Of a DNA stretch of 64,000 nt, positions 1 to 64,000 are shown piece by piece. The DNA comes from a virus, in IMG/VR virus record IMGVR_UViG_3300012347_000452, positions 1 to 64,000 of that record; one strand, written 5' to 3'. Each line of letters begins with the position of its first letter. Positions within the stretch are counted from its first letter, which is position 1. The position numbers and the translations under genes were made by a program. The notes below the pieces were generated by a model, which saw nothing but the letters and a program-made list of their open reading frames with translations, was not told the DNA's origin and made no database searches.

Positions 1-946
1 CCCACCCAAGGTTGATCGCCAGGTTGCGCAGGCTTAAGTTGGTCTGGTTTATGGGGATTTGAATCACGAATTGGTTGCCCTGGAGGGCGCCATAAATCGG
101 AATCACGCCGTAAATTGTGCCTGTTGCGATCCAGTTGACAGGTGCGCTGCCGGCCACGGCGGCGCCGGCGGCACCACCCGCGTAGCCCGTGTAGTTGTAG
201 ACACCATCGACGGTGCCGCCCGCATCACCGGGCTGACCCCATGTGCCACCCTTGCCGCCTGGTGACGATGCGCGGCCACCCCAGCCCCAGTTCTGGGACG
301 CTCCTGGGGTCTCGAAAATGCCGTCGCCCGTTGCATCAACCGATGGCGCGCCTTGTGTATTGGGGCCACCGCCACCACCGGCCGCAGCCAGCGTGCTCGA
401 CGCACCGCCCGACCCAGGTGTGGACCGGTTCAATCCGTTCCAGACCCAGTAAGCGCCAGCGCCACCACCACCGCCCCCACCTGCAATCGTGCCGGTGTTG
501 TTGATGGTCACTGCTGTGAAGGCGCCGATTGCGGGACCGCCTGGATTGCCTACGGCCATTATGTTGCCGCCAGCGCCGCCCATGCCGACGATGAAGCCGC
601 TGTTATTGAGCTGCACGCCATTCGGAAACGAGCCGCTGACGGTGAGTGCGTAGGCGCCTGTCGATGTTGACGTGATGACGCCTGTATTGGTGGCGATCAC
701 CTTGCTGGTTTGGTTCCAGCCTGCGTTGATCGCGGCCGTGCGCAGATCGACGTTGGTGCCGCCGGCGAACGAGAAGACGAACTGGCTGGACTTGCCGCGT
801 CCGCTCGACATGCCGATCAAGCCGCTGGCCACGCCAAAGAGTTCACGCACCGCCGCCTCGTTCATGCTGATCGTGGCCGTCGCCGAGCGGGCCAACTCGA
901 CGTTGACCTGGGACAGCGAGATTGAGCCCGAAGCTGGAAGTGTCAT
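1..946 (-). CDS. T-even gp38-like glycine-rich tail adhesin, partial (runs off the left edge); a second module appears to begin near the edge
   Basis: Not in the ORF track because it has no stop in the window. ATG at 946 overlaps the stop of the fibre gene. Translation: MTLPASGSISLSQVNVEL...TNVDLRTAAINAGW...NNSGFIVGMGGAGG...IAGGGGGGG...VNWIATGTIYG, typical gp38 polyglycine motifs. Confidence 0.75.
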   Translation of the reverse strand, partial: MTLPASGSISLSQVNVELARSATATISMNEAAVRELFGVASGLIGMSSGRGKSSQFVFSFAGGTNVDLRTAAINAGWNQTSKVIATNTGVITSTSTGAYALTVSGSFPNGVQLNNSGFIVGMGGAGGNIMAVGNPGGPAIGAFTAVTINNTGTIAGGGGGGGAGAYWVWNGLNRSTPGSGGASSTLAAAGGGGGPNTQGAPSVDATGDGIFETPGASQNWGWGGRASSPGGKGGTWGQPGDAGGTVDGVYNYTGYAGGAAGAAVAGSAPVNWIATGTIYGVIPIYGALQGNQFVIQIPINQTNLSLRNLAINLGW

Positions 947-2901
947 GCGGCACCCTTGAGCGCGGTGACTTCAGCTTTCAGTGCAACAAGCTCCCGTGCC
1001 AGTGCGACGCAAGCAGCCAAGGCGGCATTTCCGTAAGCGACCGAGAGAATGCCGCTCTCATCTTGCTGAACCGCATTGGGCATGACCGTGCTCAGGCTTT
1101 GAGCGCCGACACCCACCTGGGTTGCGCCAATGTCGGTCCGGTCGTAGACGCCCATCTTCACGGTGGCGAGTTTTGCCACGAAGTCATCAACCAGACCACG
1201 CCAGTTGGACTTCAGGTTTTCGTCCGAATACGCGGTCACGTTGCCGCTGGCCGTGATGTCGCCAATGACGTTCAGCGTGCCTGCCGTTGTTGTGGCGCCC
1301 GTGGTATCGACTGACAGAAGAGTCTTAACCCAAGTGCCGCCGCCATCCGTTTGAACCAGCGCGACGCGGTTGTCGGACGTGATGGAGAGGGCATAAGCAA
1401 CGGTGCCCGACTTGTGGAGCTCGTACATCGAGTCGTTGCTCGTTGTCGTGATCCTCATGCCGACTCGAGCAGTGGAGGTGATCGTCGAGGCGGTATTGAC
1501 TGCGGCTGCCGTGGTGGCTGTCGCCGCGTTGCCGGTGACGTTGATGCTCCAGGTGCCCGAGGCGTTGGTGCCGGTGGTCGAAGGGGCTCCGACCGAGTTG
1601 TAGCTGATCGTGACGGCGGCCGAACCGTTGAAGGTCGAGCCCGAGGCGGCGCCTGCGCCACCGTTGTTGAAGGTCAGTGCGGCCGTCGTGTTGGCCGTGA
1701 CTGTGATGTTGGCGCTGCCGTTAAAGGAGACACCGTTGATGGTTCGAGCCGTTTGCAGCGTGGTCGCCGTCGCGGCATTGCCCGTCCAGCCGGCGGACGA
1801 AAACTGGCCCACCGTCGCCGCATTGCATCGGACGTTCATGATGCCGTCGGACGCCCAGGTCATGCCTGTGTCCTTGGCGCCATCGTCGTTGAACATGAAG
1901 CCGCCGGCGGCCAGGTATATCACCGTGCCGAAGGTCTTGTTGCTGAGTGTCTGGGTCGAGTCGGTGTTGACTTGAACTTTGCTGCCGGTGGCGGTGCCGA
2001 GAATCAGCAGATCGTCATCGATGTCCCATTCGAGGCGCCCTTCGGCGGTCGGGGCGGCGGTGGTGGACTGAACCAACGTGATCGCGGTGCCTGAAATTGC
2101 ACCACCCGTGATGGCCACGGCGTTCGCCGCTTGAGTGCCCATTGAGGCGATGCCCAGGTTTGTGCGTGCGGTTGCTGCGTCTGCGGCGCCCGTGCCGCCG
2201 TAGGCGACAGCGATGGCCGTGCCGTTCCAGACCGAGCCGGAGCCCATCGTCTTGCTGGTGAGCGTCTGGGTGTTGTCGGTGTTGACGACCGTCTTGGTGG
2301 CCGCACCCGTGCCGATCTTGATCACATCGTCGTCGGTGTCCCACTCCATCACACCCTCGCTCGTCGGGGCGGCGGTGGTGGATTGCTTCAGAGTCAGCGT
2401 GACGTTGCCGATGCTGCCGCCGGTGATGGCGACGGCGCCCGCGCCTTGTGTGGCCATCGTGCCGAGCGCGGCTGTCGAGACGCCGGTGATCAGACCCTTG
2501 GCGTTCACGGTCAGGATCGGAATGGCCGAAGTCGAGCCGAAGGTGCCCACGTTGCTGTTGACGGTGGGCAGGGTGGCGGCGATCGACAGGTTGGCCGAGC
2601 CGGTCCAGGCGGCCGAAGTGGCGGTCACATCACCCGTGAGCGAGACCGTGCGGCCGGTTGACCAGGCGTTGGCGGTCGCCACGTTGATGGCGTAGGTCGA
2701 AGCGAGGTCCGCCCATGCCGTGCCGTTGAACTTCTCCCACTTCGCACTTGCCGAGACCCAGCGAATCGTGCCGGTCGGCACGTTGGTGGCGGTCGTGAGA
2801 GCCGGGTCGAGCCCGAGGGCGAGGTCGTCCAGCCGAGCATCCAGCTCGGCGGTGTAGTTCACGTAGGTGGACGCGGTCGTCGGGAGTTGCCAGTTTGCCA
2901 T
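943..2901 (-). CDS. Tail fibre protein with C-terminal intramolecular chaperone (peptidase S74-like)
   Basis: T/G/A-rich fibre repeats, an internal ~95 aa duplication, LQTARTINGVSFNGSANIT motif, AYSDENLK cleavage motif followed by a coiled-coil end. Confidence 0.85.
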   Translation of the reverse strand: MANWQLPTTASTYVNYTAELDARLDDLALGLDPALTTATNVPTGTIRWVSASAKWEKFNGTAWADLASTYAINVATANAWSTGRTVSLTGDVTATSAAWTGSANLSIAATLPTVNSNVGTFGSTSAIPILTVNAKGLITGVSTAALGTMATQGAGAVAITGGSIGNVTLTLKQSTTAAPTSEGVMEWDTDDDVIKIGTGAATKTVVNTDNTQTLTSKTMGSGSVWNGTAIAVAYGGTGAADAATARTNLGIASMGTQAANAVAITGGAISGTAITLVQSTTAAPTAEGRLEWDIDDDLLILGTATGSKVQVNTDSTQTLSNKTFGTVIYLAAGGFMFNDDGAKDTGMTWASDGIMNVRCNAATVGQFSSAGWTGNAATATTLQTARTINGVSFNGSANITVTANTTAALTFNNGGAGAASGSTFNGSAAVTISYNSVGAPSTTGTNASGTWSINVTGNAATATTAAAVNTASTITSTARVGMRITTTSNDSMYELHKSGTVAYALSITSDNRVALVQTDGGGTWVKTLLSVDTTGATTTAGTLNVIGDITASGNVTAYSDENLKSNWRGLVDDFVAKLATVKMGVYDRTDIGATQVGVGAQSLSTVMPNAVQQDESGILSVAYGNAALAACVALARELVALKAEVTALKGAA

Positions 2902-2947
2902 TTGAAATCTCTTTGATGGGCGATGTTACGTCACGAATGACTTACGG

Positions 2948-5900
2948 TCAATAGCCCTTGGCCGACCACGAGAAGCTGCCGCTCACTCGCGCGCCAGCCG
3001 CGTCGTAGAGCATCACCTTGAAGCCCGCTGCGTTGGGCACGTCCACGAAATCGTAGAGCGCATAGCGAGCGGTAGAGCCTAGGGCAATCGACAGCTCGAC
3101 CGCCACGATGTCGATGAAGGGCGAACCGAATCGGATCAGGGTGCCCGCACCATCAGGCACACGCACGCCGGAGGCGTTGTTCGGGTTGGCGTTGGTGATC
3201 GTCACGCCGTTGATCACGGCGCTGGTGCCGGTCACTGCATCGGTGGCGCCTGCGACGGCCATGCCAGCCTCGTTGCGCACCTTGGCGTCGAGCTTCACGT
3301 TCAGCTTGGTGAGACGGTACAGGGACAGGTTGTCGCCCGAGACCGTGAAGCGGACCTTGACGAACTGGAAGTTGTTGACGAACACCGACGAGATGCCGTT
3401 GTAGTCGGTCCAGGCGTCGCCTGCGTTCAGCTTGACGCTGATGTTGATCGTCACGGTGGGCGAGCCCGCCACGACGTTGCCGGTCGGTGTGACCGTGATC
3501 TTGGTGCCGCCGATCGGCGTGCCGTAGTCGATGACCTCTTCATAGAAGCCGGGGCTGTTGGCGGGCTGGATGAAGACGGGGTAGCCGGCTGCGATCTGGG
3601 CGGCCGGAGTCGTCCACGAGCGGCTCGTGAAGTGCTGCTCGAAGGTCTCCGTGGTGTTGACCGGCAGGATGTAGCTGCCGTCGGTGTCGAGCACCATGTT
3701 GGACTTGGTGCCGGCGAACGTCAGGTCGTTGTTGGCCTTGAGCGAGTAGTCGGGCGGCTGGCTGACGCTGGTCGTCACCTCGCCAGGTGTGCCCACGTTG
3801 CCCGCGCTGTCGATACCGGCCACCCAGTAGGTGTAGGTGCCCGCCACGGTCTCGAAGACGGTGGTGAACCCACCGGCTTTCTGGCCGATCGACGTGGCGG
3901 TGGCCCAGGTGGCACCTCGACGCAGCTCGTTGGAGACCACGGGCAGCGTGCCGGTGGGCTGAGTCCAGTAGAGCAGCACGTTGTTGTCCACGACCTGCTG
4001 AGTGATGTTGGGCTTGGACGGTGCGGAGATGTTGAGTGCGGCCGAACCGGCTGCGCCGACATTGCCGTTCACGTCGATGGCAGCCACCCACCACGTCCGC
4101 GAGCCGAGCCACTGGGCCTTGGTCGAGATGGTGGTGCCCTTGACGCGCCCCAGCACCGTGCCGGCTGCCCAGGAGCTGCCGTAGCGGATTTCGTATTCAT
4201 CGATCGGGAGCGTTGCGGCAGGGTCCGTCCAGGTGAGCTTGAACTCATCGAGCACGAAGGTGCCGCTCACGGTCGGCGCCACTGGCGCGGTGATCGACAC
4301 CAGCGTGGAGCCGGCCGTGCCCACGTTGCCGTTCACGTCTCGTGCGGCGATCCAGTAGGTCCGGTTGCCCAGCCACTCCACTGGTGCGCGGTAGGTGGTG
4401 GACAGCGTGGTGGCGACCACAGTGCCGGCAGCGAAGGAAGCGCCGTGACGAATCTCGTATTCTTTGATCGGCAGCGTGGAGCTCGGGGCGGTCCAGGTGA
4501 GTTCGGCCTTGGCCACAACCACAGTTGAGGAGACGCTCGGGGCGCCAGGTGCGCTCACGTTGACCGCAACCGACGCGGAGGCGCCGAACTGCTTGTTGGT
4601 ATCGACTGCCGTCACCCACAGCGTGCGCGAGCCCAGCCAGGTGAGTGGCAGCGTGATCGTGGTGGTGTTGACCTTGCCGATGATCTCGCCCGTCGCCCAG
4701 TCGGCGCCAAAGCGGATGTCGTAGTAGGAGATGTCGAGCGAGCCGTTGATGGCCGACTGCCAGCTCAGAGTGGTGCTCGCCTGCGCGATCGAGGCGCTCA
4801 GGCTGGTCGGGGCGCTGTAAGCGGTGTAGGTGACGACACGCGAGCCGGAGGTGCCGTAGTTGCCTGCACTGTCGATCGCCGCGACATGGAAAGTCTTGCT
4901 GGAGGTCCAGTTGACCGGAATCGAGTAGAGACGATCGGAGGTGGTGCCCACGACCGTGCCGGTGGCCCAGGTCGCGCCCTCGCGAACCTCGTACAGACGG
5001 ATCGGGAGTGAACCCAGTGCCGGTGCCGCCCAGGTCAGGATCGCGTTGCCGTCCTTGAACTGGTGCGCCACGCTCACCGCGCCGGGGCCGCTGATGCCGT
5101 TCACATAGGTGCCGATGGCGCCCACGTTGCCGTTCACGTCGGTGGCCCGAACGGTGAAGGTGGCTGACGTGGACCATGTCACGCCCAGCGTCAGGGTGGT
5201 CGTGTAGGCCTTGCCCACCAGAATGCCGGTCTCCCAGGTGGCGCCCCGGCGAATCTCGTAGAAGTCCACCGGCAGCGTCTGCGCGGCATCGGACCACGAG
5301 ATCGTGGCCTGGTCCTGGTCGTAGGTGGCGGTGAAGCCGCTCGGTGCGATCGGCGCCACGACGGTGATCGCGTGCGAGCCTGCGGTGCCGACGTTGCCGT
5401 TCAAATCGATGGCGGCCACCCAGAAGGTGCGCGAACCGAGCCAGTTGATCGGGATGGTGAGCTGGTTGCCGCTGATGGAGCCGATCTCGACGCCGTTGGC
5501 GAAGGTCGAGCCGTAGCGCACCTCGTAGGAGGCGATCGGCAGGGTGCTCGACGGGGTGGACCAGTCGAACGTGAAGGTCGTGCCCTTCTTTGCGCTCGTC
5601 ACCACGGTGGCGGCAGGAAGGTTGAACACGGCACTCACCGATGTGGGTGTGCCGACGCTGCCCGCTGTATCGACGGCCGCGACCCAGATCAGTTGGGTTG
5701 CAGTCCATGCAACGGGCGTCTTGTAGGACAGGTCGGTCGTGGTGCCGACAGTGACGGCGCCCGCCCAGGTCGAACCCCGCTTGATGATGTAGCCGCCCAC
5801 GGGGAGCGAGCCTGCGGCAGCCGCCGTCCAGGTGAGGACGATGTCGGCGCGCGAGTAGGAGTAAGTGGGCGTGACGGCCCCAGGGGGTGCGATCGTGGCT

Positions 5901-8671
5901 GACACGCGAAGCGCCGTGGTGCTCTGGCTCAGGCGCGTATCGACGGCCTTGATCAGCCACTCGTAGACGCCTGCCGCTGCGGGCGGCGCCTGGTACAGGT
6001 TGCCAGTGGTCTGAGCGACCATTGTGGCGCTCTCCCAGGCCTGACCCGGCACGGAGCAGGCGCGCACCTCGTAGAACTTCACGTCCTCGTCCGGAACCGA
6101 CAGCCAGCTCACTTCCACACCCAGCTCGTTGGGGATGGCAAAGGCGGTGGTGACGCTGCTTGGAGGAACGGTCTTGCCGACGAGCGTGTAGGTGCCGGTG
6201 GCGCTTTCGGAGCGCTTGCCCAGCGGGTTGATGCCGATGACCGACACCTCGTAGACGCCTTCGAGTACGCCAGGCACCTCATAGGACAGGCCGTCAGTCA
6301 CTCGAACGGTCGTCCAGTTCGATGCGTTCGATGCGCTAATGCCTCGGTAGGCCACTTCGTACTGAGTGGAATTGCCGTACCAGAAGATCATCATCTTGTT
6401 GGAGAACACGCCAGGGGCGGCCTTGTAGCGAGCCTCCGTCACGTAGAGCTGTGTCGGGGTCTGGACGAAGCTGGCGTCGATGATCGAGGTCTTGCGGTCT
6501 TGCAGAGCCCAACCCTGTTCGATCGCGTTGAACTTGCTCGGGTTGTGCTCAAGCGCGGCGATGTCGAACTCGGAGGGGTTTTGGCCCTGGGTCACGCCGA
6601 TGACTCGCGCCAGAATCGGCTCGAGGTTGGCGTCTGACATCATCCACACGGCGTTGGCCACCGGAACCTGAGTCAGTGGAGTCGTCCAGGTGACGGTCGA
6701 GTAGCTGCCGGCGGTCTGGAGAATCTGGCGATCTTCAAACGTGCCATCCGGCATCATGATCGAGATCGTGGTGGTGCCGAGGAGGTTGGTCGGAATGTCC
6801 AGCGTCGCGCTGGTCGAGGTCGAGCCCGTCAGACGCCCTGCGGCGCGCCGCCCTGCCCGGTTGGGGTCTTGAATCTTGATGATGTTGCCAGGCATCACGA
6901 AGGCGGAGTCCAGACCCACACGGAAGCTGATCAGGTCGGACTCGAACTTCTCGGTGTAGAGAATCCATTTGCCGACACGGGCGGCCTGGCCACGCGAGGT
7001 GCACCCGAAGGCGAGCGTGTCGATCTTGCGCACACCGTAAAGCGCCACGAGCTCGGCGTCTTCCACGTACTCCACGCGCTGCTTGTAGTTGTCGTCGGGG
7101 TCGTTCCAGGTGACATGGACCACGCTGTGGCGGTCCTTGCGGGCGCTACCCGAGTAGCTGAACTCGCCATCGATCACGTTGGAGGCCGAGTACAGCATCA
7201 CCGGGTCTGCGGGTGCATCCTGAGTGAAGCTCACCATGCCGCCGTCCCAGAAGCCCATGCCCCGGAACACTGATGCGATGTCCGAGATCAGCTTGTAGGC
7301 CTCGAAAGCGTTGGCGATGACAGTGTTGAGCGTGAAGCGGGGTTCGACACCGCCAAACCCGTTGGGCACCGACTCGTCGCAGTACTTGCCGATCGTGTAG
7401 AGCATCGACTTGTCCACCTGGGCGTCTTCGATGAAGTTGCCCAACCCGTAGCGCTTGTGCGTGAGGACATCGAACATCACCCAGGCGGGGTTGTTCGAGA
7501 CGGCGTACTTGAAAGTGCCGTTCCAGACGCCGGCGTAGGTGCGCGTCACCGGGTCGTAGTTGACCGGCACGCGGATGTAGAGCCCGTCGATCAGGTAGGC
7601 GCGATTCGGAATCGAGCTGCCGAACTGCTCGGAGTCCACGCGCAGGCCCAGAATGGCCGAGTTCGGGTACTCCATGTTGAGCGAGACGATCTCGCTGTAC
7701 GAATCCAGGTAGGTGTCGTTCTGAAGGAGGGCCGAAGTCGAGTCCGCCGTCAGACGCTCCATGCGGACGCGCGTCTGCGTGCCAGGCGTGATCGGGATGA
7801 CGTGGGAGCGCTGGTAGCGCGAGCGCGACTTGCCTTCGATGATGGCGGTCGGGCTCGGAGTGAGTGAGCTTGCGGTGCTCGGCGCAATGGCCAGCCACGC
7901 GCCGGACTGCTCCAGAACGACGAAGCGAATCTTGTTGCTTTCGGACTCGACCGAGTAGGTTTCGCCATTGGTGCGCCAGACCGTATAGGAGCTGTCGCCA
8001 TACCCTTCGCTCGTGGCCACCCAGCTCACGTTCAGCACCTTGGGCGCGCCAAGGTTGAACCAGGCGGGGCCGACCAGGAACTGAGCCTGGACTGTGATCG
8101 TGCCTGGCGCGTAGATGCCGTTGTCGGTGCCGAATGCCTGGATCGCCGCACGAAGGACGGTCGAGCCGCCGGGTCGCGTTGCCGTGTGGTAGCCGTTCTC
8201 GACTGCCCACGTCGCACCCGCCAGGGCGCTGGAGATGTTCTGTGCCGTCCAGGTCACACCGTTATCGATGGACGTGCTGATCTTGTAGGACACCGAGGTG
8301 CCCGTGATGTCGCCGTTCTCGCCGTTCGTCTGAGACAGGCTCGGCACACTCACGATGACACGCACGGCGTCGGCATTGGAGTTGGCCACCGTGAAGGTGT
8401 AGGGCGTCGTGGTCTTGATCTGGATGCCGGCGCTGAAGGGCGACTCGATGTAGTTGCCATAGCCAGGCATCACGGGCTGAGTGTTGCCACCACCGCGAAT
8501 GTCCCAGCTCAGACCTTGGAAGTTCTTCGTGCCGTTGGCGTTCTCGACGGGCGTGCCGTTCAGGTAGACGCCCTTCAGGTTGCCGACCAGCCCGCCAATA
8601 GGCCCCTCACCCAGGAGGTCCAGGATCGAGAGTGTGGCTTTGGACCGCAGCGAGTCTTTGGTTTCGTTCAT
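2948..8671 (-). CDS. Central tail tip / host specificity protein J with many FN3-like repeats
   Basis: DLLGEGPIGGL, YLNGTPV, WNGTFKYAVSNNPAW, FGCTSRGQAARVGKW are lambda gpJ motifs; ~90 aa YEIRxG/WVAAID repeats. Confidence 0.92.
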   Translation of the reverse strand: MNETKDSLRSKATLSILDLLGEGPIGGLVGNLKGVYLNGTPVENANGTKNFQGLSWDIRGGGNTQPVMPGYGNYIESPFSAGIQIKTTTPYTFTVANSNADAVRVIVSVPSLSQTNGENGDITGTSVSYKISTSIDNGVTWTAQNISSALAGATWAVENGYHTATRPGGSTVLRAAIQAFGTDNGIYAPGTITVQAQFLVGPAWFNLGAPKVLNVSWVATSEGYGDSSYTVWRTNGETYSVESESNKIRFVVLEQSGAWLAIAPSTASSLTPSPTAIIEGKSRSRYQRSHVIPITPGTQTRVRMERLTADSTSALLQNDTYLDSYSEIVSLNMEYPNSAILGLRVDSEQFGSSIPNRAYLIDGLYIRVPVNYDPVTRTYAGVWNGTFKYAVSNNPAWVMFDVLTHKRYGLGNFIEDAQVDKSMLYTIGKYCDESVPNGFGGVEPRFTLNTVIANAFEAYKLISDIASVFRGMGFWDGGMVSFTQDAPADPVMLYSASNVIDGEFSYSGSARKDRHSVVHVTWNDPDDNYKQRVEYVEDAELVALYGVRKIDTLAFGCTSRGQAARVGKWILYTEKFESDLISFRVGLDSAFVMPGNIIKIQDPNRAGRRAAGRLTGSTSTSATLDIPTNLLGTTTISIMMPDGTFEDRQILQTAGSYSTVTWTTPLTQVPVANAVWMMSDANLEPILARVIGVTQGQNPSEFDIAALEHNPSKFNAIEQGWALQDRKTSIIDASFVQTPTQLYVTEARYKAAPGVFSNKMMIFWYGNSTQYEVAYRGISASNASNWTTVRVTDGLSYEVPGVLEGVYEVSVIGINPLGKRSESATGTYTLVGKTVPPSSVTTAFAIPNELGVEVSWLSVPDEDVKFYEVRACSVPGQAWESATMVAQTTGNLYQAPPAAAGVYEWLIKAVDTRLSQSTTALRVSATIAPPGAVTPTYSYSRADIVLTWTAAAAGSLPVGGYIIKRGSTWAGAVTVGTTTDLSYKTPVAWTATQLIWVAAVDTAGSVGTPTSVSAVFNLPAATVVTSAKKGTTFTFDWSTPSSTLPIASYEVRYGSTFANGVEIGSISGNQLTIPINWLGSRTFWVAAIDLNGNVGTAGSHAITVVAPIAPSGFTATYDQDQATISWSDAAQTLPVDFYEIRRGATWETGILVGKAYTTTLTLGVTWSTSATFTVRATDVNGNVGAIGTYVNGISGPGAVSVAHQFKDGNAILTWAAPALGSLPIRLYEVREGATWATGTVVGTTSDRLYSIPVNWTSSKTFHVAAIDSAGNYGTSGSRVVTYTAYSAPTSLSASIAQASTTLSWQSAINGSLDISYYDIRFGADWATGEIIGKVNTTTITLPLTWLGSRTLWVTAVDTNKQFGASASVAVNVSAPGAPSVSSTVVVAKAELTWTAPSSTLPIKEYEIRHGASFAAGTVVATTLSTTYRAPVEWLGNRTYWIAARDVNGNVGTAGSTLVSITAPVAPTVSGTFVLDEFKLTWTDPAATLPIDEYEIRYGSSWAAGTVLGRVKGTTISTKAQWLGSRTWWVAAIDVNGNVGAAGSAALNISAPSKPNITQQVVDNNVLLYWTQPTGTLPVVSNELRRGATWATATSIGQKAGGFTTVFETVAGTYTYWVAGIDSAGNVGTPGEVTTSVSQPPDYSLKANNDLTFAGTKSNMVLDTDGSYILPVNTTETFEQHFTSRSWTTPAAQIAAGYPVFIQPANSPGFYEEVIDYGTPIGGTKITVTPTGNVVAGSPTVTINISVKLNAGDAWTDYNGISSVFVNNFQFVKVRFTVSGDNLSLYRLTKLNVKLDAKVRNEAGMAVAGATDAVTGTSAVINGVTITNANPNNASGVRVPDGAGTLIRFGSPFIDIVAVELSIALGSTARYALYDFVDVPNAAGFKVMLYDAAGARVSGSFSWSAKGY

Positions 8672-9246
8672 GGGGCGATCTCGTCAACGGAAATGGACGC
8701 CGAGATGGGGTGTGAGCCCGTCAGCACGCGGCCGTAGATCAATGGAATGGGCCGGCCCTGCATTTCGGTGTTGACCGCGCCGTCGAAGTAGAAGGACTTC
8801 TTTTCATCCTCCTGGCCGTCGGTCTTTCGGGGGCGAGGGCTCAGAATCTCGATCACCCCGCTCATGGCCAGCGCGACACCGGCCTGGAACATGAACTTGC
8901 TGAAGACGGGTGGCACGTAGAACGAGCCCACGATGAGGAGCGCGCCGACCACCACCTTCACCAGTCCGCTCGAACCCGCAACGGTAGGGGTGAAGCGAAT
9001 CGATTTCAGGTTGGTGCGGGTCGCAGCATAGAGGTCGTCATTGAGCGCCTCTTCGCGCCCATCTTCGTAGACGCAGACGACCCGGTAGGCGCTGTACTTC
9101 TCGCGGTTCTGAATGACCCAAGCCTTCAGACCGGGCGAGTTGGCTTCGATCATGCGAAGGGCTTCCGCAGGGCTGGAGATGTCGAACTCCCAGTCCTTGC
9201 CGAACTTCTTTCCCATGACGCCATCCAGGCGAACTTTTGTCAGCAT
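8668..9246 (-). CDS. Tail assembly protein I (lambda gpI-like)
   Basis: VRLDGVMGKKFG, SPAEALR, FDGAVNT..QGRPIPLIYGR; lies between K and J. Confidence 0.88.
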   Translation of the reverse strand: MLTKVRLDGVMGKKFGKDWEFDISSPAEALRMIEANSPGLKAWVIQNREKYSAYRVVCVYEDGREEALNDDLYAATRTNLKSIRFTPTVAGSSGLVKVVVGALLIVGSFYVPPVFSKFMFQAGVALAMSGVIEILSPRPRKTDGQEDEKKSFYFDGAVNTEMQGRPIPLIYGRVLTGSHPISASISVDEIAP

Positions 9247-9998
9247 TTTGTCCGATGTCTGAGGTGTAGCTTGACCCTGGAGAACCAGTACGGCCCGAAC
9301 GTCTCGTGCCTGGAGAGGCGGTTGACGAGGTGATGCAAAATTATATCACCCGTGACATACAACGCAACGTGATTGGCGACCTCCGAGTCCATTGCAAGGC
9401 AGAGCACGTCGCCCTGCTGAAACTCGCCATTCTCGACTTTGTCGAACCCGAGTTCATCCCAGACGGGCTCGTGCAGGATGTCGAGGCCCTGTCGCCACCA
9501 CTGGTTGATGCGCAGGTGCGGAAACTGCTTGAGGTGGATGCCGTACTCGCGCTCGTAGTAGTCCACCACCAGCGAATAGCAGTCGAACGTGCCAAAGACG
9601 TAGGGACGACCCACGTAGTCCACTCGAAAGCCGGATGGCTTGACCAGCCTGGTTCCTTCATGGACGAGGGCACCATCGACCATGTGCAGGCCCGAGATCA
9701 GCCAGGGAAGCTCGGACGCCTCGCAGCCCGCCAGGTCGGCTTCCGACGGCTCGTTCGAGCCAGTGGGGTGCGAGTGCCAGATGGCCAGGATGTCGCCGGT
9801 GTCTTCTGCGCGGGCGTAGTCGGTGTGGTGGATGAGAAAGTGAAGATGCGGCTGCTCGGCCGCGTTCGTGCAGGGCATGAACTGGGCCTTCTTGCCCGTG
9901 CCGATGATGAACCCGCACGCCTCCTGCGGGTAGCAGGCCTCGGCGTGGCGGCGCATCTGGCCCGTCAGGGCGTCGTCAAGTTGTTCCTCGAACTGCAC
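9240..9998 (-). CDS. Tail assembly protein K (JAB/MPN plus NlpC/P60 domains)
   Basis: YPQEACG, WHSHP..PSEAD, GRPYVFGTFDCY, NHVALY; start uncertain (GTG 9998 or ATG 9956). Confidence 0.88.
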   Translation of the reverse strand: MQFEEQLDDALTGQMRRHAEACYPQEACGFIIGTGKKAQFMPCTNAAEQPHLHFLIHHTDYARAEDTGDILAIWHSHPTGSNEPSEADLAGCEASELPWLISGLHMVDGALVHEGTRLVKPSGFRVDYVGRPYVFGTFDCYSLVVDYYEREYGIHLKQFPHLRINQWWRQGLDILHEPVWDELGFDKVENGEFQQGDVLCLAMDSEVANHVALYVTGDIILHHLVNRLSRHETFGPYWFSRVKLHLRHRTKC

Positions 9999-11148
9999 CT
10001 GGGAAGCCTCCGAAGCGGATCGGTTGTGTGCCAAATCGCACCTTGCAGGCCGCCAGCGTCTTGGCGCACGCATCATTGGCCAGCGTCGAGGGTGCGTTGT
10101 TCTTGTCGTAGTTGGCGCCCGTCCACCCGCACTCGGTGCTGCGGTACTTCCACGAGCAACTGTTCTGGATGATCTGGCGGTTGGGGAGCTGCTGGCCCAT
10201 CAGGTCGAACGCCGAGGACAGCTCGAACTCGATGATGTAGCGGTTCTCCGTGACCTTGCGCTCCACGTACCAGAGGTCATCGGGGATGAACTGGTTCGGG
10301 TCGGCGTCCGGGTTTCGGTTGAAGCTGGCCGCGATCTGCTGGTAGGTGGTTGCCACGGCGCCGGCTTCAGCCTGGGCTTCCGAGAGCTCCACTGTCATGG
10401 CGCCGCCCGAGGTGCCGAACAGACATACCGACGACGTGCCGCCACCGGGGTTGGCCAGGAAGACGGCCGTGATCCGACGCCAACCGGTTCCCGCGACCAT
10501 TGGAAAGAGTCGAGTCTGAGCGTCGGCCGTTACACCATACCGGATGGCGAATGTGCCCGTGGTCAGTGGGTTGACCTCGACCGAGATCACGTAGGCGTTG
10601 CCTACGACGACACCGAAGTTCTTGTAGACGGTCGTGCCGGTGGTGGAGACCGTGTTGCCGTTCAGACCTGCGAAGCGCGTGGCGACGTTCGAGCCGCGTG
10701 GCCCAGTCACGTTCGCGGTCACGGCGGTCAGTCCATCACCATGCGTCCAGCCTCCTGCGATCTCGGGCAGCGAGTCGGTGTAGGCGAGCAGGTTGCGGGC
10801 CGGCGGGAAGTTGACCGCGTCCAGGTACTTGGCGAAGGTGCGCTTGCGCGTGACCTTGCAGCCCACGAAGTCGCCGAACGACTTGACCGACGCCGACAGA
10901 AAGCCTGCCGCGTTGGCCACCTTCAGCTTGGGGCGTGGGAGTGAGCCGCGTGCGGTGACATCGAACCCCGATGCCTCGATCGGCAAGGGCTCGTAGGTGG
11001 CGCCCTGCCACACCACGGGCTGCGACAGTCCGTTGGTGCCTGCGTGAAAGCGCATGAGCGATCCGCCAGGCAGGTTGGTCGTGTCCAGAATGAAGAAGTC
11101 CAGCAGCGCGGAGGGTGCCAGGGACTGGATTTCGGCGCGGATGGTCAT
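9976..11148 (-). CDS. Minor tail protein L with a ~165 aa inserted beta-rich domain
   Basis: WQGATYEPLPIEASGF, RKRTFAKYLDAVNF, C-terminal Cys cluster CSWKYRSTECG..CAKTLAACKVRFG..FGGFPG. Confidence 0.9.
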   Translation of the reverse strand: MTIRAEIQSLAPSALLDFFILDTTNLPGGSLMRFHAGTNGLSQPVVWQGATYEPLPIEASGFDVTARGSLPRPKLKVANAAGFLSASVKSFGDFVGCKVTRKRTFAKYLDAVNFPPARNLLAYTDSLPEIAGGWTHGDGLTAVTANVTGPRGSNVATRFAGLNGNTVSTTGTTVYKNFGVVVGNAYVISVEVNPLTTGTFAIRYGVTADAQTRLFPMVAGTGWRRITAVFLANPGGGTSSVCLFGTSGGAMTVELSEAQAEAGAVATTYQQIAASFNRNPDADPNQFIPDDLWYVERKVTENRYIIEFELSSAFDLMGQQLPNRQIIQNSCSWKYRSTECGWTGANYDKNNAPSTLANDACAKTLAACKVRFGTQPIRFGGFPGAVRGTT

Positions 11149-11480
11149 GCTTCAAACACCTGTTCAAAATCCATGCTGAGGATCATGTGCCCTTCTTTTC
11201 GGACCATGCCCCACTTGCGGCACACGAAGACCTTCGTCTGGCCAAGCGGCGTCATCCAGTAGAAGCTCTCCAGACCGTTGCGGGCTTGGATGAAGGTCAG
11301 CACGTCCGGATACGTCGCCGAGCTCCGCGTGAACTCGACCGTCCACGTCTCGGCGTTGTTGTTGATGCCGTTGGCCGAGCGAAGCTCGTAGCCATCACCG
11401 AACTTGGTGACGTTGATGCTCGGCTCCTGCGCGAGCCTGGAGTCGTAGTTCGGTTGCCAAATGAAAGTTTGTCGTGCCAT
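11145..11480 (-). CDS. Minor (distal) tail protein M
   Basis: KFGDGYELRSANGIN, SFYWMTP, FEQVFE. Confidence 0.9.
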   Translation of the reverse strand: MARQTFIWQPNYDSRLAQEPSINVTKFGDGYELRSANGINNNAETWTVEFTRSSATYPDVLTFIQARNGLESFYWMTPLGQTKVFVCRKWGMVRKEGHMILSMDFEQVFEA

Positions 11481-11494
11481 GTGTCACCTGTGAC

Positions 11495-14400
11495 TTATCG
11501 ATTGTAGAGCAAGCCACCGGGGCGCTGCTGGTTGCCCATCTCGTCGAGGACGACACCGCGCACACGCTGGGCGACTTCCTGCCAGCGCTTGGCCTCGTCG
11601 GCGCCGTTGGCGGTCGCAGACTGCGAACCGTCCTTGTTGACGACGATGTTGATCACCACGCCACCCTGGTTGTTGGTCGTGGTGTTGCCGCCCGTCATCG
11701 TGACGGGGATGCTGCGGCCATCAGGCAGCGGCACATAGGCTTCCGGGGTCGAACCCTCACCGAAGAGGGCCACCTGCGGGCTGTTTGCGATACCGCCGTT
11801 GGCGTACTTCTTCAGGTCGAGCGAGCCCATGCTCGACATGATGCCGCCCTTGGAGAATCCGCTGATGGCAGCAAAGTCGAACTGGCTCATCTCTGTCGCG
11901 CCGGCACCCGCCGCAGCACCACCACCCCCGAAGAGCCCACCGATCAGCCCACCCAGGCCACCACTGGTGCCCGAGTCACTGAAGGCGCCGGCAATCGACT
12001 TCATCAGCCAGTCCAGGCCGCTCTTTAAGCCGTCCATGACCGTGGTCATGCCGTTCTTGATGAAGTCCCAGGTGGAGCTCAGTTTGTCCTTCAGAGTTGT
12101 CCAGGTGCTTTCGAGGGCTGTCTTGGCTTCCTTCAACGGGTCGGCCGTCATCACGCCGCCTTGCGGACGAGTGACCATCGGGTTGGTGTCGGTGCCCAGC
12201 TCACCCTTGGTGCCCTTGGAGCCCAGGCCCAGGAGGCTGCTCATCATGTTGGCAAAGCCGCCTGTCACGCTCGTCACCGCATCACCCAGCGTCTTGCGCA
12301 GCAGGATCGTGTTGACATCCTTCAGTGCGCCGACCACCAAGTCCTTGAACTTGCCCACCTTCTCGCCGTTCATGGCCTTGGTGATGTAGTCCATCGTCTG
12401 CTGCGCCCAGTTGGCCGAAGCCTGGTTCATCGCATCGACGGAGTTGCGCCAGTTGTCGGCGAGCTTGTCGAGCGCCGACTTGGCGTTCTGGACGTAGCGC
12501 TCCCATGCCTCGGAGCGGTACTTCGAGCCGGCGTCTTCCAGGCGGTTCAGTTCGCTCTGGTACTGGGCGAAGCTGATGTGACCCGCTTGGAAGCGATCCT
12601 CGAGCTTCCAGCGCTTCTCGTCTTCGTTGAGGGTGAACTCGCGCAGTTCCTCCTGGTAGGTGGCCATCGCCACCTGCTTGTAATCCATCGTGGCGCGGGC
12701 GCGGGCGACCTTGGAGCGCTCGACACCGGTCAGGGTGTCCTCGACGAACTTCTTGTTCTCCTCGCGCATGTCGAAGAACGAGCGCAAGTTGCGGGTCTCC
12801 GTGGCGTTGCCGACGGCCTTGGCGCGCTGTGCCTCGATGCGCTGGTATTCGTCGCTGGTCTTCTCCAGCTTCTTCAGCAGGTCGTCGTACTTGGCGATGA
12901 CCGAGTTCAGCGCCTTGTCTTCCTTAGAGATGCCGTTGGTTGCTGTCTCCTCACGGGCGGCGTTCAAGTCGCGCAGCGAGTCGGCGAGCAGGTTGTTGGA
13001 GGTCTCCTGAGCCTTGTTGGCGTCCTTGTAGCGCTCCACCGTCGTCAGGTCGTTGATGATGCCCAGGACTTGCTTGCTCTGCGTCTCGGTGAGCTTCAGG
13101 CCGGCCACGAAGTCATCGACGGACTTCTTGCCGTCGATCACCTGCTCCATGAAGTCCTTCACGAACCCCTTGCGCTTGTTGATGTCGCCAAAGCGCACCG
13201 GCACCTTCTCTTGGCCCTCTGCGTCGAGCTCCTTGGTGTCGAACTTGCCCTCGGCGATGTCACCCAGCACGCCGACGGCGATCTGGTTCTTGATGTCGCC
13301 GATCTCCTTGGAGCCGATCAGCGCCTGCTTGTAGGCGATCAGCGCTTCAGCGGCGGCCGCTTTGGCACGCTCGGCTTCACGCAGGATCGGGTCTTCCTTC
13401 AGGTTGGGCTTAGCGTCCTTCTTGGTTGTCGGCACGCGGCCCAGCGACTGCTCGGCCTGCTTGATGGCGGCGGTGGTTTCCTCAATCTTCGAGTTGACGA
13501 ACTTCAACTGTCCTTCGAGCGACAGTCGCTTGTTGGAGTCGGCTTCGATCTTCAGCGCGCCTTCAACTTCAGCCTTACGCTCCTGAGCGTAGGTAAGAAG
13601 GAAGCGCTCGCGGGCGATCACCAAGGCATTTTTCTTGTCGTTGTAGCGTTGGCTGATGGCATCTTCTTCAGACTGGGTCAGCTTCTTGCCACCGGCGCGA
13701 GCCTTATCCAGTTCCGCACGCTCTGCTTCAGCGAGCTTGCGGGCTTCGCTGCGCATGGCTTCGACTTTCTCTTCTGTGCCGCGACGATAGGTGCGCTCGA
13801 ACTGAGACATATCCCGCGCCACGCGCTCCTCGTCCAAAAGGCGAGTTTGCTCGCTGGCCTGGAACGTGGCTGATTCGTATTTCTCCTGATATTCGGCCAG
13901 TTGTTTTTGGAGCGATGCGCGGTATCGCTCCGGGTCGCCTTCTTGACGGCCACGCGCATCGGGCTTGGTGAGGACACCCATAGAAGCTGCAAAGCCCTTC
14001 TGCTGGCTCGCGCTCATTGCTTCAAAATCTTTGAGCGACTTGCTCAGCGCATCGACGGATTTCTTAGCGTCCTTGGCTCGATTGTTGGCACCTTCCATGT
14101 CGTCTTTGGAAGCAATGCCCGCCTTAGTGCGCTCGACGATCTTTTCAAACTCCTTCCAGCGGTTCATGTAGTCCCAGAGCTTTTGGCCCAGGGTCACGAG
14201 AACGCCGATCGCGATACCCACCCAGCCGCCGAAGGCGTTGAAGATGACGCCAGCGGCCGACTTGGCTTTTGACAGCAGTCCAACGCCCATTGTGGCATTG
14301 GCCGCTGCCGCTGCCTCCCGAGCGTAAAGACCCTCCATGATCCGAGAGTGTTGTGCCTGCTGCATCAAAGATTCGGCGTGACCGCTGTTGGCGACTGTTG

Positions 14401-15970
14401 CGTTGCGCGTGGTCTGGATCGATTGCAGGAGGGCGGCGTCGCGCGCCTTGATGGCGGCAATCTCGGCGCTGACGGCCGCGATGTTGCCTGCGTTGACGTT
14501 GGCGTTCGTACCGATCCGGCTGGCTTCGGCGTTGTAGGCCCGCGCCTCTGCGGCGGAGCCTGCCTTCTTACGGCGGGCAGCGGCTTCTGCGGCGAGTTCG
14601 GCCGCCATCTGCTGGCCCAGGAACTGCTGCTGGAGCGCGTTCAAGGACTGGTAGTGGGCGACGCGGTCGGCGAGCTGCTTGGCAAGTGCCGCGCGCTGGC
14701 GCTCGGCCGATTTGATCTCTTGTGCGGCAAGTGCCGCCTCGGCTTTCTGCTCGGCCGCCACACGCTTGTCGATCGCCGCCTGGCGCGCGGCAAACGCGGC
14801 CTGCTCCTGGGCGATCTCGTTGGCAATCAACGTCTGCTTGTTGGTGAGAGCGTCGCGCTTGGCCTGCACGTCCTCGCGGTACTTCTCGATCTGCCCGTTG
14901 ATCGCGCTCTTGATAGCGCCGAGCAGTGATTGGGCTCGGGTGATGGCGAAGTAGGCGATGAACGCCTTGCCAGCCAGCTCGATGGCGCCGGCCCACTTGA
15001 TGACCACATCGACGATGCTTCGCAGCAGGCGCACCAGATCAGCCAGACCGGTGCCGATGTCGTTGGCGAAGCGCTTGGCCTGACCACCATCGAACATGGC
15101 GATCATGTCCTGGAGCTGCTTCTTGGCTTCCTTGAAGAAGTCGTTCTTGCCCGCCTCCAGCTTGAACAGCTCGAACTTGGTGTTAAGCAAGGACAGCATA
15201 CCGGTCCACGAGTCCATCATGGCTTCGGCTGCGCCGTCGTTCTCGAAGCGCATCACGAGGAACATGTTGCGCAGCGCGGTCGATGCTTCCACCGTGCCGG
15301 TCTGCACGAGCTTGGTGAACTTGGGCATCGACATGCCGGCGCCTTGGGCCATCATGTTGATCGCGTTGGGCACGGCTTCGCCCAACTGCTGGCGAAGTTC
15401 TTCCATCGAGATCACGCCCTTGCCGGACATCTGCTGAATCGCGATGGAGGCACGGTGCATGGTGTCGGAGGTGCCGCCGAACCGGGCGACCGAGTCCACC
15501 AGGGACTTCATGCTGCCGTCGGTGGGGTCCAGGCCGCCCGACTTCAGCTTCACGAAGGCGTCGGTCAGAGTCTTGACATCGAAGGGCGCGTTCTGCGCCA
15601 TGTTGAAGATGAACTTGACGTTGTTGAGCGCCTCGGCCGAACGGGCGGCCTTGGTCGTCTCCCTGCTCATGCCTTCCATGAGCTTGGTCATCTTCTCGAC
15701 CTCGCCCGAAGTCTTCAGGATCGCGCCAGGCAGCGCCATGAAGATGTCGTGGACATCGTGCATCGCGTAGCGAAGCATCGAGGCGGTCTGGATGATGGAG
15801 CGGAATCGACCCGCCACGCCGGTGAAGTGTTTCTCCAGCGCTTCGGTGGAACGGGAGGTGCGGTCGATGGCACGCTGAAGTTCCTGGATCGTGACGCCAG
15901 CTTTCTGGGTCTGAACCACGAACTGATTGTTGTCCAACGACAACACGACTTTGATTTCGCCACCGAGCAT
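11495..15970 (-). CDS. Tape measure protein
   Basis: 1491 aa helical Ala-rich protein; QMSGKGVISMEELRQQLGEA motif; C-terminal FGEGSTPEAYVPL..QRPGGLL. Confidence 0.93.
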   Translation of the reverse strand: MLGGEIKVVLSLDNNQFVVQTQKAGVTIQELQRAIDRTSRSTEALEKHFTGVAGRFRSIIQTASMLRYAMHDVHDIFMALPGAILKTSGEVEKMTKLMEGMSRETTKAARSAEALNNVKFIFNMAQNAPFDVKTLTDAFVKLKSGGLDPTDGSMKSLVDSVARFGGTSDTMHRASIAIQQMSGKGVISMEELRQQLGEAVPNAINMMAQGAGMSMPKFTKLVQTGTVEASTALRNMFLVMRFENDGAAEAMMDSWTGMLSLLNTKFELFKLEAGKNDFFKEAKKQLQDMIAMFDGGQAKRFANDIGTGLADLVRLLRSIVDVVIKWAGAIELAGKAFIAYFAITRAQSLLGAIKSAINGQIEKYREDVQAKRDALTNKQTLIANEIAQEQAAFAARQAAIDKRVAAEQKAEAALAAQEIKSAERQRAALAKQLADRVAHYQSLNALQQQFLGQQMAAELAAEAAARRKKAGSAAEARAYNAEASRIGTNANVNAGNIAAVSAEIAAIKARDAALLQSIQTTRNATVANSGHAESLMQQAQHSRIMEGLYAREAAAAANATMGVGLLSKAKSAAGVIFNAFGGWVGIAIGVLVTLGQKLWDYMNRWKEFEKIVERTKAGIASKDDMEGANNRAKDAKKSVDALSKSLKDFEAMSASQQKGFAASMGVLTKPDARGRQEGDPERYRASLQKQLAEYQEKYESATFQASEQTRLLDEERVARDMSQFERTYRRGTEEKVEAMRSEARKLAEAERAELDKARAGGKKLTQSEEDAISQRYNDKKNALVIARERFLLTYAQERKAEVEGALKIEADSNKRLSLEGQLKFVNSKIEETTAAIKQAEQSLGRVPTTKKDAKPNLKEDPILREAERAKAAAAEALIAYKQALIGSKEIGDIKNQIAVGVLGDIAEGKFDTKELDAEGQEKVPVRFGDINKRKGFVKDFMEQVIDGKKSVDDFVAGLKLTETQSKQVLGIINDLTTVERYKDANKAQETSNNLLADSLRDLNAAREETATNGISKEDKALNSVIAKYDDLLKKLEKTSDEYQRIEAQRAKAVGNATETRNLRSFFDMREENKKFVEDTLTGVERSKVARARATMDYKQVAMATYQEELREFTLNEDEKRWKLEDRFQAGHISFAQYQSELNRLEDAGSKYRSEAWERYVQNAKSALDKLADNWRNSVDAMNQASANWAQQTMDYITKAMNGEKVGKFKDLVVGALKDVNTILLRKTLGDAVTSVTGGFANMMSSLLGLGSKGTKGELGTDTNPMVTRPQGGVMTADPLKEAKTALESTWTTLKDKLSSTWDFIKNGMTTVMDGLKSGLDWLMKSIAGAFSDSGTSGGLGGLIGGLFGGGGAAAGAGATEMSQFDFAAISGFSKGGIMSSMGSLDLKKYANGGIANSPQVALFGEGSTPEAYVPLPDGRSIPVTMTGGNTTTNNQGGVVINIVVNKDGSQSATANGADEAKRWQEVAQRVRGVVLDEMGNQQRPGGLLYNR

Positions 15971-15980
15971 TTCTCTTCCT

Positions 15981-16316
15981 TTACATCGCCGCTGCCATCA
16001 GCTTCAGCTCCGCGAAGCCCGCTTCATCGCGCACCGCTTCGACGACTGAAGGCTCTTTGATCACCTCTCCAATTTCGATAATCAGCCTGTCCTGGCACTC
16101 CCGAAGACCCTCGGCGCTCTGGGCTGCCGCTGCGGTCGTCAGGTTGCGCAAGTCTTCCCCTGCTCTGATACGGCGAATGTTGCCGCTCAACAGCCAGAAG
16201 GTCTTGATCGGAATCCTCATCAAGGCCTCATATGGCATCGAATAGAAGTGGCTCACCTCGCAGAACATGAAACCAAAATCGATCTCACGTTGAGGCAGGC
16301 CCTTTACACGTTTCCC
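15981..16316 (-). CDS. Tail assembly chaperone GT C-terminal extension (reached by -1 frameshift)
   Basis: Frame is open from the slippery site GGGAAAC (GKRVKGLPQREIDFGFMFCE...) to the stop just before the tape measure gene. Confidence 0.8.
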   Translation of the reverse strand, partial: GKRVKGLPQREIDFGFMFCEVSHFYSMPYEALMRIPIKTFWLLSGNIRRIRAGEDLRNLTTAAAAQSAEGLRECQDRLIIEIGEVIKEPSVVEAVRDEAGFAELKLMAAAM

Positions 16317-16648
16317 GCTTCATCCTTGGTCGCGCCCTGTGCCTCGTGGGCACCGACGATCGACTCCGGGGTCTCGCCGCGCGTGAACGCCGCCAGGCCC
16401 TTCAACTGCTCCAGCGACAAGCTCATCAGCACCGATGTCTCGATGTTGGGAATCGAGCGCTTGATCAGATCGATCGTGGCGGTCAACTGCTTGGCGTAGC
16501 TGGTTTCGTTCTCCATCGCTTCGGCCACTCGGGTCGTCTCGATGAAGTCCTCGACTGACATCTCCCTGACCACATAGGTCTGGCTTCCGATTTGCACTTC
16601 GCGTGTCTCTTTGGCACTCAACTGATTGAGGTTCAACAATTTAGTCAT
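16304..16648 (-). CDS. Tail assembly chaperone G
   Basis: Between tail tube and tape measure; ends GCG GGA AAC GTG TAA. Confidence 0.8.
   Translation of the reverse strand: MTKLLNLNQLSAKETREVQIGSQTYVVREMSVEDFIETTRVAEAMENETSYAKQLTATIDLIKRSIPNIETSVLMSLSLEQLKGLAAFTRGETPESIVGAHEAQGATKDEAGNV
16310..16316 (-). other. Programmed -1 frameshift slippery heptamer GGGAAAC
   Basis: X XXY YYZ form in the G frame; the -1 frame joins the downstream ORF (48 nt to its Met, no stop). Confidence 0.8.
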
Positions 16649-16669
16649 GCGTTACTCCTTTGGTCATAG

Positions 16670-16700
16670 AAAAGAAAAAGCCTCGCACTTGGCGAGGCTT
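16670..16700 (-). terminator. Intrinsic terminator after the tail tube gene
   Basis: AAGCCTCGC/GCGAGGCTT stem followed by a T-tract on the minus strand. Confidence 0.75.
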
Positions 16701-16733
16701 ATTCTATCCGACTTCAGTCAGTTGTGAAAGAGC

Positions 16734-17606
16734 TTAGTTCCCCACAGTGAAGAGCTTGCTGGAGGTGTCGGGATAGCCGGTGAACTCCACGTTGTAGATG
16801 CGTTCCTGATCCAGCTTGTAGGCAAAGGTCAGGGCACCCGAAGTGGCGGCCAGAGGAATCACGAAGTCTTCGCTCTTGTCGGTCAGAGGCTTGCCCTGGG
16901 GGTGGATGCGCAGTTCCTTGGCCAGGTCGAGCAGGTTGACGCCGATGCCGGTGGGCACGGAGACCGATGCGCCGGTGGGGTCAGCACCGCCAGTCAGAGT
17001 TGCGCCGGACATCGTCACTTTGGCGGCGGCAGTGCCAGTCACCAGGGTGAAGCTGTTGCCTTCCACGCCCTTCTGACCAGTCGAGCCATAGGCGAGCTGG
17101 TTGCCGTAGAGCACGGTCACGACGGCACCGGCGACGGTGTAGTACGCGGCGGCGATCTTGGGGTCGGTCGAGGCGTTCAACGCGGCGGCCAGGTTGGTCG
17201 CGGTGTTGGCAGCGGCAGCGCCCAACAGCACTTCGTTGCCCACGCCGGTCAGGGCCGACTTGAAGGTCACGGTGGCGCCGTTGACGACGATCGTTTCGTT
17301 GGCCAGAGGCTGAGTGGTGACGGTGATCGTGCCGGTGGCAGCAGTGCCGCCCGTGGTCACGAGCGTGGCGCCAGGCATCACGGCGACCATGTTGTCCAGC
17401 GTGGTCTCAGCCAGCGGAATCTTGGCCATCACGGCGCGGCCCATGATGTATTCGTTGATGGTCGTGTTGCCGAACTGATCGACGTTGACCTTGTGTGTTT
17501 CAGTGGTGACTGTAACTTCCACGCCGCCTTGGGTGTAACCCAGATCAACGCCGTCGAAGAAAACCTGGCAAGTGCCAAGTTTCACGTTTTTTGTACTCGA
17601 TGCCAT
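16734..17606 (-). CDS. Major tail (tube) protein with an inserted accessory domain
   Basis: DLGYTQGGVEV..VDQFG..ERIYNVEFTGYPD; position; downstream terminator. Confidence 0.8.
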   Translation of the reverse strand: MASSTKNVKLGTCQVFFDGVDLGYTQGGVEVTVTTETHKVNVDQFGNTTINEYIMGRAVMAKIPLAETTLDNMVAVMPGATLVTTGGTAATGTITVTTQPLANETIVVNGATVTFKSALTGVGNEVLLGAAAANTATNLAAALNASTDPKIAAAYYTVAGAVVTVLYGNQLAYGSTGQKGVEGNSFTLVTGTAAAKVTMSGATLTGGADPTGASVSVPTGIGVNLLDLAKELRIHPQGKPLTDKSEDFVIPLAATSGALTFAYKLDQERIYNVEFTGYPDTSSKLFTVGN

Positions 17607-17703
17607 TTGAAGCTCCTTTGCAAAGGGGTGTTGAAGTCACGACTGAGCGACTTCGCCGGTGCGCGGACTCTAACACAATTGAGGCTAAAAGTCTAGTACT
17701 TTT

Positions 17704-18171
17704 TCAGAAGTAGCTCGCCGCAACCTGGATCAGTCGGTTCATCATGCCCTTTGAAACTTCGGCTGTTGCACGCTCCAGAAAGCGGCCTCCGACGATTCCC
17801 TGGCCAGCGTCCTTGGTGCGGGACTTCTTGCCCAGGTTGAAGCCCCCTGCCCCATACGGCAGCAGGAGCTCGTGCATCCGATAGGCATAGGTCGAGATCG
17901 ACTCGCCCTTGTAGCCCTTGGCGTTCATGTCGAGGAACACCTCGAAGGCCTTGCGCTGGAACTGGCCGCGAGCGTTTCGCCCACCACCGAGCGCATCGAC
18001 CTTGATCGCGTCCTCGAGGTTGCCATGATCGATCGGGGCGTACTTCTGGGCCAGCTTCTTGATCGCCTCTGCTTCCTTGCGCATCTGCTCGACCACGCCC
18101 TTGGTGGCGCGCTCGCCACTTTGGGTCAGGAGCGCACGCAGCGCATCCGCACCCTCAAGTGTCATACCCAT
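17704..18171 (-). CDS. Tail completion protein (HK97 gp10-like)
   Basis: APIDHGNLEDAI, YAYRMHE, GRFLERA. Confidence 0.7.
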   Translation of the reverse strand: MGMTLEGADALRALLTQSGERATKGVVEQMRKEAEAIKKLAQKYAPIDHGNLEDAIKVDALGGGRNARGQFQRKAFEVFLDMNAKGYKGESISTYAYRMHELLLPYGAGGFNLGKKSRTKDAGQGIVGGRFLERATAEVSKGMMNRLIQVAASYF

Positions 18172-18553
18172 AGCGGTCTCCCGTGTAGGCGATGTCGAAC
18201 GTCACCTGAACCTCGTAGAAGTTGCCCTCGGAGACCGGGAACGACACCGGCAGGCTCACGGGGCGCATGTACTTGACGTTGATCGTGTCCACGTCGTCGT
18301 CGTAGATCGTGAGCGCCAGCATCGCCGAGCGGGCGAGGTCCAGCGCGGCCACGTACTGCGGCGCACGGGCGATGAGGATGAAGCTCGTCTTGAAGTAGCC
18401 GGGAAGTTCGTGGTCGATGTCGGTGCCGACCAGGGGCACACGCAGCATGATGGCGGTCTTGGCCTCCATCGGCATGAAGTTGATGAACAGGGTCTTGCCC
18501 TGCACGCCCAGGCCCTCGAACTCCAGCTTGTTGGCGATTGGCATCAGGTCCAT
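18155..18553 (-). CDS. Tail terminator / neck protein
   Basis: Size, position and LFINFMP..FILIARA pattern. Confidence 0.6.
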   Translation of the reverse strand: MDLMPIANKLEFEGLGVQGKTLFINFMPMEAKTAIMLRVPLVGTDIDHELPGYFKTSFILIARAPQYVAALDLARSAMLALTIYDDDVDTINVKYMRPVSLPVSFPVSEGNFYEVQVTFDIAYTGDRYGYDT

Positions 18554-18555
18554 GT

Positions 18556-18900
18556 TCAGCTCCAGATCGAGGCGGTGATTTCATAGTGATCCAGCACACC
18601 ACCCACCGAGTAGCGCGGGTGCATGGACAGGATTCGGAAGGTCGCCCCGCTCACTTCGATCAGGTCGTCGATGCTGGCGGCCGTGGTCGCGGTCAGCAGG
18701 ATCAGCGAGTCGCTCAGGAGCTCCTTGGCATTGCCGCGCGATGCGGAACTGTCGGCCCGAACGGCGCTCTTGGTGTTGGTGGTGATTAGGCGCACGACCG
18801 CGCACTGCTCCCGAACCTTGCGGGAGGCGAGCGGCTGGCCATACACATCGGTGCGGCCGGACGACACCGAGACGGTGCAGGTTTGGTTAGGGCGAAACAT
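18556..18900 (-). CDS. Head closure protein
   Basis: Start at MFRPN; DVYGQP, VRADSSASRG, DHYEI; position. Confidence 0.6.
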   Translation of the reverse strand: MFRPNQTCTVSVSSGRTDVYGQPLASRKVREQCAVVRLITTNTKSAVRADSSASRGNAKELLSDSLILLTATTAASIDDLIEVSGATFRILSMHPRYSVGGVLDHYEITASIWS

Positions 18901-19561
18901 GGGGGCCGATCTTTGCTTTGGCGTTGTAGTGAAAGACGGTGTCGATGAGGTCATCGAAGCTCGGATAGCCTGGCGTGGCGCCCGACATCGAGAAGACCAG
19001 GCCATCGTTGTCGTGGGTCGGGTCGTCGTAGATCACCTGGGCGAGATCGCCCTCCCAGGAGAAGCCCACCATCTGCTGGTAGAGCCACGTCCGGTAGGCG
19101 AAGTGACGAGCCTGGGCCTTCACGAAGGGCGCGGCCTTGAAGGTGCGCCCCGACGCGGAGGTCACGTTGAACTCCGGGGTGGCGAGCTTTTGCTGCAAGA
19201 GCAGGCCCATCGCGCCATGAGCGTTGTTCACGGCATCGAGTGCGTTGACCTTGACACCTTTCATGCGCGTGACGAGCGTGCCGATGTTCTCGGCCGACAC
19301 ACGGGCCATCTCTTCGCCGAAGCCTTGCGCAAGCGCTGTGACCTCGTCCACTGAGACGTTCGAGACCTGCTCGACGATCGCCCGATTGGCGCCCTGCAAG
19401 AAGGTCGCCCGCAACTCCCGTGCGCTTTGCTCGAACTGGTTGATGCTCATCGGGGACACGTCGGCACCCGGTGCCATCAGCGACAGGTAGCGGCCCGAGA
19501 GTGCGAACAGGAAGAGTTCGTACTCGGCCTTCAGGCGAATCGCGAAGTCTTCGTATTGCAT
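18887..19561 (-). CDS. Virion morphogenesis hypothetical protein
   Basis: Start at MQYEDF coupled to the upstream stop; ends FHYNA like minor head proteins. Confidence 0.5.
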   Translation of the reverse strand: MQYEDFAIRLKAEYELFLFALSGRYLSLMAPGADVSPMSINQFEQSARELRATFLQGANRAIVEQVSNVSVDEVTALAQGFGEEMARVSAENIGTLVTRMKGVKVNALDAVNNAHGAMGLLLQQKLATPEFNVTSASGRTFKAAPFVKAQARHFAYRTWLYQQMVGFSWEGDLAQVIYDDPTHDNDGLVFSMSGATPGYPSFDDLIDTVFHYNAKAKIGPHVSP

Positions 19562-20409
19562 CAGCCGCGTCCGATCCGCTTGGCGAAGGTCACGAAGTAG
19601 CTGAGATAGCCGAGTGCCCGCTTGCACACCGGCAGCGACAGCTTGGCGCCCTGGGTGAACTTGACGGTCGATTCGCCGATCCGCTCCTCCACGATGCCGG
19701 CCGAGCGCTTGGCGTCATCCGGATCACCGCCCAGAATCGCGTTCGCCTCGACCACCTGGGCCTGGCGCAGCGCCTTCTTGAAGCGTTCGGGCAACTGGTT
19801 GAACTGGCTCTCGTCGAGCAGGCTCAGGTTGCCGTTGAAGATGAAGAGGCTGTTGTGCGCCACGTAGGCGGACTGGAACGAACCCTCGGGCACGTAGTTC
19901 AGGCTGTCCTGGCCGAAGTTCACGTTGGAATTCAGCAAGTTGAAATTCAACTGGACGATGTGCTCCCGAGCATCGATCAGCGCACGGACCTTCTCCTGCT
20001 CGGGCGCGGCGTGCCAGGCGTTGAGGTTGGGAATGTCCATCGCGGTGAGCTGCGCAAGTGCGAAGTTCTGGAAGGTGTTGGTGCCCACCTTCAGCGGGTC
20101 CATCAGCTCCAGGCCGTAGGACTTCGAGAAGCCGATCGTGCCGGCGTCCGTCACGCAGTAGAGCTCCACGCTGCGCACCTCGCGGGTGCTTGTGTCGGCC
20201 ATCGTGTTGCTCGCCTGGGGCACGGTGATCGCGACCTGGGAGTCGCCTGCCGTGAATCCGGTGGCTGCAACACGGGCCACCAGGACAGTGTTGTCCTGAT
20301 TGACGACGCGGTAGTCCACCGAATTGACGTTCAGTGGGTTGCCCATCTCATCCACGAGATCGACAGTCACCGTCACGTCGGTGTTGTTCAGGTAGACATC
20401 CAGCGCCAT
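19561..20409 (-). CDS. Head-tail adaptor protein
   Basis: C-terminal LPERFKKA..EA..GIVEERIGESTVKF..ALGYLS adaptor pattern. Confidence 0.6.
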   Translation of the reverse strand: MALDVYLNNTDVTVTVDLVDEMGNPLNVNSVDYRVVNQDNTVLVARVAATGFTAGDSQVAITVPQASNTMADTSTREVRSVELYCVTDAGTIGFSKSYGLELMDPLKVGTNTFQNFALAQLTAMDIPNLNAWHAAPEQEKVRALIDAREHIVQLNFNLLNSNVNFGQDSLNYVPEGSFQSAYVAHNSLFIFNGNLSLLDESQFNQLPERFKKALRQAQVVEANAILGGDPDDAKRSAGIVEERIGESTVKFTQGAKLSLPVCKRALGYLSYFVTFAKRIGRG

Positions 20410-20412
20410 GAC

Positions 20413-20844
20413 TTACTCCATCGAGCCTTGTTTCTTGAGGATTGCGTCGATCAGGCCAACGATCGAGGTGCCCTTGACATCCATCGGTTCGGCGATGGCG
20501 CGCAAACCCACGATGCCCGAGTCATCGGCAATCTTGGCCAGCTCGTCGCGCGTGTAGACGGTGCCGGCGGGTGCCACCGGTGCGCCGCTCTGCTCGGGTG
20601 CAGCCACCTCGATGCTCATGTCGTTGATGCCGCCGCCCACGAACGCTGGTGCATCCATGTTGTTCAGGTACATGGCGCCCACGTTGGCCGCAGAGCCGTC
20701 TTCCCAGTCCGCGCCGATGGCGGCGGAGATGCGGATGGCATCGATCGGCAGCACGTCGCCTACCGACAGGCCGTTCTCGAACATCACCACGCCCATCTGG
20801 CCGGTGTAGTTCTCGAAGCCTGCTTGTGTGAGTCGGAGTTTCAT
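20413..20844 (-). CDS. Hypothetical virion-module protein with C-terminal HeH-like helix pair
   Basis: GIVGLRAIAEPMDVKGTSIVGLIDAIL; N-terminus paralogous to the next ORF. Confidence 0.55.
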   Translation of the reverse strand: MKLRLTQAGFENYTGQMGVVMFENGLSVGDVLPIDAIRISAAIGADWEDGSAANVGAMYLNNMDAPAFVGGGINDMSIEVAAPEQSGAPVAPAGTVYTRDELAKIADDSGIVGLRAIAEPMDVKGTSIVGLIDAILKKQGSME

Positions 20845-21041
20845 TCAGTCACCTCTTCGGGGTTTTCTTCAGGGTCTTGCTCGGCAGCTTCGGGCTCGAT
20901 GGTCTCGGTGACGAAGATGGCGCGCACGTATTCGGCTTGGATGTCGCTGACTTCGTCCACCGACACGCCGTTGTCGAAGTGAACGTCGCCCAGCAGACCC
21001 GTGAAGGTCTCGAAGCCGAGTTGGATGATGCGAATTTTCAT
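20841..21041 (-). CDS. Small paralog of the 20413-20844 N-terminal domain
   Basis: MKIRIIQLGFETFTGLLGDVHFDNGVS vs MKLRLTQAGFENYTGQMGVVMFENGLS. Confidence 0.65.
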   Translation of the reverse strand: MKIRIIQLGFETFTGLLGDVHFDNGVSVDEVSDIQAEYVRAIFVTETIEPEAAEQDPEENPEEVTE

Positions 21042-21050
21042 GGGAGCTCC

Positions 21051-21085
21051 AAAAAGAAAAGGGCGAGCCTTTTGAGCTCGCCCTT
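21051..21085 (-). terminator. Intrinsic terminator after the major capsid gene
   Basis: AAGGGCGAGC/GCTCGCCCTT stem plus T-tract. Confidence 0.8.
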
Positions 21086-21121
21086 GATTCTACGTCAGTT
21101 GTGACTGACTCGCAACATCGA

Positions 21122-22033
21122 TTAGATGTTGGTGACGCCCTTCAGACGACCGATGGAGCGGGTGCTCTTCAGTGCCAGGCCGGTGTACCACTTCAGACGG
21201 ATGCGGGTGGCATCTTTGTTCTGAACGGTGCCGATGTTCTCGACCACGATACCGGCGTTGTCACCGCCGTACAGGCCGTGCAAGCCGTCCAACTCGTTCA
21301 GGCGCAAGGCGTAAACGGAGGCGGTGGCAGGAGCGCTGCCTTGGGCTTCGGCGCCGGACAGGAACTCGTTCATGATGACCGGAATGCCGTTGTGAGTCAG
21401 CATGGGGCGGCCAAAGTTTTCGAGCTGCTGCATCACGGCGTCGGTGCCGTAAGTGGCGCGCAACAGGGCGCGGAAGGCGCGGATGGTGCCGCGACGCATC
21501 ACGATCACGTCAGGACCGTTGGGCACGCTGTCAACCAGCTCGTCCAACATGGTCAGGGTGAGCGCGTTGCCGTTGGCGCCGGCAGTCACGGTCTGAGTGC
21601 CACCAGCGGCGGCAGCCATCACGGCCAGACCATCGAACTGCTTGGCGTTGGCGCCAGAGTCACCGGTGGCCAGAGTCTGGTGGAAAGCGCGGGACACAGC
21701 CTTGGCCTTCTTCGCGATCTGGATCGCCATCTGGTCGTTGGTGTTGTTCATGGTGGATTGCAGGAACTTGTCCACGTCCACGTCGCCAGCCAAGATGCGC
21801 AGTTTGGCAACCACTTCGGTGAACGTAGCGGCGCTTTCGTTCACTGCATCGTTGGGGTCGAGCCAGTCGGCGCTGCCCAGGGTGTTTTCACGGTTGTAGA
21901 CGTAAGCCTTACCGTTCACTTGCGTGAAGGGCAGGATTGCCATCATGTCATCGCGTTCGATGATTTGGTCGATGACGCCAGCGATGAGCTGGTTGTTCGT
22001 CAGTTTCTCAGCTTCTGCGCGCAGGAGAGCCAT
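21122..22033 (-). CDS. Major capsid protein (HK97 fold, SSU5-like)
   Basis: 303 aa after the scaffold gene; ILPF..YVYNRE, GDVDVDKF, FDGL, LDELVD, RLKWYTGLAL..RLKGV. Confidence 0.9.
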   Translation of the reverse strand: MALLRAEAEKLTNNQLIAGVIDQIIERDDMMAILPFTQVNGKAYVYNRENTLGSADWLDPNDAVNESAATFTEVVAKLRILAGDVDVDKFLQSTMNNTNDQMAIQIAKKAKAVSRAFHQTLATGDSGANAKQFDGLAVMAAAAGGTQTVTAGANGNALTLTMLDELVDSVPNGPDVIVMRRGTIRAFRALLRATYGTDAVMQQLENFGRPMLTHNGIPVIMNEFLSGAEAQGSAPATASVYALRLNELDGLHGLYGGDNAGIVVENIGTVQNKDATRIRLKWYTGLALKSTRSIGRLKGVTNI

Positions 22034-22154
22034 TTGATTTCCTTTCGAGGAGGGGTTTATTCAATGCCTCGGCCCTTACGTCGCTCTAAGTCACCGATGA
22101 GGCAGTACTCTACCACACTTTGTGGAAAAAAGCAAGTCATCGGTGACTTATGTT

Positions 22155-23036
22155 TTAGATCACATTCAGACCTTTCAATCCGGATGCAATCTTGGAGATG
22201 CCATCAACCGGAGCGTCGCTCTTGCCCTGGCCCGAAGGCTTGCGAGAGTCGGAGCCCGCGCCCTGCTTCATCTTGCTCTTCAACAGGTGATCCTTCTCGG
22301 GGTCGGCCTCGATGATCTTGCGCAGGGCACCCTCGAACTCCACGGCATTGCCGTACTGATCGACGATGGCGGTGCGATTGGCAGCGCCGCGTGGCTTGTC
22401 ATAGCCCACGACCTTGCCGTCTTCCACATCGAAGTAGTCGCCGTAGATCACGCGGGTCTTGGCCGGCGTGAGCGTCAGCTCTTCCGAGATGAACTTGCTC
22501 TGGCTGAAGTGCGTGCCGATCGACAAGTCCTTGATGGTGCCTTCGGTGTTGTTCAGCTTGGCGCTCAGGGCGGCGATCTGGTCTTGGAGAGTTTTCACCT
22601 CCTTGACGTGCTCTTCGGCCATGCGACCTTTCAGGCGCTCCCAGTCACCCTTGGCTTCCAGGGCTTTTTCTTCGGCGCTCTTCTGGTCGGCCAGCAGCTT
22701 GCGAACCGCCTCGGGGTCGATGCCCTCGAAAGCCTTCAGGGCGTCCTGGGTCTTCTTGAGTTCGGCGTTGGCTTTGTCCAGCGCTTCCTTCTTCTTCATG
22801 TTCTCTTTGAGAAGGCGTGCCTCCTCGTCGCTTGGCTTCTTGCTTCCGCCAGCGGCAGCAGCGGCGGCATCGTCGCTAGCCTTTTTGGCAGCAGCAGCCT
22901 CTTCGGCGGCTTTCGCGGCAGCTTCGTCGGCGGCGTTGCCGTCGTCGCCACTACCACCACCGCCACCACCTCCGTCACCACCATCTCCATTCAGGGGTGC
23001 CAGATACTTCATTGCAACTTTGCGAGTCACGAACAT
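22155..23036 (-). CDS. Capsid scaffolding protein
   Basis: Low-complexity N-terminus, coiled coil, FEGIDPEAVRKL, GAGS tail; between portal and capsid. Confidence 0.8.
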   Translation of the reverse strand: MFVTRKVAMKYLAPLNGDGGDGGGGGGGSGDDGNAADEAAAKAAEEAAAAKKASDDAAAAAAGGSKKPSDEEARLLKENMKKKEALDKANAELKKTQDALKAFEGIDPEAVRKLLADQKSAEEKALEAKGDWERLKGRMAEEHVKEVKTLQDQIAALSAKLNNTEGTIKDLSIGTHFSQSKFISEELTLTPAKTRVIYGDYFDVEDGKVVGYDKPRGAANRTAIVDQYGNAVEFEGALRKIIEADPEKDHLLKSKMKQGAGSDSRKPSGQGKSDAPVDGISKIASGLKGLNVI

Positions 23037-23113
23037 ATTTTTACCTTCCAGGCCGTTCTCTTGGCCATTGAGTTGTGGTTACGCCGACAGTCTCTTGTCG
23101 GCGTTGCGGGGGC

Positions 23114-24742
23114 TTATTCCCCCTTCGAGGAGCCAACGGCCCCTTGATTCGATTCGGGCTTGCCGGGTGCCTTCTTCACGCCGGCCGCAGGCTTGTTAGG
23201 GTCTGCGGTCAGCGTGGCAGGATCGACCGGCCAGTCCTTGAGCTCCTTCTCCATCTTGGCGCGCAGCGCTTGGGCCAGTTGGGGAAAGAGTTTGTCCAGC
23301 ACCGACTTCATCTGCTCTTGGCGAACCGCGTCCGGAGCGCTGATCAGCATGAGTCGTGCGGCGATGTCGAACTCGTCGTAGAGGCCGCGTGTGTCGAAGT
23401 CGTCCGGATAGGAGACGAGCTCCTGATCGTTCGAGACTTCTTCACCGCTCCACTTGGCGACGATTGCAACGATCTTGTTCTCGATCACTTCCAGGCTGTC
23501 TGCCTTGGCTGCCAACAGAGCATTCACTCGCTCGAAGTCATAGGCCTTGGCCACACCGCTGGAGTTGTCGATACCGACCGCGTTGTCCTGTTTGGTCCGT
23601 TCACCGGCGAGACCCACAGTGTGGTAAATCTCGTTGATGATCTTGTTGATGACCGCCAGGATCATCTGCGCCTGCTTGGGGTCAGGCGACAGATAGAACG
23701 GCGCAGTGCTCGACTCGCCGTCGTAGAGGAAGATGCGCTTGGTGCCCATCTCCGTCATCTTGGTGTAGTTGTCCTCACCGGGCAGGATGTTCTGCGCCGG
23801 CATGGCCAACTGAGAGAAGGTCTGGTCCTGGATGATGGCGTCCAGGTTGGAGAGGTAGTTCGCGACCGCACGGTCCAGGTAGGCGATCTCATCGATCAGG
23901 GCCTGGGCGCAGTACTCCTCGTCCGAGATGATGTTGTCGGCCAGCACCACGGGCACGATGCCCAGGTCATGCTGGCCCGAGTCCACGAGCTTGACCACTT
24001 TGCGGCGGCCCTCCTTGAACTCCTGGTAGAGCTTCCAGTCGTTCTTGGTCCACAGGCGGAAGCGCTCGACCTCTTCGCCCGAGGAATTCATCGGGTCGGT
24101 GGCGTCGCGCACGCACTCCTGGATCAGCACCCATTCCAGGGCACCGTTCTCGTCGAAGGCGTAGTCGAGCAACTGCTCCGGGCCCACGGTGTAGGCGTAG
24201 GTGCGCACACCCGAGTTCTTCTCTTCGGCCTTGGAGACCACCGGCGCGGCGGTCGTGCCGTTCGTGGTGTCGATCACGATGCCGATGCGCCCGTAGATCG
24301 AGGTCTTCTTGGAAATCTGGCGCGAGAGCTCCTTGATGCTCAGGCCGTTGCGGGTGGCCTTCTTCCAGAAGCGCTTGACCGATTCGGGGGCGTCATCGTC
24401 GTTGCGCTGGATGTTCTGCTTGAAGAGGTACTTGTTCAGGAGGTCCACCACCTCGCGGGAGTGGTTGAACCGGTAGGCGCGAACCAGGCGGTCGGCGAAC
24501 TCGGTGTCGCCCTCTTTCATGTAGCGGAAGATGTTCTCTTTGAACCACTCGCGGCCGCCCTCGTAGGTGTCCTCGAGGAAGGCCCAGTGATCGACGTTCT
24601 CGACGTACTCGGGGTGGCGGCGCTCGATCAGGGCTCGCAGCTTCTTCTGTTCGTCGGTGACGGGCGCGACCGATCCACCCGCCAGTTTGGAGTTGGGGTC
24701 GATGGCGAAACTCTCGCCTGGCTTGAGTGTTGGATTCGGCAT
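23114..24742 (-). CDS. Portal protein
   Basis: 542 aa after terminase; HPEY..W..TYEGG, SGVAKAYDF, YPDDFD. Confidence 0.88.
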   Translation of the reverse strand: MPNPTLKPGESFAIDPNSKLAGGSVAPVTDEQKKLRALIERRHPEYVENVDHWAFLEDTYEGGREWFKENIFRYMKEGDTEFADRLVRAYRFNHSREVVDLLNKYLFKQNIQRNDDDAPESVKRFWKKATRNGLSIKELSRQISKKTSIYGRIGIVIDTTNGTTAAPVVSKAEEKNSGVRTYAYTVGPEQLLDYAFDENGALEWVLIQECVRDATDPMNSSGEEVERFRLWTKNDWKLYQEFKEGRRKVVKLVDSGQHDLGIVPVVLADNIISDEEYCAQALIDEIAYLDRAVANYLSNLDAIIQDQTFSQLAMPAQNILPGEDNYTKMTEMGTKRIFLYDGESSTAPFYLSPDPKQAQMILAVINKIINEIYHTVGLAGERTKQDNAVGIDNSSGVAKAYDFERVNALLAAKADSLEVIENKIVAIVAKWSGEEVSNDQELVSYPDDFDTRGLYDEFDIAARLMLISAPDAVRQEQMKSVLDKLFPQLAQALRAKMEKELKDWPVDPATLTADPNKPAAGVKKAPGKPESNQGAVGSSKGE

Positions 24743-24783
24743 GATGTTCCTATCTTATACGTCAGTTGTGACTTAGTCAATCC

Positions 24784-26028
24784 TTAGATTGACAAGCCTC
24801 CGATTTCCACTTTGCGCACTGGGAATTCCAGCTCGATGCAGTAGCCGCCGGCGTCGGCCGAGTGCTCGGTGCCGCCCGACTTGTCCACCTCGCGGGTGCC
24901 CTTCTTGTAGATGGTCTGCTCCAGGGCGCTGATGAAGTGCTTGCAGCGGGGGTTGATCTTCAGGCGCACGTTTCCGTTGGCGTCCTTCAGCATCCGGTTC
25001 ACCGCGTTCACCCGGTCGGCCACCATCGGGTGCTTCTTGCGGTACTTGATCCGCTTGAAGCCCTTCTCGCGCAGGATGTCCATGTCGGTCTCGCCTCGGG
25101 CGTGCTGACGCTGGCCGCCGGCGGGGTCCGGGTACATGACGATCTGGCTCTGGTGACGCCAGAAGCGCTTCTCCAGCTCCTCGCACACCTCTTCGGTGTT
25201 GGAGCCGAACAGCACCACCTCGTCCACGGCCCAGAGCTCGCCATTCAACTGAGGCTGGTAGATCACCGTGGACATCGGGTCGATGTTGAAGTCCATGCCG
25301 ACCCAGATCGGCAGCTTCGGGTTGAACTCTACCGGCTGAATGTGGACGGCGCGGTCGAACGGGTAGTAGACCCGGCCCGACATGGTCTCGAAGCTCGCCT
25401 CGAACTCCTGGCGAAACGACTTCTCGTCCATGTCCTTCTTGGCCGCCTCGATCTCCGAGATCGGGATGAAGGGGCTGGTGATGGTCGGGAACTGCCAGCT
25501 CATCCACTCGTTGAGCCCTTGAAGCACCGGGTCTTGGCCCTTCTTGTACAGCTCGTAGAGGTAGTTGTAGGCCTTGGGGGTGCCGATGAAGATGGCGTGG
25601 CCACCGGTGTCGGCGAGCGTCGGGCGCAGCACCAGCGTCCAGACCTCTTCGGCCATGTCCTGGAACTCGTCGAGCACGAGGAAGTGGATACCGACGCCTC
25701 GCAGCGAGTCGGGCTTGTCAGCGCCCTTCAGCTCGATGCGGGTGCCGTTGATGAGCGTGACAGTGAGGCTGGTCTCGTTGATCTTGCGAATCCACTTGCG
25801 GGGAATCGCATCCATCAAGTCGACCCACATGATCTGCTTGGCCATCTTGTAGGTCGGGGCCACGTACCAGATTTTCTGCTTCTTCTTCTGGGCCTTCTTG
25901 ATGATGAGGACTCGGGATAGCGCGGTCTTGCCCCAACGTCGGCCGGCCACGACCACCCGATACCGGCTCTGCGACCGATACACCTCCATCTGCTTGGTGT
26001 GAAGGGACAGGTTTGCCTTGGCCGCCAT
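24784..26028 (-). CDS. terL: Terminase large subunit
   Basis: AGRRWGKT Walker A, YVAPTYKMAK, LVLDEF, IGTPK, FRQEFEASF, GMDFN nuclease. Confidence 0.95.
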   Translation of the reverse strand: MAAKANLSLHTKQMEVYRSQSRYRVVVAGRRWGKTALSRVLIIKKAQKKKQKIWYVAPTYKMAKQIMWVDLMDAIPRKWIRKINETSLTVTLINGTRIELKGADKPDSLRGVGIHFLVLDEFQDMAEEVWTLVLRPTLADTGGHAIFIGTPKAYNYLYELYKKGQDPVLQGLNEWMSWQFPTITSPFIPISEIEAAKKDMDEKSFRQEFEASFETMSGRVYYPFDRAVHIQPVEFNPKLPIWVGMDFNIDPMSTVIYQPQLNGELWAVDEVVLFGSNTEEVCEELEKRFWRHQSQIVMYPDPAGGQRQHARGETDMDILREKGFKRIKYRKKHPMVADRVNAVNRMLKDANGNVRLKINPRCKHFISALEQTIYKKGTREVDKSGGTEHSADAGGYCIELEFPVRKVEIGGLSI

Positions 26029-26690
26029 CAGGTCTCATCGACAACGTCGTTGTCACCCTCGCTGTCGATGTCTTCGATCGGCACGTCGCCGAGTTCGTTC
26101 AGTTCGCGGAAGCTGCGAGCCCGCAGCGCCTCGATCTGGTCGGCGGTGAGTTCCGAGATCACCAGCTCCGGCACGTCGTTCTCGTCGATCGCATCCGGAC
26201 GATCCAGGCCAAGCACGGCGTAGCGCTCCTCACGGGCCTTCTTCAGCACGTTCATGGCGCTCTCCAGCGCCTTCAGGTTGTTGAGCGCGGTGGCGACGGG
26301 CACACCGTCCTGTTTGGCCTTGAGCACCTCGGCCCAGGTGAGCTTGGCCAGGCCGCTGGCCATCTTGTAGTGCTCTTCCTTGGTTTCCTTGATGCGGGCC
26401 GCGATGATCGCCGCGTCGTTGACGAGTTGCTTCTCGACAGCGCTCTCCACCTTCGCCATCGTTTTGGCACGCGCAGAGCCCTTTTTGATGCCCCTGCGAC
26501 GGAAGTACTGGGCGAACGACTGCTCGTGCCGGTCGAACTTCTCGGCCAGTTGACCGTAGGTGACGGCACCCTGCTCCCAGAGCGCGGTGGCTTCGGCCCA
26601 CTCTCGTTCGGAGAGCTTGCCTTTGCGCTTGGGCTTGACCGGCTCTTCGGCAGCTTTTGTGGTCAGGTCAGTCACGTCGGAAGCTTTCAT
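26028..26690 (-). CDS. Terminase small subunit (putative, N-terminal HTH)
   Basis: Coupled to terL; TYGQLAEKFDRHEQS HTH followed by helices. Confidence 0.7.
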   Translation of the reverse strand: MKASDVTDLTTKAAEEPVKPKRKGKLSEREWAEATALWEQGAVTYGQLAEKFDRHEQSFAQYFRRRGIKKGSARAKTMAKVESAVEKQLVNDAAIIAARIKETKEEHYKMASGLAKLTWAEVLKAKQDGVPVATALNNLKALESAMNVLKKAREERYAVLGLDRPDAIDENDVPELVISELTADQIEALRARSFRELNELGDVPIEDIDSEGDNDVVDET

Positions 26691-26781
26691 TCAAAAAAAA
26701 AGGGCGTGGAGAAGACGCCCAGAGGAGATATTTCAAATCCTGGGCCGAATGTAGCGCCAAGGCTACAAAATGTCAAGTCAT

Positions 26782-27186
26782 TCATGACTTATTACCTCGG
26801 CGTCCCCAGAGGGCTGTATACGCCGCGAAGGCCCCGGCCATTTCTTTGCTCCGAGCTTCCTCGGTCTCGAGCTCGCCATCCTCGCCGAAGTGGACGACCG
26901 CCCAGTGGTAGCCCGACGACTCGAAGAACTCCACCTCGACCTTCAGGCCCTCCAGCAGGTTCATCGATTCCTCCAGGCTGCTTGAGAAGCGCCCACCCAC
27001 GAGCCAGTTGGTCTCGTCCGGCACCACGTCCCGTGGCCAGACCTTGATCGTGTCGTCCACGATCTCGAACTTCAGGCCCAGCAGCCGCATGATCTGGGTG
27101 TCCACCAGGAGCGCCAGCTCGGGGGAATCCGAACGATTTCCCGTTCCGGGGTTTTTCGCTTCCGCGACATTGTTCAATTCATTCAT
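26782..27186 (-). CDS. Hypothetical protein (ABA-sandwich/DUF2591-like pattern)
   Basis: FSSSLEESMNLLE..EMAGAFAAYTAL pattern. Confidence 0.5.
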   Translation of the reverse strand: MNELNNVAEAKNPGTGNRSDSPELALLVDTQIMRLLGLKFEIVDDTIKVWPRDVVPDETNWLVGGRFSSSLEESMNLLEGLKVEVEFFESSGYHWAVVHFGEDGELETEEARSKEMAGAFAAYTALWGRRGNKS

Positions 27187-27256
27187 TCAGTCACCTAGTA
27201 CTTATATTTAATATACGGTAGAGAGAATTTTCCCGAATCGGGGAAATTTCCCCGAA

Positions 27257-27577
27257 TCACTCCCGGAACACCTCTGACAGTTCATCCAAGAGGTCGTCGG
27301 AGAGGGTCTCAACGATCGACACCTTGGGCTTTCCGATCATCATCTGGCCCTGCTCGGTCAGGCTGATCAGCGTGCGGGTGCGGCCCCGGCGCTTCTCTGG
27401 CGCGTCCTTTTGGATCAAGTGATGGGCGATGAGGGCTCGGATAGAAAACTGGATCGATTGCTTGCTCGGCGCGTAGGAAAGCCGCTCGATGAGCTGGTCG
27501 AGGTCGATCGCTGCGCCGTCGGGATTTCGCTTCCCGATGACGGTCAAGAGCTCCAGTTGCTTGGTGGTCAGGTGCAT
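27257..27577 (-). CDS. Winged-helix DNA-binding protein
   Basis: LTTKQLELL..LDQLIERL..SKQSIQFSIRALIAHHLI..ISLTEQG (MarR/LexA-like wHTH). Confidence 0.75.
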   Translation of the reverse strand: MHLTTKQLELLTVIGKRNPDGAAIDLDQLIERLSYAPSKQSIQFSIRALIAHHLIQKDAPEKRRGRTRTLISLTEQGQMMIGKPKVSIVETLSDDLLDELSEVFRE

Positions 27578-27581
27578 GGCG

Positions 27582-28517
27582 TCACAGATACTGGGCCGAC
27601 AGCTTCGAGAGGTCCAAAGGCTGGTCGGCGGGTTGGTTGTCGAAGGCGATCACGGGCACGCGCACGGGCAGCTTCGAGACGTTCTTCTCGGGACTGGCGT
27701 CCGGATTCAGGTAGACCCCATACAGGGGACTGGCCAGCACGAGCTGCTGAAGCGACTTGACCAGATACCCGATCTCCATGTTGTCGCGCCGATCCTCGCC
27801 CCGAAAGCGAGCGTTGCCCGTCTTCTCCAGGGCCGAGCAGGCGTAGTAGAACTTGCGCATCTCGGCTTCGCACTTGGCGCGCACCGCCGGCGTCATCCGC
27901 TTGATCTCGTCCATCACGCCCATGAAGTCGGACGGGTTGGCATCGAACCAGCGGCGAAAGAACACCACGCCCTTGTCGTAGTTGGCGCTGCGCTTCGGTT
28001 TGGTGAACCGGATGCCGGCCTTGGCCGCGAACGGGTTGAACTTGCTCATCGACGACTGGAACTCGATCACGTCGCAGCCGGTCATCCGCATCATGATGTT
28101 CTGCATCCGATAGGCGATGCCGGCGCCCCGGTACATGGTGTCCAGCACCAGGCGGGAGTTCGTGCAGGCGTGGTCGTTGATCCAGTAGGCGCGGGTGCGG
28201 TTGATCAGGCGGCTGTCCATGCCGCCGGTGTTGGGCTTCAGGTGCTTGAAGACCTCGTTGCGGCCGCTCAGAAGCATCTTGGGCACCGTCATGACGCCCA
28301 CGCCGATCACGCGCTTGCTTGCGCCATCGTCGAGCACACAGCGGTAAATCTTCGGGCCGATGCCCAGGGACTCGGCCTTGTAGTGGAGCTCGTGGAGCAG
28401 GTTCCAGTCATCGATGTCGCCGCGCTCGACGTAGATGCTCTCCAGCAGCGACAGGACGTGGTTCTCGGGTACCTTGCGGCGCTCGATGAGGATGTCGGGG
28501 TTGTCGGTCAGGATCAT
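27582..28517 (-). CDS. GNAT-fold (Mom-like) acetyltransferase associated with an ABC ATPase
   Basis: Start at MILTD; LHY, NSRLVLDTMYRGAGIA (acetyl-CoA motif), SSMSKFNPFAAKAG. Confidence 0.7.
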   Translation of the reverse strand: MILTDNPDILIERRKVPENHVLSLLESIYVERGDIDDWNLLHELHYKAESLGIGPKIYRCVLDDGASKRVIGVGVMTVPKMLLSGRNEVFKHLKPNTGGMDSRLINRTRAYWINDHACTNSRLVLDTMYRGAGIAYRMQNIMMRMTGCDVIEFQSSMSKFNPFAAKAGIRFTKPKRSANYDKGVVFFRRWFDANPSDFMGVMDEIKRMTPAVRAKCEAEMRKFYYACSALEKTGNARFRGEDRRDNMEIGYLVKSLQQLVLASPLYGVYLNPDASPEKNVSKLPVRVPVIAFDNQPADQPLDLSKLSAQYL

Positions 28518-28789
28518 GCTCGCCCTTTGCTCATCACGTTGCCGTAGAACCAGATGGCGCTGGCGATGCCCAGGCACCCACCGAGCGTGGAGATGGCCAG
28601 CACGGTGAGCGAGCCGCTCGCGGCGTACTTGACGAAGATGAACTGGGACAGGCTGATGCCCGCCGAGGTCATGACGGCCGCCAGGTAGCGGCCCGCCACG
28701 ACGTTGCGCGACTGCAAGCCCAGCAGAAAGACGACCGTGAAGGCGCCCGCAAAGATGATGGCGGCGTCCGCCAGGCACAACTCAGGCAT
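28514..28789 (-). CDS. Small three-helix membrane protein
   Basis: VFLLGLQSRNV, three hydrophobic segments, 4-nt overlap with the next gene. Confidence 0.7.
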   Translation of the reverse strand: MPELCLADAAIIFAGAFTVVFLLGLQSRNVVAGRYLAAVMTSAGISLSQFIFVKYAASGSLTVLAISTLGGCLGIASAIWFYGNVMSKGRA

Positions 28790-29093
28790 CGACGAAGGCC
28801 AGAATCTTGGCGTCGGTCTGCTCGCCCGTCATGCGGCCGGTCTCCCGACCCATCGAGAAGCGCACGAGGGTGGGCACCGAGCGGATGTTGGTCTTCATCG
28901 CGGCGGCTGCGGCGTGATAGACGTTCACGTAGGCGACGTTCATCACCGCTGCCCCTTCCAGGCGCTCGATGGCGGCCTTGAAGCGCCCGCACGGGGCACA
29001 GTTGGGCGACGAGAAGAGCACGAACGACTTGGCGCCGTCCTCTTCGCTCCAGGAACGCAGGATCGCCTGCTCGAAGGTTTCCTGATCGGTCAT
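28782..29093 (-). CDS. Thioredoxin-like protein
   Basis: FSSPNCAPC, IRSVPTL..F..G. Confidence 0.85.
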   Translation of the reverse strand: MTDQETFEQAILRSWSEEDGAKSFVLFSSPNCAPCGRFKAAIERLEGAAVMNVAYVNVYHAAAAAMKTNIRSVPTLVRFSMGRETGRMTGEQTDAKILAFVDA

Positions 29094-29368
29094 TCGATCA
29101 CCTGCCAGTCTTCGGCGAGCATGTCGCTCTGGCTGGCCAGCCAGCCGGTCAGCACTTTCTTGTCGGCCGTGCGCATCCGGATGGTGCCCAGGGCTTCCAC
29201 CGAGCCGCCGTTCTCTTCAGCGAGTTGCTTCAGATGAGGCTCCTTGCACCACTCGGCAGGAACCGTCGCGGCTGGCATCAGCCACAGGTACATGCCCTTG
29301 CCGTTCCAGCCGGCGCGGCTGACTTTCTTGCCCTGCTTGAGGGCTTCAATGGCCTGTCCAAAATTCAT
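29090..29368 (-). CDS. DUF2829 / Tad2-like immune-signal sponge
   Basis: MNFGQAIEALKQGKKVSRAGWNGKGMYL..GWLASQSDMLAEDW. Confidence 0.85.
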   Translation of the reverse strand: MNFGQAIEALKQGKKVSRAGWNGKGMYLWLMPAATVPAEWCKEPHLKQLAEENGGSVEALGTIRMRTADKKVLTGWLASQSDMLAEDWQVIE

Positions 29369-30027
29369 GGGTTCTCCTTGTATGTGTCCGGCGTGCGGAC
29401 GATTTCGATCTTTTCGCGATAGCGCTTCTCGATGTAGAGGTTGGGCGCCAGGTCGGGCACCATGTCGGTGTGGGTTGTGGCCACCATCAGCGTCGCACCC
29501 ATCTTTCGGGCGATCTTCTGGAGGTTGAAGGCGATGACCTTGGCGGTCGTGCGATCCAGCACGGCCAGGAACTCGTCTGCGATCCAAACCTTCGCGCCCG
29601 ACTCGATCAGCTTGGCCAACTTGAAGCGGTAGCGCTGGCCGTCGGAGAGCTCCTGGGGCTTGCGCACGAAGAGGTAGGCGTCGTTCAGCCCCGCGATGGA
29701 CAGCAGGTTGAGCGCGGCGCTGGTGTCACGGCCGATCTGGTCGATCAGCGGCTTGGTGGCGTCGAGCGGCACCTCGTCGATGTCCGAAACTTGCAGGCCC
29801 TTTGCGGACATCTGCACCTTCAGCTCATGCAGTGCCAGGGACTTGCCCGAGCCGGATTGGCCCGTGATGTAGACCACGTCGCCCTGATCGATCTCGATGG
29901 GCTGGTTCTCGAAGACCACGAACTCCTTGTCGTCCAGGCCCAGCCCGAAGGCTTCGGCGATCTCAAGCACCCGGTCGGTGCGGCTGACGTGCGACTTGAA
30001 TCGTCGGTCCAGGTGGTAAGTGCTCAT
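29365..30027 (-). CDS. Stand-alone ABC ATPase
   Basis: GQSGSGKS, LSDGQRYR signature, WIADEF, ATTH. Confidence 0.9.
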   Translation of the reverse strand: MSTYHLDRRFKSHVSRTDRVLEIAEAFGLGLDDKEFVVFENQPIEIDQGDVVYITGQSGSGKSLALHELKVQMSAKGLQVSDIDEVPLDATKPLIDQIGRDTSAALNLLSIAGLNDAYLFVRKPQELSDGQRYRFKLAKLIESGAKVWIADEFLAVLDRTTAKVIAFNLQKIARKMGATLMVATTHTDMVPDLAPNLYIEKRYREKIEIVRTPDTYKENP

Positions 30028-30152
30028 ATCCGGCGGTCCCTCCAATAGATGCTGATGAGACGGATGCCGACCCACAGGCCGAAGAGCGAGAGCATCACGC
30101 CGGGGATGGCCAGGATGGACAGGGCCACGAAGAGGGGGAATGGAACGATCAT
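30024..30152 (-). CDS. 42 aa membrane peptide
   Basis: MIVPFPLFVALSILAIPGVML..., ATGA overlaps at both ends; below the ORF-track cut-off. Confidence 0.55.
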   Translation of the reverse strand: MIVPFPLFVALSILAIPGVMLSLFGLWVGIRLISIYWRDRRI

Positions 30153-30811
30153 TCTTGACTCACGGGTGACTGAGCGTCCATGACGCTTTTGATGAACTTC
30201 ACGAAGGCGTCGGCGCCGGTTGCGCCCATCTCCGCTTCGATCTGGGCCATGAACCGGGCCACATGACGTTCGTCGGCGCCAGGAATCTCCTTGAAGCCGA
30301 GCGCCTTGTCGATCTTGACGGACCGAGCATCGACCTCGGCGACCTTCTGGGCACTCTCTTCGCCCTGTCGGGCCACCTCGACCTCGATGTCGTCCACGAA
30401 CGCATCGGCGTTGAAGTCGCCCAGGTCGGCCTCCATGAATTCGAGCTCCTTCTTGTCGAAGATGCCTTCGAGGTCGAAGTCCAGGTCTGCGAGCTCCTTC
30501 TGGAGGATGGCGCTGTCGATGTCGGACAGAGCCACGCGGTTGTCGGCCAGGCGGTAGGCGCGCTGGGCGGCTTCCGACAGGTTATCGATCACCTTGATGG
30601 GTACGTCCTTGAGTCCCAGCTTGATCGCGGCCAGGCGCCGGCCGTGGCCCGCGAGGATCACGCCCTTCTCGTTCACGACGATGGGGTTGCCGACCCAGCC
30701 GAACTCCTTGATGGAGTGGGCGATCTTCTCGACCTGCTTGTCGTTGTGAATCTTGGCGTTCTGCTCGTAGGGGATGATCGTGTCGATCGTCCAGGTCTTG
30801 GTCTTGCTCAT
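30149..30811 (-). CDS. ParB/Srx N-terminal domain protein
   Basis: PYEQNAKIH..SIKEFGW..ILAGHGRRLAA..YRLADNR. Confidence 0.9.
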   Translation of the reverse strand: MSKTKTWTIDTIIPYEQNAKIHNDKQVEKIAHSIKEFGWVGNPIVVNEKGVILAGHGRRLAAIKLGLKDVPIKVIDNLSEAAQRAYRLADNRVALSDIDSAILQKELADLDFDLEGIFDKKELEFMEADLGDFNADAFVDDIEVEVARQGEESAQKVAEVDARSVKIDKALGFKEIPGADERHVARFMAQIEAEMGATGADAFVKFIKSVMDAQSPVSQE

Positions 30812-30984
30812 GCTGCGTTTCTCCAGAAGTCCTTGAACTCCTCGATGGTCATGTCCTCGACATCGGAAGTGCGGTCTTCCTCTTCTTCGTAGGGCTCGAA
30901 ATTGCAGGCGTCCTCGCACTCTTCACACTGGAAGGGGTCGAACGCCTTGTTCATGCAGTCTTCGCACTCGGGAAACTTGTTCAT
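30808..30984 (-). CDS. Small acidic Cys-rich (Zn-binding) protein
   Basis: CEDC..CEEC..C followed by a D/E-rich tail; GAGG RBS. Confidence 0.65.
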   Translation of the reverse strand: MNKFPECEDCMNKAFDPFQCEECEDACNFEPYEEEEDRTSDVEDMTIEEFKDFWRNAA

Positions 30985-30997
30985 GGCCTTGACCTCC

Positions 30998-31651
30998 TCA
31001 GTGCTCTTCTCGCGAAAGGAGGTGGACCAGTGCGTTGCCGGCGTTAGAAAGTGAATCTTCATCGGTGAATCTCTGTTCTTTCATCGTCTTTTCGATCAAG
31101 TCAGTGATGACTGAGACATCATCCACAGGCACTTTGAAGCGCATGATCTGGTGGGTCTGTGCGGGCTTGGTCGCCGCGCTCTTGGGGAGTTCTTCATCAT
31201 CCGGGAGGTCAAGATCGTCCAGCGATATATTGACGCTTGAGAAGATCGACGCGAAGTCGCTTTCGGAGAACGGCATGAACGACGCCAATTCCTCAGCACC
31301 CACCCCGATGTCATCGAGCAGCTCGGCCAACTGGAGCGTGTCGTCGGCACCGTACCGGCCGTTGTCCACCAGGCTGATCTCTTTTGCCTTCTTGTCGGAG
31401 ATTCGGCCCAGGTTGACGACCGGCACCTCGGCGAGCTTCATCGATTTGGAGCCCTCCCAGCGATGCTGGCCACCGATGATCTGCAAGCCCGCGTCGGTCT
31501 CGCGCACCACGATCGGCTTGAACATGCCGAATCGCTCGATGGAGGCCTCCAGCTTCTGCTGGTTCTCGGGAGACACGACGTTCGTGTTCCAGGGGTTGGG
31601 TGAAAGGCTGCTCGGGGGCAGCATCTCGACCTTGATCTTGTTTGGGGTCAC
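30998..31651 (-). CDS. Second ParB/Srx domain protein
   Basis: PNPWNTN..SIERFG..IIGGQHRW..DNGRYG. Confidence 0.88.
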   Translation of the reverse strand: MTPNKIKVEMLPPSSLSPNPWNTNVVSPENQQKLEASIERFGMFKPIVVRETDAGLQIIGGQHRWEGSKSMKLAEVPVVNLGRISDKKAKEISLVDNGRYGADDTLQLAELLDDIGVGAEELASFMPFSESDFASIFSSVNISLDDLDLPDDEELPKSAATKPAQTHQIMRFKVPVDDVSVITDLIEKTMKEQRFTDEDSLSNAGNALVHLLSREEH

Positions 31652-31713
31652 GGCAAATTTCTTAAGTCACGGGTGACGGGACTATAATCCTTATACGAGC
31701 ACTTGGCAACCAC

Positions 31714-33267
31714 ATGACCACAAATTCTTCCGAAGCGGTGACGATCGCCCATAACGCAGTGATCGCAAAATTGCACGAACCCACCCGTGCCGTGAAACTG
31801 CGTGTTCAGTCGCTGCTGTCCTACAAGGTCGAGGGTGCCGAGCATTCCGCGTCCTTCAAGATGGGCAACTGGGACGGTCGCAGCTCCTTCTTCGACTTTC
31901 GCACCGGCACCTTCCCCGCCGGCTTCGTGAACTTCGTCTCGGGCAACCTGACCCGTGAGGGCTATCGGATCAACCGGGTCCGCAAGCCCCTGCCGCTGCC
32001 CCAGGGTCCGGAGAATCCGAAGGTCGATGTCTTCCCCGACGACCCGCGCTACGACTACCAGATGGACACAGTCAACAGGCTGCTCAAGCACGGCACGATG
32101 ATTGCCCAGGTGGCCACCGGTGGCGGCAAGTCCCGCATCGCCCGCCTGGCGTTCATGCGCATCAACCGCCCCACCCTCTTTCTCACCACGCGCGGCATCC
32201 TCATGTACCAGATGAAGGAGACGTTCGAGAAGGACTTGGGCATTCCCTGCTCGGTGCTGGGTGACGGCCAGTTTGGCCACACCGACAAGGACGGCCGCCA
32301 GTTCATCAAGAAGATGTGCGTGGGCATGGTGCAGACCCTGGTCTCGCGCCTGCAAGAGGCCAACCCCGACGATCCGGTGGACGTGCAGAATCGCCAGACC
32401 GCGATCCGCAACCAGACCATCGCCCTGCTCGGCAAGTTCGAGTTCGTGATCGGCGAGGAAGCCCACGAGGCGTCGGGCAACAGCTATTACGAGATTCTTC
32501 GCCACTGCAAGAACGCCCACTACCGCCTGGCCATCACCGCGACGCCCTTCATGAAGGAAAGCGAGGAGTCGAACATGCGCCTGATGGCCGCGTTCGGCTC
32601 GATCGGCATCAAGGTCTCCGAGAAGCTCCTGATCGACCGGGGCATCCTGGCCAAACCCATCTTCAAGATCATGAGCCTGGCCAACAAGCCCAAGAACCTG
32701 CTGCGCGGCACACCGTGGCAGGGTGCGTACCGGCTGGGCGTGGTCAACAACGAGGACCGCAACAACGCCATCGCGTTCGAGGCTCACCGGGCGGCTGCGA
32801 ACGGCATGTCGGTGATGATCCTGATCCAGCAAAAAGCGCATGGCCACCTCCTCGAGGCTCTGCTGGGCAAGCGCGGGCTCAAAGCGGTGTTCATCGACGG
32901 GGACAACAACCAAGACGAGCGCAAGAAAGCGCTCTCAGACCTCGCCAACGGGTACATCGACGCGCTGATCGGTTCGACCATCCTGGACGTGGGCGTTGAC
33001 GTGCCAGCGGTCGGAATGGTGATCCTGGCAGGTGGGGGCAAGGCCGAGGTCGCGCTGCGCCAGCGCATCGGTCGCGGTCTGCGCGCCAAGAAGCGTGGCC
33101 CGAACATCGCGCTCATCGTGGACTTCTATGACGAGCACAACCGCTACCTGAAGGACCACAGCTTTCAGCGCCTCTCGATCATCAAGGGCACCGAGGGTTT
33201 CGGCGAGAACATCCTTCCCGATGGTGCTGATTTCGACTACAAAGCGCTCGGCCTGGCCACAAAATGA
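31714..33267 (+). CDS. Superfamily 2 helicase (UvsW/Res-like)
   Basis: ATGGGKS, EEAH (DEAH variant), TATP, GVDVP, QRIGRGLR. Confidence 0.92.
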   Translation: MTTNSSEAVTIAHNAVIAKLHEPTRAVKLRVQSLLSYKVEGAEHSASFKMGNWDGRSSFFDFRTGTFPAGFVNFVSGNLTREGYRINRVRKPLPLPQGPENPKVDVFPDDPRYDYQMDTVNRLLKHGTMIAQVATGGGKSRIARLAFMRINRPTLFLTTRGILMYQMKETFEKDLGIPCSVLGDGQFGHTDKDGRQFIKKMCVGMVQTLVSRLQEANPDDPVDVQNRQTAIRNQTIALLGKFEFVIGEEAHEASGNSYYEILRHCKNAHYRLAITATPFMKESEESNMRLMAAFGSIGIKVSEKLLIDRGILAKPIFKIMSLANKPKNLLRGTPWQGAYRLGVVNNEDRNNAIAFEAHRAAANGMSVMILIQQKAHGHLLEALLGKRGLKAVFIDGDNNQDERKKALSDLANGYIDALIGSTILDVGVDVPAVGMVILAGGGKAEVALRQRIGRGLRAKKRGPNIALIVDFYDEHNRYLKDHSFQRLSIIKGTEGFGENILPDGADFDYKALGLATK

Positions 33268-33340
33268 GTCAAGTTTGTTGGTCAGTGGTGACATAGGCGT
33301 GCCTTTGGTTTACAGTGGGCACTTCAACAGAAAGGCCACC

Positions 33341-33535
33341 ATGAACCATGCCCTCATCCTCAACCTGGCCATTGTCGCCCTGATCGTTGCGGCGCTTCTG
33401 ATCACGAGCAATCCGCTTGCCTTGCTGGCCGTCGCCTTCATCCGCGACATGCCGTTCGGGCTGCTTGCTCAGGATGATGAAGAAGAAGCTGATGAAAAGG
33501 GACGCCCTATCGGTTTTGTTCATCATGAGGACTGA
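33341..33535 (+). CDS. Small membrane protein
   Basis: AAGG RBS, hydrophobic N-half, acidic tail ending PIGF. Confidence 0.6.
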   Translation: MNHALILNLAIVALIVAALLITSNPLALLAVAFIRDMPFGLLAQDDEEEADEKGRPIGFVHHED

Positions 33536-33591
33536 AGTTCTCTGATTCACGACCACTTTTGCCATTTCGGTTCGTTTGAACCGTGCTCCAT

Positions 33592-33618
33592 AAGCCCCGT
33601 CATCGGGGCTTTATTTTT
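33592..33618 (+). terminator. Intrinsic terminator
   Basis: AAGCCCCG/CGGGGCTT stem plus T-tract. Confidence 0.75.
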
Positions 33619-33652
33619 GTCACAAATTTTTGTATAAGGTTTGCTGATTTCT

Positions 33653-33661
33653 TGCTATACT
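33653..33661 (+). promoter_or_regulatory. Extended -10 promoter (TGcTATACT)
   Basis: AT-rich intergenic region 40 nt upstream of the 33700 ORF. Confidence 0.55.
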
Positions 33662-33699
33662 ACATTTAGCACTTTTGCTGAAACATACAAGGAAACACC

Positions 33700-34017
33700 A
33701 TGACTGATGCTGAAACCAACCCCGTCGAACCCACGACCGCCGAAGTCAAATCCGTCCCCAAGCGCACCGCCATCGTTCTGGAACCCGAAATCCAGGACCA
33801 GGTCGCCGTTCTGGCTCGCACGCACAAGCTCCCCCAGGGCCTCGTGATCCAGACCATGATCGACATGGTCCGCGACAAACCCGAGTTCATCGCCGCACTG
33901 CAAGCCAAGCGCGTGGAGAAGGTCAGCAACCGCACCGGCAAGACCGCTCTGCTCAAGCGTCTGGCCAAACTCTCGGCCGAAGAGCTGGAAGCGCTCACCA
34001 GCAACATCAAGGTCTGA
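33700..34017 (+). CDS. Ribbon-helix-helix-like DNA-binding protein
   Basis: KRTAIVLEPEIQDQVAVLARTHKLPQGLVIQTMID; AAGGA RBS. Confidence 0.65.
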   Translation: MTDAETNPVEPTTAEVKSVPKRTAIVLEPEIQDQVAVLARTHKLPQGLVIQTMIDMVRDKPEFIAALQAKRVEKVSNRTGKTALLKRLAKLSAEELEALTSNIKV

Positions 34018-34021
34018 GCCT

Positions 34022-34414
34022 GTGACCCCCGAACAGTACCTGGCACTCGCTCGTCGCAGCGGGGCCACTGTTTACACGAACCGCCACTACCCGCTTCAGC
34101 CGGCGGTGGCATTCAGCCACTCCGCGTGGTTGAAGTTCTGCGCCCTGATCGATCAGTCACCCGTGACCCACGCGGATGATCCATGCCCAGGGTGCAGGCC
34201 GGGGGGTGTCTGCCGTACTCCGAGCTGCGGACGCTTGTCGAAGATGAACCTGGCCAAAGCCACGAACGTCGATGACCGGCTCTCTGAAGCGCTTGAGAAG
34301 AACGGTGGCAAGACCGGCTGGCCACCTGGACTGCTCCAGGACGACTCTCGCGGGCTCTCGAAGTGGTTTGCCACTCGTCCCGATGCTCTCTACACACTGA
34401 GGAACTCAAAATGA
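34022..34414 (+). CDS. Hypothetical protein
   Basis: Operon packing; CPGC..C..C motif. Confidence 0.55.
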   Translation: MTPEQYLALARRSGATVYTNRHYPLQPAVAFSHSAWLKFCALIDQSPVTHADDPCPGCRPGGVCRTPSCGRLSKMNLAKATNVDDRLSEALEKNGGKTGWPPGLLQDDSRGLSKWFATRPDALYTLRNSK

Positions 34415-34617
34415 CCGAAGGCGAAATTATCTTCATTGGCGGCATCTTCGGCACGATCGTGCTCGTTGTCGCGATGGTTCTGGGCTACCACCTTTACACC
34501 AACTCGTTGAACCGCCAGGCCTACCTCGAGTGTCTGAGGACCGCCGAGCGAATCAACGAGAATGACCACAGCCAAGGCGTTCGCATCACATCGGTCCCAA
34601 GCTGCTATCTGCGATGA
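34411..34617 (+). CDS. Small membrane protein
   Basis: GAGG RBS, N-terminal TM helix, ATGA overlaps. Confidence 0.6.
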   Translation: MTEGEIIFIGGIFGTIVLVVAMVLGYHLYTNSLNRQAYLECLRTAERINENDHSQGVRITSVPSCYLR

Positions 34618-34931
34618 ACACCTCGGCACACAAGCCGGAGCTCTGGCAGTTCCGATGGTTGAACCCAAGCGGGGAACCCCAACCCGCCTCGGTACTGGAG
34701 TGGAAGATCGTCGAACCGCTCTGGAACCAAACGGTCGAGCAAAAGTGCGCGGAGCTTCTCGCCTTCCGGTACAAGAACAAGCCGATGTACGAGGTCAGGG
34801 GGCTCTACGCCCATTCGCCATTCGCGAACAGCGAACAGACCGTCGTCATCGACCGAGCCTGCTTCGAGCGGGGCTGTCCCTGCCATGACGTTGGCGACAA
34901 AGACGCCGTCATCGTTCGGAGCGTCCCATGA
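34614..34931 (+). CDS. Hypothetical protein
   Basis: ATGA overlaps on both sides. Confidence 0.6.
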   Translation: MNTSAHKPELWQFRWLNPSGEPQPASVLEWKIVEPLWNQTVEQKCAELLAFRYKNKPMYEVRGLYAHSPFANSEQTVVIDRACFERGCPCHDVGDKDAVIVRSVP

Positions 34932-35113
34932 CCGACCAACCGATCCTGGGCTACGACAAAGCGGGCCAACCCATCTACGAGACCAAGCGGGGCTTCATCT
35001 ACACGGCCGCGTGCATCCTGTGCTCTGAGTGCAAGACCGTGATCCGGGGAATGGGCGGCCCGAAGCACGGAAGCACCTGCGTGCCCTGCCACGACGCGAG
35101 GAAGCACTCATGA
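34928..35113 (+). CDS. Small Zn-finger protein
   Basis: CSEC..CVPC; ATGA overlaps. Confidence 0.6.
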   Translation: MTDQPILGYDKAGQPIYETKRGFIYTAACILCSECKTVIRGMGGPKHGSTCVPCHDARKHS

Positions 35114-35496
35114 GAGTTCTGGTGTGTGGTGGACGCGACTTCACCGACTCGGCTTTCGTGGACTGGGTGCTCGACACACTTCACAAGCGAAAGCCCATCA
35201 CGATCGTCATCCACGGGTGTGCACAGGGCGCTGACACGCTCGGGGAGAAATGGGCCGCCAGGCAGGACGGTGTCACCTCTTACGGGGTGCCTGCGGACTG
35301 GAAGAAGCATGGTCAACGTGCGGGGTTTGTGCGCAATCGACTCATGCTCGAACATGGCAAGCCAGAACTGATCGTTGCGTTCGAGGGAGGTGCCGGCACA
35401 CGGGACATGACGACTGCGGCGACAGCCGCCGGAGTCAAAGTCCTGTTCGCCGAGAAGCTCCGCTCTCACTTCGACGCAAGGCCGCCGTGGGAGTGA
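35110..35496 (+). CDS. SLOG family protein (DUF2493/YspA-like)
   Basis: MRVLVCGGRDF, IHGCAQGAD, PADWKKHG..RNRLM, AFEGGAGT. Confidence 0.88.
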   Translation: MRVLVCGGRDFTDSAFVDWVLDTLHKRKPITIVIHGCAQGADTLGEKWAARQDGVTSYGVPADWKKHGQRAGFVRNRLMLEHGKPELIVAFEGGAGTRDMTTAATAAGVKVLFAEKLRSHFDARPPWE

Positions 35497-35794
35497 TGTT
35501 CACCTATAAGGATAGAGGTATCGGGTATCGGGAAATGGGGGCCGGGGTGTGGGGTCTGGAGCCGATGTATAAGGATTGGTCCCTGGGGTCTGGGGCCTGT
35601 GTAAGGATCGGTCTGGGGAGGTGGAAGACGAGGAAGGGGTCGCTCACGCACCGATAGCTTTTTTCTAAGACTATCGGTTTCTCATAGGTTTTTACAATGT
35701 ATGCGCGATGACCATCACACCGAAAACACCTACCACAAAAAGACACCAATTGAAAGCATTATCTGACATAATTTTCACCTCTTTTTTGACAACC

Positions 35795-35818
35795 GACTGA
35801 CACTGTAAGGTGTCAGTC
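35795..35818. terminator. Inverted repeat at the transcription convergence point (probable terminator)
   Basis: GACTGACAC-tgtaag-GTGTCAGTC, 13 nt from the stop of the minus-strand gene. Confidence 0.55.
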
Positions 35819-35831
35819 AGTCACTCATGAA

Positions 35832-36512
35832 TTACTTATAAAAAGCAATAATTGCTTCAGCTTTGTCGTTTTGCTTGAATGATATCGCATCATTCTTTTT
35901 AGCTTTAATGACATTACAAATGTCTAAAAACCTAAGCATTTGACGCGATGACGACAATTGAGTCGTCGCGGTGTTTTCACTGACATTCAAGAGTGCTCGA
36001 ACATTCTGAACCTGTTCAGTCTCAGAGTAAACGACCGTTTTTGTAAGTGACATCAGACCTGACTTATTTGTCAGTGTTTCATTCTTTGTAAGATTGAAAA
36101 GAATGCTATTTGTATAAGGGTCTAACTCGCTTTTTTGCTTTGTTGCAAGTGCATAAATGCAATCGCGTATTTTGGTTATCACTTTCAACGCTACATAATT
36201 TTCTGAACCTTTAGTACCTGTTTTTATTGCATTTGCAAGAGTTACAAGCGATTCAGGTGAAGTAAAACCGTTTTTAATAACATGTTCGATTTGCACCGCA
36301 AAACGAGCACTTTTTATCTCATTCAAGTCTGAGATTATCGTTTTGCACTTTGCGTTTTCAGGTTGTGCTTTTCTGAACTCGCATGCATCAATGAATGCTT
36401 GCTGAATTGCTTTGTAGTCAACCGCTTGAACCGCGTCAACCGCTTGCACTACTAGTGGTGTCTTGGTGGTCTTGGTGGTCTTGGTGGTCTTGGTGGTGGT
36501 CTTGGTAGACAT
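35832..36512 (-). CDS. AT-rich protein with TKT-repeat N-terminus and putative C-terminal winged helix; distant paralog of 48295-49134
   Basis: GAGG RBS, 226 aa open frame in AT-rich DNA, motif alignment with the 48 kb ORF. Confidence 0.75.
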   Translation of the reverse strand: MSTKTTTKTTKTTKTTKTPLVVQAVDAVQAVDYKAIQQAFIDACEFRKAQPENAKCKTIISDLNEIKSARFAVQIEHVIKNGFTSPESLVTLANAIKTGTKGSENYVALKVITKIRDCIYALATKQKSELDPYTNSILFNLTKNETLTNKSGLMSLTKTVVYSETEQVQNVRALLNVSENTATTQLSSSRQMLRFLDICNVIKAKKNDAISFKQNDKAEAIIAFYK

Positions 36513-36899
36513 AGAAACCTCATAAGTTGAATTGTGCAAAATCGCACTTTATGCGCACGAAAACCATGCGCATAAAATGAGACTTTAGATTTTTAAAGAA
36601 CTTCAGTGATGCACCGCGATGAGTGCATGAGTCAAATTATACATGCTTTTTTTGTGCAAACGGTGACTTTTTTCACCTTGCACAAAAAAAATGTGAAAAG
36701 ACCTGATTTTCAGCAAATCGATTTAAACGCGTTTTAAGGTGCTTTTTAGCGGTTTTTGTGCGAGTTGATACAGATGCACCAGACACCTCGAAAAAATCGA
36801 TTGTAGAGCGTTCTGGTGGGTTTGAGTACTTTTGTGCAACGACTCAATTTTCACAAAATAGTTGGTACGGTTTTTGAATGCACGCAAAGTGCATTTTGT

Positions 36900-37110
36900 G
36901 ACTGAACAGTATTTTTCCTACTGAACGGTCTGGTTTTCGACTGAACCGACCAGTCGGCAAATAGGCGGTCTGGTTTGCTACTGAACGGTCTGGTTTCTGA
37001 CTGAACTGTTCAGTAGGCGACTGAACGGTCTATTCGGCGACTGCACCGACCAGTAGGCGACCAGGCGGTCGTTCGGCAACTAGGCGGTCGGCAGGCGACC
37101 GAGCGGTCTG
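36900..37110. repeat. Degenerate ~20-bp tandem array (iteron/operator-like), about 10 units
   Basis: CTGAAC at 36902, 36921, 36941, 36981, 37001, 37021; ACTGAACTGTTCAGT palindrome at 37000-37014. Confidence 0.85.
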
Positions 37111-37139
37111 CGCACGACCTGCGCTCGTCCTAACCTGCG

Positions 37140-37400
37140 CGTACTTCGTCCTAGCCGTACCCCTACTTCGACCCAGCCGTACTCCTAAACTCGTCCTTAC
37201 TTCGGTCCACCCGTACTCCGAGGCATCCCTAGGCAAGCCCTTGGATCGTTCCTTGGACGCATCCTTGGATGACGCCCTAGGCAAGCCCTTGGATCGCCTC
37301 TTGGATCGTTCCTAGGCTTCGTGTGCCCCTACGCACACTTCGTTTCGCCCATACATCGCCTAACTTCACCCTACCCGTACTCCGAGGCATTCCTAGGGCG
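37140..37400. repeat. CCWWGG/CCGTACTCC array 1
   Basis: CCWWGG at 37228, 37239, 37251, 37263, 37276, 37287, 37311, 37392. Confidence 0.85.
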
Positions 37401-37412
37401 AGAACGATGCTG

Positions 37413-37437
37413 AAAAACCGAGCTTGGGTGCTCGGTT
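37413..37437 (-). terminator. Cassette terminator 1
   Basis: AACCGAGC-6-GCTCGGTT plus T-tract. Confidence 0.7.
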
Positions 37438-37443
37438 CGGTGC

Positions 37444-37761
37444 TTACATGTCCAAGTCAGTCGCGCTCATGTTGGACATCTCAGCAAGCGCTTCACGGTA
37501 GGAGTCGTGTTTGCTGAATGCGATCAAGTCCCCTACCTTGTCGTCAACCGAGTTGGTGATTCCAATGAACCAGAACTCTGTGTTTCCATTTGTGATCTCA
37601 ACGATCGCGTAGTCGTTTCCATCGTTCGCGGTGAATAGGACTCGAACCTGCTCATCTTGAGTTTTCCAAAAGCTCATTAGCTGTCGAAAGATGGAAAGGT
37701 TGTGACCGTAGGGGTTGGTATGAAATGCGTCGCGAAGGTCGCTGAAAGTTTGGAAGCGCAT
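37444..37761 (-). CDS. Small acidic hypothetical (early cassette A)
   Basis: Own TATAAT promoter and terminator. Confidence 0.7.
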   Translation of the reverse strand: MRFQTFSDLRDAFHTNPYGHNLSIFRQLMSFWKTQDEQVRVLFTANDGNDYAIVEITNGNTEFWFIGITNSVDDKVGDLIAFSKHDSYREALAEMSNMSATDLDM

Positions 37762-37780
37762 AGGAGCTTTCGGTGAAGTA

Positions 37781-37807
37781 CTACAAAATCGTAGAACCTT
37801 GATTATA
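37781..37807 (-). promoter_or_regulatory. -10 TATAAT plus GATTTT-loop leader hairpin (cassette A)
   Basis: TATAAT at 37802-37807; CTAC-GATTTT-GTAG. Confidence 0.7.
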
Positions 37808-37860
37808 ACTTCACCGATGTTGAAAAATGTAGGGTGAATTCAAACGCCCGAACGTCCAAC

Positions 37861-37933
37861 GCCTACCGTGGCCTAGGAATGCCTAGGCCGAGATTCCTAG
37901 GCCGGTGTCCTTGGCCTGGTTCCTAGGCCGAGG
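37861..37933. repeat. CCWWGG array 2
   Basis: CCWWGG at 37872, 37882, 37896, 37909, 37922. Confidence 0.85.
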
Positions 37934-37943
37934 TTTGTAGTTT

Positions 37944-37968
37944 GAAAACCGAGCATGGACGCTCGGTT
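37944..37968 (-). terminator. Cassette terminator 2
   Basis: AACCGAGC-6-GCTCGGTT. Confidence 0.7.
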
Positions 37969-37978
37969 CTCGGACCGC

Positions 37979-38266
37979 TTATTCTGATCGGACCGCGACG
38001 TTCAGCATCGCTTCAAGTCCGACCTCGTCGAACTTCTTCAACCAGGACGAATACGCTCTGGTAGCAGGACCGTTCATCTCGTTCGGACGCTCACCGCTGA
38101 TCTTTGATCGGACGCTAGAGAGCATCACACCGAGCGGTTTACTCGGACGCTTGTCACAATCGCGTTGGTAAGTAAATCGGACGAACGGTTCATATTTGCA
38201 AACCGCGCTAGGGTTTTCACTTTGACCAACAGCGATGATGGTGATCGGAGATTCTTTCTTGCTCAT
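37979..38266 (-). CDS. Hypothetical (early cassette B)
   Basis: ATGA-coupled to the upstream ORF; terminator follows. Confidence 0.65.
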   Translation of the reverse strand: MSKKESPITIIAVGQSENPSAVCKYEPFVRFTYQRDCDKRPSKPLGVMLSSVRSKISGERPNEMNGPATRAYSSWLKKFDEVGLEAMLNVAVRSE

Positions 38267-38472
38267 GCTGCGCTTTCAGGACGTGTCATGGTGAAGCTCT
38301 GACCAACGAGGTCGTAGGGCAAATCTTCACACTCGTCACACAGGTCGGACGCGACATAAGGTAAGACGGACGCTGGTAGCAACGACTCGAAGGTCGGACC
38401 ACCATCTTGCGTGAACACGCAGGCGAAGGTGTCGAAGTGAGAATCGTAGGACTTGATGAGAATATTTAGCAT
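38263..38472 (-). CDS. Small acidic hypothetical (early cassette B)
   Basis: Directly downstream of the promoter-hairpin. Confidence 0.6.
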   Translation of the reverse strand: MLNILIKSYDSHFDTFACVFTQDGGPTFESLLPASVLPYVASDLCDECEDLPYDLVGQSFTMTRPESAA

Positions 38473-38490
38473 CGGACGCTTTCAAAGAAT

Positions 38491-38519
38491 CACTGCAAAA
38501 TCACAGTGAACCGATTATA
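38491..38519 (-). promoter_or_regulatory. -10 TATAAT plus GATTTT-loop leader hairpin (cassette B)
   Basis: TATAAT at 38514-38519; CACTGT-GATTTT-GCAGTG. Confidence 0.7.
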
Positions 38520-38569
38520 ACATCGCGTTATGTGGAAAATAACGGACATTTTCAACCGCCCTATCACCG

Positions 38570-38735
38570 ACCCTAGGCTTTCCCCTTGGATTTCTCCTTG
38601 GACTACGCCTAGGCATCCCTTGGACCGTTCCTAGGCTCGTTCCTAGACTCATGCCTGCTTCTCCGTGGCCGTACTCCTAGGCCCATCCCTGCTTCTTCCT
38701 ACCCGTACTCCTAGGCTTCTCCGTGGCCGTACCCG
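38570..38735. repeat. CCWWGG/CCGTACTCC array 3
   Basis: CCWWGG at 38572, 38584, 38596, 38608, 38618, 38630, 38676, 38710. Confidence 0.85.
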
Positions 38736-38742
38736 AACATGA

Positions 38743-38765
38743 GAAAACCGAGCCTAAACTCGGTT
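38743..38765 (-). terminator. Cassette terminator 3
   Basis: AACCGAG-6-CTCGGTT. Confidence 0.65.
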
Positions 38766-38777
38766 CATTGGAAGCGA

Positions 38778-39008
38778 TTAGGCTTCTGCGTAATCTTCTT
38801 CGGACGCATTGAGCGCCCACAGAGCAGCGTCAAGCCCTGGTTTCGCATACCGAACGAGTCCAACCTGGCCCTCAAACGCGACCAGGTATTTCCAACCTCC
38901 GTCGTTCAGAGGAACCGCACACAGGGTCTCTCCCGTGTTGAGGTCCACAGTTGTGCCCATCTGAGCTTGCGTGAGTTGGGCGGGAGTGAGGGCGATGATT
39001 TTGTTCAT
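38778..39008 (-). CDS. Hypothetical (early cassette C)
   Basis: AGGA RBS; terminator follows. Confidence 0.65.
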   Translation of the reverse strand: MNKIIALTPAQLTQAQMGTTVDLNTGETLCAVPLNDGGWKYLVAFEGQVGLVRYAKPGLDAALWALNASEEDYAEA

Positions 39009-39028
39009 GGATGTTTCCTGGTGATTTG

Positions 39029-39265
39029 TTAGGCGTTCAAGGTGGGCACGTACATGTCACTCACGGTGATTCCCCATGAGACGAAGTGACCGTGACAGAG
39101 GACTTGCTCCAACCAATTGATTGCCTCCTCATCTGTGAAAAGATGGAAGACGTTGAAGATGCGCTCGGGCGCTTCCGCTTTTACCGCGTAGGGTAGTGAC
39201 TCATGGAACATGGACTTGAGAACATTGCGGGCTTTGTCCGCATCGCAGGTGGAAGAGAAGGACAT
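39029..39265 (-). CDS. Hypothetical (early cassette C)
   Basis: AAGGAG RBS, start at MSFSS. Confidence 0.65.
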   Translation of the reverse strand: MSFSSTCDADKARNVLKSMFHESLPYAVKAEAPERIFNVFHLFTDEEAINWLEQVLCHGHFVSWGITVSDMYVPTLNA

Positions 39266-39291
39266 GGTGGTCTCCTTATATAAGAAGGGTG

Positions 39292-39320
39292 CAGTGCAAA
39301 ATCGCACTGACTCAAATATA
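39292..39320 (-). promoter_or_regulatory. -10 TATATT plus GATTTT-loop leader hairpin (cassette C)
   Basis: CAGTGC-GATTTT-GCACTG, same spacing as cassettes A and B. Confidence 0.65.
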
Positions 39321-39339
39321 ACCAATGAACTCAGGACAA

Positions 39340-39875
39340 ACTTATAGGAACGAGGGAACCTTATAGGGAATCTTATAGGGGGAAGGACGACGCTCTCCTA
39401 GGCATCCCACGGACGAATCCATGCTTTTCCCCTAGGGAGATACTTTCCTAGGCCGGTGCCTTGGAACGAGCCTAGGGAATGACGCCTAGGGATGCCGAGG
39501 ACGACGTGCCCACACTTCTTCCTACCCGTACTCCAAATCAGGCCATACAGGCGTCGCCCCGTACTCCGAGGCTCGTTCTCCCTAGGGAAGAAGCAGGATG
39601 GCTCGGGCGGCGAGATTTTTTCCTGTAAGGTTTTGGGAAAGTGAGGATGAAATGATGAGGGGAATACTTCGCCCACACATTGGTTCCACATTGGTTCCAC
39701 ATTGACCCTTTCTCCGTAGCCTGACTCTCTTCCCTACTCCTCTCATCCATAGGCTTCTCCCTAGGCTCATCCTTCTCCGTATGGTTGTTCGTCTCCGTGG
39801 CCTGGTCCTTCTTGTTCGTGTTGGTGACGTTGATCTTCCTATTCGTCGTTACTGTCCTCTTCCCGTACTCCGTGA
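39340..39875. repeat. CCWWGG/CCGTACTCC/CTTATAGG array 4 (non-coding)
   Basis: CCWWGG at 39397, 39431, 39447, 39459, 39471, 39485, 39581, 39760; 12-bp tandem CACATTGGTTCC near 39676-39705. Confidence 0.8.
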
Positions 39876-40313
39876 TCTTGGTTGGGATTGTTCGGGCTTT
39901 TTCTCTCCGACGTATATCTGTATGTAGTAGGAGTAGAGACTCCTATTGTTCTTTGTTCGGGGAATCGTTCGGGCTTTCTTCTCTCAGGCTGTTGTCGGGG
40001 TCGAGCTCTTTAAACGCGATTTGAGCGCTTTCCGGTCGTTGGTGGTGTCAGCGGTCATCTTGAGTGTCTGGCACGCTTCTATGGTCGTTCTGATGCGCTG
40101 GCCAAGGTTCTTTTTCGGTGGTTGGTTCTGAGGTTGCTTATAGGTAGGGAACCTTATAGATAGGCTATTCTTTGGTTAGTAGTCGGGACTTAGTGCCTTC
40201 CTGTTAGCGTTAGCGGAAAAGTCCTTTAAAATCAACAACTTACGTTCCTAGGCCTGAACCTTATAGGGAAAAGCCTCTGCAATGAGAGGCTTTCAAGGGT
40301 TTTGGCCTGATTC

Positions 40314-40769
40314 TTATACTTTGGCCTGAGCCATTTTGAGCATCATCGTGGCCGTGTCGATCACGGCACTGACGGCCTTTTCAGCTTTGTCTGCCTGTTG
40401 CTGCGCCAAGAGAGAATAGGCGCCCTCGAGTGCCTTATCGTGAACCCGCTGGATGGTGACGAGTTCGGCGATCGCCATGCCGGTGACTGCCTCGATGTTG
40501 TTCTTTCCGAAGATGCGGGCCAGGGCATCGACGCTCTCCTCGTTATGACTCTCCCAGGGGTCAGCCGAGCAATTGATCTCCTTCAGTTGCGCCTCCGAGA
40601 ACAGACTGCCTACCGCGCAGTTGTTGCCTGACTTGTACTGATAGGCGCAATCGAGCTTGTCGCCCTTGTTGACGTTCGGTCCGATCTTGCCCTGCTTGGC
40701 CTGGTCGATGATGTGTTGGAGCGATTCGATCTTGGATCGGCATGAGACTCCATTGATGATGTGTGGCAT
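40314..40769 (-). CDS. Hypothetical phage protein
   Basis: AAGGAG RBS; CAY..NCAVGSL..QRVHD motif. Confidence 0.75.
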   Translation of the reverse strand: MPHIINGVSCRSKIESLQHIIDQAKQGKIGPNVNKGDKLDCAYQYKSGNNCAVGSLFSEAQLKEINCSADPWESHNEESVDALARIFGKNNIEAVTGMAIAELVTIQRVHDKALEGAYSLLAQQQADKAEKAVSAVIDTATMMLKMAQAKV

Positions 40770-40797
40770 TCTGTTTTCTCCTTCAGTCGTGACTTAG

Positions 40798-41229
40798 TTA
40801 CTTGGATTGCATTTCGAGCGCCTTTTCGAGCCAATGGATCATCGGCTCGGGGGTGTTGAGTCCATTGGTGTTGTCGCGAAAGGCGTACCAGGGCGCAATG
40901 TCCTCATCGTCGCGTTCGTTGTCGCAGGGCGTCTTGCCTCTTACGATAGACAGTGGGCAGGGCTCGCACCGGTCCAAATGTTCGTCTTTGTGCGAGAGGA
41001 AGTGATGGCAAAGGGAGCAAGTGGTTCCATTTATGCTCAGACCGTCCATCTGGTCATCGTCGTTGATGCCAACAACATCCGCGAACGTGCTGACTCGGAC
41101 GTTGTGCTTCTTCAGGTTCTCGGGTTTGAGGCCCTGCCACTTGGTCAGGCTGTGCTGGACGGCATCATCCGGTGTGGTGTCCTCGACCGGCTTGGGATAG
41201 AACTCGTCGATCCATGTCTTGACTGTCAT
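40798..41229 (-). CDS. Cys-rich hypothetical
   Basis: HSLTKW, CSLC, CEPCPL. Confidence 0.75.
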   Translation of the reverse strand: MTVKTWIDEFYPKPVEDTTPDDAVQHSLTKWQGLKPENLKKHNVRVSTFADVVGINDDDQMDGLSINGTTCSLCHHFLSHKDEHLDRCEPCPLSIVRGKTPCDNERDDEDIAPWYAFRDNTNGLNTPEPMIHWLEKALEMQSK

Positions 41230-41459
41230 CGGGCTTCTCCTTGTGATTGTTTGAGGGCTCGCCGGAGCTCGGCGAGGTTGTTCTTGTAGGCTCGAGGGTC
41301 GGTCTCGCTCTTGGTCAGGAAGAACGCCCGGTCGATGCCTTTGAAGACCACCTTGAAGTGACTTCCATTGCGCGGCTCGATGGACTCGACCTCGAACCCA
41401 TCGCGCTTGTATAGGGCGAACTGCTCACGCAAACGCCGGTGGATGATCAAGGCGCTCAT
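41226..41459 (-). CDS. HicA-like-fold small protein (tentative)
   Basis: GFEV..NGSHFKV..DPRAYKNNLAELRR. Confidence 0.5.
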   Translation of the reverse strand: MSALIIHRRLREQFALYKRDGFEVESIEPRNGSHFKVVFKGIDRAFFLTKSETDPRAYKNNLAELRRALKQSQGEAR

Positions 41460-41779
41460 CCTTGAGCCAATCGGTAGCCCTCACCGACGATGCGGAAGGT
41501 CGTGATCGTCCGGTCGGCGTTCTCACTGTGGATGAAAAGCATAGGCTGGCGGCCTGTGAAGTACTCGATCGCGTCCATGTAGACGCCGACGCCGATCTTG
41601 TCGTTGGTGTGGATCTCGATCAAGGCGTTGATCGGGTTCTTCCAGTCAGCACGATCCTGAACCTGCTCGAAGGCAGCTTCCAGAATCTTGTGTCGAGCAT
41701 TGGACACATTGACGGTGCGTTCGGGGGCGCTGCTGGCGATGCCCCGAAGATAGTCGGTACGCTTGTCGTCGGAGCTCAT
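41456..41779 (-). CDS. Hypothetical
   Basis: DWKNPI..AIEYFTG; ATGA overlaps. Confidence 0.7.
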   Translation of the reverse strand: MSSDDKRTDYLRGIASSAPERTVNVSNARHKILEAAFEQVQDRADWKNPINALIEIHTNDKIGVGVYMDAIEYFTGRQPMLFIHSENADRTITTFRIVGEGYRLAQG

Positions 41780-41979
41780 TCGGCATTCTCCTCAATGTGC
41801 TTGACGCATTCAATCCATGCAGCTTCTTCGCTTTCGGACGTGTCGTGGTCTTGGAAGTCATTGGTGACAGAGTTCATCCAGCGGTACTCACCGGCGAATT
41901 CGGCACCGTACTCCTGGCCCATGTCCTCGACATAGAAACCCTGGGAGATTAGTTTGGCTTTGGTTTCCTGGAAGGTCAT
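41776..41979 (-). CDS. Small acidic hypothetical
   Basis: AGGAG RBS, start at MTFQE. Confidence 0.65.
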   Translation of the reverse strand: MTFQETKAKLISQGFYVEDMGQEYGAEFAGEYRWMNSVTNDFQDHDTSESEEAAWIECVKHIEENAE

Positions 41980-42170
41980 CGCGTTACTCCTTTGTGTGTT
42001 TGAGCGATAACGTATTATCTCGACCGCACTGAGGAGAACTAATCGTTCCAATCACTTTGCCTTGCAGAATCCCATGCCGCTCGTTGGCAAGGTCTCTCAT
42101 GGCCTGGGTGATGAACCCAGGCTGATTCACGAGGTCGGCCCAGCTCCGACCGTTGCGTATGGCTTTGGGG

Positions 42171-42401
42171 TCACACAGGCCCATGTGTCACCCCTTGCAG
42201 CTTCGACAGGTAGTGCTCCTTCACCCAGTCGATGTCCAACCGGGTCATCGGCCGGTCAGGCGTATCGCCCTTGCGTCCGTGACTGCTGACCATCCAAGTC
42301 CTGATGTTGTAGTACCAGAACTGGTGATGGGTTTTGTTCCAAGCGAGAATGGTCTGGTGAATCTCCAGAATGTCGCCCTCAAGTTTGAAGCTCAGTGCCA
42401 T
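42171..42401 (-). CDS. Hypothetical
   Basis: AAGGAG RBS. Confidence 0.6.
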   Translation of the reverse strand: MALSFKLEGDILEIHQTILAWNKTHHQFWYYNIRTWMVSSHGRKGDTPDRPMTRLDIDWVKEHYLSKLQGVTHGPV

Positions 42402-42404
42402 GTG

Positions 42405-42650
42405 TTATCTCCTTGCGATCCAGCCGACCGGTTCCTGATCCTCGCTCTCAAGACGATGGAACTCGGCGTCGGCCAGGAATTGGTCCTGAAAGCAGAAGCG
42501 CCTGCCCCAGCCATCGGGACTCACGTCCATGTAGATGGCTCGGGTGAACATCAGGTCGCCGATGGCGATGATGGAGCCATCAGGCAATAGCCTGACCTCC
42601 CGGTAGTCGCCCAGGCTCTCGATGTGGGCCAAGAGCTCGGAGTCGGTCAT
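42405..42650 (-). CDS. Hypothetical
   Basis: Start at MTDSE, coupled to the upstream ORF. Confidence 0.6.
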   Translation of the reverse strand: MTDSELLAHIESLGDYREVRLLPDGSIIAIGDLMFTRAIYMDVSPDGWGRRFCFQDQFLADAEFHRLESEDQEPVGWIARR

Positions 42651-42823
42651 GCCGCTTCCTTGAGGTTGGTCTTGCGGAACCACTTATCGCCGATGAAGCG
42701 AATCCAGTCCTGGTTGGTCCACAGGGCTGTGCTCACGGGCGGCACCTGCATCCAATAGCCCCAGCCAGTCTCCTGGCCATTCAAGGTGTCGATCTTTTCC
42801 TGCTCTGTCGGTTGTGGCTTCAT
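42647..42823 (-). CDS. Hypothetical (Trp-rich)
   Basis: AGGAG RBS. Confidence 0.55.
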   Translation of the reverse strand: MKPQPTEQEKIDTLNGQETGWGYWMQVPPVSTALWTNQDWIRFIGDKWFRKTNLKEAA

Positions 42824-42836
42824 GGGGTTCTCCTGG

Positions 42837-43019
42837 TTAGCCGTTGGGGAAGTCGTTGAGTTGTTGGAGGTAGCCTTCGCGCACCAGTCGGCGATCATCG
42901 AAGGGCATGGATTCGAGGTCGTTCAGGGGAATGAGAGCCTGAGCCATCAGTCGTCCGTAGTCCCGAAGTTGTTCGCGCCCTTGTTCGAGCGCGGCGTTGA
43001 TGGCGTCGGCGTAACTCAT
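42837..43019 (-). CDS. Hypothetical
   Basis: Coupled start, RBS. Confidence 0.55.
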   Translation of the reverse strand: MSYADAINAALEQGREQLRDYGRLMAQALIPLNDLESMPFDDRRLVREGYLQQLNDFPNG

Positions 43020-43354
43020 CAGCCTCTCCTCATGGTTGAAATCTCGATGGCCTCATCCTGCGAGAAGACGGGCACGCTGTTGGACTTGTGCATGACGCCG
43101 ATGCCAAGCAGCTTGGTGCCGGTGTACTTCATGCCCTGGATCGGTTTGGTGCCACCGTTGCAGCCCGTGTCCACCGACTGATGCTCCCTGCCCGTCGAGC
43201 GCCCTGGTGGCGTCGTGAGCTTGGGAGTGTGATCGATGGCGCTTTGAGCGTGTGACCTGCGGGCGAACTTGGGCACTGAGGCCCACTTCTGTTGCAGGGC
43301 GGCGAACGAGGCGATGGCGTCACGCTCGGCGCGGGTGGGGTTCTTCTTGCTCAT
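43019..43354 (-). CDS. Conserved phage hypothetical
   Basis: YTGTKLLGIGVMHKSNSVPVFS..MRR motif; GGAGG RBS. Confidence 0.7.
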   Translation of the reverse strand: MSKKNPTRAERDAIASFAALQQKWASVPKFARRSHAQSAIDHTPKLTTPPGRSTGREHQSVDTGCNGGTKPIQGMKYTGTKLLGIGVMHKSNSVPVFSQDEAIEISTMRRG

Positions 43355-43686
43355 GAAGCCTCCAACACGCTGAAGTGATTGGACGGCCACCCGTAGAAGA
43401 ACCAGTTCTCGCCCTTGAGCGTGAAGGTGCCACGCCCATCAGGCTCGATCTGGATGAAAGGCTCGCGCCCGGTGAGCCAGGTGCTCTTGAGTCGATCCAA
43501 GAACTGCTTGGGCTCGGGGTACGCCTTAGCGTGGTAGAGGTGGGCCACCGCCTTGTGCAGCCTGGTGGCCAGCTCTTCAAACTTGGACGCGGTGAGGTTG
43601 CCGTCATACGGCAGGATGTACGCGACCCGGTCCATGCCATGAGTCAGGTGCGTCATCAGGCACTTGTTAAACGCCCGAGAAGCCAT
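43351..43686 (-). CDS. Hypothetical
   Basis: GGAGG RBS. Confidence 0.65.
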   Translation of the reverse strand: MASRAFNKCLMTHLTHGMDRVAYILPYDGNLTASKFEELATRLHKAVAHLYHAKAYPEPKQFLDRLKSTWLTGREPFIQIEPDGRGTFTLKGENWFFYGWPSNHFSVLEAS

Positions 43687-43852
43687 GATCTTCCTCCTGG
43701 ATCATCTGAATGTGGACGCGGTGCCCGTGATTGTTGAACTCGTTCTCCAAGTAGTCGTAGAGTTCGGCCACTGCCTCAGCAGAGCCGGCAGGATGCTCAC
43801 TGCCCTCCATCGGCTCGATCAGGTCGAGTAGGAGATATTTGCGTTTTGCCAT
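43667..43852 (-). CDS. Hypothetical
   Basis: GAGG RBS. Confidence 0.55.
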   Translation of the reverse strand: MAKRKYLLLDLIEPMEGSEHPAGSAEAVAELYDYLENEFNNHGHRVHIQMIQEEDHGFSGV

Positions 43853-44119
43853 GATGGTTTCCTCGTCAGTTGAGTTTGGCCAAGCGGGTCTGCTCGGCAG
43901 TGGTTGGATCGAGGCCCAGGGCCCCGGAGAAGACCGCCAGTTGGTTCCGGCGTTCGTAGATGGCGACCATGTCGCCCTGGATGAGTAGAAGTCTCATGGA
44001 GTGCTTTCTGTTGCTGATGTCTTATTGTCAGCGGTGACTGATGGACAATCAACCGCTGAAGCAGGGTCATCGCTTGTGTCCGAACACAATCCCATACGCC
44101 ATGCAAAAGAGCAGGACCG

Positions 44120-44374
44120 TCATGCAAGCTCCTGTTGGCCACCGGTGGGCTTCTCGGCCGCCAGGCGCACCCAGTGGTCGGCAGGCAGGTGAGCGAGCTC
44201 CTCTGGCAGATAGCTGCCCACATGCGCCTTCAAGCACTTCGGGCACACCTTGTCGCGGAACTCAGGCTTGTCGATCGGGGCGTAGATGTAGTGAACGCCC
44301 TCGTCGCCATCGGCTCGTTCGCCACAGATCGAGACTCCGGCAAAAACGCCGGTCATCGTGAGGTGGATTGACAT
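44120..44374 (-). CDS. Zn-binding hypothetical
   Basis: C..H..CPKC; AAGGAG RBS. Confidence 0.65.
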   Translation of the reverse strand: MSIHLTMTGVFAGVSICGERADGDEGVHYIYAPIDKPEFRDKVCPKCLKAHVGSYLPEELAHLPADHWVRLAAEKPTGGQQELA

Positions 44375-44604
44375 GCTTGCTCCTTTTCCCATTGGTGAAC
44401 TTCGGGGGTGCGAATGCCGATGTAGTCGTAGACCCAATCGGTGTTCTGCGGGTCGCGATTCCATTTGGCGATCGCTTTCTTGGCTTCAGCCTCGATCATC
44501 CGAATGCCCATGAAGGCCATGTCGGGGATTTGGGCGTCGTTGAAGGTGCCGAGATAGACCGTGTTGGTCGGGAGGTGCCTCCTCCAGTAGTGAAGTTGGA
44601 TCAC
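44353..44604 (-). CDS. Hypothetical
   Basis: GTGA overlap with the upstream stop, GGAG RBS. Confidence 0.55.
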   Translation of the reverse strand: MIQLHYWRRHLPTNTVYLGTFNDAQIPDMAFMGIRMIEAEAKKAIAKWNRDPQNTDWVYDYIGIRTPEVHQWEKEQACQSTSR

Positions 44605-44903
44605 AGTTGCTCCCAGTCGGTGTGGTTCTGTTGGCGGTACTCCATCGAGGTGCATCCGAACTGCTCGGCCCAGTCGAGTGGTGCAAAGGCGTGATCGGCG
44701 TCGGCTTCCATGATGTCGCCGCACTTGCCTGTGAAATACACCTCGCCATCGTCATCGAGTAGGCGAAACTCGTAGGGCAGCTTTGCGGCCAGGGCCTGGA
44801 GCTCGGCGAGTGCGGGGAACTTGTGGCAGTTGTGGAACTTGCCCTCGTACCGCCCTGTGTACTGCGTCTGGTGGTCGGGGTCGTGAGTGATGATCCAGTT
44901 CAT
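44601..44903 (-). CDS. Conserved phage hypothetical
   Basis: FRLLDDDGEVYFTG..FAPLDW..GCT motif. Confidence 0.75.
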   Translation of the reverse strand: MNWIITHDPDHQTQYTGRYEGKFHNCHKFPALAELQALAAKLPYEFRLLDDDGEVYFTGKCGDIMEADADHAFAPLDWAEQFGCTSMEYRQQNHTDWEQL

Positions 44904-44919
44904 AAATCGCTCCGTGTCA

Positions 44920-44949
44920 TGTTCAAAATCGAACAATTCAATTGTCACA
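44920..44949 (-). promoter_or_regulatory. Extended -10 (TGtGACAAT) plus GATTTT-loop hairpin
   Basis: TGTTC-GATTTT-GAACA; near-identical arrangement at 46371-46400. Confidence 0.6.
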
Positions 44950-44991
44950 ACCGAGTGTTGGACTTGCAACACTCAGTCGTGACATAGCCAA

Positions 44992-45717
44992 TCAATCGCC
45001 CGAATCGTCGTCCTCTTCGTCGTACTCGGCCATGTAGATGATGATGGCTTCGATGGCGCGCCCTTCTTCGTCGCGTCGGACGAGGCAGTCGTAGGAGCCG
45101 TCACCCCACCCCGTACTCGACACACAGCCAACAGGGTGCACACCCCACTGCCCTTGCGTGTCGCAAGTCAGGGCGCACACCTCGTCGTAGAAATTGTCCT
45201 TGACCGCCTCCGAGCCGCACATCTGATCGAACAGGGCGTAGTCGAAGAAGCCGGCCTGGCCCGAGTCCACACCCACATGGATGTCGGAGTCGACCCATGT
45301 GGAGTCAAACTCTGCCTCATGGTCGAAGTGGCTCTGGGTGTTCTCGTGGCGAATGTGCAGGTAGGCCACGCGACCGATGTGCGCCTCATAGTCGGCTCGG
45401 CGCTTGGCCAAGTCTTGCTCATCCATGTCCGCGATGATGCGACGAGTCTTGGCGGTTTCGGTGTCCAGCCCTTCGACAGCCGCTCGGGCTTTGGCGATGC
45501 GTTCTTCGCTCTCCTTGAGCGAGTCGAGCATCCACTGCTGTTCTTCAGGCGGTTTGCGGTAGCCGACGTGGGCCTGCCAGATGCCGTTCTTGACGTTGTC
45601 CAAGGTGCCCGCGCACCAAGTCTCCATGTCATAGCACGGGTCCGTGACCCGCAGAGCGCCCGATGACACCGCAAAGGCGTTGGGCGACGAGGTGCTGTCA
45701 ATTTTGGAGAGTTTCAT
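44992..45717 (-). CDS. DUF4241-like protein
   Basis: VTDPCY, VGVDSGQAGFFD, STGWGDGSY. Confidence 0.75.
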   Translation of the reverse strand: MKLSKIDSTSSPNAFAVSSGALRVTDPCYDMETWCAGTLDNVKNGIWQAHVGYRKPPEEQQWMLDSLKESEERIAKARAAVEGLDTETAKTRRIIADMDEQDLAKRRADYEAHIGRVAYLHIRHENTQSHFDHEAEFDSTWVDSDIHVGVDSGQAGFFDYALFDQMCGSEAVKDNFYDEVCALTCDTQGQWGVHPVGCVSSTGWGDGSYDCLVRRDEEGRAIEAIIIYMAEYDEEDDDSGD

Positions 45718-45938
45718 TTTTGTTCCTTGCTGATGATGACCATGCCAAACAGCAGATCGATCAGGACACTTGAGCTGCCGATCGAGATGCCAAGTTTGTA
45801 GTTCCAGCCCGCGCCGAAGCGCGAGCCTTGTGAGTTAAGCAGAGCCTTCGGGCCACGTTCGGTCTTGTGAGGGAACCATCCGTAGCCCTCCTGCCAGGGC
45901 CAACGTCTGGCCCTGATGGTGAAGTTGCCGAGCTTCAC
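45714..45938 (-). CDS. Hypothetical
   Basis: RFGAGWNYKLG; coupled to the downstream gene. Confidence 0.6.
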   Translation of the reverse strand: MKLGNFTIRARRWPWQEGYGWFPHKTERGPKALLNSQGSRFGAGWNYKLGISIGSSSVLIDLLFGMVIISKEQK

Positions 45939-45941
45939 GGC

Positions 45942-46352
45942 CTACCACCAACTGTCATACAGACAGGCTTTGCCTTCGCCGATGGCGGCGCGGGCCTTGC
46001 CGACGAACTCGAGGACCGAGGCTTGGTCATCCTCGTCGAACAGCTCATCGCCGCCAAAGAAGAAGCCTGCCGTCGGTGTCAGGGCCTTAGCCTTCGCCAG
46101 CGACTCCAAGACATCGAGGTCTTCAGGCATGAGGCGCACCGTGGTGCAGTTGAAGGACGGCATGGTTCCGCCCTTCTTGCGATAGAGCTGCTCCATCCAG
46201 CCATGCAGGTGGTTGAACTTGCGCCAGTAGGCGAAGTAGATGTCCACACCCTCGACGGGATGGCCGTTGTCGAACAGCTTGTCTCCAAGGTCCACTTGCT
46301 GGTCGCCAACCAGCTCCGCAGGTGCGGTGTAGGCGTACATATCGAGTCCCAT
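45942..46352 (-). CDS. Conserved phage protein (MGLDMY/YWRK family)
   Basis: MGLDMY, AYWRKFNHLHGW, GFFFG, YDSWW. Confidence 0.8.
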   Translation of the reverse strand: MGLDMYAYTAPAELVGDQQVDLGDKLFDNGHPVEGVDIYFAYWRKFNHLHGWMEQLYRKKGGTMPSFNCTTVRLMPEDLDVLESLAKAKALTPTAGFFFGGDELFDEDDQASVLEFVGKARAAIGEGKACLYDSWW

Positions 46353-46370
46353 TCGGGTTCTCCTTGTTGC

Positions 46371-46400
46371 TTGTCAGAATCGACAAAATGAATTGTCACA
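46371..46400 (-). promoter_or_regulatory. Extended -10 plus GATTCT-loop hairpin
   Basis: TTGTC-GATTCT-GACAA. Confidence 0.6.
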
Positions 46401-46449
46401 GGTGAACTCAGGATATACCAGTCACCCGTGACAGATGCCCATCAGCCGA

Positions 46450-47148
46450 TCAACGGGCGTCGAGGAGCGTGACCAGCTTGTTCAGGGTCTCGTTGGCTTC
46501 GCTGACCTTGGCTTCGATCTTCTTGGACTTGGTCTTGACCGAGCCCAAGTCCTCGATCTCCTTCTCGACCTTCTTGATGGCGTCGATCAGTTGGTCGTCG
46601 GACATGGTGGTCACGTCCACGTTGTTGATGTAGGTCTTGTTGGCGATGGTGATTTGGTTGGACACGGGTTGCTCCTGGATAGGTTGAGAGAGGGGTTGAG
46701 AAGTCAGGGTGTCAACGGCTTCGCAAAGCTCTTTGACTTCCTGCAAATGTTGGCCGAGAGCGATCTCGGCACATGGATTCGTCGCTGGTGGGCGACGCTG
46801 AACGCCGTTTGGCGTGTAGTTGTAGCCTACGACGTTAAGGCGTTGAATTCGCACTTGGAACAAGATGCAATCGTCTTTAGCCCAAGTCGAGTCGGGCCCC
46901 TGACCGTCCATACGCCACCACATTTCGAGAAAGAGGAATGCCCATTCTTCGGCGTGGAAAATGTCAGGCGTGTTCGCGATCCGCTTGATTTTCTTGACGA
47001 ACTGTTCCACCAGCACCGTGAACTGGCCGAAGTTGCCGCGCTTCGCCTCATGTCTGGCCTTCATGACGAACTCATGTTCGTTTTCCAAAGCCCAGATGTA
47101 CTGCGTGGTGATGTGATCCACTCGGATCGGTTCCTGTCGTGCTGTCAT
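46450..47148 (-). CDS. Hypothetical with C-terminal coiled coil (possible internal start at 46665)
   Basis: 232 aa ORF; AGGAG upstream of an in-frame GTG. Confidence 0.65.
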   Translation of the reverse strand: MTARQEPIRVDHITTQYIWALENEHEFVMKARHEAKRGNFGQFTVLVEQFVKKIKRIANTPDIFHAEEWAFLFLEMWWRMDGQGPDSTWAKDDCILFQVRIQRLNVVGYNYTPNGVQRRPPATNPCAEIALGQHLQEVKELCEAVDTLTSQPLSQPIQEQPVSNQITIANKTYINNVDVTTMSDDQLIDAIKKVEKEIEDLGSVKTKSKKIEAKVSEANETLNKLVTLLDAR

Positions 47149-47516
47149 TTCATGTTCACTCCTTCATGGTTGGTTGCGATGAATGAATTACACCAGCGCA
47201 ATCTCGGACTTTGACCGTGCCTGCGCATCTTCCCTATCACTTGCCCTGCTCTCGCTTCACCCCTCGGGCAGATCAATTTAAACGACAGGCCTGCCAGCCG
47301 TTGGTGTCGGTGGTGCTCAGACCTTCACCACCTCTCGGAAAGCGCTCTACGGTCGTTCTAGTGGCAGGAGCGCGGTGCTCTGGTCGGTGTAATGACTCAT
47401 AAACCGAGCATTACATGGACTAATGCCACATTTATGATGCAAATCCTGGACATTGCGTCCCGAGTCCTTGGACCGTGGACAGGGTGAAAAATCAGGGCGC
47501 GAGGCCCTGATCGGTA

Positions 47517-47852
47517 TCACCACACGTTGGCGGCTGAGGTTGATGGCCTATGTGCCGCAGCGGGCTTGGGCGGGGCCGCTTCACCCACGATGTTGAGCAG
47601 GTTGGGCGAGACGCGCCAAGTGGTCGTATTCAGGCGCTTGCGAGTGATCGAATCCACCTCGTAGCCTGAGACGGTCTTGGTGTTGATGCGCTCCACATAG
47701 AGGTAGCGCTTGGCGTTTGTCCGGTCGAGAAACCAGCCGATGGCACCGCGACGCAGGCTGTTGTCCTTGCGCTTGGCCAATGTGTCGATGCACTTGTCTC
47801 GGATGGCCTGAAGCGCCTCCGAAGACATCGACTCCAGCTTGGTTAGATCCAT
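47517..47852 (-). CDS. Hypothetical (SH3-like)
   Basis: VERINTKTVS..WRVSPNLL; AGGAG RBS. Confidence 0.7.
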   Translation of the reverse strand: MDLTKLESMSSEALQAIRDKCIDTLAKRKDNSLRRGAIGWFLDRTNAKRYLYVERINTKTVSGYEVDSITRKRLNTTTWRVSPNLLNIVGEAAPPKPAAAHRPSTSAANVW

Positions 47853-47853
47853 T

Positions 47854-48222
47854 TCAATCTCCTTTGCGTTTAAATTCGGCGATCATCCGCCGTGCCCATT
47901 GCTTGCGGTGCTTCTGGACGTTCTCATGCGTGATGTCACGAGCCAAAACATTGCCCATGTACAGAAGCCAGGATTCGAGGCTGTTGTACGGGACCAAGCG
48001 TTGCTCGATCATGTCTTTGACCTCCTTGATCCTTTGCTCCACGCGCAGTTCGGCGCGATGCTCGATGAACATCCAGTTCTTGTGTCCACCCCGAGCAGCT
48101 CGCATGATGGCGTGACAGAGGTATTCCTCCTTTTTTGCCTGACACACCTCGCCATAGTCTTTGCCATTCCAGAGGTAAGGAAGGGCCTGACGGATGAGGT
48201 CTGAAGTTTTAAGGGTTTGCAT
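47854..48222 (-). CDS. Hypothetical
   Basis: YLCHAI..LESWL..RKQWARRMI. Confidence 0.65.
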   Translation of the reverse strand: MQTLKTSDLIRQALPYLWNGKDYGEVCQAKKEEYLCHAIMRAARGGHKNWMFIEHRAELRVEQRIKEVKDMIEQRLVPYNSLESWLLYMGNVLARDITHENVQKHRKQWARRMIAEFKRKGD

Positions 48223-48294
48223 AAAGTGGTGCCTTTCATCGCAGTGCTCCAAACACGAAGCACTCTGATGAAAGGGGCACGAGGCCCCCTTCGA

Positions 48295-49134
48295 TCACTC
48301 GATGCCCATCTTCAGCTTCATCACATCGACGATGGCGCTGTCGGGGTTGATGACCATGCGTCCACGTTCGCGCTGGGTGATACCGAGAATCGGGAACAGC
48401 ATGAACATCTGGTTCGCCTGACTTGCCGCAGTGCCTGGCGAGTACGGCTTGGACAGCAGGTTGGTCTGCAAGTTGCCTTTGTTGCCCGATGTCAGCTCAC
48501 CCTCCTTGAGCAGCACTTGGAACGAGCGGAGCAGAACCTCATTCAGGGCTGACGTATCCTTGCCCGACGCGATCCAGGTCAGAAGCATGATCGCCTTGTC
48601 CTTGACCTTGTCGGCGATGGCATTGCGGTCGTTCATGTCCGCGATGAACAGGTCGGCACGCTCGTTGGCGGCGTCGATCGTGTCCGTCTTCATGAAACCC
48701 AGCCAAGTCTTGTCACCGCCCAGCAGAGCCATCAGACGCTCGCCAGGCTTGTGCGTGGTGGAGGTGATGCGAGGCGTCTTCGGCTCTTTCGGCTCACCGT
48801 CAGCTTTGGGCTGCTTCGCTTTCTTGGCCTTGATGGTCTTCTCGTCAGGCAGCGCGTCGGTGGCGGGCTTGTCAGCTTCGGCAGTCTCCTCGACCGCGTC
48901 GTCCTGTTCAGCGTAGACCGCCTGAACGGCCTCAGCCTTGTGAATGTCGGCGACTGCGGCTTCGAGCGCGTCTTCGGCGACAGCTTCGTCGTCGGCGGGC
49001 TCGATCACCTCATCCAGATCACCGAGCATCGAGGACAGGAGGGCGTCATCGTTGGTGCTGACTTCGGCGTCTTGAACACCGAGCATCTGGAAGAACACGT
49101 CGTCGATGGCGGGGGTGGCGTTATGCTTGCTCAT
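48295..49134 (-). CDS. Protein with acidic N-terminus, K/P-rich linker and putative C-terminal winged helix
   Basis: D/E-rich first ~100 aa; YSPGTAASQANQMF helix; GGAG RBS; own promoter (TACAGT near 49203). Confidence 0.8.
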   Translation of the reverse strand: MSKHNATPAIDDVFFQMLGVQDAEVSTNDDALLSSMLGDLDEVIEPADDEAVAEDALEAAVADIHKAEAVQAVYAEQDDAVEETAEADKPATDALPDEKTIKAKKAKQPKADGEPKEPKTPRITSTTHKPGERLMALLGGDKTWLGFMKTDTIDAANERADLFIADMNDRNAIADKVKDKAIMLLTWIASGKDTSALNEVLLRSFQVLLKEGELTSGNKGNLQTNLLSKPYSPGTAASQANQMFMLFPILGITQRERGRMVINPDSAIVDVMKLKMGIE

Positions 49135-49594
49135 GGAAAAATCTCCGTTGAAAGTTGAAAAAAACAAGTTGAAGGACTGGCATCGAATACTTCGACAATT
49201 GAACTGTATCGCTCGAATCTAGGAGTCACAAGCATCTTGCTTGGGGACTTTTCAAACTGCCTTCGAGGTACATTTCTTATGCGCCGCTTCGATGGTTTGA
49301 ATTATGACCAGCGCGGCTAGGAGAAACAACCACATCTCAGGACACTTCGTAGGGAACCTGCCGTGGTCAGGAACTGAATAGATAAGGCGCGTGCGCGTGC
49401 GCGAATAACCTGCGAACTCAGGAGCTTCAAGTGGTGGCTTTGGGCACTTGATTGGCACGGTGGCAGGGTGGCAGGGTTCGTTGGAAGACTTCCTAGGATG
49501 TCGAGGCCCAGGAAAAAGGCACCGGATGGTGCCTTGTTATGGATGAATGCGTGAATGAATACGCCTAGCTGGCCATACAGCCAGCTACCCGTAC

Positions 49595-50035
49595 CTACCA
49601 GGCCGCGCCGAAGTCCGGTGGTGCGTCTTTCAGGGTCGATGTCGGTGCATCAGGATCGGGCGGCGGTGGGGGTGCAAGGTGGTTGTCCACCTCGACCAGA
49701 TGTCCATCGTCGTTGATGTGGCAGTCCGCCCAGGTGATGAGAAACTCCTCGTACCCGTTCAGGGCATCCGCCTCATAGGCGAATGTCGTGCCATCTCTCG
49801 GATCGGGTCGCAGCTTGCCTTCGGCGTCATAGTTCATGATCCGAATGGTGAACAGTGGCCAGGTGTCCCGAAAGCTCGTCTTCTGTTGGAGCGTGAGCGC
49901 TCCGTTCCAGATGAGGCGAACCTGAACCTTGCCGTTGTCGAACTCTTTTAGGGTTCGGTAGGTCGGGTCGGCTGTCATCAACTTCCACTGCGCGCCACTC
50001 ATGGGCATGCCTTCTCGATTGAAATACAGGGCCAT
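49595..50035 (-). CDS. Hypothetical
   Basis: GGAG RBS, start at MALYF. Confidence 0.7.
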   Translation of the reverse strand: MALYFNREGMPMSGAQWKLMTADPTYRTLKEFDNGKVQVRLIWNGALTLQQKTSFRDTWPLFTIRIMNYDAEGKLRPDPRDGTTFAYEADALNGYEEFLITWADCHINDDGHLVEVDNHLAPPPPPDPDAPTSTLKDAPPDFGAAW

Positions 50036-50523
50036 TAAATCTCCAGTTCCGGTTGTTTGAGGGTGAACCACAGTGGCTCGATTTGATTCGTCCACTTGCA
50101 GAAGCGAGCCTTGTCGCCCAGGTAGAAGCGACGGTAGGCGATGACGGGGTCGTCCGTGCGGTATTGCTCGGGCATGCACTGGACGAACTCCTGGAGCCCC
50201 GCCCTGGGCAGCGCCGGTGGCATGTGACGGAGCTCGCCTTTGAGGAGCTGCTCACACGCATGGGTCTTGCCGTAGCGCAGGGTGTACTCAGCGCACAGGG
50301 CACGGCCGTGATGCCAGAGCCAAGCGAAGTTGTGAGCCGTCTTGCCTGCCCAGATCGTGCAGGGATGGCCTGCATGGGTGGGTTTGTAGCGTGCCGACCC
50401 GCCATGTGCCTTGATGATGGTGGCCAGCATCTGGCAGGTCTCGGTCGCCATCTTCACGACATGCTTGTCACAGGCCATCGAGGCAGCGGTGTACGGGTCG
50501 CGGTGCAGGACGAAGATGTTCAC
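50035..50523 (-). CDS. Pyrimidine-dimer DNA glycosylase / endonuclease V family
   Basis: MNIFVL..CDKHVVKM..QML, HPCTIW, EYTLRYGKTH, AYRRFY. Confidence 0.85.
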   Translation of the reverse strand: MNIFVLHRDPYTAASMACDKHVVKMATETCQMLATIIKAHGGSARYKPTHAGHPCTIWAGKTAHNFAWLWHHGRALCAEYTLRYGKTHACEQLLKGELRHMPPALPRAGLQEFVQCMPEQYRTDDPVIAYRRFYLGDKARFCKWTNQIEPLWFTLKQPELEI

Positions 50524-50876
50524 GCCAGCAGCTCCTCTGGAATCTCCACCTCGTCGCCCAGCCTAGATGCCACGTAGCACCGCATGGCCGCAATGAGTGG
50601 TGTTGGGCCTAGATATGGCTTCTCCTCGTGCGAATAAAACACCCAATCATCAAGGTGTGGCTTGTTTGCGTAACGCTCCCGCTCGATGAGCGCCCCGCCC
50701 TGCGCCCAACTCTTGCTCGGGTGAAAGTGGTTCTTGCCACCGTTCTTCTGAGGGATGACCCAGATGCCTTTGCGGCGAATGTCCGGATTGATGTAGACCT
50801 TCTTGGGGCCGTACTCGATGATGGCGACGGCATAGTTGAGAGCCTCGCCGATCAGCTCGGATGTTTTGATTCTCAT
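50520..50876 (-). CDS. DUF2591 / NinX family protein
   Basis: KTSELIGEALNYAVA, PSKSWAQGGALIERE, GPTPLIAAMRCYV. Confidence 0.85.
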   Translation of the reverse strand: MRIKTSELIGEALNYAVAIIEYGPKKVYINPDIRRKGIWVIPQKNGGKNHFHPSKSWAQGGALIERERYANKPHLDDWVFYSHEEKPYLGPTPLIAAMRCYVASRLGDEVEIPEELLA

Positions 50877-50877
50877 G

Positions 50878-51453
50878 TCAGTACGCCTTGAACATCCAGT
50901 CTTCGACCCTGAACGTGCGCATGGTGCGCCCGTCCACATGAGGCTCGAGGATGATTGATTCATCCGTGACTGAGTCGCCCTCAAAGACGAGAACGACTGC
51001 GTCCTTGCTGAATTGAATGGAGTGGATCTCGTTGTGGTGCATGAAGTACCACTGGCCTGGCTGGTAGGTTTTCGTGATGCGGCCGTAGCGGCGGGTCTCG
51101 ATCTCCTCACGCTCGTACTTGCCTGGCTCGCCACCGTAGACGAGCTTGGAGACCATGAACTCGTCGCTCCACTTCTCCATGCCGGCCGCATATTGCTGGT
51201 AGGTCGTGTTGTCCACACTGCCCTGAAGCACCATGCAGGCCAGGTCGAACCGATGGCTGTGAGGCGTGATCGGCATGTCCTGGGTGCGCGTGTTGCGGAA
51301 GATGCGAATCTTGGCGCTGGCGCTGGGCAGTGGGTCTTGCCCGATGATCGTGCTGGTCAAGCCTGGCACGATGTAGTTGGCCATGCTCCCGTACCCCATG
51401 TCCAAGAGGTGGTGGATGACATCGGTGTCGATTTTCGGGTCAATTCTTTCCAT
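50878..51453 (-). CDS. Cupin-fold protein
   Basis: PHSHRFDL..VLQG, IHSI metal motif. Confidence 0.7.
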   Translation of the reverse strand: MERIDPKIDTDVIHHLLDMGYGSMANYIVPGLTSTIIGQDPLPSASAKIRIFRNTRTQDMPITPHSHRFDLACMVLQGSVDNTTYQQYAAGMEKWSDEFMVSKLVYGGEPGKYEREEIETRRYGRITKTYQPGQWYFMHHNEIHSIQFSKDAVVLVFEGDSVTDESIILEPHVDGRTMRTFRVEDWMFKAY

Positions 51454-51592
51454 GAGAGTTCTCCTCGATAAGTGATTCGTCCTTCTTTGAAGGCTTTTTG
51501 GGTTGATGTTTGCCGGCGTTGCGCTTGGGGTTGACGATGAACTCGCGGACCACCGGGTTGCGGCGCGTGACCTTCTTCTTCTTGCGGGTCAT
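51440..51592 (-). CDS. Small basic protein
   Basis: MTRKKKK..RNPV..NAGKH; ATGA overlap. Confidence 0.55.
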   Translation of the reverse strand: MTRKKKKVTRRNPVVREFIVNPKRNAGKHQPKKPSKKDESLIEENSHGKN

Positions 51593-52053
51593 GACCAGTC
51601 GCCTTCGGGCATGATCTTGCGAGCAGAAACGATGACGCGAACGCTCATCCGTTCTGCCTCGTCGAAGGTCATGGGGCGCTCGTTGCCCTTGTCGTCCACG
51701 ATGCTCACGGCGTCCGAGAGAAAGGCCGCATCGGCTGCGTTGTTGCGATCCAGCGTGCGCTGAATGCCGCCGCGCCCGTGAGTGCCGCTCCATGTTTCGT
51801 AGTGCACAGCAGAGGCTGACTCCACGATGTCGAAGCAGTGGTGGTCGATCAGGTAGGCGTTGATTTCGATGTTGTCCACGTCCACCGGGTACGTGGGGAT
51901 GGGGTGTGTCATCGACTGCGAGTCCACGAAGGTGATCTTCATCCGAAGCGTCTTCATGTGGCCCAGACCCAGCGTCTTGTTGAAGACTTGGCGCAGGCCG
52001 AAGTCGTTCAGGACCACGGTGTCGCCGACTTTGGGGACGGGGTGGGCCTTCAT
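51589..52053 (-). CDS. Hypothetical
   Basis: Operon packing and codon usage. Confidence 0.6.
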   Translation of the reverse strand: MKAHPVPKVGDTVVLNDFGLRQVFNKTLGLGHMKTLRMKITFVDSQSMTHPIPTYPVDVDNIEINAYLIDHHCFDIVESASAVHYETWSGTHGRGGIQRTLDRNNAADAAFLSDAVSIVDDKGNERPMTFDEAERMSVRVIVSARKIMPEGDWS

Positions 52054-52217
52054 GACTTCGCCGCCTTCTGTTGCCGCTTGTACTCGCGGCAGGCCAGTGC
52101 ATAGCGCGAGTTCGCCTCCTGGGCGGCCCGCTTGAGCTGTTCGAGTTCCTCTTTCGTCATGGTTTTCTCCGTTGCAATAAGTTGCTGGTGACTGAATTTT
52201 AGAACGCGAACGTAGGG

Positions 52218-52631
52218 TCAGTGGTGTTCCTCTGCGGTTGCCTCAGAAGTCTCCACCGGCGTCTTGGTGTCGTGTGGGTTCAGGCTGATCGCTTGGTAGC
52301 CCGAGCCACGCAGCATGTCGTCCAGGGCTCTTTGCTTGTCCTCTTCCGACAGGTCGCGCTCGATGACTTCCGTGGTGATGAAGCCGTTGGCGTTGCCCGC
52401 GAAGCCCGCGCCGATCGACAGACACAGGAACGACAAGCTCGACCACAGCGACTTGGCGAATGGCCAGAGGCTGTTGAACCACAGAATCTGCGGCAGGTGG
52501 ATGATCGGCGAGACCACGCCCGCGATCAGCGAGTCCGCATAGCTCGGATTGGGACCGAGACGAAACTGGCCAGGCGATGGCAGGTTGGTTCGGGCTTCTT
52601 TGTACTCAAAGGCTTTGAATTGGATGGGCAT
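52218..52631 (-). CDS. Membrane-associated hypothetical
   Basis: Start at MPIQF, hydrophobic core. Confidence 0.55.
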   Translation of the reverse strand: MPIQFKAFEYKEARTNLPSPGQFRLGPNPSYADSLIAGVVSPIIHLPQILWFNSLWPFAKSLWSSLSFLCLSIGAGFAGNANGFITTEVIERDLSEEDKQRALDDMLRGSGYQAISLNPHDTKTPVETSEATAEEHH

Positions 52632-52632
52632 A

Positions 52633-52896
52633 TCAGGGGAACTTGTAGAGTGAAGGGATGGAGAAGCGGTGAAGCTCGGTTTGGGTGACGGCAATGGAGA
52701 TGACCTCCCATTGCTTCATGTCCTCGATCAGATAGTCGGGGAACTTGCCGTCGTTGTCCTTGTGCAGGTTCAGGTGGTTCTTCAGGGCACCGATGCTGTT
52801 CCACACCTTGCCCTTTCGAGTCCAGTTGGAGGGCGTGCCACCGGTCTTGTAGAGACCCAGGCGCTTGTGGTGGATCATGTAGATGGTCGTGCTCAT
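52633..52896 (-). CDS. Conserved phage hypothetical
   Basis: GLYKTGG..WTRKGKVW..LKNHL. Confidence 0.7.
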   Translation of the reverse strand: MSTTIYMIHHKRLGLYKTGGTPSNWTRKGKVWNSIGALKNHLNLHKDNDGKFPDYLIEDMKQWEVISIAVTQTELHRFSIPSLYKFP

Positions 52897-53195
52897 GGCG
52901 ACACCATCTTGCAGCCGTAGTTCTGACCCTTCTTACTGAAGGTGAAGCGCCCTGTGATGTGCCCGTGATTCATCTTGCTGACGATGTCGGCGAAATCCGA
53001 GACGAACATGGAGACCGTCTGGCCACTCACACGCTTGAAGGTAAACGTAACGGACGAGCGCCCTCTGCCGTAAGACTGAAACGTCAAGGTGTCCTCGAAC
53101 TCGAAGTTGTCCACCATCGCGTCGATTCCGTAGCCCTCGTAGTCCATCTGGTTGCCGTTCTTGTCGAAGGGGATTTTGTAGTTTGTCTTTGCCAT
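52893..53195 (-). CDS. Conserved phage hypothetical
   Basis: GRGRSSVTF..FSKKGQNYG. Confidence 0.7.
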   Translation of the reverse strand: MAKTNYKIPFDKNGNQMDYEGYGIDAMVDNFEFEDTLTFQSYGRGRSSVTFTFKRVSGQTVSMFVSDFADIVSKMNHGHITGRFTFSKKGQNYGCKMVSP

Positions 53196-53204
53196 AGCTT
53201 TCTT

Positions 53205-53552
53205 TCAGAATGAGCCCCAGACGCCTTCGTAGCGAGGCGGGAGCCCTTTGGGATTGGTGATGGGGTAGTTCTCAACCACCGACCCACTGATGACCTTGGC
53301 GATTCTTTCGATGCGCCAGGGTGTGTAGATGGACCAGGCGCCACCGTTCTTCGTGACAGTCTCGTCCAGGCAGTCGATGCGATACCGGAAGTCGAGGTAG
53401 TCGAAAGTCCACCAGATCGTGTCGCCCATGCGGCCGCGATGGTTGGCCAAGACGTTGACACGCCTGCTGTCCCAGGCTTCAGCCAACGTCGAGAGCAGGC
53501 TTGCGGAGAAGCCCACGCACTCGATGTTCTCGTAGTTCTCGGGCCAGTTCAT
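53205..53552 (-). CDS. Hypothetical
   Basis: ATGA overlap. Confidence 0.6.
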   Translation of the reverse strand: MNWPENYENIECVGFSASLLSTLAEAWDSRRVNVLANHRGRMGDTIWWTFDYLDFRYRIDCLDETVTKNGGAWSIYTPWRIERIAKVISGSVVENYPITNPKGLPPRYEGVWGSF

Positions 53553-53770
53553 GATGGCGTCCGTTCGACTTTGACCGTGACGGCCAGTGGCAGAGCGTTC
53601 AGCAGGATGGTTCCACCCGCCACCGCGATGACGAGCAGGACCGCCCCCACCATGCCGGTCTCACGATCGCCCAGCGCCATCCAGGCGAGGATCAGCACGA
53701 ACGACAGTCCGAGCATCACCGTCAGGATCGCGCCGCACACGAAGATGCCGAGGTAGGTGAGGATGCTCAT
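53549..53770 (-). CDS. Two-TM membrane protein
   Basis: Start at MSILT, hydrophobic. Confidence 0.65.
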   Translation of the reverse strand: MSILTYLGIFVCGAILTVMLGLSFVLILAWMALGDRETGMVGAVLLVIAVAGGTILLNALPLAVTVKVERTPS

Positions 53771-54372
53771 GCGGGCACCCCTGGCGCGTCGTGACAGTTG
53801 GCAAAGCCAGCCATCTTGCGAAGCTCTTTGGGGAGCTGGTAGAAGCCGCGATCCAGGCCCTTGAAGAACGCCTCCATCATCACGATGGCGTCGTAGTCGG
53901 CGGCGTGAGCGGCAGTCGGGTCGTAGGGCACACCGAGCGCGAAGCACAGTTCGCCCAATCGAGGCAGCTTGCCATCGGGACAGGCCCACCTGGCGTTCTC
54001 CATCGTGCAGAGGCTGTGAATGTCGGGGACGTTCACCCCGATGCGGTTCAGTTCGCCAGCGATGAAGGGGCCGTCGAAGCCCATGTTGTGAGCAATCAGG
54101 AGTTCACCCGTACTCATGCGATCGGCGATGTCCTGAGCCACGTCTTCCCACTTGGGTTGCCCCACGAGCTCCGAGTAGCTGATGCCATGCGCCGCTTGGG
54201 CACCTGGATCGATGGCACGCTCGGGGTCGATGCGTTGCACGTACTTGTCCAGAAGCGTTTGGGTCTCCAGGTCGTAGGTCAGCAAGGCAATCTCGATGAT
54301 GCGATGCCCGCGAGCCTGTTCGAGACCAGTTGTCTCTGTATCCAAACCTATAATTTTCACAGCTTTCTCCAT
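53767..54372 (-). CDS. DEDDh 3'-5' exonuclease (DNA pol III epsilon-like)
   Basis: LDTETTG, IAHNMGFD, AHAADYD; start at 54372 or GTG 54360. Confidence 0.92.
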   Translation of the reverse strand: MEKAVKIIGLDTETTGLEQARGHRIIEIALLTYDLETQTLLDKYVQRIDPERAIDPGAQAAHGISYSELVGQPKWEDVAQDIADRMSTGELLIAHNMGFDGPFIAGELNRIGVNVPDIHSLCTMENARWACPDGKLPRLGELCFALGVPYDPTAAHAADYDAIVMMEAFFKGLDRGFYQLPKELRKMAGFANCHDAPGVPA

Positions 54373-54890
54373 GTTTTCCCCCGACACACGGCGGCCGCGT
54401 ACATCGGGTGGATTTCGTACTTCTCGCCAAGCTCATCGAATGAAGCGCCTGCTTCTCTGAGACTGCGCATCTCCAACACTTGTGATTCGGCCAGCTTGGC
54501 TCTTCCATTCATTTCACCGTCCGCCGAACGAAGTGAGCTTGCATAGGCGTGACGCAGGTTGTCCGCCTCCAAACACCACTCCAAGTTGCCGACCCGGTTA
54601 TTCGACTTCACGCCATCCTTGTGATTGACCTCGGGCAGAAGCCCTGGGTTATCGATGTGGATAAGCGCGACAATGCGATGAACAAGGCAGCAATGCGATT
54701 TCTTGAGCGCCTTATCCCAAAGCACGACCTGTTCGTACCCTGTCTTCGGATGAATTTTTGTCTTCAGGACTCGAGACGAGCCACCACGGTAGGCGTTTCG
54801 AGAGATGAGGCACCCATCGACCGTGACCTCGTATTCGCCACCGCTGAACTTCGCCTTGATCCATTTGTCCTTGTCGGCGCTAGGACTCAT
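54357..54890 (-). CDS. HNH homing endonuclease (NUMOD4/HNH type)
   Basis: VHRIVA..EVNHKDGVKSNNRVGNLEW. Confidence 0.92.
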   Translation of the reverse strand: MSPSADKDKWIKAKFSGGEYEVTVDGCLISRNAYRGGSSRVLKTKIHPKTGYEQVVLWDKALKKSHCCLVHRIVALIHIDNPGLLPEVNHKDGVKSNNRVGNLEWCLEADNLRHAYASSLRSADGEMNGRAKLAESQVLEMRSLREAGASFDELGEKYEIHPMYAAAVCRGKTWRKL

Positions 54891-55075
54891 TTCTTATCCT
54901 CGATGGGTTTCAAGCGGGCGTAGCCGTCGATGCTCCAGAAGTAGTCGCACTTGTCGCCCTTGATCGGCGGCATCGTGAAGTACGACTGACGGAACTCGTT
55001 GGGGATGGCGCGAAAGCGGTAGCACTCGTTGGCTGACGGGCAGCCGGTGCCGTTGCACATGGCGAGGTCTGGCAT
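54887..55075 (-). CDS. Small Cys-rich protein
   Basis: MPDLAMCNGTGCP..CYRF..QSYF..CDYFW. Confidence 0.7.
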   Translation of the reverse strand: MPDLAMCNGTGCPSANECYRFRAIPNEFRQSYFTMPPIKGDKCDYFWSIDGYARLKPIEDKK

Positions 55076-55446
55076 CAGAGCTTCCCCTTGATGGTGGCCA
55101 GTTCCGCAGTGACCTTGGTCTTCCAAGCGAAGAGGCCCGCGATCTGGCACTGGTGCGTTTTCATCTGGTCGGAGGTGTCCACATCCGAGAACGCCACGAA
55201 CTCGTTGAACTCGCCGAGCTTGCTGAACGCCTCGGTGTGTTCTGCCACCTGCTCGGTCAGGACGCGAATCTTCTCGGCCTGATCCGCGATCGTCGTGGCC
55301 ATGCGGCTTGCAACAGACTCGGCCTCGCTGGCCTGCTTGACGAGTTTGCGGATGGTCGAGCGATTGGCCTTCTCCGCTTCCTCGAGGTGGCAGATGCGCT
55401 GAGTCAGCAAGGCGAGGTTGTCGCTCTTTTTGAACAGTCCGAACAT
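55075..55446 (-). CDS. Coiled-coil hypothetical
   Basis: Start at MFGLF, TGATG coupling. Confidence 0.6.
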   Translation of the reverse strand: MFGLFKKSDNLALLTQRICHLEEAEKANRSTIRKLVKQASEAESVASRMATTIADQAEKIRVLTEQVAEHTEAFSKLGEFNEFVAFSDVDTSDQMKTHQCQIAGLFAWKTKVTAELATIKGKL

Positions 55447-55616
55447 CACGCACCTGCCTTTTGTTCGGCCCAGATCGAAGCGAGGATGCCGACGGCGAGC
55501 AGGGCAGTACCGGACCAGATGTGACCGGCCTGCCAGGTGTCCACGACAGCGAAAAGAAACACCATGTCCAGGTAGTTGAACCGGCACTTGGCGAAGAACT
55601 GAAGAACGGATTTCAT
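55446..55616 (-). CDS. Small membrane protein
   Basis: Start at MKSVL. Confidence 0.55.
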   Translation of the reverse strand: MKSVLQFFAKCRFNYLDMVFLFAVVDTWQAGHIWSGTALLAVGILASIWAEQKAGA

Positions 55617-55759
55617 GTGATGCCTTTCAACTTCTTGTCTTTCTCGGCCAGCTCCTTCATGTGCTGGTCGAGGCCTTTCCAGTCTTTCGTGGTCCACAGG
55701 TGGTGAGCCTGTGACCCAGGCATCAGGTAGATGCCCTTGTAGAGAACCGCGCCTCTCAC
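55613..55759 (-). CDS. Small hypothetical
   Basis: GTGA overlap; YKGIYLMPGSQAH. Confidence 0.5.
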   Translation of the reverse strand: MRGAVLYKGIYLMPGSQAHHLWTTKDWKGLDQHMKELAEKDKKLKGIT

Positions 55760-56319
55760 AGCGCGACCACCGTTCCTGCGCCGGTCTTGACCTTCTTGGC
55801 GGGCTTCTCGGCCTTCGCCGGTGCGGCTTTGTCTTTGGGCCAACCGAGCGTGGCCAGGTCGGCGACGAGGTTCGCAATCGAAGGCAGGTAGATCGACTTC
55901 TCCTGCTGCTTGGGCAGGTACTGCTCGAACTCGGGCAGACGCTCCAATGCGACCTTCAAGGTTGAGCAAGGCTCGATGGCACCACGCAGCTTGGCGCGAG
56001 CCGATTCCAGACGTGCTTCCTGCTCTTTGTGGAGCTGGGTGAGCTCGTCCACCTTTGTCTGCACTTCCTCGGTGGGTGTGTAGGAGCAGCCGCGAGGCTC
56101 GTAGACTCGAATCGAGCCGAACTGGCTGCGCCACCAACTGCTCGTCTCCAGGCAGTGACAGAGCGCCTTGTCACGGGCGATGGCTTGCACTTTCGCCGGC
56201 AGTTGCGCGATGGAATCGTCGTGAATCAGGGCGCGGACCTGCTCCTGATAGTCGATCTTGGGGATGTCTTGAACGACGGCCAAGACGAAAGCGTCCTTGT
56301 CGGATTTGGTGAGTCTCAT
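55756..56319 (-). CDS. Nmad5-like (nucleotide modification associated domain 5) protein
   Basis: MRLTK..FV..V..DIP, TLKVALERLPEFEQYLP. Confidence 0.7.
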   Translation of the reverse strand: MRLTKSDKDAFVLAVVQDIPKIDYQEQVRALIHDDSIAQLPAKVQAIARDKALCHCLETSSWWRSQFGSIRVYEPRGCSYTPTEEVQTKVDELTQLHKEQEARLESARAKLRGAIEPCSTLKVALERLPEFEQYLPKQQEKSIYLPSIANLVADLATLGWPKDKAAPAKAEKPAKKVKTGAGTVVAL

Positions 56320-56329
56320 GGGGTTCTCC

Positions 56330-57247
56330 TTAGATATGGCAATCCACCACCGTCAGGCGGGTGTCGTCGGGGAGGTCGTCGATCAGCTTGGCGAACTGCT
56401 CGTTCCAGACTCCCTGGCCCTTTTCGTCAGAGACCATGCCCCACCAGCCCATTTCGCCCTTCTCGAACCACTCGCCATCCTTCAGAACGGCGAACGTGGT
56501 GCCGGCGGCGTTGCGGGCGGCGTTGATGAATGTGAATCGAGGCGTCAGGTACTCGTCGAGGTCGGCAAAGGGGTTGTCGAACTTCTCGCGCAGTGCCTTG
56601 AGCGCCTCCTGGGCGTGGTAGAACTCGCGGCGCACGTCCCAGACGTTCTTCTCGCCCTGCCCTTCGGTGATCTGTGCCTGAACCTGCTTCCAGGTCAGCC
56701 AGGTGCAATCGCCGATGATGGCGTGCGCATCGTCCCAGCGCTTGGCAGCCTCTTCGCACGCCAGATCGCGCATCGTTGTGAAGTCGATGTCCTTCTTGAG
56801 CGCGGAGTCGCAGTAGTTGGCATCGGTGGGCTGGCCACGATTCACCCACGAACGCTCCCCGTTCTTGCCTTCGGCACCGGGCTTGAGGCGCAACATGCCC
56901 GACCAACGGCCGCCGATCTGATACCAGTCCCACTTGCGGTTGGGGTTGGTGCGGTTGACCGCCTTGATCAGCACGCCGTCCTTGACGATGGCGTATCCGT
57001 ACTTGTGGTCGCAGTCGTCGCCGACCGTATCGACCTTCGACTCGTCGTCCACGATCTTTTCTTCCAGACCGTAGTAGCCGAGCGCATCATCAAGAGTCTC
57101 GCCGTCGTCGATCCTTGCTTGAATCTCGGCAGTGATGTCTTCGTCGAGGACGTACTGGTCGTTGCAGCCAGTGCATTCAAACTCGTGGAAGGGTTGAAGC
57201 TGGGCTTCGACGTTCTCGCCGATGACCAGTACGGTGAAATGGGACAT
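56330..57247 (-). CDS. Conserved phage hypothetical
   Basis: MSHFTVLVIG, NPNRKWDWYQIGGRW, GEMGWWG, VVDCHI. Confidence 0.8.
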   Translation of the reverse strand: MSHFTVLVIGENVEAQLQPFHEFECTGCNDQYVLDEDITAEIQARIDDGETLDDALGYYGLEEKIVDDESKVDTVGDDCDHKYGYAIVKDGVLIKAVNRTNPNRKWDWYQIGGRWSGMLRLKPGAEGKNGERSWVNRGQPTDANYCDSALKKDIDFTTMRDLACEEAAKRWDDAHAIIGDCTWLTWKQVQAQITEGQGEKNVWDVRREFYHAQEALKALREKFDNPFADLDEYLTPRFTFINAARNAAGTTFAVLKDGEWFEKGEMGWWGMVSDEKGQGVWNEQFAKLIDDLPDDTRLTVVDCHI

Positions 57248-57343
57248 TTGGTTCTCCTTGTTGAGTGAGTCAGTCATAAGTGACTGCAATCACATTGTAA
57301 AAGCTCAAAAGCGGGGATTCACCGCTTGAGTAGGGAGAGTGCG

Positions 57344-57502
57344 TCAGGCACTCTGTTCATCCAACCACCGAGTGCGGCAGTAGAAGTAGTCGAGCCACAT
57401 CTGGCCATGCACAGAGGTGTCGTCGAACGGGCACGCCTCGTCGGTCTCACCCTTGTCGGCGGCCTGGATGGCGTGGTCACGGATTTGCTGGATGTCGAGC
57501 AT
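57344..57502 (-). CDS. Rmf/CrpP-like small protein (tentative)
   Basis: AADKG..ACPF..W pattern. Confidence 0.45.
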   Translation of the reverse strand: MLDIQQIRDHAIQAADKGETDEACPFDDTSVHGQMWLDYFYCRTRWLDEQSA

Positions 57503-57689
57503 GGTCGTCCTGAGTGTCAGTGGTGACTGAAGTATAGGAGCCTTCAGTGACTCCCGACAAGGCCGCTGATCCACCCTCCTCGCCCGCTGGCTTCTTGCGG
57601 AAGATGGCGTCGAAGTTGTTGCGGAACGCCTCAGTCGATTTCTTGGAGACGATGTTGTCGCCCGTGATCGGGTTCTTGGCGGTCGTCAT
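57477..57689 (-). CDS. Small conserved phage protein
   Basis: MTTAKNPITGDNI..FRNNFDAIF. Confidence 0.6.
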   Translation of the reverse strand: MTTAKNPITGDNIVSKKSTEAFRNNFDAIFRKKPAGEEGGSAALSGVTEGSYTSVTTDTQDDHARHPANP

Positions 57690-58012
57690 GTCGCCGCTTT
57701 CATCTGAGCCTCCAGGCGGTCGTTCAGACCCCGAAGGCCGGTGGTGTTGAAGTAGAGCTTGTCGAGGGCAACGGCCATCACCTCGTAGGGCGCGGCATCC
57801 CACCGAACCGCGATCTGCTCCTCTTCCATCGACCAGTTGCCTTCGATGACACCTGCGGCGCTGATGGCGTAGGCGCTGTGCGTCATGACGCCCATCTGAG
57901 GTGTGGGGCCGTCGGTGAGGATCAGAATCGAGCTGCCCTCTTTGGTGGCTGCGATCAGCTCGGAGGTCACGCCGCGCTTGATCAGCGCATTCAATGCGTC
58001 CATGAATTTCAT
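57686..58012 (-). CDS. Hypothetical
   Basis: Operon packing. Confidence 0.6.
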   Translation of the reverse strand: MKFMDALNALIKRGVTSELIAATKEGSSILILTDGPTPQMGVMTHSAYAISAAGVIEGNWSMEEEQIAVRWDAAPYEVMAVALDKLYFNTTGLRGLNDRLEAQMKAAT

Positions 58013-58066
58013 AAGATTCTTTCTATAAGGATGGCGAAAAATCACCAAAAAAGTTGGCGCCGATTT

Positions 58067-58327
58067 TCAGTTTTTTCGTGCCAGAAAAGCCATGCACTGG
58101 TTGGACACGCTGGTGTTGTAGCCAGTCGCACACGCCAGAGCCACCGGGTCCGATGACTTGGCTATCAACTCGTCACTCGCCAGCGAACGCTTGGCCAGGA
58201 TGAAGGTCAGCGTGATCAAGGCAATCGCGATCATCGTCCAGATACTGAGCCAGAAGGCGTTCTCACCAAGCTCCAGGTGATGGGTGTGCGTCACTTTGAC
58301 GGGCACTGAGGCGTTCATGTCTGCCAT
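58067..58327 (-). CDS. Membrane protein
   Basis: Single TM helix. Confidence 0.6.
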   Translation of the reverse strand: MADMNASVPVKVTHTHHLELGENAFWLSIWTMIAIALITLTFILAKRSLASDELIAKSSDPVALACATGYNTSVSNQCMAFLARKN

Positions 58328-58541
58328 GTTGCTTCTCTCTTTCGATGAGGCTTTGCGCCTCGGTGATCATGATGATGTAGTCGCGGTCCGTCACCAGCCC
58401 CGATGTCGCCATGAAAAGCGAGTCGATGCCGGTGGAGAACTGCTCGGGGGAAATCTTGCCGCTGGTGACGGCAAGAGTCAGCCAGGCGATCGTCTCGAAC
58501 GCCTTGCGATTGATTTCGTCTTGAAGGACGGGAACGGTCAT
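58263..58541 (-). CDS. Hypothetical
   Basis: Start at MTVPV. Confidence 0.55.
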   Translation of the reverse strand: MTVPVLQDEINRKAFETIAWLTLAVTSGKISPEQFSTGIDSLFMATSGLVTDRDYIIMITEAQSLIEREKQHGRHERLSARQSDAHPSPGAW

Positions 58542-58542
58542 G

Positions 58543-58815
58543 TCAGCGGACGATGACGCGAATGGACTTGTTGTCGAACATCCGGTTCGTGCGGTAGTTC
58601 TTGCTGCCGAAGCGGTTGGTGAGAATCTTGCAAACGTGAGCCTGAGCACGCTCAATCGGCAGGTCATGAGGCGTGCGGATCAGGTATTCACCGGGGCCGG
58701 TGACTCGTTCGAGCTCCTTGAATGCCCAGGCGCTGCGGGTGCCCCTGGGGAAATGGGGCTGAGGTGGGGTTTGAGGGGCTTTTTTGCTGAAGAGGGATTT
58801 GATGAATGAAAACAT
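58543..58815 (-). CDS. Hypothetical
   Basis: Follows a promoter-like intergenic region. Confidence 0.55.
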   Translation of the reverse strand: MFSFIKSLFSKKAPQTPPQPHFPRGTRSAWAFKELERVTGPGEYLIRTPHDLPIERAQAHVCKILTNRFGSKNYRTNRMFDNKSIRVIVR

Positions 58816-58906
58816 AAGGCGTTCCGTTTCTTTGTTTCGTGCAATCTTGCACGCTCTAAATATAGTTCAGAAGTCACGGGCTTTATGTCACCCGTGACAT
58901 CTTCCC

Positions 58907-59542
58907 TCAGTGAACGAGCACTTTCCCGCTCATCTTGGCGTCGGCCAGCTCGGAGAACACCCGAGCCCGTGCCCGGTCCACAGAGGCTTCGAGCGCCGCA
59001 AGGCGATCTTCGCGCGTTGTGACGGCGCGTGGCATGTAGAAGTGGGTGGTCGTGAGCCGTTCATCGACCGTCAGGCCCAGGATCAGGCTGTTCAGATGCT
59101 CGATGTAGCCCTGGTTCATGGCCGCCTTGCCCGCCTCGTGGACGAGCGCGATGCCAGGCTGAACGAGCAGCACCATGCCGAAGCGCCGATTGGTGACATC
59201 GAAGCAGCTCCGGACGTAGGCGCTCAGTCGATCCTGGCAGTTGTCGGGGACTCGCTCTCCGATCGCATCGCCCAGCGTGTAGGCGGCCATGTCGAGTGGC
59301 GTTCGGTCGGTGATGAAGTCGAGCCCCGTGTACTTGGCGTAGATGGCATCGACCCGCTTGAGAATCTCTTCCTGCACGGCAAGGCGCGTGGCGAAGTCGT
59401 ATTCTTTGGCGGGGTCCAGACCCAGCTCGCGCCAGATCGCAGACACGGAGGTCTCCACGAAGGGAATCCCCCGCTTCTGCGAGAAGGCTCGGGCGAGCGT
59501 TGTCTTACCGGTCCGGTGAGCGCCGCACAACCCGATCGACAT
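58907..59542 (-). CDS. P-loop nucleotide kinase (AAA_28/NMP-kinase-like)
   Basis: IGLCGAHRTGKTT, ITDRTPLD. Confidence 0.8.
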   Translation of the reverse strand: MSIGLCGAHRTGKTTLARAFSQKRGIPFVETSVSAIWRELGLDPAKEYDFATRLAVQEEILKRVDAIYAKYTGLDFITDRTPLDMAAYTLGDAIGERVPDNCQDRLSAYVRSCFDVTNRRFGMVLLVQPGIALVHEAGKAAMNQGYIEHLNSLILGLTVDERLTTTHFYMPRAVTTREDRLAALEASVDRARARVFSELADAKMSGKVLVH

Positions 59543-60156
59543 TACGCCTTGCCTTCCAGAATGGCGCGCTCGGCTTCGGTGTCGCGGTTCACGGTGGCTT
59601 CGGCGTTGAAGACCTTGCCCTTGTTTCGCAGCTCCAGTTTGCGAATGTTCTTCTCGCGCTCCACGTCCTCGTCGGTGCCGGCAGCGTCGTGGCCCAACGC
59701 CTGATACCAGGAGATGTCGCCACCGATTTCTTCGCCCCAGCCCACGGTGTCGAACGGATGGCCTTCGAGTTGCTTGCGCACCAGTTCGATCGCCTCGCCC
59801 GACTCGGTGAAGATGCCCAACGCGGCGTGCAGCAGGCGCAGATCGACGTTCTCGGGCTTGATGTTGGCCGCTTCGGGAGGCAGGCTGTTGAAGTTGTTGA
59901 AGTCGTTGGGCGTGGCCAGGTGGTCCGACATTTCATGGATCAGACGGCCGTAGCCTGCGAGGTTCTCGGAGAGATCGCGCAGCTTGTCGCCCTCCATCGG
60001 CTTGCCGTAGAAGATCGTGCGCTTGGCCAGGTTCATGATGCTGGCGGCGTTCTCGGCCATGTTCAGCATGATGTGCAGACCGATTTCGCCGAAGTTCAGC
60101 GTGGCAGGCTTGCTCTCGGTGAGGAGAGCGCGTGATTGGTAGTCTTTGAAGTTCAA
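59542..60156 (-). CDS. MazG-like NTP pyrophosphohydrolase
   Basis: LLHAALGIFTESGEA..EEIGGDISWY..NIRKLELR. Confidence 0.85.
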   Translation of the reverse strand: MNFKDYQSRALLTESKPATLNFGEIGLHIMLNMAENAASIMNLAKRTIFYGKPMEGDKLRDLSENLAGYGRLIHEMSDHLATPNDFNNFNSLPPEAANIKPENVDLRLLHAALGIFTESGEAIELVRKQLEGHPFDTVGWGEEIGGDISWYQALGHDAAGTDEDVEREKNIRKLELRNKGKVFNAEATVNRDTEAERAILEGKA

Positions 60157-60217
60157 AATGATTCCTAAGTGAGTGATGACTTATTAAATATAGCGCGAAA
60201 TGCGCGGGGTTCTTGCG

Positions 60218-60400
60218 TCAGAAGAACAGCCCCAAGATCGAGCCCAGAGGCGCCACGATGACACCCAGGACGCGCAGGATCAGAGCGCCCGTGATGTGGT
60301 CGAAGCTCATGCCGTACAGGACGACGATGTTCATGACCCAGCCGACGATGGCCAGAACCCAGGCGATGATCATGGCGGACAAGATGGTGAGGTTCATCAT
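60218..60400 (-). CDS. Small membrane protein
   Basis: GWVMNI..LRVLGVIVAPLGSILG. Confidence 0.7.
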   Translation of the reverse strand: MMNLTILSAMIIAWVLAIVGWVMNIVVLYGMSFDHITGALILRVLGVIVAPLGSILGLFF

Positions 60401-61230
60401 GCCGCTTCTCCAAACGAGGCTTCGACCAGCTTGCGGTTCTGCATCCAGCCCCGGAAGTTGCCCGACCACAAATCTGCCTCCGCCATCGGGGTTGCTTGAT
60501 GCTCAATCGGTGATGCGTGGAGGGGCACACCCCCGACCAGTCGCTCGTACAGCGCAACGTCCTTTTCGATGCTCGGTGTCTGACCGTCATGTGTGAGATA
60601 GGACACGCGAGCGCACCGGGCAGCAGAGACCTTCAGGAGCAGGTCCATGTTGTCGAAGTGCTCGGCAAGTTCGGCGCGCGTCACGTAGGGCAGATGCCAC
60701 TGACCTTCCATGAGCGTGATCGGACGCGACTCGGCGAAGGCGTGCTTCATCACCAGCGCCAGCGCGTGAATCTCGGGCTGGGCGTCAGGGTGAGCGCGGA
60801 GCTCGAAGAAGTTGTCCCACTCGGTGGCGGTGACGATGACGTGCATGTACTGATAGGGCTCGAGGATGCGGTTGGCCACCTGCTTGTGCAAGCCGATGTC
60901 AGCCATCACCTGGGCGACAGCCGCAGCGTCACGGGCCGCTTGCACCCACAGTTGCTTTGCGCCCTCACGAGCCAGCGGCCGAAGCTCTTCGTTCGCCTGC
61001 ATCCCTGCCTGGTTCTGACCCCAGTGGATCGGCATGGCGGGGTCGTTGCGGACCTGCTCGATCATCTTGGCCACCGGAATGGCGCGCGACGAGCTGGCGT
61101 TGCGGCTGAACACCCGATGCGTCATGAACTCGGCATGGATGAAGCGGGGATAGCAAAGCTGAAGGGTGGTCAGCCGCACCCCGTGATCGGCGATCGAGTC
61201 TTCGATCACCTTGGCGGTGATGGTGGTCAT
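60397..61230 (-). CDS. thyX: FAD-dependent thymidylate synthase
   Basis: EFMTHRVFSRNASSSRAIP, NFFELRAHPDAQPEI, SAARCARVSY, HASPIEH. Confidence 0.88.
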   Translation of the reverse strand: MTTITAKVIEDSIADHGVRLTTLQLCYPRFIHAEFMTHRVFSRNASSSRAIPVAKMIEQVRNDPAMPIHWGQNQAGMQANEELRPLAREGAKQLWVQAARDAAAVAQVMADIGLHKQVANRILEPYQYMHVIVTATEWDNFFELRAHPDAQPEIHALALVMKHAFAESRPITLMEGQWHLPYVTRAELAEHFDNMDLLLKVSAARCARVSYLTHDGQTPSIEKDVALYERLVGGVPLHASPIEHQATPMAEADLWSGNFRGWMQNRKLVEASFGEAA

Positions 61231-61360
61231 TTTTTGTCCGTCTTTCGTTTGATGAAGTGATAGAGCTGGTGGACCTTCCAGCCCACCCATGCTCCGACGA
61301 GGATTGCGAGGCCCAGGGCGACGATCACGTCACCCCGACCGGCGAAGATGCCGACTGCGT

Positions 61361-61876
61361 TCACGACTTGGCGCCCACCGCTTTAGGCAAGGGGAACGGC
61401 ACTTCGAGCGTGGAGGCGCACGAGCCGTCACTGCCCTTTGCAGGGTGCTTGGACCAGTTGTCGGTCGGGCTCACCATCACGCAGCCTTGAGTCGCGCTCA
61501 CGGTGGAGCACATCACGGTTGCCTTCTGAACCTCCAGGTTCTTGGTCTTGCCCTCTTCACGTTCGGTCCGCATGAAGACAACCTCTGCCCAGCCATCGCC
61601 TTGCGGGCAGGTGGACGAGTGGGTGGTGTCGGCCTTGACGATGGTTTCCCAGCCCGCGATGCGCGGATTCTGGCGCTGGTATTCGGCTGCGGAAGCGCCG
61701 GCATTTGAGCGGCCCTGGGCACGCTGCTCTTCCACGGTCTGAAAGCTGAAGGCGTTGGTCTTGTGAACCTGCCCGCCCTCCTTCATGACCTGTTCGATGC
61801 TGGGCTTGTCACCGCAGGCGGTGAGTGCGAGGGATGCTGCGACAGCGGCAAGGGTGGCGATGGCGATGCGTTTCAT
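61361..61876 (-). CDS. Lipoprotein
   Basis: MKRIAIATLAAVAASLALTAC lipobox. Confidence 0.75.
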   Translation of the reverse strand: MKRIAIATLAAVAASLALTACGDKPSIEQVMKEGGQVHKTNAFSFQTVEEQRAQGRSNAGASAAEYQRQNPRIAGWETIVKADTTHSSTCPQGDGWAEVVFMRTEREEGKTKNLEVQKATVMCSTVSATQGCVMVSPTDNWSKHPAKGSDGSCASTLEVPFPLPKAVGAKS

Positions 61877-62136
61877 TGAGATTTCTCCTTGGTCGAAGTG
61901 AAGGTGCGGTTGAAGGCACTGGGGAAAATGATCAGCTTGATGAAGCCGATCAGAACGAGCAGGCCAGCCATGTCCCAGAAGTCCATGTTCAGGTAGATGG
62001 CAGGCACGAAGCTGAAGTAGGTGGGGCCGAGCCAGCCCCACAGGAAGTGCAGAGGGATGGCGATCAGCACCGCGAAGATCGCGGAGATGAGCCAGCCCAG
62101 CACGGGGATGATTGCGAACTTGGCAAGTCCTTGCAT
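61873..62136 (-). CDS. Membrane protein
   Basis: Hydrophobic, ATGA overlap. Confidence 0.7.
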   Translation of the reverse strand: MQGLAKFAIIPVLGWLISAIFAVLIAIPLHFLWGWLGPTYFSFVPAIYLNMDFWDMAGLLVLIGFIKLIIFPSAFNRTFTSTKEKSQ

Positions 62137-62145
62137 GGCCAGCCC

Positions 62146-62634
62146 TCAGTTCGCGCGTTGGGCGCGTGTGGAGGGGCCACCGGTGGGCTTTTCGCCCTTG
62201 ACCGTGGTGACGGGTGCCAAGGTCTTGGCTGCGGTCTTCTTGAGCCGAGCACAGGACAGGAACATCGCCGTCGATTCGACCTTCTTGGCCTCGTTCGCGG
62301 GCTTGGTCACATCGAAGTAGACGCAGCCGTTCAGGAACGTGGTCTTGGTCGTTGCGATGCCCTTGTGCCCGCTGATGATGTCCTGGACTTCATCGCCCAC
62401 CTTGATGTCGGTGGCTTGCGGGGCGATGGCGTTTGCGCTCACACCCTTGCTCTTGAACTTCAGGCTCACGGCGTCGATGCTGTACGCCTCCGGGAGCTTC
62501 TCGGCGCCCTTGATGGCTTTGGGCTGAACCGAGTACTGGACGTTGCCGTTGAACAGATCGTTGCGGGAGGTGATCGTGCCCTCGAAGCCGCTGGTGATGT
62601 CCGTGACGACGCAGCCGATAGTGATTTCTGACAT
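62146..62634 (-). CDS. Hypothetical with two tandem SH3/KOW-like repeats
   Basis: GCVVTDITSGFEGTIT..FNG and GDEVQDIISGHKGIAT..LNG. Confidence 0.75.
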   Translation of the reverse strand: MSEITIGCVVTDITSGFEGTITSRNDLFNGNVQYSVQPKAIKGAEKLPEAYSIDAVSLKFKSKGVSANAIAPQATDIKVGDEVQDIISGHKGIATTKTTFLNGCVYFDVTKPANEAKKVESTAMFLSCARLKKTAAKTLAPVTTVKGEKPTGGPSTRAQRAN

Positions 62635-62643
62635 AGGTGCCTT

Positions 62644-63036
62644 TCAGTAGGTGTGGTGGGTGAACATCATCGAGAGAGCCTGTTTGACGCTCACGTTCTG
62701 GCGGGTGGGCACGCGCAACATCACGTATGCGCCGTCGATGAAGTTGGTGAGGGCAAGGTGGCGCCCGAGCAGCTTGTCGAACTGGTCGTCTGGGTGACAG
62801 AGCGCGGTGGCGATCGCCACGACGTTGCGGCGATCGACCGCGTAGGCAATCGTCATGCGGCCCTCACGGGCGGGCACGGCGGGGCGGGCTGCGTAGTTGG
62901 TGGGGGTGATTTCGAGGAAGTGCATGCCGTTGTTGGTGGCATTGAGCACTTCGGTCTTCATGGCCTTGCGCTTTTTGCGCCGTTCGGCGGCAAAGAGTTC
63001 GGCCTCGACCTGCATCGGATGGGGGGTGTCTGACAT
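62644..63036 (-). CDS. Hypothetical
   Basis: ALCHPDDQFDKLLGRHLAL motif; AGGAG RBS. Confidence 0.7.
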   Translation of the reverse strand: MSDTPHPMQVEAELFAAERRKKRKAMKTEVLNATNNGMHFLEITPTNYAARPAVPAREGRMTIAYAVDRRNVVAIATALCHPDDQFDKLLGRHLALTNFIDGAYVMLRVPTRQNVSVKQALSMMFTHHTY

Positions 63037-63122
63037 GGTTTCTCCTGTAGATCAGTCATTGGTGACTCATCTACTATATCGAGAAAATGCAGGGGTTTTG
63101 AACCGAGAGGTGGGAGAGTGAG

Positions 63123-63198
<76 letters not shown>

Positions 63199-63288
63199 CC
63201 ATCAACTCTGCCCTCTGGTGGGTCCAGCACTTGTTCAGCCTTCAGAGGGCAGACACTTGGCCATTCCTCTTTGAGAGGACAGAGTTGA

Positions 63289-63363
63289 TGGTTCCAGAGG
63301 GAGGTTTTGAACCTCCGACCTACCGCTTATCAAGCGGGCGCTCTACCCCTGAGCTACTCTGGA
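63289..63363 (-). tRNA. tRNA-Ile(GAT)
   Basis: TCCAGAG/CTCTGGA acceptor, loop TTGATAA, GTTCAA, encoded CCA. Confidence 0.85.
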
Positions 63364-63364
63364 C

Positions 63365-63439
63365 TGGTTGCGGGGACAGGACTCGAACCTGCGACCTCCG
63401 GATTATGAGTCCGGCGCTCTACCACTGAGCTACCCCGCG
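63365..63439 (-). tRNA. tRNA-Met(CAT), initiator-like acceptor stem
   Basis: CGCGGGG/CCCCGCA with C1:A72 mismatch, loop CTCATAA, encoded CCA. Confidence 0.9.
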
Positions 63440-63460
63440 ATTCATCGAATCTTATATAAG

Positions 63461-63507
63461 TTTTTGAGGGAACGCAAGTCAGTTGTGACTGATTCCCTCA
63501 AAAAAAC
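63461..63507 (-). terminator. Inverted repeat after the RNR gene, with a GTCA-N4-TGAC site inside
   Basis: TTTTTGAGGGAA...TTCCCTCAAAAA. Confidence 0.6.
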
Positions 63508-64000
63508 TTACGTCGCTGCCGAGAAGTCCACCGGGCAGGCGCCTGTCGAGCAGTCAACGTGCTCGAAGCCGATGTCTTCCTTGACCGACTCGGAGTCCTT
63601 GATGGCCGCCAGGATCATCTCGAACTCATGCTTGGTCACAGGCTGCTCGGGCTGGTACTCGTAGGCGGTGGTGTCGGCCTGTGGCATCACCGAGCAGCAG
63701 CGGATCGAGGACTGGCCAGCCAGCAAGGTGCGCTTGAACTCCTCGAAGGTGACGACTTTGGGGTCGTACTTCAGGGTGTAGCTCACCTGATTGCCACGTT
63801 CCTCGAGTGGGGTCACGCCGTCTTCTTCCACGCCGGTGATCCAGTACTTCTCCATGAGGCGCAGGTACTGGTACTGCTCTTCCGGAGTGGCTTCGGCGGC
63901 CGTCACCAGCTTGTCACCCATGCCGAGCGCCACGATCTCAGGCACTGTCGGGAAGCCCACGATGGTGGTGCCCGAATAGCTCTTGAGCTTGCGGATCGGA
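63508..64000 (-). CDS. nrdJ: Class II (B12-dependent) ribonucleotide reductase, C-terminal part
   Basis: NQVSYT, YEYQPEQPVT, terminal redox pair DCSTGACP; extends beyond the window. Confidence 0.8.
   Translation of the reverse strand, partial: PIRKLKSYSGTTIVGFPTVPEIVALGMGDKLVTAAEATPEEQYQYLRLMEKYWITGVEEDGVTPLEERGNQVSYTLKYDPKVVTFEEFKRTLLAGQSSIRCCSVMPQADTTAYEYQPEQPVTKHEFEMILAAIKDSESVKEDIGFEHVDCSTGACPVDFSAAT

Follow-up and report, generated by a model that had tools for sequence, protein, structure and literature searches.

The 107,050-bp genome of a temperate phage, which contains an integrase gene, carries a 4.8-kb island in which four trinucleotides are partitioned between genes and spacers. 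GGA, TCC, GGC and GCC are absent from a zone around a winged-helix gene, reappear stepwise across three small-gene cassettes and are dense in the non-coding arrays that separate them. This partition is borne out and is stronger than first stated in the original prediction, and inspection of the sequence located every element listed there in its place (Table 1). The island can tentatively be explained as a conserved immediate-early accessory-gene island of SSU5-related siphophages and phage-plasmids of ~105 to 120 kb, in which the winged-helix protein binds the arrays. The same layout is found in the close relatives L002, L005 and L006, in Pseudomonas phage nickie and in Rhizobium phage B1VFA, and partially in Acinetobacter plasmid ZW85p2; the segment of SSU5 examined has no zone free of the four words. 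Nearly all genes are co-oriented, and the break in polarity coincides with the island. The window is the whole 64,000-nucleotide stretch analyzed (positions 1 to 64,000 of IMG/VR record IMGVR_UViG_3300012347_000452), and coordinates count from its first letter.

Table 1. Features of the island, from left to right.
Feature	Position	Strand	Details
Left boundary element	35505-35694	-	Hairpin with AGTCTTAGA in the loop (~35650-35680), then CCCCTTCCTC, then three CCTTAYA motifs
Word-free zone	35633-36917	none	1,284 bp, 39% G+C, GG only as GGT
ORF of 25-aa hydrophobic peptide	35692-35769	-	GAGGTG ribosome-binding site; conserved in relatives
Gene of 226-aa protein	35832-36512	-	K/T-rich disordered tail, helical N-domain, C-terminal winged helix-turn-helix
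AT-rich non-coding leader	36513-36894	none	Inverted repeats, TTGCACA-type words, fourth leader hairpin (36528-36548)
20-bp unit array	36895-37100	none	GACTGAACGGTCTGG-type units
Array 4	37100-37410	none	CCTAGG/CCTTGG ~12 bp apart and GGAGTACGG..CGAAGT units (minus-strand reading)
Cassette 3	37414-37810	-	-10 37802-37807; leader hairpin ~37780-37797; 105-aa ORF 37444-37761; terminator 37414-37438
Array 3	37840-37940	none	4 CCTAGG and 1 CCTTGG within 60 bp
Cassette 2	37945-38525	-	Extended -10 TGTTATAAT 38514-38522; leader hairpin 38490-38509; terminator 37945-37969
Cassette 2 ORFs	38263-38472; 37979-38266	-	69 aa; 95 aa
Array 2	38545-38740	none	CCTAGG/CCTTGG at 10-12 bp and CCGTACTCC units
Cassette 1	38744-39325	-	-10 39315-39320; leader hairpin 39289-39306; terminator 38744-38765
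Cassette 1 ORFs	39029-39265; 38778-39008	-	78 aa; 76 aa
Right non-coding tract	39330-40300	none	~1 kb; three CTTATAGG repeats at promoter
CCTAGG array in right tract	39397-39581	none
Purine-rich (minus strand) tract	39640-40000		Within right non-coding tract
Further CTTATAGG motifs and TTGATTTTAAAGGA hairpin (~40215-40245)			Within right non-coding tract

The abrupt switch predicted near 35640 marks the start of the only stretch of at least 150 bp in the whole genome that lacks all four words. A first-order Markov model based on the zone's own dinucleotides gives ~30 expected occurrences, and none is observed. The dinucleotide GG occurs 28 times, followed by T in 26 cases and by G and then T in the remainder; the zone permits only ACC/GGT. 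The exclusion is strand-symmetric and extends over non-coding DNA, and it therefore acts at the DNA level. About 20 loci have a GGA/GGC-free zone around the homologous gene, including those of Acinetobacter phage-plasmids, nickie and B1VFA, with pooled observed/expected ratios of 0.02 for GGC, 0.07 for GGA and 3.0 for GGT. It is scarcely credible that all this reflects chance, with a recently acquired AT-rich gene losing GG through its composition, the arrays being decayed tandem repeats and nothing being functional. The low G+C content of the zone inside a 60% G+C genome points that way, as does the location of the closest database homologues (tblastn) in AT-rich Acinetobacter plasmids. This account is contradicted by the dinucleotide expectation and by the persistence of the exclusion in nickie and in relatives where the homologous gene has 45 to 50% G+C (L007, L010, L020); moreover, the syntenic position of the gene is constant throughout the group.

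The predicted rightward relaxation was also found, with excluded words rising from 0 per 200 bp in the zone to 6 in cassette 3, 6 to 7 in cassette 2 and 12 to 15 in cassette 1, and reaching 21 to 29 in the arrays (genome mean, 16.6 per 200 bp; standard deviation, 4.0). The relatives likewise show these words depleted in cassette ORFs and enriched in arrays.

All three predicted cassettes, each with a -10 element, a leader hairpin, small ORFs and a terminator with a shared stem, lie on the minus strand, with TATATT, TATAAT and TATAAT as -10 hexamers. P2 has the extended form TGTTATAAT, which several relatives have as well. A simple promoter scan did not detect these promoters because they have no -35 element. 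Each leader hairpin presents a GATTTT loop (GAUUUU in RNA), and AACCGAG/CTCGGTT is the stem common to the terminators, which have a dG of −11.7 to −18.6. The form of the promoters suggests that the cassettes are expressed early. Homologues of the 105-aa ORF of cassette 3 are 69 to 70% identical in L004 to L006; in this genome it is the cassette gene closest to the winged-helix gene, whereas in L002 it is the most distant one, which shows that the cassettes have been shuffled.

The arrays between the cassettes match the motif-rich spacers of the original prediction. They hold 21 of the 24 CCTAGG sites of the genome and 9 CCTTGG sites, in a single orientation throughout, and 21 of the 41 spacings among the 42 CC-NN-GG sites are 10 to 13 bp. 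No CCTAGG site in this genome has an A before it or a T after it. The array word follows the recognition helix of the winged-helix protein: wherever the helix is TQxSS[ST]R, CCTAGG lies upstream (4 to 21 sites), or CCAAGG in a single locus, and this holds at 35 to 40% protein identity and also in Acinetobacter. The four loci with TQxSQ[IV][RK]Q have CCATGG (5 to 24 sites), and nickie, whose helix is very different, has CCGCGG. One or two events underlie this co-variation, since the switch to CCATGG is one evolutionary event and nickie the second. The co-variation makes the 226-aa protein the putative array binder, and it fits the proposal that the motif-dense spacers may serve as protein-loading sites.

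The AT-rich gene predicted in the word-free zone does encode a winged helix, at the C terminus of the AlphaFold2 model (pLDDT of 86), whose N-domain is all-helical. Residues 125 to 226 of the model match MarR/ArsR-type winged helices with Z scores of 8 to 9 and an rmsd of 1.9 to 2.6 over 70 to 80 residues; matches include 1yyv, 6ez1 and 3cjn at Z scores of 8.2 to 8.9, which are only moderate. The helix-turn-helix is followed by a beta-hairpin wing, as in MarR/ArsR-like proteins, and the Atlas structure matches are likewise of the ArsR type. Sequence profiles (Pfam) assigned the protein to no family. The recognition helix TQxSSSRQMLR is nearly invariant among relatives, and the homologous gene occupies the same syntenic place across the entire group.

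According to the explanation that we favor, transcription by the host RNA polymerase would start from three or four strong promoters of the extended -10 type. Each RNA would begin with a 5' stem-loop and end at its own terminator, so that small accessory proteins are made independently from genes shuffled between relatives. The 226-aa protein would then bind the CC-NN-GG arrays between each terminator and the next promoter, where one site per helical turn would allow cooperative binding along one face of the DNA. Such binding may control or insulate the cassettes, in the simplest case by silencing them once a first burst is over, as Aca does for anti-CRISPR operons, or it could organize the DNA segment of the island. 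The coding parts, above all the regulator gene, would be cleared of half-site words, meaning GG before any base other than T, and binding would therefore be confined to the arrays. For a winged-helix dimer, a palindrome of 6 bp would be a short target, and at least 20 sites per array far exceed ordinary operators. The exclusion itself is only loosely explained by this model, because a reader of hexamers alone would give no reason to clear 3-mers from 1.3 kb of DNA, and the model accounts for neither the variable 20-bp array nor the boundary element.

Aca proteins are HTH repressors that bind promoter palindromes and shut off anti-CRISPR operons. The likeness lies in strong early promoters of small-protein genes with an HTH protein next to them, and shut-off through binding at palindromes is predicted here. 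However, Aca operators consist of two or three inverted repeats inside the promoter, whereas the island has 5 to 20 phased sites between units, and the aca gene belongs to the same operon as its targets. No homology to Acr or Aca proteins was found in the island. The promoter-early stem-loop (PeSL) cassettes of T4 are also self-contained early units with conserved promoter and stem-loop borders, shuffled between related phages. In contrast to these, the stem-loop of the island lies in the 5' leader and has the conserved GAUUUU loop, the spacers are long arrays of putative protein sites, and the phage family is different.

The 20-bp array predicted to the right of the winged-helix gene has a period of 20 and at least 6.9 copies (36895 to 37031/37100). 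Its units could be iterons, with the AT-rich 380 bp as an unwinding region, the CCTAGG arrays as copy-control or partition sites and the winged-helix protein as initiator or centromere-binding protein, so that the left third of the island would be an origin or plasmid-maintenance locus. We consider this unlikely. The gene, the AT-rich tract and the tandem 20-bp units do adjoin in the classical order; Limnohabitans phage DC31 carries, right beside five perfect DnaA boxes, a stretch with 80% identity to the array, and the GCTTATATAAG units of relatives recur there as well; and many relatives are extrachromosomal elements of ~105 to 111 kb. Sites phased at 10 to 12 bp also resemble ParR/omega-type centromeres, which are arrays of short phased sites. 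However, Pfam gave no match to Rep_3 or another initiator family, no Rep-type chain is among the best 50 fold matches listed, and no signal of the ParR/RHH family is present in the island. Initiators of the Rep_3/RepA family have two winged-helix domains, and this protein has one, in its C-terminal half. Its recognition helix hardly varies, whereas the repeats next to the gene are entirely different between relatives, contrary to a specificity that shifts with the iteron. Furthermore, DC31 carries the repeats without a homologue of the 226-aa protein, RepC of B1VFA is located 50 kb away, this genome has an integrase, the module is retained in virulent nickie-type phages, and the arrays are dispersed over 3 kb between genes.

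The original prediction also saw the excluded words as a restriction target, or as the target of the phage's own modifier, which first-expressed genes avoid and for which the arrays act as decoys. The strand symmetry that includes non-coding DNA, the graded relaxation with distance and the conservation of ParB-like and ABC-ATPase genes nearby would suit such a defense. It is nevertheless very unlikely: a 3-bp GG[AC] target is not known to us for any restriction or modification system, these words occur at full density outside the island, and the arrays, which would be the best targets, are conserved. Instead, the DNA outside the island has lost classical palindromes, which is the mark of unmodified DNA facing type II enzymes. 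There, 24 of the 64 6-bp palindromes are absent, and the island, with 13 of 40 exceptions, is the least purged part, the opposite of what is expected for a first-exposed end. A modifier of the phage's own is not supported, and no modification pathway was found.

A genome end near the island is nonetheless plausible, and the prediction of a first-injected end stands in part, set against the weak palindrome purging. The stronger proposal, that the island is a long direct terminal repeat or abuts the end of the virion DNA, is possible but doubtful. In that case terminase or end processing would act at the left element and the right non-coding tract, the arrays would have a role in packaging or in a T5-like pause in DNA entry, and the cassettes would correspond to the pre-early genes found in the terminal repeats of T5 and SPO1. 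Staged entry is a speculative part of this proposal. In T7, repeat arrays flank the terminal repeat. Relatives have fixed ends with direct terminal repeats of 3,605 bp (B1VFA) and 3,939 bp (V1VFA-S) (PMC12509600), and Nican01 is described as "DTR (long)" (PMC11256456); the island is of similar size, with ~4.0 to 4.6 kb from left element to right tract. The B1VFA element plus 3,605 bp falls within its 1.5-kb non-coding tract, with the repeat coordinates of B1VFA and Nican01 unpublished. Near-uniform gene direction, with the island at the polarity break, and a TerL distantly of the T5 type (28.6% over the ATPase domain; E of ~1e-17) point the same way.

The left element, predicted as a G-run flank, is a conserved composite element (35497 to 35640) that is G-rich on the plus strand. 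It has 36 distinct copies among relatives, and an alignment of 28 diverse copies has 18 invariant columns; AGTC-TAG, CCTTC-T and CCTTA are invariant, and the motif is enclosed by a hairpin in 27 of the 28. The element is kept in phages whose proteins are only 35 to 55% identical, and its motifs are ~31 to 35 nt apart, a phasing of about three helical turns such as a wrapped recognition site would have. In nickie, however, ~8 kb of genes separate it from the helicase block. Palindrome avoidance is ten-fold weaker exactly at the island, as redundancy would permit, but this is not clearly reproduced in B1VFA. The island is also enriched in contig ends of relatives, four of which terminate within the tract homologous to 39330 to 40300; the breaks nevertheless fall at differing points of the island, and strain-level cassette variation accounts for them equally well.

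The first-step-transfer region of T5 is among the closest known systems. Both phages are siphophages of ~110 to 120 kb, and a long terminal repeat is present in T5 and in the relatives of this phage. The left terminal repeat of T5 alternates small genes with host promoters and three conserved untranslated regions of direct and inverted repeats and palindromes amid the pre-early ORFs (bioRxiv 10.1101/866236). The island similarly has four untranslated repeat arrays between small-ORF cassettes, in a layout conserved in relatives. In contrast to T5, no homologues of A1, A2 or dmp were found among its ORFs, all of which were scanned with Pfam and PHROG, and where the injection-stop region of T5 has about eight DnaA boxes in pairs, the island has just two TTWTNCACA matches (36533 and 38531), which are unpaired. 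Moreover, this phage has an integrase, the terminal-repeat location of the island is only a candidate, and no trinucleotide split between ORFs and spacers is reported for T5. SPO1 differs in its host and in its unrelated sequences, and neither palindrome arrays nor a dedicated regulator gene are described for it. Its terminal redundancy houses the host-takeover operons, many short small-protein operons that are grouped in one terminal segment and each equipped with a strong promoter of host type and a ribosome-binding site (PMC6873191). The island is a candidate counterpart of that segment.

The window covers the first 64 kb of one contig of 107,050 bp; the opening point of this contig is arbitrary, since one ORF spans both its ends. 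By its portal, capsid, terminase, and helicase, the genome belongs with siphophages and phage-plasmids of approximately 105 to 120 kb, a group that includes SSU5, Rhizobium phage RHEph10, B1VFA, Pseudomonas phage nickie, Xanthomonas phage JGB6, and Acinetobacter plasmids of the ZW85p2 type, at protein identities of about 45 to 56%. Nucleotide searches against phages gave no near match, and a distant search retrieved only 92 bp of Limnohabitans phage DC31. Genes for an integrase, a Pol III alpha-like polymerase, DnaB, a ligase, and SbcCD are present in the genome. Nearly all genes lie on the minus strand, apart from a short plus-strand block at 31714-35496 that extends from the helicase as far as a YspA/SLOG protein and converges on an island at approximately 35.5 to 40.3 kb. 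Between terminase and helicase lies a minus-strand block (27582-31651) for two proteins with a ParB N-domain, two ABC-type ATPases, one thioredoxin, and one small winged-helix protein; its synteny extends to SSU5, nickie, B1VFA, and ZW85p2. The tyrosine integrase gene lies at 85831-87120 (-) of the genome, and a homologous island was found within a 450-kb Paraburkholderia metagenome-assembled contig (L047); some group members probably integrate instead of persisting as plasmids.

The anatomy of the island was found as originally described, with every listed element present. Each of its three cassettes has a -10 hexamer, which at P2, as in several relatives, takes the extended form TGTTATAAT, and a stem-loop with a GATTTT loop begins about 5 to 7 nt past each -10. 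A terminator with the common stem AACCGAG/CTCGGTT (dG -11.7 to -18.6) closes each cassette. The cassette promoters were missed by a consensus promoter scan because they have no -35 element. Cassette gene order differs between relatives, and scans of all island ORFs against Pfam and PHROG returned no informative family, while Rfam gave no credible match. The 25-amino-acid ORF, directly downstream of the winged-helix gene and within the exclusion zone, is kept in three related loci (L002, L006, and L052) and may encode a small membrane or toxin-like peptide. Within the non-coding tract, about 350 bp (39640-40000) are strongly strand-asymmetric, pyrimidine-rich on the plus strand and purine-rich on the gene-sense strand, without a long ORF; homologous purine-rich tracts, little conserved in sequence, occur in L002, L013, nickie, and ZW85p2.

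Features of the island, read along the minus strand from right to left, and density of the excluded words (GGA/TCC/GGC/GCC)
Feature	Position	Strand	Content	Excluded words per 200 bp
Non-coding tract	39330-40300		~1 kb	
Cassette 1		-	ORFs of 78 and 76 aa	12-15 (ORFs)
Array 2	between cassettes 1 and 2			
Cassette 2		-	ORFs of 69 and 95 aa	6-7 (ORFs)
Array 3	between cassettes 2 and 3			
Cassette 3		-	ORF of 105 aa	6 (ORF)
Array 4	between cassette 3 and 20-bp array			
20-bp array	36895-37100			
AT-rich DNA	between 20-bp array and 226-aa gene		380 bp	
226-aa gene	36512-35832	-	winged-helix protein	
25-aa gene	35692-35769	-	hydrophobic peptide, good ribosome-binding site	
G-rich flank	35505-35690	+	G-rich	
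Exclusion zone	35633-36917			0
Arrays				21-29
Genome mean				16.6 (sd 4.0)

The exclusion zone contains no GGA, TCC, GGC, or GCC, where about 30 are expected from its own dinucleotide content, and the genome has no other such word-free stretch of at least 150 bp. All 28 GG steps in the zone are followed by T, or by G and then T. The homologous gene in relatives is surrounded by a similar zone of 830 to 1560 bp, at times with one or two violations. It is present in IMG/VR and metagenome relatives, in the Acinetobacter plasmid ZW85p2, in nickie, and, around a putative homologous gene, in B1VFA; none was found in the 19 kb of SSU5 examined. Since it surrounds genes of 31 to 50% G+C in the IMG/VR and metagenome relatives, the zone is not a by-product of low G+C. 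Pooled over 12 loci, observed-to-expected ratios are 0.02 for GGC/GCC, 0.07 for GGA/TCC, and 3.0 for GGT/ACC, with GC and CG dinucleotides over-represented, so that the constraint falls on GG/CC steps without a T after them. The exclusion acts on DNA, because both strands, all frames, and the non-coding flanks are affected, and a codon or tRNA cause was rejected on the same ground. Avoidance of CRISPR protospacer-adjacent motifs was rejected because ACC/GGT are still present.

The words missing from the zone are concentrated in the neighboring spacers, where their density reaches the genome-wide maximum of 29 per 200 bp, and in relatives depleted ORFs and enriched spacers follow the same alternation. 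The originally described word-level pattern extends to the whole phage group; it is a genuine feature, conserved and statistically extreme. Of the 24 CCTAGG copies in the genome, 21 lie in the arrays, together with nine CCTTGG, all in a single orientation. The CC-NN-GG sites number 42, and half of their spacings are 10 to 13 bp. CCTAGG is never directly preceded by A or directly followed by T, the exact complement of the words permitted in the zone.

The 226-amino-acid protein belongs to no Pfam family, matches two PHROGs of unassigned function, and falls in large uncharacterised ESM Atlas clusters of 91, 747, and 513 members. Its AF2 model (pLDDT 86) presents a disordered K/T-rich tail, a five-helix N-terminal domain, and a C-terminal winged helix, the last resembling MarR/ArsR-type structures only moderately (Z of 8 to 9); Foldseek retrieved nothing from the PDB at E ≤ 0.001. 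Tandem 9-bp repeats at 36456-36506 (-) encode the N-terminal (T-K-T)n tail, the copy number and residues of which differ among homologues, and a 108-kb metagenome contig (L048) ends inside the repeat. Homologues down to 36% identity keep the presumed recognition helix, TQLSSSRQMLR, almost unchanged. Helices of the form TQxSS[ST]R, that of the Acinetobacter plasmid included, occur with CCTAGG upstream at every locus but one, which has CCAAGG, whereas the form TQxSQ[IV][RK]Q occurs with CCATGG instead at all four of its loci; one locus, L007, has both words. In nickie the protein is barely alignable, and the same layout is found with CCGCGG. This co-variation of word and helix is the main argument that the protein may read the arrays, and it is suggestive, short of proof, because it is based on one or two evolutionary switches. 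The proposal that the spacers are protein-loading sites is the best-supported part of the original interpretation.

Further elements are conserved as well. The leader hairpins, of which this genome has five and its relatives 19 distinct ones, have an invariant loop, G[AG]TTTT, and stems that vary by compensatory pairs, such as ACTGC/GCAGT versus ACTGA/TCAGT. These hairpins would suit either a stabiliser at the mRNA 5' end or a site for protein binding. The fifth copy, at 44912-44944 (-), is found beyond the island, upstream of a gene in the early region, so the hairpin would be a genome-wide early-leader device. The left boundary element, a non-coding site at the left edge of the island, was found in 36 distinct copies. 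Its invariant AGTC-TAG sits within or close to a hairpin loop, and a stem surrounds it in 27 of the 28 copies folded singly; CCTTC-T, CCTTA, and TCCTTA come after it at intervals of about 31 to 35 nt. With RNAalifold no consensus pairs emerged, the stems being out of register. Non-coding conservation this deep implies that the left element is a cis site read by conserved machinery. An attP function was rejected, as the integrase is 50 kb away and non-integrating relatives retain the element. At the far right edge of the island, seven loci have the hairpin TTGATTTTAAAGGA.

The suggestion that the zone is kept free of a restriction or modification target found no support. Hexamer palindromes are strongly avoided throughout the genome: 38 of the 64 are each below 0.16 of expectation, and 24 are missing outside the island, including CCCGGG and CCGCGG (78 expected each) and CCATGG (33 expected). 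Avoidance this extreme suggests unmodified DNA pressed by many type II systems, yet this restriction signature is weakest in the island, and GG[AC] density is normal everywhere else in the genome. The local relaxation, with 13 of 40 exceptions in 35836-39277, would agree with the island being a long direct terminal repeat at a genome end, which we regard as possible, at somewhat below even chances. B1VFA and V1VFA-S have fixed termini with long direct repeats of 3,605 and 3,939 bp, coordinates not given (PMC12509600), and Nican01 has fixed termini classed as "DTR (long)", again without coordinates (PMC11256456); the GenBank records of these relatives do not start at the termini. The distance from left element to right tract (about 4.0 to 4.6 kb) agrees in size, and in B1VFA the left element plus 3,605 bp ends within the 1.5-kb non-coding tract. 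Gene polarity breaks at the island, the left element is deeply conserved, and TerL is distantly similar to T5-type TerL. However, the palindrome relaxation is not significant in B1VFA (three seen, one expected), nickie has 8 kb of genes past the left element, and the contig ends of relatives, although concentrated in the island, fall at differing points there, as strain variation would also produce. This clustering was set aside as terminus evidence, since the breaks fall in the gene's tandem repeat, the arrays, and a cassette gene; contigs L052 and L053 end within the neighboring gene. Staged entry as such appears very improbable.

In the left terminal repeat of T5, pre-early ORFs have between them three untranslated repeat regions that are conserved (bioRxiv 10.1101/866236), but homologues of A1, A2, and dmp and the DnaA-box set were not found in the island. 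The terminal redundancy of SPO1 holds a multi-operon host-takeover module (PMC6873191). A replicon would share the island's succession of gene, AT-rich DNA, and 20-bp array, but the protein in the initiator's place has no Pfam family, the co-variation of initiator and repeat units expected of a replicon was not seen, and B1VFA has RepC elsewhere in its genome. Aca-controlled anti-CRISPR operons and the PeSL cassettes of T4 are mechanistic analogies. The feature is best read as an early accessory-gene island with a dedicated predicted DNA-binding regulator, possibly placed in the terminal repeat. A bolder and, taken whole, unlikely reading is a previously undescribed DNA-level addressing system common to the wide 105- to 120-kb group. 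In it, phased CC-NN-GG arrays at the terminal repeat would be coated by a winged-helix protein that evolves fast, whereas the expressed genes of the segment, which would lack GG before A or C on both strands, would stay naked; the protein-organised genome end would govern expression and perhaps DNA entry or packaging.

The trinucleotide partition is the most interesting part of these results. When a gene and the DNA on its two sides wholly lack a trinucleotide pair, this is a rare, clean sign of selection on DNA words, not on protein. The exclusion is kept across a range that takes in Acinetobacter phage-plasmids and phages of Rhizobium and Pseudomonas, with the same words concentrated in adjoining spacers, and points to a protein-DNA system as yet unnamed. 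One protein, one word, and one natural word swap offer experimental handles. The carriers include Acinetobacter baumannii phage-plasmids of about 110 kb, some of them from clinical isolates, and phages under study as biocontrol agents against plant pathogens. The island marks a site of early accessory genes that change quickly; functions in anti-defence or host takeover may be among them. If it is a terminal repeat, the island would also provide a second model beside T5 for the organization of leading DNA in a long-repeat siphophage.

The 20-bp unit also occurs in the unrelated phage DC31, where positions 4760-5090 contain five perfect DnaA boxes and, after them, GCTTATATAAG repeats and 20-bp GACTGAACGGTCT units as in the 20-bp array of the island. 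This region is likely an origin in DC31, and the recurrence of the unit hints at a host-read origin element and a Limnohabitans-like host.

Follow-up and report, generated by a model that had tools for sequence, protein, structure and literature searches.

A minus-strand cassette in a siphophage genome

We analysed a window of 64,000 nucleotides, which corresponds to positions 1 to 64,000 of the IMG/VR virus record IMGVR_UViG_3300012347_000452. Between 35633 and 36915 this window holds a single minus-strand cassette made up of an upstream region, a gene that we call X, an ORF for a 25-aa peptide and two hairpins, and throughout this zone GG occurs only as GGT and CC only as ACC. The features of the zone and its surroundings are given below.

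35503..35613, minus strand: repeat array outside the zone, with three 9-mers of the (C)CTTATAC/CCTTACA type, spaced by about 32 bp, in DNA rich in G runs
35623..35643, minus strand: conserved box, GCGACCCCTTCCTCGT.. on the minus strand, from an alignment of 19 related loci; it includes the GGA at 35632
35633..36915, unstranded: zone without GGA, GGC, TCC or GCC, with GG/CC only as GGT/ACC, from counts and shuffles
35650..35678, minus strand: hairpin with the conserved 9-mer AGTCTTAGA (35664-35672) at the outer zone edge, a possible cassette terminator
35692..35769, minus strand: ORF for a 25-aa hydrophobic peptide, single-pass membrane-like, with its own AGAGGT ribosome site
35792..35821, minus strand: inverted repeat with 12-bp arms, terminator-like, directly after gene X
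35832..36512, minus strand: gene X, 226 aa, supported by a structure model and homologues
36456..36506, minus strand: tandem repeat of 9 bp (TGGTGGTCT) that codes for the (T)KTT repeats in the X tail, source of about 11 GGT runs
36513..36915, minus strand: non-coding region upstream of X, with a perfect -10 hexamer (36636-36641), leader hairpins and TTGTGCAA halves
36895..37110, unstranded: about seven 20-bp iterons (ACTGAACGGTCTGG-type) that close the zone on its inner side; GGC/GCC returns here
37397..37846, minus strand: second cassette (ORF 37444-37761), no GGC/GCC for 449 bp, GGA/TCC present
37927..38318, minus strand: third cassette (ORFs 37979-38266 and the start of 38263-38472), no GGC/GCC for 391 bp
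39341..40267, plus strand: five CTTATAGG copies, in the opposite orientation to the copy at 35503

The first excluded word on the outer side, the GGA at 35632, lies inside the conserved box, and the box therefore marks a sharp boundary. The 9-mer AGTCTTAGA is unique in the genome and is also found at the zone edge in the phages nickie, RHEph10, V1VFA-S and B1VFA, while hydrophobic ORFs of 21-32 aa come after gene X in many relatives. The region upstream of X is a putative promoter region. It contains four TTGTGCAA palindrome halves (at 36532, 36652, 36678 and 36832), and a consensus scan gave no full sigma-70 match. Copies of CTTATAGG, six in number against 0.16 expected, bracket an atypical module at 35.5-40.3 kb that may be a terminal-repeat unit. 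An Rfam search of 34800-40500 gave no credible RNA family.

Judged by its genes, the phage is an SSU5/nickie/RHEph10-like siphophage. The genome of 107,050 bp (60% GC) encodes a J-like tail fibre, a tape measure, a portal and a terminase, together with a Pol III alpha fused to a UDG-like domain, DnaB, primase, RecA, ligase, ribonucleotide reductase, CobS/CobT-like proteins and an integrase. The portals and polymerases of Salmonella phage SSU5, Pseudomonas phage nickie and the Rhizobium phages RHEph10, V1VFA-S and B1VFA share 42-56% identity with their counterparts in this phage. End repeats are absent from the phage's 107,050-bp metagenome contig. The sequence occurs in metagenomes from freshwater, wastewater and crustaceans.

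The product of gene X is predicted to be a winged-helix DNA-binding protein. In the structure model (AF2, pLDDT 86) a disordered Lys/Thr-rich tail (residues 1-30) is followed by a helical domain (33-124) and a C-terminal winged helix (about 125-226), the model having both the helix-turn-helix and the beta-hairpin wing of this fold. The winged helix superposes on MarR/ArsR/PadR-type domains with a VIA Z of 8-9 and an rmsd of about 2 Å over 73-81 residues, but X matches no Pfam family; many wHTH regulators match residues 116-226 at VIA Z 8.9-7.3. The globular domain of histone H1 (H1x) is also among the matches (Z 7.4), which span an rmsd of about 2-3.6 Å, and X shares with linker histone H1 a Lys-rich disordered tail. 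Structure comparison gave no clear match for the N-terminal helical domain, a Foldseek search against the PDB gave no significant match, and blastn and tblastn searches of the zone or X against a phage collection returned nothing useful. X falls into PHROG 4202/9272, families of unknown function. Its homologues number 23, and several lie on contigs about 95-110 kb long.

Absence of GGA, GGC, TCC and GCC from the zone

A direct count of 35633-36915 found no GGA, GGC, TCC or GCC. A preliminary description of this DNA had stated that between 35635 and 36915 every CC run is preceded by A and every GG run is followed by T, in about 50 runs. This rule is exact: it holds for 26/26 CC runs and for 27/27 GG runs (three of which are GGG(G)T), 53 runs altogether. 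The same description had reported none of the four words between the GGA at 35632 and the TCC at 36916, which agrees with the count, and the resulting gap of 1284 bp compares with a second-longest gap of 84 bp within the window and 89 bp across the 107,050-bp genome. About 11 of the GG runs derive from the single 9-bp tandem repeat in the X tail, so that the number of independent runs is about 42.

The GG/CC-restricted zone is confirmed as real and far beyond chance. In 5000 dinucleotide-preserving shuffles the expected number of excluded words was 31.3 ± 3.5, with a minimum of 19, and zero was never reached; in 5000 permutations of synonymous codons that kept the protein and its own codon usage, the mean was 11 and the minimum 3. 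Neither set reproduced the absence, in line with the earlier statement that codon bias and low GC do not explain the rule. Written with the phage-wide codon usage, gene X would carry 43 excluded words. The rule had also been said to span both the gene and non-coding DNA, and the 403-bp non-coding part upstream of X does contain no excluded word, together with 14 GGT/ACC. In the zone as a whole GGT/ACC is enriched (53 observed against 19-30 expected), other trinucleotides are near expectation and only two trinucleotide pairs are missing. The zone is the sole low-GC part of the genome (39% against 60%), with observed-to-expected ratios of 0.93 for TC/GA and 0.86 for CT/AG. The palindromes CGCG, TGCA and TCGA occur at expected levels, as do most 4-bp palindromes. 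Other intergenic regions of the same genome do not obey the GGT-only rule.

A number of simple causes were rejected. Chance and low GC are ruled out by the shuffles and codon bias by the codon-preserving permutations, whereas a constraint at the protein level is ruled out because non-coding DNA follows the rule too, and an RNA-level motif because the rule is strand-symmetric. Avoidance of G-quadruplexes or Chi sites was rejected as well, since neither matches a dinucleotide rule.

Two longer words had also been described as absent. GATC is indeed missing from 35606 to 37244, but with no more than about 2.6 sites expected there its absence is statistically weak. GCAG/CTGC is missing from 35414 to 37041, where 9.2 are expected, which is of moderate significance.

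The preliminary description had proposed strong selection against a very short motif for recognition or modification, with GG[A/C] named in its suggested test. The first part of this proposal stands, as selection on double-stranded DNA against a very short word is well supported by the strand symmetry, the coverage of coding and non-coding DNA, the codon controls and the conservation of the rule in relatives whose protein is 35-50% identical. The motif needs revision, and the avoided word is better described as the GG/CC step with a tolerated context that is specific to the clade than as GG[A/C].

Conservation of the ban and its place on the phage DNA

We compared 57 related loci with the zone locus. 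In most of these, the longest stretch free of GGA, GGC, TCC and GCC (0.8-1.6 kb) sits over the X homologue; loci with zones of 0.8-1.6 kb are L001, L002, L005, L010, L017, L026, L029, L030, L032, L048 and L052. An unbiased scan of all trinucleotide pairs in related loci singled out words that contain GG/CC and no others. GG inside the zones of relatives is nearly always GGT, and in some clades only CGGT (CGGT/ACCG) is found. Among the cultured phages, GG and CC are altogether absent from 1137 bp in nickie, 1279 bp in V1VFA-S and 851 bp in B1VFA, and RHEph10 has 973 bp with one CC. The zones of nickie and V1VFA-S have a GC content of 46-49%, the zones of nickie and the Rhizobium phages together spanning 46-51%, and in the zones of nickie, RHEph10 and V1VFA-S the dinucleotides GC and CG are raised 1.4-2.0-fold in compensation, the nickie zone being rich in GCGC. 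On comparison of these sequences, the GGT-only rule of the window is a special case of a wider GG/CC ban conserved across the relatives of the phage. The ban is held in phages of three proteobacterial classes, the Alpha-, Beta- and Gammaproteobacteria (Rhizobium, Burkholderiales and Pseudomonas), and a copy of X on a Paraburkholderia genome contig comes with a zone that is free of GGC over 1011 bp and follows the CGGT-only rule. No zone is present in SSU5 or in Stenotrophomonas phage BUCTxx99, which have the core genes in common with this phage.

This ban has a cost in protein. X of the window has 4 Gly (all GGT), 4 Pro and no Trp. In the cultured relatives, because their zones are without GG/CC, the X homologues contain no Gly, Pro or Trp, save for one Gly in RHEph10. 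The Rhizobium phages also have X paralogues 1-2 kb outside the zone, and these are normal in Gly, Pro and Trp and in GG content, so that the constraint goes with location rather than with membership of the protein family.

The outer edge of the zone is sharp and conserved. In nearly all relatives it carries an element that consists of AAGTCYTAG, about 22 nt, ..CCTTCCTC.. and then two or more TCCTTATAC (CCTTATAC) repeats. In the window this element (the AAGTCTTAGA box) is found on the minus strand at 35503-35672, on the side opposite the iterons, and the sequence turns ordinary immediately beyond the box. On the inner side the ban decays stepwise. Next to the zone come the 20-bp iterons (36895-37110) and then more repeat arrays, which reach to 37400, after which 37397-37846 and 37927-38318 are without GGC/GCC but with GGA/TCC; no GGC/GCC gap elsewhere in the genome exceeds 214 bp. 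GGC/GCC is abundant in the repeat spacers that separate the cassettes. In the compared loci, secondary GGC/GCC-free zones are found on the inner side only, with the exception of L007, which was set apart and whose main zone is located elsewhere relative to X. The repeat-rich non-coding region that adjoins the cassette is, by its position and make-up, a candidate T5-type 'injection stop' feature.

Published terminal repeats of the relatives suggest where this edge lies on packaged DNA. B1VFA has fixed ends and a direct terminal repeat of 3605 bp, and V1VFA-S has a terminal repeat of about 3939 bp, the lengths being given without coordinates (PMC12509600). Nican01, a Nickievirus, is classed as 'DTR (long)' (PMC11256456); its record begins at the terminase gene, and the supplements of that paper are without its terminus coordinates. 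We aligned V1VFA-S and B1VFA base by base and sought a 3939-bp interval that matches a 3605-bp interval. Within 3 bp there is a single placement, which starts at 20985-21156 and ends at 24923-25094 of V1VFA-S, while a tolerance widened to +/-20 bp admits another placement inside the tail genes, one of the two lengths having been read from coverage. The zone of V1VFA-S occupies 23661-24940, and the mapped repeat end falls at the conserved box just past it, so that the zone would form the outermost 1.3 kb of the terminal repeat. The 334-bp difference between the two repeats is accounted for by a deletion of about 344 bp inside the zone of B1VFA. It is thus probable, from the repeat lengths published for these relatives, that the zone lies at the outer end of a long terminal repeat, at the tip of the packaged DNA. 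Gene X is oriented toward the tip in the window phage and nickie and away from it in the Rhizobium phages.

Readings of the ban and comparison with known systems

A zone of this kind implies that some factor reads double-stranded DNA at a word of two to three letters, and we know of no described enzyme or defence that accounts for a ban on such a word. The closest precedent is the first-step-transfer DNA of phage T5. Its terminal repeat enters first, carries the pre-early genes and closes with a repeat-rich injection-stop region, and only this first-step DNA is open to restriction, CRISPR and Ssp systems (PMC10644984; 10.1101/866236). A site-free first-step DNA has been proposed as self-protection while T5 degrades the host DNA (10.1101/866236). 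It is still an open question by what means T5 keeps its own DNA safe during the A1-dependent destruction of the host's, and A2 is an essential DNA-binding protein of the first-step segment (10.64898/2026.04.02.716235).

The reading that we favour, at a probability of roughly one half, is that the zone is a T5-like first-entering cassette, placed at the tip of the terminal repeat, that escapes a DNA-targeting activity reading GG/CC. The T5 precedent speaks for a leading-end cassette, and so do the rule itself, its uniqueness in the genome and conservation among relatives, the conserved box at the outer edge, the one-sided decay and the long terminal repeats of the relatives. Such a cassette would be self-contained and probably the first to be expressed, with its promoter region, the winged-helix protein X, the membrane peptide and the terminator hairpins. 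At the outer end of the long direct terminal repeat it would form the tip of the packaged DNA and would enter first, and the repeat arrays behind it could halt entry. The tip would have to remain intact and expressible while the DNA-targeting activity is at work, whether this is a phage nuclease turned on host DNA or a host defence. Selection on duplex DNA would have purged GG/CC except for GGT/ACC, so that a factor reading the short word could not act on the cassette, and the GG/CC-rich remainder of the genome would be exposed only later.

The GGC/GCC-rich spacers are not what a simple nuclease model, in which any cut is lethal, would predict. Since the terminal repeat is redundant, we speculate that the leading copy might tolerate being cut in its spacers, with the self-contained, motif-free cassettes still expressed. 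Pfam and PHROG searches found no nuclease or anti-defence family in the cassettes, whose small proteins have no match at all. This lack of a nuclease or A1/A2-like gene in the cassettes, the missing zone in SSU5 and BUCTxx99 and the varying orientation of X were counted against the first-entering reading. A wider version of it is possible, with the balance leaning against: these phages may carry or induce a reader of the GG/CC step (a nuclease, a DNA coat or a modifier, the reader maybe being X) and spare a terminal 'safe zone' by means of a reduced alphabet, graded over cassettes that perhaps enter stepwise.

Several of the same observations could be explained in other ways. The ban tracks transcription units, with cassettes that are free of the words and non-transcribed spacers that are GGC-rich. 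This would also be expected if the phage modified its own DNA at GG/CC (here GGV) in a manner that hinders host RNA polymerase, the first transcription units, which are transcribed off the parental virion DNA, being written without the target word. The tolerated context varies by phage clade as the specificity of an enzyme would, and the genome encodes an Nmad5 domain (55756-56319) and a YspA/SLOG domain (35029-35496), both with links to nucleotide modification. However, a search of the whole 107-kb genome, with positive controls, found neither DpdA/TGT (PF01702) nor QueC (PF06508), no methyltransferase was found among about 60 proteins scanned, and a gene-content comparison revealed no gene exclusive to zone-bearing phages. 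Replication genes full of GG/CC would also need to be read from the parental DNA, and the hard conserved outer boundary would be left unexplained; we regard self-modification as unlikely. X itself could be the reader, as a linker-histone-like coat or silencer on GG/CC-rich host and phage DNA, with its own unit, and in part the neighbouring ones, lacking the binding step so that X is still made. X is the sole gene that always lies within the zone, which runs from the X promoter region to the terminator, and its winged-helix fold, the histone H1 match and the disordered lysine-rich tail would suit such a role. The tolerated context follows the X phylogeny, but this phylogeny is confounded with those of host and phage. 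The fold match is also generic, a winged helix that reads a dinucleotide is without known precedent, and the four upstream TTGTGCAA sites suggest an ordinary operator-binding regulator, all of which makes this proposal improbable.

Ordinary avoidance of host defences in the most critical region, through a CRISPR PAM (type I-F, CC/GG) or depletion of restriction sites, draws support from the fact that a PAM is the one known word of 2-3 bp that is read on duplex DNA on either strand. T5-like phages, moreover, are vulnerable to CRISPR and restriction only through sites in the terminal repeat that enters first (PMC10644984), and in the window GATC and CTGC/GCAG are missing too. Loss of CC/GG whatever the flank, as expected for a type I-F PAM, is seen in nickie, V1VFA-S and B1VFA but not in the window, where 53 GGT/ACC are retained; CC as such is thus not avoided here and a CC PAM does not fit. 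Type I-F systems are not known to be common in Pseudomonas syringae and Rhizobium. As for restriction, its sites are words of 4-8 bp, often palindromic and host-specific, whereas the words here are trinucleotides. Phages of three proteobacterial classes exclude the identical word from their zones, and there is no avoidance of palindromes (CGCG, TGCA and TCGA at expectation here, and GCGC abundant in the nickie zone), which makes ordinary host restriction enzymes unlikely and the host-defence explanation as a whole quite improbable. Finally, the words might have been erased without selection by mutation at this locus, for example through a cytosine deaminase with BCC as its target, and the AT-richness of the zone would agree with this. 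The products expected from deamination are not enriched and the X protein is conserved with an intact ORF, which disfavours a mutational origin. The zones of nickie and the Rhizobium phages stay at 46-51% GC with GC/CG raised, and the boundaries coincide with conserved functional boxes. We consider such an origin extremely improbable.

A complete ban on a word of two to three letters is a very strong footprint of selection, and it extends across three bacterial classes at the price of glycine, proline and tryptophan, which a conserved protein has lost or uses in restricted form. In the literature searched we found no description of GG/CC-free zones, nor of the total removal of a dinucleotide step (here in all contexts but one) at a cost in amino acids. 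Identification of the reader could bring to light a new system of DNA cleavage by a nuclease, of modification or of DNA coating, and it could show how the leading DNA is protected in phages whose DNA enters in stages. If a GG/CC reader is indeed at work, it would represent a new principle of self/non-self distinction and a concrete answer to the sparing of the first DNA in T5. The availability of cultured nickie, Nican01, B1VFA, V1VFA-S and RHEph10 makes the question testable now, and the exceptions of the clades (GGT here, CGGT elsewhere, none in nickie) provide a ready specificity series.

Among known systems, the DpdA 7-deazaguanine modification is reported to target GA and GGC. It is similar to the present case in its very short G-containing words, GGC among them, and differs in its enzymes, since neither DpdA/TGT nor QueC is encoded here. 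The avoidance of restriction sites and CRISPR PAMs has in common with the zone a strand-symmetric loss of short words by selection on duplex DNA. Known avoidance, however, is genome-wide, statistical and host-specific, whereas the zone is absolute, confined to about 1.3 kb, concerned with a shorter word and found in phages of three proteobacterial classes.

The first-step DNA of T5 offers the closest comparison. In both cases a large siphophage has long direct terminal repeats (here as judged from relatives), with self-contained genes that are early in T5 and probably so here, a DNA-binding product (predicted for X) and then a repeat-dense non-coding region. The T5 segment, however, is about 10 kb long against a zone of about 1.3 kb, and it lacks a few 6-bp sites, whereas the zone loses a step of 2-3 bp completely, which costs Gly, Pro and Trp. 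The graded relaxation over the following cassettes is another feature unlike T5. Homologues of A1, A2 or dmp were not found in the zone phage, Pfam and PHROG giving no such match for X or for the cassettes beside it; the genome has its two metallophosphatase genes at about 70 kb and 96 kb. With no A1/A2 homologues the zone stands outside the T5 pre-early family, but, by analogy, it may work like the T5 region.

X and its homologues

Inside the zone (window 35633-36915, where GG and CC occur only as GGT and ACC), the gene for the 226-aa winged-helix protein X is accompanied by a second, very short ORF.

35692-35769, minus strand: ORF for a 25-aa hydrophobic peptide, downstream of X

In many relatives X is likewise followed by a similar single-pass peptide of 21-32 aa, and the 25-aa peptide could have a role at the membrane in DNA entry, or in exclusion.

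The X homologue of Rhizobium phage RHEph10 (JX483881) is a minus-strand ORF (99195-99809) with one Gly and no Pro or Trp; gp148 (99105-99785), annotated on the plus strand, is probably assigned to the wrong strand. Paralogues of X with normal Gly, Pro, Trp and GG content, which probably share one terminal repeat with the zone, lie 1-2 kb away from it in RHEph10 (96170-97060) and in Rhizobium phage V1VFA-S (21680-22603). A Paraburkholderia MAG contig (L112, 449,862 bp) carries an X homologue with a 1011-bp zone free of GGC and GCC (3749-4760), in which GG is found mainly as CGGT. This homologue within a large bacterial contig is probably part of a prophage, either integrated or co-binned, and is a hint that the hosts include Burkholderiales. 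The full zone is absent from a further relative, Stenotrophomonas phage BUCTxx99 (OR529408), whose longest GG/CC-free stretch (135 bp, 24284-24419) could be what is left of a zone, or a zone in minimal form; the phage's sole copy of AGTCTTAGA, at 25403, lies about 1 kb from this stretch.

Other genes of the phage

Genome 76131-79625 (L058:13131-16625, on the phage's own genome): DNA polymerase III alpha subunit
Window 35029-35496: YspA/SLOG protein, immediately adjoining the zone
Window 55756-56319: Nmad5 domain protein
Window 60397-61290: ThyX-like protein
Window 63123-63439: phage genes for three tRNAs, Trp-CCA, Ile-GAT and Met-CAT

The polymerase has a uracil-DNA-glycosylase-superfamily domain at its C-terminus, as in the RHEph10 annotation. 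Nucleotide-modification functions, none tied to the zone in this analysis, are possible for the Nmad5, YspA/SLOG and ThyX-like proteins.

The outer edge and the cassette module

35503-35672, minus strand: conserved non-coding element at the zone's outer edge

In the window and its relatives, this element consists of AAGTCYTAG, about 22 nt, CCTTCCTC and then repeated TCCTTATAC. It is present at the outer edge in the window and in nearly all relatives (loci L001-L057; Pseudomonas phage nickie, 105064; RHEph10, 100034; V1VFA-S, 24929; Rhizobium phage B1VFA, 43246), and is kept among phages whose X proteins share just 35-50% identity. It may represent a terminal-repeat boundary or a packaging signal.

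The module at 35.5-40.3 kb, atypical for the genome and made up of small cassettes with repeat spacers between them, contains the genome's two longest GATC-free stretches (window 35606-37244, 1638 bp; 38243-39832, 1589 bp), the GATC density elsewhere being 6.6 per kb. It is flanked by inverted copies of CTTATAGG, which occurs six times against 0.16 expected, at window 35503 and 39341-40267. The spacing from 35503 to the first CTTATAGG cluster, 3.84 kb, is similar to the 3.6-3.9 kb terminal repeats of the Rhizobium relatives.
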